In this document: in pieces, positions 1 to 24,000 of the stretch
Position numbering within the stretch: the first letter of the stretch is position 1
How the letters are laid out: each line of letters begins with the position of its first letter
Origin: Thermoanaerobacterales bacterium
GTDB lineage: Bacteria > Bacillota > Thermosediminibacteria > Koleobacterales > Koleobacteraceae
DNA length: 24,000 nt
Direction: 5' to 3'
Assembly (NCBI GenBank): GCA_012839065.1
Contig: DUOC01000009.1
Coordinates: 3,923 to 27,922, forward strand
Notes under the pieces: generated by a model
Seen by the model: the letters and a program-made list of their open reading frames with translations, nothing else
Told to the model about the DNA's origin: nothing
Databases searched by the model: none
Made by a program: the position numbers and the translations under genes

Positions 1-1322
1 TCTACTAATAAAGGTATGTCTTCTATTCGTTTCCTCAAAGGTGGTATAAAAAGAGGGACTACATTAAGTCTATAATACAAATCTTCCCGGAATTTCCCCT
101 GTTTTACAGCTTTTTCTAAATCGAGATTTGTTGCAGCTATAATTCTAACATCAATTTCAACCGCCTTTGTGTCACCAACTCTTACTATTTCTTTTTCATG
201 CAAAACACGTAAAAGCTTTGTCTGTAAATTATATTTTATTTCTCCAATCTCATCTAAAAAAATTGTGCCGCCATTCGCTTGTTCAAATAAGCCTTTCTTA
301 CCCCCTCTTTTTGCACCGGTAAAAGCCCCTTCTATATAGCCGAAAAGCTCACTTTCTAAAAGCGGTTCGGATAAAGCTGTACAATTTACTCTTACAAATT
401 GATTATGTTTTCTTTTGCTTTGATTATGTATAGCATGTGCAAATATCTCTTTCCCTGTACCACTTTCCCCTCTTAGTAATACGGTTGCAGATGTATCTGC
501 TATTCTTTTTGCCTGTTCAATAACTGACTTGATAGATTTACTCTGTCCTATTATATCATCAAAAGTATACTTTGCTTCTAAATGTCGTATAAGCTTTTTA
601 GCTTTGTCAAGTTCTTCATTTAATTTTTTTATTTCTGAAACATCATGTATTACCCCTACACTGCCTTTCAGCTTTCCTTCCACCAAGATTGGGGCTACAT
701 TAACTACTACTTCTTTCTTATTTGGGCCAACTTTCATAGTTACTCCCCAAACAGGTTCCCCTGTTCTTAAAACTTGCATATGCATACTTTCTCCTTCTGC
801 GATATCAACAGTTGCAGGTTTGCCTATAACATCCTTTTCGGTTAAACCTGTCAGACGAGTGTATTCAGGGTTTACAAGGATACCATTTCCATGTTCATCA
901 ACAACTGAAATCGCATCTTGAGTTGAATTTATTATTGCTTTAAACATGCTTTTTATCTCTCTCAAATTAGTCAATTCATCTGCTAATTCTTGTATTCTCG
1001 ACAAATCCCTAAAAATCGCTACTGCACCAATTATCTTTTCTTTTTCCATAATTGGTAATCTGCTAGTTATTATAGTAGCCTCTCCAACTATTTGCTTTTG
1101 ATCTATTTCAGATTTTTTAGTCTTTAAAATAATATGTAAACGTGTATTTGGTATTACTTCTGTAATCGGTTTGCCATAGCTTTCTTTTGCATTTATATTC
1201 AATATCTTTTCAGCATATTTGTTAATGATAGTTATTTCTGCTTTATTGTTTATAGCAATAATTCCGTTGTTAATTGAATCAAGAATTACTCCTATTTCAT
1301 GCTTGCTAATGTTACTATACAT
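1..1322 (-). CDS. sigma-54-dependent transcriptional activator with two PAS-like N-terminal sensor domains; the C-terminus runs off the left edge
   Basis: Absent from the ORF track because it is open to the window edge. My translation from ATG 1322..1320 ([24 protein letters not shown]...) stays open to position 1. In frame it contains Walker A GESGTGKE (447-470), the sigma-54 contact motif GAFTGA (312-329) and a Walker-B-like IFLDEIGE. Confidence 0.85.
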
Positions 1323-1442
1323 AGTACACCCCCTCGCCTCTTTACTTTACTATGTTTAAACCCACATTTATTATAAACAATAGTTTTTTATTTATTTAAA
1401 TTCTCTGATATTACATTATTTCCTCTTTTATCTTTTTTGTTT

Positions 1443-2171
1443 TTAATCTGGTAATAATTTTTCTGATATTTTGTTAATTCCATAATGTCCTTTACAGTTC
1501 CCTTCAATTGATAAAACAAGAGAGATTTGACCATATATTGATTCTATATTATCTATAGTAGTTACATTCATCTTTTTATATTCTTCTAATAAAGTTATAT
1601 CATTTTCAATACAAATAACATTAATATTATTTGCTTTCAGGCTATCTATAAAAGGCAAACATATTTCTTTGACTTTTTCGCTATTTTCCGTTTGTGAGCT
1701 ATCTCTAATAATGATTATATGATCCGGTTTCCCAGAAAAATAATCATCTAATGAAACCGATTCGACAACATTAGACGACAGATCTGTTTCGAATAATATC
1801 TTTCTACCTATTACTTCAGCCCCTGATGCTTCTATTTTTTTTATTATTTCATTACAAATAGTGGTTTCATTAATTTCTATAAATGCTATTTTTTTATTCA
1901 TTAATCTATTTTCCAAAATTTGTTCTATATTTTTTTCTAGGAAATTCTCAATACTTTTAAGATGTGCATTTAAAGCAGAAATTTCTTGCTGATATAATTT
2001 GTTTTTTTCACGTAAATATGAAAATTCTAATTCCAATTTGTCTATCAGATTCTTTTGTTCTTGATTAAATACATCATTTTCATTTATGGTTATACCTATA
2101 AATATCCCTATGCCTAATGTTAAAAAAATAGCTATTATAGAAAAAATATAATATTTATCATTTATAAACAA
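1443..2171 (-). CDS. MctB/SteB-like membrane protein (the family annotated as copper transporter): N-terminal TM helix followed by a coiled coil
   Basis: 242-aa ORF with a TTG start and GGAGG 8 nt upstream. The N-terminus MFINDKYYIFSIIAIFLTLGIGIFIGI matches the pattern I recall for MctB-family proteins. It sits immediately downstream of a SteA-like gene, which is the usual pairing. Confidence 0.5.
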   Translation of the reverse strand: MFINDKYYIFSIIAIFLTLGIGIFIGITINENDVFNQEQKNLIDKLELEFSYLREKNKLYQQEISALNAHLKSIENFLEKNIEQILENRLMNKKIAFIEINETTICNEIIKKIEASGAEVIGRKILFETDLSSNVVESVSLDDYFSGKPDHIIIIRDSSQTENSEKVKEICLPFIDSLKANNINVICIENDITLLEEYKKMNVTTIDNIESIYGQISLVLSIEGNCKGHYGINKISEKLLPD

Positions 2172-2186
2172 ACAAATAACCTCCAG

Positions 2187-3314
2187 TTAAAATCCTCTAA
2201 TCAGTTTCAATTTCATAATTAATGCTTTTACAAAATATTTTATGTGTGAAGAAGAAGTTCCTATAATAAATAATGGTAAAAGTGATGAGAACATTATTGC
2301 AATTATATACCTCATTTTGAAGTTAGTACTATATAATTTACTTACTCCTTTTGCGTCTACAAGAATCGATCCCACTTTTAATCTTACTAGAAATGTGCTA
2401 GACATCCCGTTTCTACCTTTTTCTAAAAAATCTATCATATTAGAATGAGTACCTACGGCAACAATCAAATCCGCACCCTTTTCAAAGGCGAGCAGCATTG
2501 CGATATCTTCGCTAGTCCCCGGAGCAGCGAAAATTTTATAATTTAATCCAAGTTTTTTCACACGTTCAAGCCCGGGAGCTGTACCATCCGGGTATGCATG
2601 GACAATAATTTCAGCACCTGATTTTAAGCATTTATCGCTTATACTGTCCATATCTCCAATTATAATATTTGGTTTAAGACCAAACTCCATTATTGCATCG
2701 CCACCACCATCTACCCCAATTAAAATAGGTTTTTTTTCTTGTATATAAGACTTTATTGTATATAAGTCTTTTTTATAATCCCTGCCTCTCACAACAATTA
2801 AAGCATGTTTATTTTTGAATGATATATTTGTTTCAGGGATGTTTAAATCCCATAAAAAAGTGTACTTCTCCTTCTTTATATATTCTACTGTATTTTCAAT
2901 AAACTTTTCCATTTCTATATTCATATTCCTCTTTGCATCTTCATACCTTGATTTATATAATTTAAAATCTAACATATTACCTTCACTAATAACTTTTTTA
3001 TTTGATAATATTATTCTCTTATTTTTAATGTAAACTACATCACCATCTTTTAGTTTATTAAATATATCTTTATCATTGGTTTCTATAAGAAAAACACCTG
3101 CTTTTAAAAGAATATATGGACCTAATGTTGGGTATTTGCCCGAAATAAACTTTTTTGTATTTATCACAGCCTTAACTTTTTTTGCTAATAAGGATTCTGC
3201 AGCAACTTCATCAAGATCTTGATGATCAATAATTCCTATATCACCAGGCTTTAATCTGTTGATTAATTTTTTCGTTTTTTTATCTAACTTTACTTTTCCG
3301 CTGATCAAATTCAT
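2187..3314 (-). CDS. steA: SteA-like protein: thiamine-pyrophosphokinase-like catalytic fold plus a C-terminal membrane anchor
   Basis: 375-aa ORF with a GDMDS motif (IIIGDMDSISDK), GVDGGGD, and a hydrophobic C-terminal tail (YIIAIMFSSLLPLFIIG). The family assignment is from memory of the SteA/TPK_catalytic+TPPK_C architecture. Confidence 0.6.
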   Translation of the reverse strand: MNLISGKVKLDKKTKKLINRLKPGDIGIIDHQDLDEVAAESLLAKKVKAVINTKKFISGKYPTLGPYILLKAGVFLIETNDKDIFNKLKDGDVVYIKNKRIILSNKKVISEGNMLDFKLYKSRYEDAKRNMNIEMEKFIENTVEYIKKEKYTFLWDLNIPETNISFKNKHALIVVRGRDYKKDLYTIKSYIQEKKPILIGVDGGGDAIMEFGLKPNIIIGDMDSISDKCLKSGAEIIVHAYPDGTAPGLERVKKLGLNYKIFAAPGTSEDIAMLLAFEKGADLIVAVGTHSNMIDFLEKGRNGMSSTFLVRLKVGSILVDAKGVSKLYSTNFKMRYIIAIMFSSLLPLFIIGTSSSHIKYFVKALIMKLKLIRGF

Positions 3315-3390
3315 AGATTATTACCCCGCTATTAATTTATATCTCTATTTATTATTCTTCAGTCTTAATAATTTTATAAAATAGTTAAAA

Positions 3391-3495
3391 TTATAATACT
3401 TGTCCATATGCTTGAATCGTTTTTTTAGATAGATTTTTTGAAGTGCAATATAGAAGGAAGTGATCTATTTGAAATTCAAAATTTGTCAAAAACAA
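3391..3495 (-). pseudogene. remnant of the N-terminus (SAM-like core-binding domain) of a tyrosine recombinase/integrase, 34 codons then a stop
   Basis: My translation is (M)FLTNFEFQIDHFLLYCTSKNLSKKTIQAYGQVL*. GGAGG lies at 3506..3502, 6 nt before TTG 3495..3493. The F-x-x-Y-C-x-S-K-N-L-S-x-K-T-I-x-x-Y pattern is typical of integrase N-termini. The ORF ends after 34 aa and no catalytic domain follows. Confidence 0.4.
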
Positions 3496-3519
3496 AAAAC
3501 ACCTCCTTTCATTGAAATT

Positions 3520-3543
3520 GGTCAAAATCAATCAATTTTAACC
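3520..3543 (-). terminator. weak hairpin downstream of spo0A, a possible terminator
   Basis: On the minus strand GGTTAAAAT-tgattg-ATTTTGACC forms 9 bp including one G-U. The trailing sequence is only modestly U-rich. Confidence 0.25.
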
Positions 3544-3659
3544 ATCCAATAAACTAGAGATGTTTATAACATTAATTTTCTTAAGTTTATAAGTTTACAC
3601 CAGTATACTTTTAAAGAGTTTATAGGCTTTGTATTCTCTGTAACTTTGATATAATTGCT

Positions 3660-4451
3660 TCAACTTACTTTTAGTTCCATCCTTAATTTATCTGCGATCA
3701 AGGCTATAAATTCTGAATTTGTAGGTTTCCCTTTCTGAGAGTGAATTGTGTAACCAAATAGTTCATTTATTGTTTCAACACAACCTCTATTCCAGGCAAT
3801 TTCTATTGCATGTCTAATTGCTCTTTCAACTCTGCTTGGTGTAGTATTGTATTTACGAGCTATATTTGGATATAGTTCTTTTGTAACTGCACCTAATAAA
3901 TCCATATTATTAACAACTAACCCTATAGCCTCCCTTAAGTAAAAATATCCCTTTACATGAGCAGGAACTCCAATCTCATGTATTATATTAGTTATCATTA
4001 CCTCAAGTGATTGATGGTTTTTGGATATCATATTATTCGTAGCTATACTAGTTCTATTATTTAGTACTAAATTATCTTTTTTGTTACATAGCTCTCTAAT
4101 TCTATCAACTAATAGATTCATATCAAACGGTTTAACCATATAATAATCTGCTCCTAAACTTACTGCCCTTTGAGTTATATTATCTTGTCCTACAGCAGAT
4201 AAAACAATTACCTTTGGAAATCCTTTATTCTTTTTTAATTGTTCTAATACACCCAAACCATCAACGTGAGGCATTATTATGTCAAGCACAATTAAATCTA
4301 CTGAATGTTCATTTGCCAAATTTAATACAGCTTGACCATCTAAAGCTTTAGCGACTATTTCAATATCTTCTTGTTGATTTAAAAATTCTTCTAATATATC
4401 ACAGAAATCCTCATTATCATCCGCTATTATTACCTTTATTTTATCTTTCAT
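3660..4451 (-). CDS. spo0A: Spo0A, master sporulation response regulator
   Basis: Receiver domain ([11 protein letters not shown]...[14 protein letters not shown]) plus the Spo0A-specific C-terminal DNA-binding domain ([19 protein letters not shown]...[18 protein letters not shown]). The track start at 4466 is probably over-extended: the GGGGGGA in ATGGGGGGATTCATTATG serves as an SD for the ATG at 4451. Confidence 0.97.
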
Positions 4452-4486
4452 AATGAATCCCCCCATTTTATTTAATTATTCATACT

Positions 4487-4515
4487 ATTCGACATTGTCT
4501 TTACAATATCCTCCT
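4487..4515 (-). promoter_or_regulatory. candidate sigma-H-type promoter with an overlapping Spo0A box (TGTCGAA) upstream of spo0A
   Basis: The minus strand reads AGGAGGATAT-tgtaaagacaa-TGTCGAAT. AGGA (4512..4509) and GAAT (4490..4487) are separated by 18 nt, which fits the AGGAwww-N12-rnnGAAT spacing. A perfect 0A box, TGTCGAA, lies at 4494..4488, about 40 nt before the ATG. Confidence 0.45.
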
Positions 4516-4539
4516 ATTATTCCATATTTTATTATTTTT

Positions 4540-5850
4540 TTAAAAGCAGGTAATAGCTTTTTCGCAATTTTTATCTATTTCTGTAATTGGATTCAACATC
4601 CATTCTGCAAAAATTCCATATCCTTTTGCTGGAGAATTAACAAAAACATGTGTTACAGCACCTATTAGCTTTCCCTTTTGGATAATTGGACTTCCACTCA
4701 TACCCTGAATTATACCGCCGGTTTGATCTAATAATCTTGGATCTGTTACTTTTATTATCATTCCCTTTCCATCGGGTTTGTTTTGGTTAAATATTTTAAT
4801 AATTTCTATCCTAAATTTCTCTATTTTATCATCCTGAATTACGGTTAATATCTCAGCTGGGCCTTCTTGTATTTCTTCAATCATTGCGATGGGTATTGTA
4901 TCATAAAAAGGATTCATTAATTTTTGATTTAGTTTCCCATAAATTCCAAATGTTGTGTTAGTCATAATCTTTCCTATTATATCTGATTCTTGAATAAAAA
5001 CTCCTTTTTTTTCACCTGGGCGATTTTTTTCGCCTTTTTCTATAGATGTAACTTTTGCTTTAATTATTTCTCCATCACTTATTTCAATAGGTTTACCAGT
5101 ATCAATATCTGTTATTATATGTCCTAATGCTGCAAAAAACATATTATTAGGGTCATAAAAAGTAAGAGTACCTACCCCAGCAGCTACATCTCTAACCCAT
5201 AAGCCTAATTGATATAATTTATCATGATTGTTAAAAATTGGTTCGACAGAGAGCGTTAATATCTTTGAATCTCTATTTAACTTTATTTCAATATTAGAAC
5301 CTTTTGCTTTATTGACAAGTTCTGTCATATGATCGACATCTAGTATCTTTTCATTATTGATTTCCATTAAAACATCCCCAATAAGAATACCAGCTTTTTT
5401 CCCTGGGCTATATCTTCTATTATTACAGTCTGTTATATTTGAGTAACCTACTACTATAAGACCATTGGATCTTAGCTTTACACCTATAGAGTGACCACCC
5501 GGCACTACATTTTTTTCAGGTACCACATCTACTTTTATCTTTTTAATAGGTAAAAATCCTATGTTAAATTCCAGGTTTGTTGTGCCTTGATCTAAAAATT
5601 TTAATGAAATTGGTTTTGATAAATCTACTATGAAATTATCTTGGTTTAATGTACTACCATTAATAAGGAAACCAAAATTATCAGATTTGACTTTTGCATT
5701 AATGGGGAAATTGAACTCTAAAACTTTTTCATCTCCTTGAATTACTGTAAATTCATCGGGTAAATTGGAAATTTTATCATAATAAAAAAGGAATGCAAAA
5801 ATTATTAAGATAAAAACTAATAATAGATGCATTTTTGTCTTTTTACGCAA
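4540..5850 (-). CDS. spoIVB: SpoIVB signalling serine peptidase (S55) with a PDZ domain
   Basis: N-terminal TM segment, PDZ-like region (GILIGDVLMEINNEKI) and catalytic-serine region GGIIQGMSGSPII. The preferred start is TTG 5850, with GGAAGGTGG 7 nt upstream. The track start at 5886 is also TTG but has no SD. Confidence 0.93.
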   Translation of the reverse strand: MRKKTKMHLLLVFILIIFAFLFYYDKISNLPDEFTVIQGDEKVLEFNFPINAKVKSDNFGFLINGSTLNQDNFIVDLSKPISLKFLDQGTTNLEFNIGFLPIKKIKVDVVPEKNVVPGGHSIGVKLRSNGLIVVGYSNITDCNNRRYSPGKKAGILIGDVLMEINNEKILDVDHMTELVNKAKGSNIEIKLNRDSKILTLSVEPIFNNHDKLYQLGLWVRDVAAGVGTLTFYDPNNMFFAALGHIITDIDTGKPIEISDGEIIKAKVTSIEKGEKNRPGEKKGVFIQESDIIGKIMTNTTFGIYGKLNQKLMNPFYDTIPIAMIEEIQEGPAEILTVIQDDKIEKFRIEIIKIFNQNKPDGKGMIIKVTDPRLLDQTGGIIQGMSGSPIIQKGKLIGAVTHVFVNSPAKGYGIFAEWMLNPITEIDKNCEKAITCF

Positions 5851-5902
5851 AGGAATTCCACCTTCCTTTTGTTTGATTAGATTCAATTTTTAGTCTAACA
5901 TT

Positions 5903-5931
5903 TAAAATAACCTATTTATTTTATTTTATAC
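5903..5931 (-). promoter_or_regulatory. possible forespore-type (sigma-F/G-like) promoter for spoIVB
   Basis: On the minus strand, GTATA (5931..5927), a 14-nt spacer, then GGTTATTTTA (5912..5903). This only partially resembles my recollection of the GYATA / GGnnAnAnTw pattern. Confidence 0.2.
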
Positions 5932-5946
5932 TGTAAAGGAAAGCAG

Positions 5947-5974
5947 AAAAAAGCCGGTATCATTTGACCCGGCT
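5947..5974 (-). terminator. rho-independent terminator after recN
   Basis: On the minus strand AGCCGG-11 nt loop-CCGGCT is followed by TTTTTT. The stem overlaps the recN TAG stop codon. Confidence 0.7.
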
Positions 5975-7724
5975 ATTTATTGCGATTTTTTATTTTTTTA
6001 TTTAATGTTTTAGCATTTTCTATCATCTGTTTTGCATGATCAAGCGTTATATCTGTAATATTTGAACCTTCTAGCATTCTGGCTAGTTCAGTTATCCTTT
6101 GGCTTTCTTCTAGTCTTTTTATTTTGGTGTTTGTAAATTTATCTGTAGTAATTTTTTCTATATAGAAATGATTATCAGCCATACAAGCTATTTGAGGAAG
6201 GTGAGTTATACAAATTGTTTGATGACTTTTTGAAATATATAATAATTTTTCTGCTACTATTTGAGCAGTCGCTCCACTTATGCCTGAATCAATTTCATCA
6301 AAAATTAGAGTTGGGATACTGTCTACCCTGGCTAATATTGATTTAAGCGCTAACATTATCCTAGACATTTCACCACCAGATATTATTTTTGATAGTGGCT
6401 TTAGTGGTTCCCCTGGATTTGTTGATATTAAAAATTCTACTATATCGATTCCTTTATTCGTTACTGAAATATATTGTTCACCTATTTTTATACCAGCTTT
6501 ATTATCTTCTTGATGTTCAAAGGCAATACTGAATCTGGTTTTACCCATCCCTAATTCATATAATTCTTTAGTAATTTCTCTTTCAAGGATCTTAGCATTT
6601 GTTTTTCTTTTTTCGGATAAACTTAACGATAAATCTACTAACTCCTTTTCTGTTTTGTTCTTTTGATTTATCAATTTATCAATGTTTTCTTTTATATTTA
6701 CAAGTTCATCTATTTCTTTTTTAGCTTTTTTATAATAATCCAGTATTTCTTCTGTGCTGCTATACCCATATTTCCTTTTTAATTGATTTAGATAATTTAA
6801 TCTCGTTTCAATTTCATTTAAACGATCCTGATTAAATACTATAGTATCTCGATATGTTCGTAAATCTGCCGAAATATCTTCAATTTTGAAAAAAATATCT
6901 TTTAATGTGTTTAAAATTTTATCTTGTTTTTGATCTATACTATTTATATTTTCTATTTGTTCTATAGTTTCTGATAATGTGTCATATACTGCTTGTCTAT
7001 CATCATCACCTTGGTATAATAACTGATATGCTGTTGATGCACTTAAAAACAATCTTTCAGAATTTGATAAGATTTTTTTCTCTTGATTAAGTTCTTCTTC
7101 TTCTCCAGGTTTAAGGTTTGCTCTCTCTAATTCGGCTGTTTGAAATTTGAGGAACTCAAGTTTTTGCTCTCTTTCTTGTTCTTTTTCTTTTAATTCTATA
7201 AATTTGTTATGTAAATCTTTATATTGCCTATATGTATATGATAATTTTTGCCTAATTGCTAATAATTCATTACCGCCAAACATATCTAATAGATCAATAT
7301 GTTTATCAGGGTTTAATAGTGATTGATGTTCATGTTGACCATGTATGTCGATAAGGAGTTGTCCAATTTGTCTTATAAGCCCTAGATTAACCGGTTTTGA
7401 GTTTATACGACAAATATTTTTCCCTGTATCCGAAATTTCTCTAGATATAATAATAACATCATCCTCATACTCGATATCATAATCGTTAAGTATCTTTTTA
7501 ACATTTGTATCATTTATGTAGAAGATACCGTATATTTCGGCTTTTTCTCTACCAGTTTTTATATACTCAACAGAAGCACGAGCTCCTAAAAGAAGACTAA
7601 TCGCATCAATTATTATAGATTTTCCAGCACCTGTTTCACCAGTTATAATATTAAGCCCCTCAGTAAATTCCATTTTAATATTGTCAATTATAGTAAAATC
7701 CTTAACATACAATTCAAGGAGCAA
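5973..7724 (-). CDS. recN: DNA repair protein RecN (SMC-like ATPase)
   Basis: 583 aa with N-terminal Walker A GETGAGKS, a long central coiled coil, a C-terminal signature ISGGEMSRIMLALK and Walker B LIFDEIDSG. Confidence 0.95.
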   Translation of the reverse strand: MLLELYVKDFTIIDNIKMEFTEGLNIITGETGAGKSIIIDAISLLLGARASVEYIKTGREKAEIYGIFYINDTNVKKILNDYDIEYEDDVIIISREISDTGKNICRINSKPVNLGLIRQIGQLLIDIHGQHEHQSLLNPDKHIDLLDMFGGNELLAIRQKLSYTYRQYKDLHNKFIELKEKEQEREQKLEFLKFQTAELERANLKPGEEEELNQEKKILSNSERLFLSASTAYQLLYQGDDDRQAVYDTLSETIEQIENINSIDQKQDKILNTLKDIFFKIEDISADLRTYRDTIVFNQDRLNEIETRLNYLNQLKRKYGYSSTEEILDYYKKAKKEIDELVNIKENIDKLINQKNKTEKELVDLSLSLSEKRKTNAKILEREITKELYELGMGKTRFSIAFEHQEDNKAGIKIGEQYISVTNKGIDIVEFLISTNPGEPLKPLSKIISGGEMSRIMLALKSILARVDSIPTLIFDEIDSGISGATAQIVAEKLLYISKSHQTICITHLPQIACMADNHFYIEKITTDKFTNTKIKRLEESQRITELARMLEGSNITDITLDHAKQMIENAKTLNKKIKNRNK

Positions 7725-7741
7725 AACAACCCCTCCCCAAT

Positions 7742-8191
7742 TTACTTCATCAAACTCTTAAATCTTTCTAACAGATCTTTAACCCCAGATTTAGATCTCA
7801 CAATAACCAAAATGGTATCATCACCAGCTATAGTTCCCACTATCTCTTTCCACTGAAGAGCATCTATAGCTGCTGCAGCCGCATTAGCAGCGCCTGTTAG
7901 AGTTTTAATTACTATCAAGTTATCACTGTGATCAAAACCCACAATAGATTCTTTGAACATTCTTACAAGCCTTTCAGATATATTATTAGTTTTTGTATCA
8001 GGTAGAGCATATCTGTATTTGTTGTTTTCTGTTAACACCTTAATTAATCTTAATTCTTTAATATCCCGTGAAATAGTAGCTTGAGTTACATTGAAACCTT
8101 GTTCCTTTAGTTCTTCAGCTAATTCATCTTGTGTTTCAATAGGTTTTTTCGTTATAATTTCTAATATTTTAACATGCCTATCGGCTTTCAC
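7742..8191 (-). CDS. argR: arginine repressor ArgR/AhrC
   Basis: 149 aa. Winged-helix N-terminus ([27 protein letters not shown]) and C-terminal oligomerisation domain ([12 protein letters not shown]). Confidence 0.93.
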
Positions 8192-8205
8192 CTATCGGAT
8201 CCCTC

Positions 8206-9057
8206 CTATGTCCTTTCTTTTAGTTTTTTCCTTAAGATTTCGTAAAAATTACGTTTTTTTAATCTTATTAATTTTGTATTAAAATCAGCCTTCCCTATAT
8301 TTACCTCATCTTCAGGCTTCAGTCTAAAGCCTTGCTGTCCGTCTACAGTAAGCATGATATCTTTATGGTCAGCAATTATTTTAACTTTAACTTTGTCGGA
8401 ATCCGATATGACAAGACTTCGCGTATATAAAGAGTGTGGGCATATAGGTGTAATTAAAAGAAGATTTAAGTTAGGGTTTACTATTGGACCTCCTGCTGCA
8501 AGTGAATATGCAGTTGAACCGGTAGGCGTAGATATGATTAGTCCATCTGCCGGATAAGTTTCAACATATTCATCATTAACATAAGTCTCTAGCATAATCA
8601 GTCTTGCAAATGAGCCTTTAGTTATAACTATATCATTTAGCGCATAGAAGTTTTTGTCTTTTAAATCCGGGTTTTCAAACCAAGCTTTTAACATCATCCT
8701 ATCTTCAATAAAATAATTATTATTTATTACTTCATTGAAGCCCTTGAACAATTCCGGTATTTCCAGTTCAGTTAAAAAACCAAGATGCCCGAAATTCACA
8801 CCAAGTATTGGTATTTCTTTGTAAGATACTTCTCTTGCAACTCTAAGCAATGTACCATCCCCGCCTAAGGAAATCACTAAATCGAGTTTATCTAGTGACT
8901 CCTCTAGTGGTATGTTAACTGGTATGTTTAAATGTTGATATGCTTCTTCAGGAATATAAACATGTATACCTTTACTTTTAAGCCATTTTATTGCATCTTT
9001 AGTTATGTATTCAACATTTTGCTTCTTTAAGTTCGGATAAATACCAATATGCTTCAT
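8206..9057 (-). CDS. nadK: NAD+ kinase
   Basis: 283 aa with the GGDGTLL motif and the NDxxxxxG / [16 protein letters not shown] region characteristic of NadK/PpnK. Confidence 0.93.
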
Positions 9058-9162
9058 ATTTTCATCCCCTTAAACTGGTACTTATATTTTGACGTGCAAT
9101 AATATAGAGTTTCTATATATCCCATAATATATATTCAACATTTAAATATATTAATCCTTTTA

Positions 9163-9190
9163 AATAAAAACAGTATGCAAAAAGCATACC
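9163..9190 (-). terminator. weak rho-independent terminator candidate after tlyA
   Basis: On the minus strand GTATGC-ttttt-GCATAC is followed by tgtttttattt. The stem is only 6 bp. Confidence 0.4.
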
Positions 9191-9192
9191 TC

Positions 9193-10014
9193 TTATTTTT
9201 TTATTAAATTTTCATGTGCTATTTTTATAGTTTCTTTAATTATTTTGTCTTTATTTATTCCTGTAAAATTAGTGTTTGATTTTATAAGATGAATCAAATA
9301 TTCTATATTCCCTTTAGGGCCTATAATCGGAGAATAAGTTATGTCATTAAAACTTATATCGTTTTCTTCGCAGAATTGAATGATAGAATTAACTACTTCG
9401 TAATGAGTATTGGGCGATTTGACAACTCCTTTTTTACCCACTTTTTGCCTTTCGGTTTCAAATTGTGGCTTTATAAGTGCTATAATTTCACCTTGTTCTA
9501 TAAGGAGTTTTATTACTGCAGGTATTACTTTTTTGAGTGAAATAAATGAAACATCTATTGTAGCTATATCACATTTTTCACCTATATCATCTAAGTTTAT
9601 ATATCTAATATTTTTTCTTTCAATTGCTACAACTCTGGGGTCATTTCTTAGTTTCCAATCTAACTGTCCATATCCTACATCAATAGCATATACCTTTTTT
9701 GCCCCAAAATTTAACAAACAATGTGTAAATCCGCCTGTAGAAGCTCCTACATCAATTATGACTTTATTTTTAACATTTATATTAAAAACATTTAGTGCTT
9801 TTTCTAACTTTAAACCACCTCTGCTTACGTACGGACAAGAATCGCCTTTTATTTCTATAGCACTTTCAATGTCAACTTCAGTTCCGGGTTTGTCAACTAG
9901 TTTTTTATCTACTAATATCAAGCCAGACATTATTGCTCTTTTAGCTTTTTCTCTACTTTCATATAATCCCCTTGTTACAAGGAGACAATCAAGCCTTTGC
10001 TTCTTTGAATTCAA
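9193..10014 (-). CDS. tlyA: TlyA-family rRNA 2'-O-methyltransferase (S4 domain plus FtsJ-like methyltransferase domain)
   Basis: RLDCLLVTRGLYESREKAKRAIMSG is S4-like and VIIDVGASTGGFTHCLL is a SAM-binding motif. The track start is GTG 10023. I prefer TTG 10014, which has GGGGTG 6 nt upstream. With either start the gene overlaps the 3' end of dxs. Confidence 0.9.
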   Translation of the reverse strand: MNSKKQRLDCLLVTRGLYESREKAKRAIMSGLILVDKKLVDKPGTEVDIESAIEIKGDSCPYVSRGGLKLEKALNVFNINVKNKVIIDVGASTGGFTHCLLNFGAKKVYAIDVGYGQLDWKLRNDPRVVAIERKNIRYINLDDIGEKCDIATIDVSFISLKKVIPAVIKLLIEQGEIIALIKPQFETERQKVGKKGVVKSPNTHYEVVNSIIQFCEENDISFNDITYSPIIGPKGNIEYLIHLIKSNTNFTGINKDKIIKETIKIAHENLIKK

Positions 10015-11911
10015 AGCTTTCACCCCGTAATAATCTTAAAACACTTTCAACAATTTTTTCGGGTGTTATACCCACTATTTTTAAAAGCTGTTCCCGTGGC
10101 CCATGCTTTATGAAAGCATCCGGAATCCCTAGCCTAACCAATTTTATATCATAAAGTTTTTCCTGTTCAAAAAATTCCAGCACGGCAGATCCAAAACCGC
10201 CCTGCAGTGCATTTTCCTCCACAGTTACAAAATAATTCGAATTTTTATATATTTCCTTTAAAAGCTTACTGTCCAGCGGCTTCAAAAATCTCAAATTAGC
10301 AACACACGCATTTATACCATAATTCATTTTCAAAATATCAGATGCCACAAGCGAGGGATAAACTGTAGAACCAATAGATAATATATTAACATCTTCACCT
10401 TTTCTTAAAATTTCGCCTTTTCCTATTTCGATTTGTACCCATTCTTTTTTATTAATATCATTGATTCCAATCCCAGTGCCTCGAGGATACCTAATTGCTA
10501 CGGGGTTTGATATATTGATCGCAGTTTTAAGTGCACTGCTTAGCTCATTCTCATCTTTGGGAGCCATTAAAACGATATTTGGGATATGTCTAAGATAAGA
10601 CATATCAAAAACACCATGGTGAGTTTCTCCATCTTCTCCTACTATTCCAGCCCTGTCTATAGCAAAAATAACATGTAAGTCTTGAAGACATACATCATGG
10701 AGAATCTGGTCATATGCTCTCTGCAAAAAAGTAGAATAAATTGCTACCACTGGTATAAATCCTTCGGCTGCCATAGCTGCTGCCATCGTAACTGCATTTT
10801 GCTCAGCTATACCAACATCGAAAAATCTATCGGGAAATTTTTGTGAAAATTTTTTTAGCCCTGTACCATCAGACATTGCAGCTGTAACAGCAATAATTTT
10901 TTCGTTTTCTGCACCTAAAGCACATAAGGTTTCCCCAAAAACTTCGGAATACGAAAGAAACTTTGTTTTATTTAAGGATCTACCTGTTTTTTTATTAAAC
11001 GGTCCTACTCCATGATAATAATCGGGATTCCTTTCAGCGTATGGATAACCTTTGCCTTTCTTAGTTATAACATGAATTAGTTTAGGCCCACTGCTTTTTT
11101 TAGCCATTTCTAATGTAGAAATCATCTGACTTATATTATGACCATCTATAGGTCCAAAATACTTAAAGCCTAGTTCTTCAAATAGTATCCCCGGAACGAG
11201 CAAATACTTCAAACCATCTTTTGCTCTTTCGGCAGTTTTAGCCAGTTTTTTGCCTATTGCAGGTATATTTTTTAAAATGGTTTCTATATCAGTTTTTAGT
11301 TTCGAATAGGTTGGATCAATCCTTAGACGCGTTAAATACGATGATAAAGCCCCTATATTATGGGAAATTGACATTTCATTATCATTTAATATCACAATTA
11401 AATTGCTTTTAATATGACCTGCATAATTTAATGCTTCAAAAGACATGCCACCTGTTAATGCTCCATCTCCAATTACAGCTATTACTTCATTTTTTTCGCC
11501 TTTTAGATCTCTTGCTTGTGCAAAACCCACAGCTGCTGATATTGAAGTACTGCTATGACCCGTGTTAAACACATCATGTACACTTTCTGTACGCTTTGGA
11601 AAGCCGCTAATTCCATCATACTTACGAAGCGTTCTAAATTGTTTGAACCTACCAGTTATTAATTTATGGACATAAGACTGATGCCCAACATCCCATATTA
11701 TTTTATCTTCTGGGCTTGAGAATACCTTATGCAATGCAATTGTTAATTCAACTACCCCTAAATTTGAAGCCAAATGCCCCCCGTTAGCCGAAACTGTATC
11801 TATTATATACTGACGAATTTCTTGAGATAAAATTTCAAGCTCTGTATAACTTAATCTTTTTATATCTTCAGGGCTATTAACACATTTTATTAAATTATAT
11901 TCTATACTCAT
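9989..11911 (-). CDS. dxs: 1-deoxy-D-xylulose-5-phosphate synthase
   Basis: 640 aa with typical DXS motifs: GGHLASNLGVVELT, GHSSTSISAAVG and GDGALTGGMSFEALN (TPP binding). Confidence 0.97.
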   Translation of the reverse strand: MSIEYNLIKCVNSPEDIKRLSYTELEILSQEIRQYIIDTVSANGGHLASNLGVVELTIALHKVFSSPEDKIIWDVGHQSYVHKLITGRFKQFRTLRKYDGISGFPKRTESVHDVFNTGHSSTSISAAVGFAQARDLKGEKNEVIAVIGDGALTGGMSFEALNYAGHIKSNLIVILNDNEMSISHNIGALSSYLTRLRIDPTYSKLKTDIETILKNIPAIGKKLAKTAERAKDGLKYLLVPGILFEELGFKYFGPIDGHNISQMISTLEMAKKSSGPKLIHVITKKGKGYPYAERNPDYYHGVGPFNKKTGRSLNKTKFLSYSEVFGETLCALGAENEKIIAVTAAMSDGTGLKKFSQKFPDRFFDVGIAEQNAVTMAAAMAAEGFIPVVAIYSTFLQRAYDQILHDVCLQDLHVIFAIDRAGIVGEDGETHHGVFDMSYLRHIPNIVLMAPKDENELSSALKTAINISNPVAIRYPRGTGIGINDINKKEWVQIEIGKGEILRKGEDVNILSIGSTVYPSLVASDILKMNYGINACVANLRFLKPLDSKLLKEIYKNSNYFVTVEENALQGGFGSAVLEFFEQEKLYDIKLVRLGIPDAFIKHGPREQLLKIVGITPEKIVESVLRLLRGESFEFKEAKA

Positions 11912-12505
11912 TTATTTACGCGCCTTTCCGTTGTTTTGCAGTAGGTTTAATCCCAATTTTTCCTTTAAAAAATATATTAAAATACCGACTTTTAATACAA
12001 TTTGCTTTGATTTTGATATCGCAAAAGTCTTGCCAATAGCCTTTCCACCAACCATTATAGTTGCTATAATACTCGTCATCAATATAGTAAAGATATAATC
12101 ATTATTTTTAATGTCATAGAACCTTAATATTCTATATACTAATGTTGCTCCGGCAGCACCGCTTAAAGTTCCTGCTATATCTCCAATCACATCATTACAA
12201 AAATTTGATACAATATCTGCATTTCTAATTAAAATGACTGCTTCTTTTGATCCTTTTTGTTTATTTGCAGACATAGCATGGAAAGGAGGTTCATCTGCCG
12301 CGGTTACAGCTACTCCTATAATATCAAACAAAATACCAATAAAAATAATTATTATTAAAATTAAAAAAGCAAATACAACATTTATATTTTTTATCAAATT
12401 CTCTGAAATAAAACTCACAATTAACGTAATGCAAAAAGTCCAAATAAACGCCTTCTTAATCCAGGCCTTTTTATCGTTTTTGCTTTTTACTCTTGATCGT
12501 GCCAA
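11912..12505 (-). CDS. oapA: small polytopic membrane protein (~4 hydrophobic segments, strongly basic N-terminus); candidate OapA, the OLE-associated protein A
   Basis: 197 aa. TTG start 12505..12503 with GGAGG (12517..12513) 7 nt upstream. Its stop codon abuts the dxs ATG. N-terminus is MARSRVKSKNDKKAWIKK. A D-x-x-x-D motif (NDVIGDIAG) matches what I recall as the conserved OapA motif. It lies directly 3' of the structured RNA and 5' of dxs, which is the published OapA position. Confidence 0.7.
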   Translation of the reverse strand: MARSRVKSKNDKKAWIKKAFIWTFCITLIVSFISENLIKNINVVFAFLILIIIIFIGILFDIIGVAVTAADEPPFHAMSANKQKGSKEAVILIRNADIVSNFCNDVIGDIAGTLSGAAGATLVYRILRFYDIKNNDYIFTILMTSIIATIMVGGKAIGKTFAISKSKQIVLKVGILIYFLKEKLGLNLLQNNGKARK

Positions 12506-12529
12506 AAAAAAACCTCCAGAAGATCAATT

Positions 12530-13140
12530 GCAAGGGGATAGATGGTAACATACAAGGTTAATCTTGCGGCTTAAGGTCTAGCAGGATTTCCCAAGCAGTC
12601 ACCTGTTTGTTACCAAACAGGCGGTTTCCCTTTATGTCTGCCTCTGCAAAGTTGCCAAAATGCAGAGCTAGATCACCACTTAGACCACACTGTAATCCCT
12701 TATATGTCTCCACAAAGAGCAGTCTAGGAGCTTTCCTCAACAGTATGATTATTTCCCTAGCCTCTTTTGCAACCAGATTTTCAAAAGGCATAGACTCACT
12801 ATTCAATGGCCGTTGAATAGAAAAGTTTTAAAACCTCTATCCCATCCTGATCACTCAAGGCAGGCTACGCTACACCCAGCACAGCGTCTATACCGGAATG
12901 TAGGTTTACTCATGCAGACAAATCCTTTTGTTGCATAAGTCTCCATGAAAGTGGGGTCAACGCCTACATGCCTTTGCAGATCGCCCCATCTTCCTTAACT
13001 CCCAGCACTGACCCCCGACTGGGCGTCGGCAGCCAACACCAGAAGCTTCATCGATGTGCCCTATGACGGATTTTTAGCCCCGCCTTCAGGAAATAAAATA
13101 CTGACTAGAATACTGCACCATCTATCCACAATTTTTCATT
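12530..13140 (-). ncRNA. ole: large structured noncoding RNA, most likely OLE (ornate, large, extremophilic) RNA; ends approximate
   Basis: This is the only long noncoding gap in the gene train. By hand count, G+C is 34/60 at 12841-12900 and 35/60 at 12961-13020, against clearly AT-rich flanks. A perfect 11-bp closing helix pairs 13127..13117 (GGATAGATGGT) with 12546..12536 (ACCATCTATCC). Internal hairpins lie at 12909-12939 (13 bp, AGGA loop), 12799-12820 (8 bp), 12642-12667 (7 bp) and 12602-12621 (7 bp), and a further helix pairs 13009-13015 with 12953-12959. The size (~600 nt) and the ispA...oapA-dxs context match OLE. Confidence 0.8.
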
Positions 13141-13150
13141 ATTATAGCTT

Positions 13151-13178
13151 ATTATAGCATATTCTTAACTTTATTCAA
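13151..13178 (-). promoter_or_regulatory. sigma-A-type promoter directly upstream of the structured RNA
   Basis: On the minus strand, TTGAAT (13178..13173), a 16-nt spacer, then TGcTATAAT (extended -10; TATAAT at 13156..13151). It begins just after the stop codon of the upstream gene. The predicted TSS near 13144 is about 17 nt before the closing helix. Confidence 0.5.
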
Positions 13179-13179
13179 G

Positions 13180-13635
13180 TCATATGATAATATTAGCAAT
13201 TAAAATGCCCCATAAGCCTCCAACTAAGACTTCTATAGGGGTGTGACCGATCAGTTCTTTAAGTTTATCTTCTTTAATTATTCTTTTTTGCTGAAACAAT
13301 TCACTAATAATTATATTAATTATTTCAGCGTGTCTCCCTGCAGACCTTCTGACACCTGCTGCGTCATACATTACAATTAAAGCTAATACAACAGCCAATG
13401 CAGTAATTGGTGAATGCCAGCCCTCGATTTTACCTATAGCAGTTGCAATAGATGTTACCATCGCTGAGTGAGAACTTGGCATACCTCCAGCAGTTATTAA
13501 CATTTTTATATCAAATCTTTTTGTTAGCAGTATCATAACCAATATTTTCATTATCTGTGCTGTAAGCCAAGCAAAAAGTGCTGTAACTAATATTGGATTT
13601 TTAAGAAGCATAATTAATTCGCGCAATATTTTCAT
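13180..13635 (-). CDS. divergent PAP2-family membrane protein (DUF212; acid phosphatase / vanadium haloperoxidase-related, YuiD-like)
   Basis: 151 aa with the GGMPSSHSA motif and YDAAGVRRxxGxHA, which I recognise as the DUF212 signature. It has several hydrophobic helices. Confidence 0.85.
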   Translation of the reverse strand: MKILRELIMLLKNPILVTALFAWLTAQIMKILVMILLTKRFDIKMLITAGGMPSSHSAMVTSIATAIGKIEGWHSPITALAVVLALIVMYDAAGVRRSAGRHAEIINIIISELFQQKRIIKEDKLKELIGHTPIEVLVGGLWGILIANIII

Positions 13636-13643
13636 TCCTTATT

Positions 13644-14528
13644 TTAGAATTCACGAGTAAGTAAATAATCTGGCAGCAAGTTAAAAAACGTTCCTTTTTC
13701 TCCAAAACTGCCTGCAATTTCTTTTGCTTCATCTGCAAGTTTATGTGCAATACTATAAGTTTTATCAATACCACATAATCTCGGATATGTAGCTTTTTTG
13801 TTTTTTATATCACTGCCAACAGGCTTGCCAATTTTTTTAATGTCACCCTCCAAGTCTAATAAATCATCAGTTATTTGAAATAACAGCCCTAACTTTTCTG
13901 CGTATTTTGTAAGCATATTTAATTGTTCCTCTGACGCATCAAAATATATTGCCCCTGCTCTTATTGAGGCATTTATTAATGCAGCTGTTTTGTTTATATG
14001 TATGTATTCTAATGTGCTAATATTTATTTGTTTCCCTTCAGATTCTAAATCAACTACCTGTCCCCCAATCATGCCTTTTGTACCACAAGACCTGGCAAGT
14101 TCATTTATTATTTGAAGTATTTTATGGGAATTTACTTTATTTTGTTCATTAGAAATAATTTCAAATGCCATTGTCAGCAAAGCATCACCTGCAAGAATAG
14201 CAATTTCTTCTCCAAAAACCTTATGGTTTGTTAGTTTCCCTCTCCTATAATTATCATTGTCCAAAGCCGGTAAGTCATCATGTATTAGAGAGTAGGTATG
14301 TATTAGTTCTACTCCACAAGCTATTGGTATTACATCCTGAAAAGAGCCTCCTACAGTTTCTGCGCTTGCCATTACCAAAATAGGACGTATTCTTTTACCT
14401 CCCGAAAAAATACTATACCTTATCGATTTATGTATTATGTTTGGATATTCACTATCATATGGAAGCAATTTATCTAACGACTCATCAATAATAGCTTTTC
14501 TTTCTGATAAATATTGACGCAAATTCAT
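13644..14528 (-). CDS. ispA: farnesyl/geranyl diphosphate synthase (short-chain polyprenyl synthase)
   Basis: First Asp-rich motif is IHDDLPALDNDNYRRG and the second is FQITDDLLD. The track start at 14594 overlaps xseB by 59 nt. The internal Met (MNLRQYL..., codon 23, start 14528) lies just after the xseB stop and downstream of GGAGGA. Confidence 0.93.
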   Translation of the reverse strand: MNLRQYLSERKAIIDESLDKLLPYDSEYPNIIHKSIRYSIFSGGKRIRPILVMASAETVGGSFQDVIPIACGVELIHTYSLIHDDLPALDNDNYRRGKLTNHKVFGEEIAILAGDALLTMAFEIISNEQNKVNSHKILQIINELARSCGTKGMIGGQVVDLESEGKQINISTLEYIHINKTAALINASIRAGAIYFDASEEQLNMLTKYAEKLGLLFQITDDLLDLEGDIKKIGKPVGSDIKNKKATYPRLCGIDKTYSIAHKLADEAKEIAGSFGEKGTFFNLLPDYLLTREF

Positions 14529-14535
14529 GTTAAAA

Positions 14536-14775
14536 TTATTCCTCCTCGATGTACTCAAATTCTTCCAATAAAAATTCCCCTTTATCTTTTTCAATTAATA
14601 AACTGATTTTACCTTCAATTTCATTTATTTTGTTTGTACAGAATTGTGCAAGCTTTACACCTTTTTCGAATTTCTTTAAGGCTTCTTCCATTGGCAAATC
14701 ACCCTTTTCAAGTAATTCTACTATTTGTTCGAGTTGTTGTAAAGCTGATTCAAAAGTAATATCTTCTTTATCCAT
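14536..14775 (-). CDS. xseB: exodeoxyribonuclease VII small subunit
   Basis: 79 aa, helical and acidic. The FESALQQLEQIVELLEKGDLPMEEALKKFEKG pattern is typical of XseB, and it immediately follows xseA. Confidence 0.93.
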   Translation of the reverse strand: MDKEDITFESALQQLEQIVELLEKGDLPMEEALKKFEKGVKLAQFCTNKINEIEGKISLLIEKDKGEFLLEEFEYIEEE

Positions 14776-14777
14776 GG

Positions 14778-15980
14778 TTATTCATCTCCTTTAATCACTA
14801 GAATTTTACTATCAACCTGCCCGTTTGTAAGGAGTGTTTCAATTATATCCCCTTCCTTTAATCCAGAAATTTCTTTAACTATTTTTTTGTCTTTATGACT
14901 TCTTGTTATACTATATCCTCTATCTAAAACTTTTAAAGGGCTTAAAGCATCTAGTTTACCGATAATATTAATAAATTTATTTTTCTTAATTTCCATTAGC
15001 CTTTTGAAATCTTTGTGAAGATCCCTTGTTATGTGATCCACTTCTTGCTGTTTTTGAAGTAGATTATCTTGCATTTCCGAAAATATTCTGCTTTCTAGAA
15101 ATGATAATTTGTTTTTATTTAATGTTATTTTTTTTGAAACCTGCAATTTTAATCTCTGTTTTAGGATCTCGATTTTGTGTTCAATTTCTTTTTTTACCGG
15201 TACAGTCAGTTCGCCTGCAGCCGACGGAGTAGGCGCTCGTAAGTCCGCAACAAAATCTGCGATTGTAAAGTCCCTATCGTGTCCAACTGCTGAAACAATC
15301 GGGATTTTTGAATTATATATGCTTCTGGCAACTATTTCTTCATTGAACGCCCAAAGTTCCTCTATTGAGCCTCCACCCCTTGTTATTACTATTACATCAA
15401 TTTCACCGAACCTGTTTAATAAATCTATTGCATTAGATATTTGTTCCGCTGCAAGACTGCCCTGCACCAGCACAGGTACCAAAGTTATACTTATATTTGG
15501 GAAACGTCTTTTTACAACAGTCAAAAAATCTTTAACAGCAGCACCTTTCGCTGAGGTAATTAAACCTATACTTCTTGGAAGTAGCGGTATTTTCTTTTTG
15601 TGTTCTGCATTAAATAAGCCTTCCAATTCCAATTTGTTTTTGAGTTGTTCAAAAGCAAGATGTAGTGACCCTATACCATCAGGTTGTATATCATTAACAT
15701 ATAATTGATATACTCCATCCCTTTCGTATACTGATATATATCCATTTGCTATAACCTTCATGCCATTTGCCATTTCAAAATTTAGTAACCGATTTTTACT
15801 GCTGAACATCACACAACTTAACCTGCTGTTTTTATCTTTTAGTGTAAAGTACATATGCCCTGACGTATGTTTAATATAATTTGATACTTCGCCCTTTACA
15901 TAAATATTATACAATATTGGATCAGAGACGAATACTTGTTTAATATATTTTGTTACTTCGCTTACTGTTAAAGTAGTCAT
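14778..15980 (-). CDS. xseA: exodeoxyribonuclease VII large subunit
   Basis: 400 aa. N-terminal OB fold (VKGEVSNYIKHTSGHMYFTLKD), catalytic core (ITRGGGSIEELWAFNEE) and a C-terminal coiled coil. Confidence 0.95.
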   Translation of the reverse strand: MTTLTVSEVTKYIKQVFVSDPILYNIYVKGEVSNYIKHTSGHMYFTLKDKNSRLSCVMFSSKNRLLNFEMANGMKVIANGYISVYERDGVYQLYVNDIQPDGIGSLHLAFEQLKNKLELEGLFNAEHKKKIPLLPRSIGLITSAKGAAVKDFLTVVKRRFPNISITLVPVLVQGSLAAEQISNAIDLLNRFGEIDVIVITRGGGSIEELWAFNEEIVARSIYNSKIPIVSAVGHDRDFTIADFVADLRAPTPSAAGELTVPVKKEIEHKIEILKQRLKLQVSKKITLNKNKLSFLESRIFSEMQDNLLQKQQEVDHITRDLHKDFKRLMEIKKNKFINIIGKLDALSPLKVLDRGYSITRSHKDKKIVKEISGLKEGDIIETLLTNGQVDSKILVIKGDE

Positions 15981-15996
15981 TTATACTGCCCCTTTC

Positions 15997-16446
15997 TTAA
16001 GGATTCTCTGTTGTAAAGAGCTCTTTTATTTTTTCGATATCCGTCAAAACTTTACCTAATATACCATTAACAAATTTACCTGATTCTTTACTGCTGTATT
16101 TTTTAGTAATTTCAACAGCTTCGTTTATTGTTACCTCATAAGGGATATCCTCTCTAAAGATAATCTCAAATATTGAAAATCTTAAAATATTTTTATCAAC
16201 ATTAGCTAACCGATCAAGTTTCCAATCTATACTGTATTCATCAATAATTGAATCTATTTTTTCTAGATTTTCTATGGTACCTTCCACAATTTCTTTAATA
16301 TAAATTATATTTCTATCTTTTACTAGATTTATATTTACATTAATTCGGGAAAAAAAATCATTTAAAACTTCTTCTGCATCCCCACCGCCTACATCTATCG
16401 CAAACAATATTTTAAGCACATTTTCTCTTGCTTGCTTTCGGTTCAT
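15997..16446 (-). CDS. nusB: transcription antitermination factor NusB
   Basis: 149 aa. RKQARENVLKILFAIDV..., RLANVDKNILRFSIFEI and YSSKESGKFVNGILGKV are all typical of NusB. Confidence 0.95.
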   Translation of the reverse strand: MNRKQARENVLKILFAIDVGGGDAEEVLNDFFSRINVNINLVKDRNIIYIKEIVEGTIENLEKIDSIIDEYSIDWKLDRLANVDKNILRFSIFEIIFREDIPYEVTINEAVEITKKYSSKESGKFVNGILGKVLTDIEKIKELFTTENP

Positions 16447-16484
16447 TATATATTAGTCCTCCTTATGCGTTAAATAATGTGTTA

Positions 16485-16703
16485 TCAAGTGCTAGGTGGT
16501 AATATTCTATCAAGTAATTTTCTAATATCCTCTTTATTATCTACTTTCTTCCCAAGAATATATCCAATACATACACATAATACTATAAAAAAAGCTTTAA
16601 AAAAACCTAAAAAAATTATAAGAAGACTTATTAAAAGCCCTAAACATGCACCTGTTATCTTCCCTTTATGTTCTTTTAATACATCTAATATTTCGTTCCA
16701 CAT
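16485..16703 (-). CDS. DUF2273 small integral membrane protein (third gene of the asp23 locus)
   Basis: Two-TM core GKITGACLGLLISLLIIFLGFFKAFFIVLCVCIGYILG. The preferred start is ATG 16703, with GAGGTG 6 nt upstream. The track start at 16733 is a TTG without an SD. Confidence 0.8.
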   Translation of the reverse strand: MWNEILDVLKEHKGKITGACLGLLISLLIIFLGFFKAFFIVLCVCIGYILGKKVDNKEDIRKLLDRILPPST

Positions 16704-16738
16704 TTCTAACACCTCACAAAAATGACGTAACAAACTGC

Positions 16739-17260
16739 CTACAAGTTGCTTGTAATAATATTTTCAATTATAACCTCAGCTTCTTTTATTTTAATACCTG
16801 TTATACGCTCAATATTTTCTTTAACATATTTTCGTATATCATCTGCAGTTTCAGGTACGTTTCTATCAGATGTAGCTACTATTTTTATAACTAAGTTTAT
16901 ATTGTTTTTATGTGAATTGATAGAAACTTTTACATCTTTTACCCCTAATATATCTTTTACAGTGCTGACTACAATATTTTCTATCGCTGTATCAGAAATC
17001 CTTATTTCTCCCATATCATTAACAGAAATTAATTTTTTATAAGACTTATTCCTTTTTATAGATGATAGCAAGAATTTTATACTTATAATTAAGAAAATCA
17101 GGCCAGCTACGCCGGTTTCCCATCTTCCATAAATGTTTCGTATGTATGTCAAGCAGTAATTCAATGATATTACCTTAAAAGATACTAATAGCATTACTAC
17201 AGCAAGTATGACAAAACATAAAGAATATATTGTTAAAATTATCCTATCCAATAATTTCAT
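16739..17260 (-). CDS. amaP: AmaP-like alkaline-shock-response membrane anchor protein
   Basis: 173 aa with two N-terminal TM helices followed by an Asp23-like soluble domain. It is positioned between asp23 and DUF2273, as in the conserved asp23 operon. Confidence 0.8.
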   Translation of the reverse strand: MKLLDRIILTIYSLCFVILAVVMLLVSFKVISLNYCLTYIRNIYGRWETGVAGLIFLIISIKFLLSSIKRNKSYKKLISVNDMGEIRISDTAIENIVVSTVKDILGVKDVKVSINSHKNNINLVIKIVATSDRNVPETADDIRKYVKENIERITGIKIKEAEVIIENIITSNL

Positions 17261-17289
17261 TTCAAAACTCCTCCCCCTTTAAAATTCAA

Positions 17290-17320
17290 AATAACCCCCA
17301 AATAGGGGGCTATTTTTTAA
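17290..17320 (-). terminator. GC hairpin between asp23 and amaP; a possible partial terminator or processing site
   Basis: On the minus strand AGCCCCC-tattt-GGGGGTT forms 5 G-C pairs plus one G-U and one A-U, followed by attttgaatttt. On the plus strand the 5 G-C core is also followed by a T-run. Confidence 0.4.
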
Positions 17321-17332
17321 TGCTTATAATTG

Positions 17333-17719
17333 CTATCTCGATTTAATTTCTTCTTTGTTGGGCTCATGTTGAAAATTTACTCCTTGAACATGAATATTTA
17401 CTTCTACCACTTCAAGCCCTGTCATATTTTCTATTGCCTGTTTAACGTTTTCTTGGATATTCCATGCTACTTCAGGTATTCTTTCACCATATTCTACAAT
17501 CACATAAAGATCAACAGATGTCTCCTTTTCACCTACTTCAACCTTAACACCTTTTGATAGATTCTTTCTACCCAGCATCTCTACAATCCCGCCGGTTACT
17601 CCCCCACTCATACCTGCTACCCCTTTAACTTCGGTAGCTGCTATACCGGCTATTATGCTTACTACTTCATCAGCTATTTTAATAGTACCTTTATTATCAT
17701 GATTATTAGATAACTCCAT
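17333..17719 (-). CDS. asp23: Asp23/Gls24-family envelope stress (alkaline shock) protein
   Basis: 128 aa. GTIKIADEVVSIIAGIAATEVKGVAGM is the hallmark Asp23 N-terminus. GGAGGTG lies 6 nt before the ATG. Confidence 0.92.
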   Translation of the reverse strand: MELSNNHDNKGTIKIADEVVSIIAGIAATEVKGVAGMSGGVTGGIVEMLGRKNLSKGVKVEVGEKETSVDLYVIVEYGERIPEVAWNIQENVKQAIENMTGLEVVEVNIHVQGVNFQHEPNKEEIKSR

Positions 17720-17753
17720 TCATACCACCTCCAAATTTTCTCTCTGATTTTTA

Positions 17754-17782
17754 ATTATACCAGATGAAGGTTTTTATTACAA
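17754..17782 (-). promoter_or_regulatory. sigma-A-type promoter for the asp23 operon
   Basis: On the minus strand, TTGTAA (17782..17777), a 17-nt spacer, then TGgTATAAT (TATAAT at 17759..17754). It lies about 35 nt upstream of the asp23 ATG. Confidence 0.6.
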
Positions 17783-17805
17783 TTAGATTAAACCTATATT
17801 ATATA

Positions 17806-18336
17806 TTAATTATGCTCAGTAATCGTAATTTTATCTAGCGATAAATTTGTACTCTTTGAAACAATATCACATATTTGTGCAACTTGTTTATCATCTAAAC
17901 TTTTTGTTTTAACTATCACAGAAGCGAAATCATCCGATAAAACAATTATTGAATCATCATATCCTTTTCCTTTTATCATATTCTCAATGATTAATTCTTT
18001 TTCTATACTGCGGATAATCTTTTGTAAGTTTTTCTGTGCTTCGTAACGCATATCTTTATCAGAGTTTGGATCGTGTATTATTTCCTTTAAGATCTCCATC
18101 TCTTTGCTCCTTAACCTGTCCCGTTTTAGTTTATATTCGATAAAAAAATCGTAACTTTTTTCATTTGTATAATTTTGATCATTTTCTAAAACTAAATTTA
18201 GTTGATCTAAAATCTCTTTTTCCTGAAGGGTTATATCTTGAAATGTTGTCTGATCTTGATTCAAATAAAAGTAAACAGTTACGGCTAAAATACCTATCAA
18301 AACAAATATTATAACGGTACGTTTTCTAATAACCAT
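17806..18336 (-). CDS. spoIIIAH: stage III sporulation protein AH
   Basis: 176 aa with an N-terminal TM anchor and a polar extracytoplasmic domain. It is the last gene of a complete spoIIIA operon. The assignment is mainly positional, with only weak sequence recall. Confidence 0.85.
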   Translation of the reverse strand: MVIRKRTVIIFVLIGILAVTVYFYLNQDQTTFQDITLQEKEILDQLNLVLENDQNYTNEKSYDFFIEYKLKRDRLRSKEMEILKEIIHDPNSDKDMRYEAQKNLQKIIRSIEKELIIENMIKGKGYDDSIIVLSDDFASVIVKTKSLDDKQVAQICDIVSKSTNLSLDKITITEHN

Positions 18337-18350
18337 TATTCCACCCCTCT

Positions 18351-18962
18351 TTATTTCATAGGTAAAACTTTTATTTTATAAGCAGGAATATTCAAAACAG
18401 TTTCAGCAGCATTTGTAAGCATCTCCTTAACAATTGAATTATCTGCTCCTTCTGCTATAATAATAACTCCTTCAATCTGAGGGCTAATTTTCCTTATAAC
18501 CACAGGTTTTTCATGGCCACTTTGCTCCCTAATTACAACTACCTGTTTGCTTGTGATAAGTTCTGTAACATACCTAATACCGCCTTGTGTATCTTCTTCT
18601 TCCGTAGTTTTTTTTGTCTCTTGTATATTATAAGCAGGCTCGATTTCTTCTGTCGATTTAAGCGTTAACATTACTTCTACTTTTCCTGCACCATTGATAT
18701 GGTTTAAAATTTCTTTCAATTGTCGTTCAATTATAGCTTTTGTTTCTTCTTTATAAATTGTATCAGACATATTTTCTGCTGTATTAATATGCAATCCCTC
18801 ATTTTTTTCTTTTTTAGGATTGCTAAGAAAAAAGCTGCTTGAAAGTAGTATAATTATACCAATAAGTAAATATGTGAAAATTTTGTTAATATTTTTCCCT
18901 TGCGAACTGCTTATTTTTTTAATAAAATCACTATATTTTCTTAACAGGCTCATATTATTCAT
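18351..18962 (-). CDS. spoIIIAG: stage III sporulation protein AG (ring-forming)
   Basis: 203 aa with an N-terminal TM helix. The C-terminal ring-building region is VEVMLTL...PQIEGVIIIAEGADNSIVKEML...KIKVLPMK. The ORF overlaps spoIIIAF by 8 nt. Confidence 0.9.
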   Translation of the reverse strand: MNNMSLLRKYSDFIKKISSSQGKNINKIFTYLLIGIIILLSSSFFLSNPKKEKNEGLHINTAENMSDTIYKEETKAIIERQLKEILNHINGAGKVEVMLTLKSTEEIEPAYNIQETKKTTEEEDTQGGIRYVTELITSKQVVVIREQSGHEKPVVIRKISPQIEGVIIIAEGADNSIVKEMLTNAAETVLNIPAYKIKVLPMK

Positions 18963-19590
18963 CCTTTCTTACTTCAATATATATCATTTCTTGAGAAATA
19001 TTATAGTTTTCAGACAAAATATTTTTTATCTTTTCTGATAGTTCACTAGTAACAATTTGTTTTTTGTCGTAAGCTTGTGTTGACGAGTTAACTTTAATTT
19101 CTATAGGTTTAATTTGAGATGCTTTTTCATCAGTTTTATTTTGAGATTCTAGAATTATATCTATCTTCTTTGGTTTACCAAATGTTTCTTCTTCTACGTC
19201 ATCAAATACCTCAACATTTACAGATACTTGAGTGTCTTTAGATTCAATGATATCCAATAAATGGTTTTCGATCTGATGAGCCAATGCAGATTTATAACGA
19301 GTTAATGCTTGTTCGCTATATTTTTTCTGCATTTCCCTTCCTGTAGTAATTATTTCTTGTATCTCTATATCTTTTCTTATTTCTAATATTTTTTCATTGA
19401 AATCATTAAAGTTAAAATCATATTTAAAAATTGTTAGAAAAGGCGTTATAATTGTCAGTATTACAAGGAATCCCATTACTACTTTTATATATCTTTTTAG
19501 ATCGCTACTAGGCATAAACATTTCTAATATAAATGAAAAGAATATTAAGAGTATTATATTCCTAATCCAGTCCCCTATTATTTGATACAA
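18955..19590 (-). CDS. spoIIIAF: stage III sporulation protein AF
   Basis: 211 aa with two N-terminal TM helices. TTG start with GGAAGGGGTGA upstream. Assigned by its position between AE and AG. Confidence 0.85.
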   Translation of the reverse strand: MYQIIGDWIRNIILLIFFSFILEMFMPSSDLKRYIKVVMGFLVILTIITPFLTIFKYDFNFNDFNEKILEIRKDIEIQEIITTGREMQKKYSEQALTRYKSALAHQIENHLLDIIESKDTQVSVNVEVFDDVEEETFGKPKKIDIILESQNKTDEKASQIKPIEIKVNSSTQAYDKKQIVTSELSEKIKNILSENYNISQEMIYIEVRKDE

Positions 19591-19604
19591 TTAATCACCC
19601 CTTC

Positions 19605-20786
19605 CTAACGCATCATTACTATCATATTTCCTGCCCCTACTATAATGGTTATTACTATAAATAACATCATTGCAACTGAAGCAACACAAACAAATATTAA
19701 AGTTAGGGAGTTTCCTATATCATTTAAACAACTTACAACCTTGTTTTCGCCAAGTGGTTCAACTATAGCACTTGTTATTTTAAATATAAATATTAAAGAA
19801 ATCATTTTAATCATTGGGGAGATACAGATTATAAAAATAATTATAGTTCCAAATAGCCCTATAGCGCTCTTTAATAGGATTGAGCAACCAACTATTGTAT
19901 CAAGAGCATCAACAAATATACCGCCGACTATTGGAAAAAAATTTTTTGTTGCAAACTTGACAGTTCTTATTGATATCCCATCTGCAATTGCTGCCCCTGC
20001 TCCTTGAATTATCACTGCGCCAAGAAAAATACTAAGAAAAATCCCTAATAATCCTATACATATTTCTTTTAACAAACTGGACATACGTGTAACCTTTAAT
20101 GTATCTGTTATGTTATTTACAATTTGAAGAACAGCTGATAAAAAAACTAATGGTAGAACAGCATCCTTAATAAGTGTACCAACACCGCTTACAGTCATAA
20201 GTACAAAAGGATGCAAAATTGCTGCTGAAGTGTATCCTCCACTGGCAACAAGAAGACTTAATAATATTGGTAAAACAGAATGCAAAAAATCAACCATGGT
20301 ATTTATAGTTTCTCTCCCCAAATTTAGTGCAATTGTAAAACTATTAATTATTATCCCGATTAAAATTAAGTAACAAATGCCGTATGCCAGCTTACTCACA
20401 TTATCTCGTTGAAAGGCAGACTGAATATTCTGTAATAGAGCCAATATAACACACAAAATTATCAACTGCCCAAGTATTTGAAAATTAACTATGACTTCTT
20501 TAAAAAAATAGCGAATTATACCTTTCAATAATGAATTAAAAGAGTAATCGAAGTTTCCGCTTTTTATAAAAGTAAACAAATTGTTAATTGTTAGTTCGGG
20601 AATATATTCATATATATCTTTATTCATAGATTTTAGCATTTCTTCTATTGGACTGATGTCTAATTCTTTAAGCTGTTCATCAAGGAGTCCATTTTCACCT
20701 ACCTCATCTAACGCATATGCTTGAGCAGGTACTAAAAAAAGCATGAATAAAAAAACTATAATTATTATCTCATTCTTGTTTCCCAT
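19605..20786 (-). CDS. spoIIIAE: stage III sporulation protein AE (polytopic membrane protein)
   Basis: 393 aa with a signal-like N-terminus (FLVPAQAYA) and multiple TM helices. Size and position are typical of SpoIIIAE. Confidence 0.92.
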   Translation of the reverse strand: MGNKNEIIIIVFLFMLFLVPAQAYALDEVGENGLLDEQLKELDISPIEEMLKSMNKDIYEYIPELTINNLFTFIKSGNFDYSFNSLLKGIIRYFFKEVIVNFQILGQLIILCVILALLQNIQSAFQRDNVSKLAYGICYLILIGIIINSFTIALNLGRETINTMVDFLHSVLPILLSLLVASGGYTSAAILHPFVLMTVSGVGTLIKDAVLPLVFLSAVLQIVNNITDTLKVTRMSSLLKEICIGLLGIFLSIFLGAVIIQGAGAAIADGISIRTVKFATKNFFPIVGGIFVDALDTIVGCSILLKSAIGLFGTIIIFIICISPMIKMISLIFIFKITSAIVEPLGENKVVSCLNDIGNSLTLIFVCVASVAMMLFIVITIIVGAGNMIVMMR

Positions 20787-20800
20787 TTTTTATCACCTAT

Positions 20801-21187
20801 TTAAGGTACTATCTTTAAAATCATTTCAAGCAAAGCAATAATTATTGGAATAGATAAAACCATTATGACAATTTTACCGGCAAACTCTATTTTTGAGGCA
20901 ATTGATTCTGATCCTGAATCATGGCAAATCTGTGCTCCAAATTCTGTAATATATGCTATGCCGATTATTCGAAGTATAGTTGAAAAATATACGAGATCTA
21001 TATTTGCTCTTCTTGACAAACTTTCTAATATCGATATTACAGACAGTATCTTGTTTATCATTATAATAAATATCATAATGCCTACAATTATTGAAACTTG
21101 TACAGCTATTTCTGGACGTTCTTCTTTTAGGATGACAACTAAAATTGCAGCTACTACCCCTATGCCTACTATGTTTAAAATTTCCAA
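20801..21187 (-). CDS. spoIIIAD: stage III sporulation protein AD
   Basis: 128 aa, four TM segments. TTG start with AGAGGTG 7 nt upstream. Confidence 0.9.
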   Translation of the reverse strand: MEILNIVGIGVVAAILVVILKEERPEIAVQVSIIVGIMIFIIMINKILSVISILESLSRRANIDLVYFSTILRIIGIAYITEFGAQICHDSGSESIASKIEFAGKIVIMVLSIPIIIALLEMILKIVP

Positions 21188-21203
21188 TTAATAACACCTC
21201 TTG

Positions 21204-21401
21204 TCAATAAAAATTAAACATAGTTTTTACACTGTCAAAAAGTTTACCAATCAATTGTATGACTACTAAAAGTACAATAACTACACCAACAAGAGTGATC
21301 ATTTGTGCTTGTTCTTCCCTGCCTGATTGAATTAGCACTTTGTTAAGAATAGAAATAAGTATTCCTAACCCGGCTATTTTAAATATAAGATCTACATCCA
21401 T
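21204..21401 (-). CDS. spoIIIAC: stage III sporulation protein AC
   Basis: The track ORF (89 aa, start 21473) overlaps spoIIIAB by 55 nt. The internal ATG at 21401 has AAAGGAGCC upstream and gives a 65-aa two-TM protein (MDVDLIFKIAGLGILISILNKVL...), the usual SpoIIIAC size. Confidence 0.9.
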   Translation of the reverse strand: MDVDLIFKIAGLGILISILNKVLIQSGREEQAQMITLVGVVIVLLVVIQLIGKLFDSVKTMFNFY

Positions 21402-21418
21402 AACAATGGCTCCTTTCT

Positions 21419-21940
21419 TTAAAATATTATCAGAACAATAGATATCCCAGTTAGAACTCCTATATATCTCCATATTTTCTCGTTTTTCCTCCGAATTTCT
21501 TCCGCTTCTTCTTCTTGTTTTTTTAATTCTGATAATGTAAATTTTATTTTTTTTAATTGGTTTTCTTTATCTGTCTCACCTAAGTAATGTCCTAATGATA
21601 GCAATATTTTTTTATCGCTTGTATTAAGGGCAGAATTTTTATAGTATTTATTTACGGCTTTTTCCCAACATTCACCTGCAGTATAGCCTTGCTGCTTATC
21701 CAAAATATCAGCGGTCATCTTAAACAACAGATTGATTTTTTTGTCGCATTTTTCTGATATGGTCTTTAAAGCTTCCGGTAGAGGTGTTGATAAATACAGT
21801 ATTTCAGTTTCCAGCATCTGAAGGGACATCTGTAAACTTTTAAGTTGTTTTGGCCTGTCTCTGTAATAATCAGCAATTAAGAAACCAATATATGAAGAAG
21901 AGCTAATAACAATTATTACTCCTATAATTTTGAAAAGCAT
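21419..21940 (-). CDS. spoIIIAB: stage III sporulation protein AB
   Basis: 173 aa with TM helices at the N- and C-termini and a helical cytoplasmic domain. It is the second gene of the operon. Confidence 0.88.
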   Translation of the reverse strand: MLFKIIGVIIVISSSSYIGFLIADYYRDRPKQLKSLQMSLQMLETEILYLSTPLPEALKTISEKCDKKINLLFKMTADILDKQQGYTAGECWEKAVNKYYKNSALNTSDKKILLSLGHYLGETDKENQLKKIKFTLSELKKQEEEAEEIRRKNEKIWRYIGVLTGISIVLIIF

Positions 21941-21953
21941 TTAAAAACCCCCT

Positions 21954-22979
21954 TTACCGCAATATATTTAAATTTTTACCATTTATTACTTGTTCAATGG
22001 TTCCCGGACCATTATTACGACTTAAAAAGATTATTACTTCAAAGAATTTTTTAGCTAAAATATTTCTTATCACCGGTCTTTCCTGAATATCTTTGATATT
22101 TGATCCATGTACAGTTGTAATAATACTCACCCCCGCATTAATTGCTTCTTCAATCGCTAATGCGTCATCATTTTTACCTATTTCATCTGTAGCAATAACA
22201 TTAGGAGCCATTGAACGAAGTAAAATAATTATTCCTTCCCCTTTGGGACATGAATCTAATATATCTGTCCTAATCCCAAGATTATTTTTACAGATTCCAT
22301 TATAGATGCCTGCCAATTCCGAACGCTCATCTACCACACCTATATTTACTCCTTTAAACCCCTTGGAGGGTATACCATTACTTAATTGTCTTATTATATC
22401 TCTTAACATTGTAGTTTTACCGCAATTTGGAGGAGAAACTATCAATGTATTAAAAACCCTTCCTGTTATTGGGTCAATAATGTGCTTAATTACTTTGTTA
22501 GCTGCCCCTATTACTTCTCTGCTTATACGTATATTTAAACTTGTAATATCTTTTATTGTTTTGATTGATCCTTGTTCTAATACTGCTTTTCCTGTAAAAC
22601 CGACCCTGTGCCCTCCCTTAATTGTAATATAACCGCTTCTCATCTCTTCTTCTAATGCGTACAGTGAGCTGGCTGAAATAAGTGTTAAGGTTTTCTGTAT
22701 ATCTTCTTTAGTCACTATGTACCCCTTGTCGGGTATTGATGTAACCTTCCCATTTGGTTCAACAAAATAATCAAATTGGTTTCCTGCAATAATTAATGGT
22801 CTATTTGCTCTTAATCTTATTTCTTCAAGTATTTCTAAAATATCTGTTTTTACAAATTTTAGTATATTTCTTATGTTAAGAGACAAAAACGGAAATATCT
22901 CAGTATCAAATAGCTCGTATATTTGATATCTTTGACTAGAAGAAACTTTTGAGTTATGCTCGTCTTTAATTATTTTCAA
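21954..22979 (-). CDS. spoIIIAA: stage III sporulation protein AA (secretion-type AAA+ ATPase)
   Basis: Walker A is SPPNCGKTT and Walker B is VIATDEIG. The track start is GTG 22997. The GGAGG at 22991..22987 lies 7 nt before TTG 22979, which I prefer as the start. Confidence 0.92.
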   Translation of the reverse strand: MKIIKDEHNSKVSSSQRYQIYELFDTEIFPFLSLNIRNILKFVKTDILEILEEIRLRANRPLIIAGNQFDYFVEPNGKVTSIPDKGYIVTKEDIQKTLTLISASSLYALEEEMRSGYITIKGGHRVGFTGKAVLEQGSIKTIKDITSLNIRISREVIGAANKVIKHIIDPITGRVFNTLIVSPPNCGKTTMLRDIIRQLSNGIPSKGFKGVNIGVVDERSELAGIYNGICKNNLGIRTDILDSCPKGEGIIILLRSMAPNVIATDEIGKNDDALAIEEAINAGVSIITTVHGSNIKDIQERPVIRNILAKKFFEVIIFLSRNNGPGTIEQVINGKNLNILR

Positions 22980-23052
22980 TCCTTGTCCTCCTCTCACTAA
23001 TATAATAATTATTTCGCAAAATAAATATTATGACTGAAATAATTTAACAATT

Positions 23053-23086
23053 AAAAAAACACCGTTTTTGTTAACGGTGTTTTTTT
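23053..23086 (-). terminator. strong rho-independent terminator between the zinc-ribbon gene and spoIIIAA (bidirectional architecture)
   Basis: An 8-bp stem ACACCGTT / AACGGTGT with a 6-nt loop, flanked by an A-run on one side and a T-run on the other. Confidence 0.8.
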
Positions 23087-23098
23087 AAATATTACTTA

Positions 23099-23461
23099 TT
23101 ATAATTCTTCATCATCGACAAAATCAATCTTGTTATGACAATTCGGGCAGAAGATCTCTTCATCCATCAAAGACTCATCTAAATATACTGTTTCATTGCA
23201 ATTTGGGCATTGGAATTCAAAGAAATCCGTTTCATCTTCATCCGTTTCATAGTAATCAGTTTCTAAATCTTCAAGGTCTGTATCTATAGCTCCCAAGTAT
23301 TCTTCCAGTTCATTATATAACTCATCTAATTCTTGTACGGCTTCGGCAAAATCTTGAAGCACATCAATAATGTTGTTCAATAATTTTGCTTCTTTACTTT
23401 CTTCCAAATTTAATCCTTCTGCCAACCCTACTAAATATGCAACCTTCTCTTTTAAATTCAA
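23099..23461 (-). CDS. highly acidic small protein with a C-terminal CxxC...CxxC zinc ribbon; function unknown
   Basis: 120 aa. TTG start with GGAGGT 7 nt upstream. The sequence includes CPNCNETVYL...FCPNCHNKI and a long D/E-rich helical region. It is followed by a strong terminator. Confidence 0.6.
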   Translation of the reverse strand: MNLKEKVAYLVGLAEGLNLEESKEAKLLNNIIDVLQDFAEAVQELDELYNELEEYLGAIDTDLEDLETDYYETDEDETDFFEFQCPNCNETVYLDESLMDEEIFCPNCHNKIDFVDDEEL

Positions 23462-23502
23462 GGTTTTTACCTCCTTTTATTTAATATATATTTATTATGC
23501 TG

Positions 23503-24000
23503 CTAGACCCTACTTATATACTCACCTACACGAGTATCTATTTTTAGTATATCTCCTGTTTCTATAAATAAAGGTACCTGGATGACAGCACCTGTCTCGA
23601 GTTTTGCCGGCTTTGTACCTCCTGTAGCGGTATCACCTTTAAATCCTGGCTCTGTTTCGACTACTTCGAGCTCTACAAACGTCGGTAGTTCTATTCCTAT
23701 TATCGAACCTTCGAAAAAAAGTACTGTAACAATCATATTCTCTTTTAGAAACTGAATAGAGTCTCCAAGATTTTCTTCATGTAAAGGTATTTGCTCATAA
23801 GTTTCAGTATCCATGAAGTAAAACAATCCTCCACTACTATATAAAAACTGCATTTCTTTTCTATCTACATGGGCTTTTGGGACCTTTTCACCTGCTCTAA
23901 AAGTTTTTTCGATTATGCTGCCTGATTTAATATTTTTTAATTTGCTCCTGACAAAAGCCGCCCCTTTCCCGGGTTTTACATGCTGAAAATCAACAATAAT
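23503..24000 (-). CDS. efp: translation elongation factor P (the N-terminus runs off the right edge)
   Basis: The track shows only the 116 aa after an internal Met. Upstream, the frame stays open to 24000 and reads [54 protein letters not shown]..., which is classic EF-P including the KPGKG loop. Confidence 0.96.

Follow-up and report, generated by a model that had tools for sequence, protein, structure and literature searches.

An oapA ortholog between the OLE RNA gene and dxs in a Thermoanaerobacterales bacterium

The closest described system is the OLE ribonucleoprotein of Halalkalibacterium halodurans, in which the membrane protein OapA binds the OLE RNA cooperatively, with at least two proteins per RNA, and localises it to the membrane (PMC12265935, PMC7936274). 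OapA is needed for the function of the ribonucleoprotein under ethanol, cold, Mg2+ and carbon-source stress (PMC12265935, PMC7936274, PMC9723947, PMC10898510). The protein carries a D-x-x-x-D motif (PMC11332333, PMC9723947, PMC7936274). Its two aspartates are replaced in PM1 (D100A/D104A), a dominant-negative allele (PMC9723947), and the PM1 residues have been described as "two strictly conserved aspartate residues" (PMC7936274). Fernando and Breaker reported a weak relationship of H. halodurans OapA to CNNM, with CorB (7M1U) as the top structural match, but with four helices against three and with a DxxxD that is absent from CNNM domains (PMC11332333). OapA has accordingly been described as a distant CNNM homolog and a putative divalent-ion transporter (PMC11332333, PMC12265935). 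The idea that its CNNM-like core is a divalent-cation pathway, in which the RNA replaces the CBS and CorC domains, is a hypothesis in the field (PMC11332333, PMC12265935). Across Bacillota, OapA and OLE are near-completely mutually inclusive, and the presence of OLE correlates with that of sporulation genes (PMC11332333).

Here, we analysed a stretch of 24,000 nucleotides from a Thermoanaerobacterales bacterium (hereafter the window), in which a first-pass annotation, made from the sequence alone, had singled out a small membrane protein between an RNA and dxs as a candidate OapA. We consider it very likely that the gene is an oapA ortholog and that its membrane protein partners the OLE RNA encoded immediately upstream. 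The features on which this reading draws are collected in Table 1.

The oapA frame and its genomic neighbourhood

Does the frame encode a protein, and where does this protein start? A spurious or mis-started frame in AT-rich DNA would be compatible with the non-ATG start (TTG) and, for the mis-start, with the longer N termini annotated in some database homologs (P0004 and representatives of 230 to 336 aa). Yet the TTG at 12505 is the first possible start, because an in-frame TGA lies 18 nt upstream (12526..12524), and it is the sole one before Met78; it is also preceded by an ideally spaced GGAGG. The protein is kept full length from Trp15 to about residue 190 across thousands of homologs, and independent gene calls on four contigs agree on the same 197-aa product. 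The probability that the frame is spurious or mis-started is practically negligible: 11912..12505 on the - strand is more than a chance open frame. At the other end, the sequence reads TAA at 11914..11912, directly adjoined by the ATG of dxs at 11911. The first-pass annotation was right about the 197-aa length, the TTG start and the stop abutting the dxs ATG, all borne out by the sequence and by the Pfam assignment of dxs. It placed the start too close to the RNA: instead of 25-30 nt after the closing helix, the TTG lies 20 nt beyond the Rfam match and about 41 nt beyond the last outer-helix base pair in the structure line of Rfam.

The gene order on the - strand is efp, spoIIIAA-AH, two asp23, nusB, xseA, xseB, ispA, DUF212, ole, oapA, dxs, a tlyA-like methyltransferase gene, nadK, argR, recN, spoIVB, spo0A and a steA-like gene. 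This is the classic ole neighbourhood xseA-xseB-ispA-ole-oapA-dxs-tlyA of spore-forming Bacillota. Only 5 of 37 full-length metagenome homolog loci, together with one isolate locus (L088), have the DUF212 gene at this place, between ispA and ole. We read this gene, which encodes a putative lipid-phosphate phosphatase, as a lineage-specific insertion into the isoprenoid/ole cluster. A sequence scan found no terminator-like site on the - strand among ole, oapA and dxs. Since no such site separates the three genes and a promoter-like site lies upstream of ole, their co-transcription is suggested, with the site at 13151..13178 as a possible internal promoter. Similarly, the abutting oapA stop and dxs start suggest that the two genes may be translationally coupled.

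Three further observations concern this neighbourhood. In the OLE RNA of the window, a hairpin at about 12905..12940 on the - strand (Rfam model positions 204-236) aligns poorly with the consensus: the alignment shows gaps and non-canonical pair marks, and its posterior probability is low. The stem appears to be shortened or diverged. The listed frames of ispA (13644..14594, - strand, 316 aa, TTG) and of the tlyA-like methyltransferase (9193..10023, - strand, 276 aa, GTG) extend into the genes upstream of them. On identical contigs, gene calling yields 294 and 245 aa, respectively, and the longest-frame starts are probably over-extended. Finally, sporulation genes flank the ole-oapA cluster on the same strand, with spo0A and spoIVB on one side (3660..5886) and spoIIIAA-AH on the other (17806..22997), in agreement with the published correlation between OLE and sporulation (PMC11332333).

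Table 1. Features of the ole-oapA-dxs region, in coordinates of the window
Feature	Position	Strand	Basis or remark
dxs (1-deoxy-D-xylulose-5-phosphate synthase), 640-aa frame	9989..11911	-	Pfam DXP_synthase_N (423 bits), Transket_pyr, Transketolase_C
oapA coding sequence, 197 aa, TTG start, TAA stop	11912..12505	-	List of open reading frames and homology
GGKAIGK (residues 153-159), end of fourth membrane helix; G154, K155, A156 and K159 invariant	12029..12049	-	Alignments
DVIGD (D105..D109), D-x-x-x-D motif of OapA, equivalent of the PM1 site	12179..12193	-	BLASTP alignment
Loop between membrane helices 2 and 3, with K82, K87 and R94	12224..12262	-	K/R in 97-98% of 65 sequences
FDIIG (residues 60-64), second membrane helix; D61 and G64 invariant	12314..12328	-	Alignments of 33 and 65 sequences
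Basic head (residues 1-18), 8 Lys/Arg, ending at invariant Trp15, before the extra membrane helix that CNNM lacks	12452..12505	-	Residue count
Ribosome-binding site GGAGG	12513..12517	-	7 nt before the TTG start; read from the sequence
OLE RNA gene (ole), full length	12526..13137	-	Rfam RF01071, 502.9 bits, E = 5.5e-145, model positions 1-616
Promoter-like site TTGAAT, 16 nt, TG-TATAAT (extended -10)	13151..13178	-	14 nt upstream of the OLE start; consensus scan only
DUF212 gene (divergent PAP2 family, 151 aa)	13180..13635	-	167 bits; between ispA and ole

Homology to OapA and association with OLE RNA

The reference locus was found by searching the BhOLE primer sequence (PMC9723947 supplement) against genome contigs, which gave one match, in H. 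halodurans DSM 497. There, OLE (538.6 bits) is followed by a frame of 204 codons and then by dxs. The window protein is 42% identical to this OapA over 193 aa (BLASTP, E = 5e-54). Its D105 and D109 align with D100 and D104 of the H. halodurans DVIGD, when the latter are counted from the second Met of the frame, and D105, G108 and D109 are invariant in alignments of 33 and 65 sequences. No NCBIfam model matches the window protein, and an exact cluster look-up returned neither a name nor an accession for it. We met no evidence contradicting the identification in this analysis. Judged by its sequence, the gene is an oapA ortholog and part of a known system, with every defining sequence feature that we looked for being present.

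The homology search was among the checks that the first-pass annotation had proposed for its candidate, and it came out in favour of OapA. The two D-[IV]-I-G motifs it had pointed out are also present, FDIIGVAV at residues 60-67 and NDVIGDIAG at residues 104-112. The second contains the D-x-x-x-D, which it had named as the site of dominant-negative OapA mutations, in agreement with the position of PM1 (PMC9723947, PMC7936274).

The family is large. We found 3513 homologs at E<=1e-3 in a collection clustered at 90%, one of them being identical to the window protein and present on 45 contigs. With a 65-member profile, we retrieved 1491 representatives at 50% identity, 581 of them at E<=1e-30, and nearly all are 180-215 aa long. 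Some database homologs are longer, with 230-336 aa (P0145, P0148, P0166, P0219, P0256 and others; also P0004), and their match to OapA begins at residue 45-138. Most likely, these longer N termini are starts over-called into the upstream OLE RNA gene and not true N-terminal domains.

Is the association with OLE general in the family? The first-pass annotation had also proposed surveying this. A scan of metagenomes with the family alignment gave the 80 closest loci, at 39-54% identity and including near-duplicate gut contigs, and OLE was sought in them using an nhmmer profile of the OLE sequences from the window and from H. halodurans. It was found directly upstream of the gene, on the same strand, in all 60 loci having at least 700 nt of upstream DNA, with an estimated 0-219 nt between the end of OLE and the start of the protein (one locus, L043, gave no meaningful distance). 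Among the 20 loci with less than 700 nt upstream, 16 have the 3' part of OLE, and the remaining 4, in which OLE was not found, have less than 190 nt of upstream sequence. Rfam identified full-length OLE in 17 of 17 diverse metagenome loci (379-562 bits), and full-length OLE lies directly upstream of the gene, on the same strand, in the three isolate genomes as well (Keratinibaculum paraultunense, Senegalia massiliensis and Clostridiaceae bacterium 35-E11). The neighbourhood is also shared by many loci: of the 37 that exceed 8 kb, with about 4 kb to either side of the gene, 30 have ispA upstream, 34 have dxs downstream and 34 have tlyA downstream. Among relatives of at least 39% identity, the OapA family is tied to OLE RNA, in line with the proposal of the first-pass annotation.

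One of these loci is peculiar. The 7.7-kb contig ERZ1034917.2910 (L043) carries two inverted copies of OLE and the oapA homolog, at about 1628..6133. This is probably a palindromic assembly artefact, not a real duplication.

A predicted CNNM-like membrane domain

The AlphaFold2 model, built from the alignment of 65 sequences, has a pLDDT of 81.5 and a pTM of 0.71, and its helices span residues 10-40, 43-69, 73-80, 86-94, 96-129, 136-164 and 166-184. Four of them are predicted to be long (10-40, 43-69, 96-129 and 136-164), as expected of OapA in a protein of 197 aa. Hydropathy is clear for long helices 1, 2 and 4 and weak for helix 3, whose best 19-mer reaches a Kyte-Doolittle value of 1.24. 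When the model was compared with the PDB using Foldseek, the best six matches were CNNM membrane domains, of MtCorB (7M1T/7M1U) and CorC (7CFG/7CFF), with probabilities of 0.96-1.00. These matches are weak by other measures (E values of 2.6e-3 to 0.5, TM scores of 0.42-0.54), and all remaining PDB matches have probabilities below 0.25. At the sequence level, the Pfam CNNM model (PF01595) matches residues 48-180 with 20.8 bits (E = 3.2e-4), against a gathering threshold of 28.4 bits. Since this match starts at residue 48, the helix at 10-40 and the basic head would be an N-terminal addition to a CNNM-like core. Pfam found neither CBS nor CorC_HlyC domains, and the chain ends right after the membrane domain. 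Searches of the PDB sequences with phmmer and with the family profile gave noise only, without reaching CorB or CorC; hence, there is no solved OapA structure and no sequence-level reach to these transporters.

These similarities raise an alternative: the protein could be a stand-alone CNNM/DUF21 exporter of Mg2+, i.e., a truncated relative of MpfA, CorB or CorC that lies beside the RNA by chance and works independently of it. The weak Pfam match and the CorB/CorC fold matches agree with this, as do the labels of some database homologs ("CBS domain containing-hemolysin-like protein" or "CorB"). However, the CNNM score stays under the threshold in a chain of 197 aa that has no CBS or CorC_HlyC domain, and the protein has both an extra N-terminal helix and the DxxxD that CNNM domains lack (PMC11332333). 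Moreover, OLE is adjacent at every locus examined, and the H. halodurans protein, to which it is 42% identical, has been shown experimentally to bind OLE (PMC12265935, citing Block 2011). We regard the stand-alone exporter as very improbable and retain the OapA reading.

The positive-inside rule and the model suggest an N-in topology of this OapA ortholog. The cytoplasmic parts would then be the head, the K82-R94 loop, K155/K159 and the basic C-terminal tail, and helices 2 and 3 would carry D61, D105 and D109 in their inner halves.

Conserved residues, proposed function and comparison with known systems

The alignment of 65 sequences shows where the family is most constrained. Invariant residues are W15, L50, G57, D61, G64, V67, P74, F75, H76, V99, N101, C103, N104, D105, G108, D109, G112, G154, K155, A156 and K159. 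Outside the head, two groups of basic positions are conserved: K82, K87 and R94 follow helix 2, and K155 and K159 follow helix 4. OapA is described as being without a conserved proline that typifies CNNM domains; in the alignment, the only invariant proline is P74, in the loop motif PFH. The PFH triplet (P74, F75, H76; 12277..12285), in the loop predicted to be cytoplasmic, and C103 (12197..12199), two residues before the DxxxD, are invariant across all 65 homologs, and we found no discussion of either in the OapA literature that we searched. Their conservation makes them possible metal- or RNA-contact residues.

How the protein contacts the RNA is a question on which the first-pass annotation had a specific proposal: the Lys/Arg-rich head, in which it counted 7 basic residues among the first 18, would suit RNA contact at the membrane surface and so tether OLE there. 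The count is in fact 8, and the head is basic in all 65 homologs (median of 6 K/R, median net charge of +5). It ends at the invariant Trp15, which would be unusual for a disposable signal sequence, and under an N-in topology it would be in the cytoplasm. The basic composition thus stands. The role in RNA contact fares less well, because the length of the head (12-44 residues) and its sequence vary among homologs, which fits the generic charge of a signal-anchor. The positive-inside rule predicts a basic composition for any N-in signal-anchor. The basic residues that are conserved by position are elsewhere (K82, K87, R94, K155 and K159). In addition, the N terminus of OapA is called a signal sequence in PMC12265935 and was omitted from the structural modelling there; the same study locates a conserved positive cluster at the cytoplasmic face and does not attribute it to the head. 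We consider it unlikely that the head is the RNA-contact element. The K82-R94 loop and the lysines after helix 4 seem better candidates, and the loop with K82, K87 and R94 is a candidate for the conserved cytoplasmic positive cluster. For mutagenesis, the family alignment directs attention to K82, K87, R94, K155, K159, H76, C103 and W15 over the variable basic head.

What becomes of the first helix? We considered a cleaved signal peptide, and it is opposed by two observations: the sequence that follows the first hydrophobic helix (SFIS/ENL) has no small-x-small cleavage motif, and W15, F24, S31 and E35 are conserved. Together, these argue weakly for a retained signal-anchor. One may go further and suppose that the whole N-terminal module, composed of the basic head, Trp15 and the extra helix with its near-invariant F24, S31 and E35, is retained in the mature protein as an OLE-specific adaptor. 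It could, for example, contact or shield the RNA stem that, under the "integral membrane RNA" model, would span the bilayer, and the unusually basic head of the window ortholog would then be functionally meaningful. We see such an adaptor as distinctly doubtful.

The mechanism that we propose follows the one described for H. halodurans. The product would be an integral membrane protein of about 200 aa in an uncultured, spore-forming member of the Bacillota, with an N-terminal signal-anchor helix, then a CNNM-like three-helix membrane domain, and without the CBS-pair and CorC domains of the CNNM/MpfA/CorB Mg2+ transporters. Going by its homology with OapA of H. halodurans, it would dimerise, bind the OLE RNA of the gene immediately upstream, with at least two proteins per RNA, and keep this RNA at or in the cytoplasmic membrane. 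Such a ribonucleoprotein would aid tolerance of ethanol, cold, excess Mg2+ and poor carbon sources. We infer RNA binding, membrane localisation and the stress function by analogy. The invariant intramembrane residues D61, D105 and D109 are most likely the functional core, as a putative divalent-cation site, and the OLE RNA could stand in for the missing CBS and CorC regulatory domains. Ion transport by OapA is a hypothesis only, unproven even for the H. halodurans protein. The link between the acidic motifs and Mg2+, which the first-pass annotation had offered as its own, corresponds to the published view of OapA as a CNNM-like putative divalent-ion transporter (PMC11332333, PMC12265935).

The genome thus carries a complete ole-oapA pair within the canonical isoprenoid and DNA-repair gene cluster. 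The system is already known, and the family, of which the window gene is a further ortholog, has been catalogued in hundreds of species. The window protein shares with H. halodurans OapA (BH2780, WP_010898928.1) its position between ole and dxs, a length of about 200 aa, four long hydrophobic helices with basic termini, and several identical blocks (FD-IGVA, AADE-PFHAM, RNAD, NFCNDVIGDI-G and TVGGKAIGK). The two systems differ in some respects. The head of the window protein is far more basic, with 8 K/R in 18 residues against 3 in MRGAMKSLGKSINW of H. halodurans; its gene starts at TTG, unlike that of H. halodurans; its stop abuts dxs, whereas a gap of 9 nt separates the two genes in H. halodurans; and the interval between ispA and ole holds the DUF212 gene, whereas that of H. 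halodurans has no frame of at least 100 aa. These differences leave the assignment to OapA unchanged.

The comparison with CNNM transporters leads to the same place. The CNNM/DUF21 domain (MpfA, CorB 7M1T/7M1U, CorC 7CFF/7CFG) provides the sole credible structural matches of the window protein, and both these CorB/CorC matches and the sub-threshold CNNM score mirror what has been published for OapA (PMC11332333). Relative to these transporters, the window protein is without the CBS-pair and CorC_HlyC domains, has four membrane helices (the extra one N-terminal) instead of the three of the CNNM domain, and has the DxxxD that CNNM domains are without (PMC11332333). It is paired with an RNA of 600 nt, whereas CNNM transporters have regulatory domains made of protein.

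Follow-up and report, generated by a model that had tools for sequence, protein, structure and literature searches.

[quoted passage not shown] Work on these organisms has shown that OLE dimerises via contacts of the loops L4, L5/L6/L7 and L9 (PMC12286853, PMC12265935). According to the same class literature, the protein OapA holds OLE at the membrane, and the RNA also binds OapB, OapC and the ribosomal protein bS21 (PMC12265935). Moreover, OLE is needed for growth under cold, in the presence of short-chain alcohols or excess Mg2+, and on poor carbon sources. Published counts of the class stand at 2,846 hits in GTDB (PMC11332333) and 8,585 non-redundant sequences (PMC12286853).

Besides the full-length RNAs, such as those of H. 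halodurans, Clostridium acetobutylicum and C. botulinum, two variants with the same core conserved nucleotides have been described: in variant 1, P7, P8 and P9 are short and the OapB site is often missing, while variant 2 lacks P7 and P8. GOLLD, ROOL and the raiA motif are, like OLE, large and highly structured, and the first two are also homo-oligomeric. However, the three are unrelated to OLE in sequence and structural model, and the contexts of GOLLD and ROOL are phages and prophages. None of their Rfam families has a match in the 24,000-nucleotide stretch of DNA analysed here (hereafter, the window).

Identity and extent of the RNA

The minus strand of the window, from 13137 to 12526, almost certainly contains an ole gene, coding for a standard full-length OLE RNA, from an uncultured member of the Bacillota that forms spores. 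The Rfam covariance model of OLE (RF01071) aligns to this segment from position 1 to position 616 of its 616 positions, untruncated, with a score of 502.9 bits and an E-value of 5.5e-145, while the gathering score of the family is 50 bits. The gene as we define it (12526..13137, minus strand, ~610 nt) is based on this match, on its predicted fold and on its relatives. A preliminary description of the same DNA had proposed an OLE-type RNA at 12530-13140, citing RF01071, and had named the covariance-model search as the way to check it. The search bore out both the call and the accession; the proposed ends lie 3-4 nt off those of the Rfam match. The fallback offered there, a large and as yet undescribed RNA occupying the OLE niche, can be dropped; the OLE element at this locus is already known, not new.

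RF01071 is the sole Rfam match across the 24-kb window. Other Rfam families (such as a riboswitch or leader of oapA or dxs, or a group II intron) were rejected, as RF01071 alone reaches the gathering threshold, and a tRNA/tmRNA scan of the window returned nothing. As the alignment is full-length and the covariation described below is independent of it, we exclude that the match is an artefact of the covariance model. The OLE identity is near certain, and no evidence was counted against it.

Other characteristics of the segment can also be read directly from its composition and predicted fold. As had been claimed, there is no credible open reading frame in 12506-13179: the only frames that reach 60 aa are 12558..12806 (minus strand, 82 aa) and 12607..12816 (plus strand, 69 aa), and both begin with TTG. 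The sharp rise in G+C over AT-rich flanks is likewise real, with values of 0.425-0.505 across 12500-13099 versus 0.255-0.375 in the flanking genes (200-nt windows). OLE explains this puzzling gap of ~670 nt, gene-free and G+C-rich. The minimum free energy (MFE) of the ole region is -229.1 kcal/mol (z = -10.6 relative to shuffles), and P1, P3 and the main hairpins all appear in the single-sequence fold.

In the Rfam alignment, nearly all the highly conserved positions of the OLE model are intact in the window copy. Its ~88% column identity to the ole of two close relatives (loci L085 and L087), whose OapA proteins are 84% and 76% identical to that of the window, is interrupted by differences that cluster in variable hairpins. 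The length of ~610 nt, the end-to-end match to the model and the presence of P1 are all shared with full-length OLE RNAs, and so is the type of host, an anaerobic spore-forming member of the Bacillota. In the present case, the host lineage consists of spore-forming Bacillota known from metagenomes only, which fits the host range of OLE, typically anaerobes or extremophiles among the Bacillota; the sporulation genes spo0A, spoIVB and spoIIIAA-AH lie within the window.

Helices, loops and protein-binding sites

The terminal stem of OLE is named P1 in the published model (PMC3413148, PMC12265935). In the window, its 5′ strand, GGAUAGAUGGU (13117..13127, minus strand), pairs with its 3′ strand, ACCAUCUAUCC (12536..12546, minus strand), both being assigned from complementarity and covariation. 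As stated in the preliminary description, the complement is exact over 11 nt (12536-12546 / 13117-13127, GGATAGATGGT / ACCATCTATCC), and 570 nt lie between the arms. Its chance expectation had been put at a few percent, an estimate that agrees with 3000 mononucleotide shuffles of 12450-13250, of which 4.6% contained a perfect inverted repeat of 11 nt or more and 1.8% one whose arms are separated by 300 nt or more. At such frequencies, the complement alone is weak evidence, and it is the covariation among homologues that establishes the helix. In 69 distinct OLE sequences, both sides have changed in 10 of the 11 pairs, and the covariation score is 0.509, versus 0.234 in shuffles (0/500 reach 0.509); sliding the partner gives no more than 0.217. 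Similarly, the contiguous run of pairs averages 7.9 bp with the native partner and 4.6 bp with swapped partners (75 loci). The ends of OLE in the homologous loci were placed by MAFFT alignment and column-based anchors.

A second long-range helix, P3/P3.1, is formed by AGUAU-U-UUAUUUCC (13089..13102, minus strand) and GGAAAUAA-UC-AUACU (12742..12756, minus strand), as indicated by sequence, duplex energies and the MFE fold. It consists of 5 + 8 = 13 bp, against the 12 that are typical of full-length OLE, with a 1x2 internal loop, and it encloses P4-P9 (domain 1). Across 75 loci, the P3 duplex has an energy of -11.5 kcal/mol with native strands versus -5.4 when the strands are swapped between species, and the native partner falls within the best 10% in 64 of them. 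P3 is the helix that has been proposed to span the membrane (PMC12265935). The structure line of the Rfam family leaves P1 unpaired and carries no annotation of P3, so the covariation check in orthologous loci that had been suggested supports two helices absent from that line. Given that both covary (69-75 sequences), scans that rely on the structure line only would under-report the closing helix.

Within domain 1, the P4 hairpin (13065..13084, minus strand; Rfam model 54-73) ends in the A-rich loop GCUAAAAA, which corresponds to the conserved CUAAAAAU loop of the family. L4 constitutes dimer bridge B1 (PMC12286853, PMC12265935). It is followed by a long hairpin, P5/P5.1 (12999..13045, minus strand; Rfam model 93-139), with one non-canonical pair and the loop GCCCA (13020-13024). 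The upstream flank of P5, J4a/5, reads GGGCACAUCGAUGAAG and is identical to the highly conserved consensus; in the class it forms part of the k-turn that is bound by OapC (PMC9723947, PMC12286853). Further on, L6 is AAAGGCAUG, which contains GGC, and the long P9 arm (12760..12861, minus strand; Rfam model ~289-385) has the palindrome GGCC (12808-12811) in its distal loop, at the centre of the inverted repeat 12799-12809 / 12810-12820. A GGCC L9 loop makes the symmetric kissing loop known as bridge B3 (PMC12286853). In the alignment, L4, L5 (GCCCA), L6 and L9 (CGGCCA) all fall at the conserved model positions of the dimerisation loops, of which L5 and L6 are complementary to each other in the class.

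The 3′ part of the RNA contains two hairpins with GNRA loops. P13 (12642..12667, minus strand; Rfam block model 83-104) has the loop GCAA (12652-12655), and P14.1 (12602..12621, minus strand), identified in the Rfam alignment, has the tetraloop GUAA. [quoted passage not shown] In the window, however, the place of the family's single-nucleotide bulge in P13 is taken by an asymmetric loop rich in U (UUUU / UU), and L087 and L085 have different, likewise U-rich arrangements. With this loop and the two non-canonical pairs flagged by Rfam in P13, the binding of OapB at this hairpin is uncertain here.

In summary of these elements, the A-rich L4, the GCCCA L5, the GGCC L9, the k-turn junction and the GNRA loops on P13 and P14.1 are as in full-length OLE, whereas P13 departs from the consensus in its asymmetric loop, the loop of P8 has 5 additional nucleotides, and the putative P7 has 13-14 bp rather than ~17. 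The last of these is a hairpin with an AGGA tetraloop at 12908..12940 (minus strand), which the Rfam alignment covers with model positions 198-243, with deletions and a low posterior probability. Its core had been described as a 13-bp tetraloop hairpin at 12909-12939, and the letters agree: CUUAUGCAACAAA-AGGA-UUUGU(C)UGCAUGAG forms 13 pairs and bulges out a single C, and the MFE fold adds one A-U pair to reach 12908-12940. Judged by its order in the fold, it is most likely P7; its sequence varies among three close relatives. Although the shortened P7 recalls variant 1, we rejected both variants for this RNA, as P7, P8, a full-length P9 and the GNRA loop of P13 are all present, and it is of the full-length type.

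Transcription and the partner gene oapA

The ole gene lies in a train of minus-strand genes in the order xseA, xseB, ispA (FPP synthase), a DUF212 ('divergent PAP2') gene, ole, oapA, dxs, tlyA, nadK, argR and recN; the neighbours xseA-xseB-ispA and dxs-tlyA-nadK-argR-recN had been read correctly from the start. A position next to oapA in an xseAB-ispA...dxs-tlyA-nadK-argR-recN setting, with a proximal sigma-70-type promoter, is another property of full-length OLE. We compared this arrangement with 80 loci from different genomes, retrieved by searching genome contigs with an OapA alignment (the best being 55% identical among the matches listed). OLE is found upstream of the OapA homologue in 79 of them, and the remaining one is cut off, its sequence ending 88 nt before the gene; thus, the pairing holds in every locus where upstream DNA was retrieved. 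The gene ispA is upstream in 68/80 and dxs downstream in 53/80, and a DUF212 gene stands between ispA and ole in 19/80 only.

Directly 5′ of OLE, a consensus scan identifies a sigma-70-type promoter match at 13141..13178 (minus strand, 10/12 positions). It comprises a -35 box TTGAAT (13173-13178), a 16-nt spacer and an extended -10 box TGcTATAAT (13151-13159), and a second TATAAT (13141-13146) has arisen from a short, recent tandem duplication of 8 nt. The match ends 13-14 nt before the first position of the model, and the duplicated -10 box 3-4 nt before it. The block TTGAAT...TGCTATAAT is kept in both close relatives. A proximal ole promoter has been demonstrated experimentally in H. halodurans (PMC3413148). 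Counting consensus matches only, a promoter-like site at a fixed distance occurs in 61 of 79 OLE loci versus 19% in shuffles, and a fixed-distance promoter before P1 is, in consequence, a feature of the family that extends beyond H. halodurans.

We found no terminator-like site between ole and oapA. The only match of the terminator scan within 11800-13800 lies at 12603-12624 and was rejected, because it is the plus-strand reading of P14.1. The spacer between the two genes is 41 nt long, the shortest among the 75 compared, and it lacks the terminator-like hairpin that is present in 21 of the 75. It is probable that ole and oapA are co-transcribed from the proximal promoter, with the addition of any read-through from xseA-ispA.

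The gene downstream of ole (11912..12505, minus strand) codes for a 197-aa membrane protein with a TTG start and a Shine-Dalgarno sequence GGAGG at 12513-12517. It begins 21 nt past the Rfam match and 31 nt past P1, and its ribosome-binding site starts 19 nt past the closing helix. On the grounds of its homologues (3513), its motif and its fold, the protein, called a small membrane protein in the preliminary description, is OapA, which is the defining partner of OLE. Its exact sequence is present on 45 metagenome contigs, and a 99%-identical OapA comes from a MAG named 'Thermoanaerobacterales bacterium'. The DxxxD motif of OapA, located in a transmembrane helix and defined in PMC11332333, is here DVIGD (residues 105-109); it sits in an invariant NFCNDxxGD block, and D105, G108 and D109 are invariant among 20 diverse homologues. 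From family membership and gene adjacency, the protein would be expected to bind the OLE RNA and tether it to the membrane.

A relation of OapA to CorB/CorC has previously been reported (PMC11332333), and the protein of the window is consistent with it. The only domain signal, PF01595 (CNNM), scores 20.8 bits, below the cut-off of 28.4. The AlphaFold model is all-helical and of moderate confidence (pLDDT 75.7), and its best folds in the PDB are MtCorB (7M1T, 7M1U) and the transmembrane domain of CorC (7CFG), although these Foldseek matches are weak (E 1.4e-2 to 0.14, TM 0.45-0.52). A profile search of PDB sequences with OapA gave nothing meaningful, with one match at E 0.8, so the relationship is visible from fold comparison only. 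Thus, OapA has the sub-threshold PF01595 signal and the CorB/CorC fold in common with the CNNM proteins (DUF21, PF01595) MpfA, CorB and CorC. Unlike them, it has no cytosolic CBS or CorC_HlyC domains, has the DVIGD motif, and contains about four hydrophobic helices versus three in CorB.

Function of the particle and rival readings

Hypotheses on the role of OLE in the literature include transporter regulation, a ribozyme, a signalling hub called 'bTOR' and a membrane-spanning RNA. The mechanism that we favour for the window, if only tentatively, is the regulation of the putative transporter OapA by an RNA scaffold. In this model, the OLE RNA of the window would fold and dimerise, and the particle would be anchored in the membrane by OapA dimers docked beside P3. 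OapA itself may be a stripped-down CNNM/CorB-type divalent-cation transporter domain, whose activity would be gated or reported by the RNA acting as a large regulatory scaffold, with effects on the Mg2+/Mn2+ balance. The same scaffold might couple the activity of OapA to the translation and regulatory proteins that are bound to it.

It is also possible, though somewhat improbable in our opinion, that the OLE particle is primarily a general stress hub ('bTOR') that sequesters or presents bS21, ArgR and other proteins, cation transport being secondary. This would account for the pleiotropic phenotypes of knock-outs and for the reported binding of bS21 (PMC12054373, PMC12265935), and the presence of argR, tlyA, nusB and efp in the same gene train as ole agrees with published observations that ole clusters with genes for translation and regulation. 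Such clustering is, however, circumstantial, and the only universal partner linked in cis is the transporter-like OapA. In addition, the occurrence of OLE is anticorrelated with that of MpfA, which truly exports Mg2+ (PMC11332333), and this suggests that the core role of OLE is in ion homeostasis. In any case, the hub and the ion-homeostasis readings are not mutually exclusive.

We consider it unlikely that OLE is a ribozyme catalysing some membrane reaction, with OapA merely as its anchor. The size of the RNA, its share of invariant nucleotides and its complexity do resemble those of known large ribozymes (PMC11332333, PMC12265935), and the window copy retains those conserved positions. Nevertheless, catalysis, splicing or self-cleavage has not been observed in nearly 20 years, no spliced or cleaved OLE products have been reported (PMC3413148), and cryo-EM has revealed a dimer that forms a flat scaffold, with pockets for proteins and no obvious active site (PMC12286853).

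More doubtful still is the idea that the particle in the window, L085 and L087 is assembled unlike that of H. halodurans, OapB binding differently or not at all after the loss of the P13 bulge and ole-oapA being obligatorily a single transcript. Under that assumption, the short, terminator-free spacer would yield one ole-oapA transcript and favour the co-transcriptional loading of newly made OapA in cis. If true, this would represent a modest, lineage-specific variation in a known system.

Some of the same departures could be taken as signs of a relic, that is, a decaying or non-functional copy held in place by linkage to essential neighbours: the putative P7 falls short of the consensus length, P13 breaks the family's bulge rule, and the promoter region has a recent 8-nt duplication. 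This is very improbable, as the alignment spans the entire model at a score far exceeding the threshold, hardly any of the highly conserved positions have been lost, and both P1 and P3 are intact. Furthermore, the RNA keeps ~88% column identity in relatives that share only 76-84% identity with the window in OapA, natural variants of OLE dispense with P7 and P8 (PMC11332333), and the oapA gene shows no damage, has a good ribosome-binding site and codes for the very protein recorded on the 45 contigs mentioned above.

Finally, the two open reading frames do exist at the locus, but the chance that either is a real gene and the RNA structure incidental is negligible, the comparison with relatives having already refuted the small-protein reading. 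The stretch of the 82-aa frame contains three and four single-nucleotide indels and five and two in-frame stops in the two closest relatives, respectively, its substitutions are flat by codon position (9/7/9 and 13/11/11), and in the OLE model it corresponds to positions that are paired and covary. Gene callers annotated nothing there on identical metagenome contigs, and the region holds no conserved reading frame. Of the observations that the preliminary description had named as counting against OLE, none was made: the match is significant, P1 and P3 covary and the frame is broken.

The copy in the window is one more full-length OLE among thousands and adds very little to OLE biology. What it does provide is the placement of the ole-oapA module in a spore-forming lineage of the Bacillota that is known from metagenomes only.

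Identity and coding potential of the intergenic element

The gap lying between the DUF212 stop codon (13180) and the next gene on the minus strand, which starts at 12505, had been assigned, in a preliminary description made from the sequence alone, to an OLE (ornate, large, extremophilic) RNA at 12530-13140. The Rfam test proposed there supports this reading. When the whole window was scanned against Rfam 15, the OLE family, RF01071 (gathering score 50), matched 13137..12526 (-) over its full length (model positions 1-616 of 616, 502.9 bits, E 5.5e-145), and no other Rfam family was matched in the entire window. Folded alone, the ole gene reaches -229.1 kcal/mol, 10.6 SD below dinucleotide-preserving shuffles, and this single-sequence fold already holds the closing helix, P3 and the main hairpins. 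OLE is a well-described family and the element is an ordinary member of it, so it must be considered already known. It retains P7 and P8 as well as a long P9 and the P13 loop, and so belongs to the “full-length” type; the same features rule out variants 1 and 2 of Fernando and Breaker (PMC11332333).

The rise in G+C and the lack of a credible ORF noted earlier were also observed: G+C is 0.43-0.51 over 12500-13099 vs 0.26-0.37 in the flanking genes, and the only frames of at least 60 aa in the gap are an 82-aa TTG-start ORF at 12558..12806 (-) and a 69-aa antisense frame. A protein-coding reading of the 82-aa ORF fails when compared with the two closest relatives retrieved, loci L087 and L085 (OapA identity to the window of 84% and 76%, respectively). 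In the homologous stretch there are three (L087) and four (L085) single-nucleotide indels, the window's frame runs through five and two stops, respectively, and substitutions are spread evenly over codon positions.

Closing helix and internal architecture

In the window, P1 (the terminal stem of the published OLE model) is the exact 11-nt complement of 12536-12546 with 13117-13127 that had been proposed to bracket the RNA. The chance expectation of a few percent given for it was accurate: among 3000 shuffled versions of the region, 4.6% have a perfect inverted repeat of 11 nt or longer somewhere, and 1.8% have one whose arms are separated by 300 nt or more. The RF01071 structure line shows no pairing at its first 53 or its last 21 positions and, thus, this bracket lies outside the Rfam annotation. 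PMC3413148 names a P1 stem where OLE RNA begins, and “domain 2” of the RNA consists of P1, P2 and P10-P15 (PMC12265935). With the P1 strands of 75 loci anchored on the invariant adjoining sequence, native strands form a mean of 9.5 of 12 possible pairs (contiguous run, 7.9), as compared with 7.8 pairs (run, 4.6) when strands are swapped between species. The covariation check suggested for the closing helix was likewise positive: over 69 distinct OLE sequences, 10 of 11 pairs change on both sides, 82.9% of P1 cells are paired (67.3% in shuffles; 37-62% with the partner slid by 1-3 columns), and the covariation score is 0.509 vs 0.234 in shuffles (0/500 reach 0.509) and at most 0.217 when slid. 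With its 11 bp, the P1 of the window is among the longer P1 stems of the family, and not exceptional.

P3/P3.1, likewise missing from the Rfam structure line, pairs 13102..13089 with 12756..12742 (-), where AGUAU-U-UUAUUUCC and GGAAAUAA-UC-AUACU form 13 bp with a small internal loop. This fits the published P3 and P3.1, described as ~12 bp with a small bulge and proposed to be a membrane-crossing helix (PMC12265935). Native P3 duplexes have a family mean of -11.5 kcal/mol vs -5.4 kcal/mol for swapped partners, and the native partner ranked in the best tenth in 64 of 75 loci.

Among its loops, the window's OLE also has L4, which is A-rich (GCUAAAAA), L5 (GCCCA), L6 with GGC in it, the distal P9 loop with its palindromic GGCC, and the GNRA loops of P14.1 (GUAA) and of the P13 hairpin (GCAA; 12642-12667 (-)). 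The junction that forms part of the k-turn (GGGCACAUCGAUGAAG) is fully conserved. Cryo-EM and biochemistry have tied the L4/L5/L6/L9 loops, the k-turn junction and the GNRA loops to dimerisation and to OapC/OapB binding (PMC12286853, PMC9723947, PMC7936274). The hairpin described at 12909-12939 does have 13 pairs, with one bulged C and an AGGA loop, and is lengthened by one pair in the MFE fold. This hairpin, the putative P7, is shorter than the OLE consensus and lies in a low-confidence part of the alignment. [quoted passage not shown] The P13 of close relatives is also U-rich, in arrangements that differ from that of the window.

OapA, gene neighbourhood and distribution

The gene downstream of ole (11912..12505 (-)) codes for a 197-aa membrane protein that starts at a TTG seven bases past GGAGG; 3513 homologues of it were found in the protein collection. 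Its AlphaFold model (pLDDT 75.7) best matches, among solved structures, MtCorB (7M1T, 7M1U), an archaeal CNNM protein, and the CorC transmembrane domain (7CFG); 7M1U is the reported top structural match for H. halodurans OapA. Its PF01595 (CNNM) match is only sub-threshold, a relation described for OapA, and its DxxxD motif, which sets OapA apart from CNNM domains (PMC11332333), is DVIGD, within an invariant NFCNDxxGD block. Among at least 80 loci gathered from species-representative genomes by OapA alignment, an OLE homologue lies directly upstream on the same strand in 79 of the 80 listed, and the remaining locus ends 88 nt before the gene. Based on its homologues, motif, CNNM relation, predicted CorB/CorC fold and linkage to OLE, we identify this protein as OapA (OLE-associated protein A).

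The preliminary list of neighbours was right in gene order, and its “small membrane protein” can now be specified as OapA. The minus-strand order is efp, spoIIIAA to spoIIIAH, asp23-family genes, DUF2273, nusB, xseA, xseB, ispA, DUF212 (divergent PAP2), OLE, oapA, dxs, tlyA, nadK, argR, recN, spoIVB, spo0A, a SteA-like gene and an MctB-like gene. In the 80 listed loci, ispA is upstream of OLE in 68 and dxs downstream in 53. A DUF212 gene (13180-13635 (-) in the window) separates ispA from OLE in only 19, a minority but recurring arrangement common to the closest relatives. Additionally, the long tlyA ORF (9193-10023 (-); 276 aa, GTG start, 35-nt overlap with the dxs 3′ end) codes for an S4 RNA-binding domain (residues 9-53). 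The product called automatically on identical metagenome contigs is 245 aa long and without this domain, so that this call is probably truncated at its 5′ end. A 203-aa ORF without Pfam match (18351-18962 (-)) occupies the expected spoIIIAG position between spoIIIAF and spoIIIAH. The only sizeable plus-strand ORF outside genes (529-921 (+), 130 aa, no Pfam match) may not be a real gene. Neither 3315-3659 (345 nt, spo0A to the SteA-like gene) nor 922-1442 (521 nt, from the plus-strand ORF to the MctB-like gene) has an ORF of 60 aa or more, or an Rfam match at the gathering threshold.

Identical copies of the window's OapA and Dxs proteins are found on metagenome-derived contigs only, and a partial OapA (HHU68755.1), 99% identical, comes from a “Thermoanaerobacterales bacterium” MAG. 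The nearest named genera among the matches listed (OapA ~45-55% identical) include Tepidanaerobacter, Thermovorax, Fervidicola, Thermovenabulum and Caloranaerobacter. The sporulation genes of the window fit the spore-forming Bacillota, the known range of OLE. OLE-oapA was also observed in a MAG record given as “Actinomycetota bacterium” (L023) and in one given as “Bacillus subtilis strain DE0224” (L061), in agreement with the few non-Bacillota matches remarked on in PMC11332333; as OLE is unexpected in either, these records are probably mis-binned or mislabelled.

Transcription and possible function

A promoter is predicted directly upstream of OLE at 13178..13151 (-) (TTGAAT, 16-nt spacer, TGcTATAAT), and its -35 and extended -10 are kept in both close relatives. 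A comparable site, usually TTGAnn-17-TATAAT, is found in 61 of 79 OLE loci vs 19% of shuffled controls, the -10 box ending 18-31 nt ahead of the conserved CAGUAU in 46 of these 61. In H. halodurans, the proximal promoter increases OLE expression >100-fold, and 5′ ends map near the P1 start (PMC3413148), an experimental result that the promoter-like sites would generalise to the family. In the window, GCTATAATAA occurs twice in tandem at 13141-13160, giving two overlapping -10 boxes (the second TATAAT at 13146..13141 (-)). L087 and L085 carry a single copy, so the duplication, of 8-10 nt, is recent; it would shift or double the transcription start relative to P1.

The terminator scan found no terminator-like site between OLE and oapA in the window, and the 41-nt spacer is the shortest among the 75 compared, so co-transcription of both genes is likely. 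A terminator-like hairpin followed by a T-run, not present in the window, occupies this spacer in 21 of 75 loci (for instance, at about 2380-2500 of L009, L011, L014, L018, L020, L021, L022, L031, L034, L037, L040, L041, L084 and L006). At least 13 loci of different genera share its stem sequence (GCTGATAGC ... GCTATCAGC), a conservation not usual in plain intrinsic terminators; the hairpin could be a protein-binding or processing site.

The present analysis establishes the identity and architecture of the window's locus, and its function is taken by analogy from other species. In these, OLE RNA is a stable, abundant molecule that forms dimers and binds OapB, OapC and bS21, with OapA tethering it to the membrane; it is required when cells face cold, alcohol, high Mg2+ or poor carbon sources (PMC12265935, PMC12286853, PMC10898510). 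A lineage-specific change in OapB recognition and an obligatory co-transcription of ole and oapA would be minor, unproven additions to this picture. It could alternatively be proposed that OLE RNA is a general signalling hub or a ribozyme. We favour a regulatory scaffold, as OapA is, judging from its model, a minimal CNNM/CorB-like domain and OLE anticorrelates with MpfA, which exports Mg2+ (PMC11332333). Tentatively, and at somewhat less than even confidence, the OLE RNA dimer would scaffold and regulate OapA, which would mediate divalent-cation homeostasis, and this assembly would be coupled to translation-related partners.
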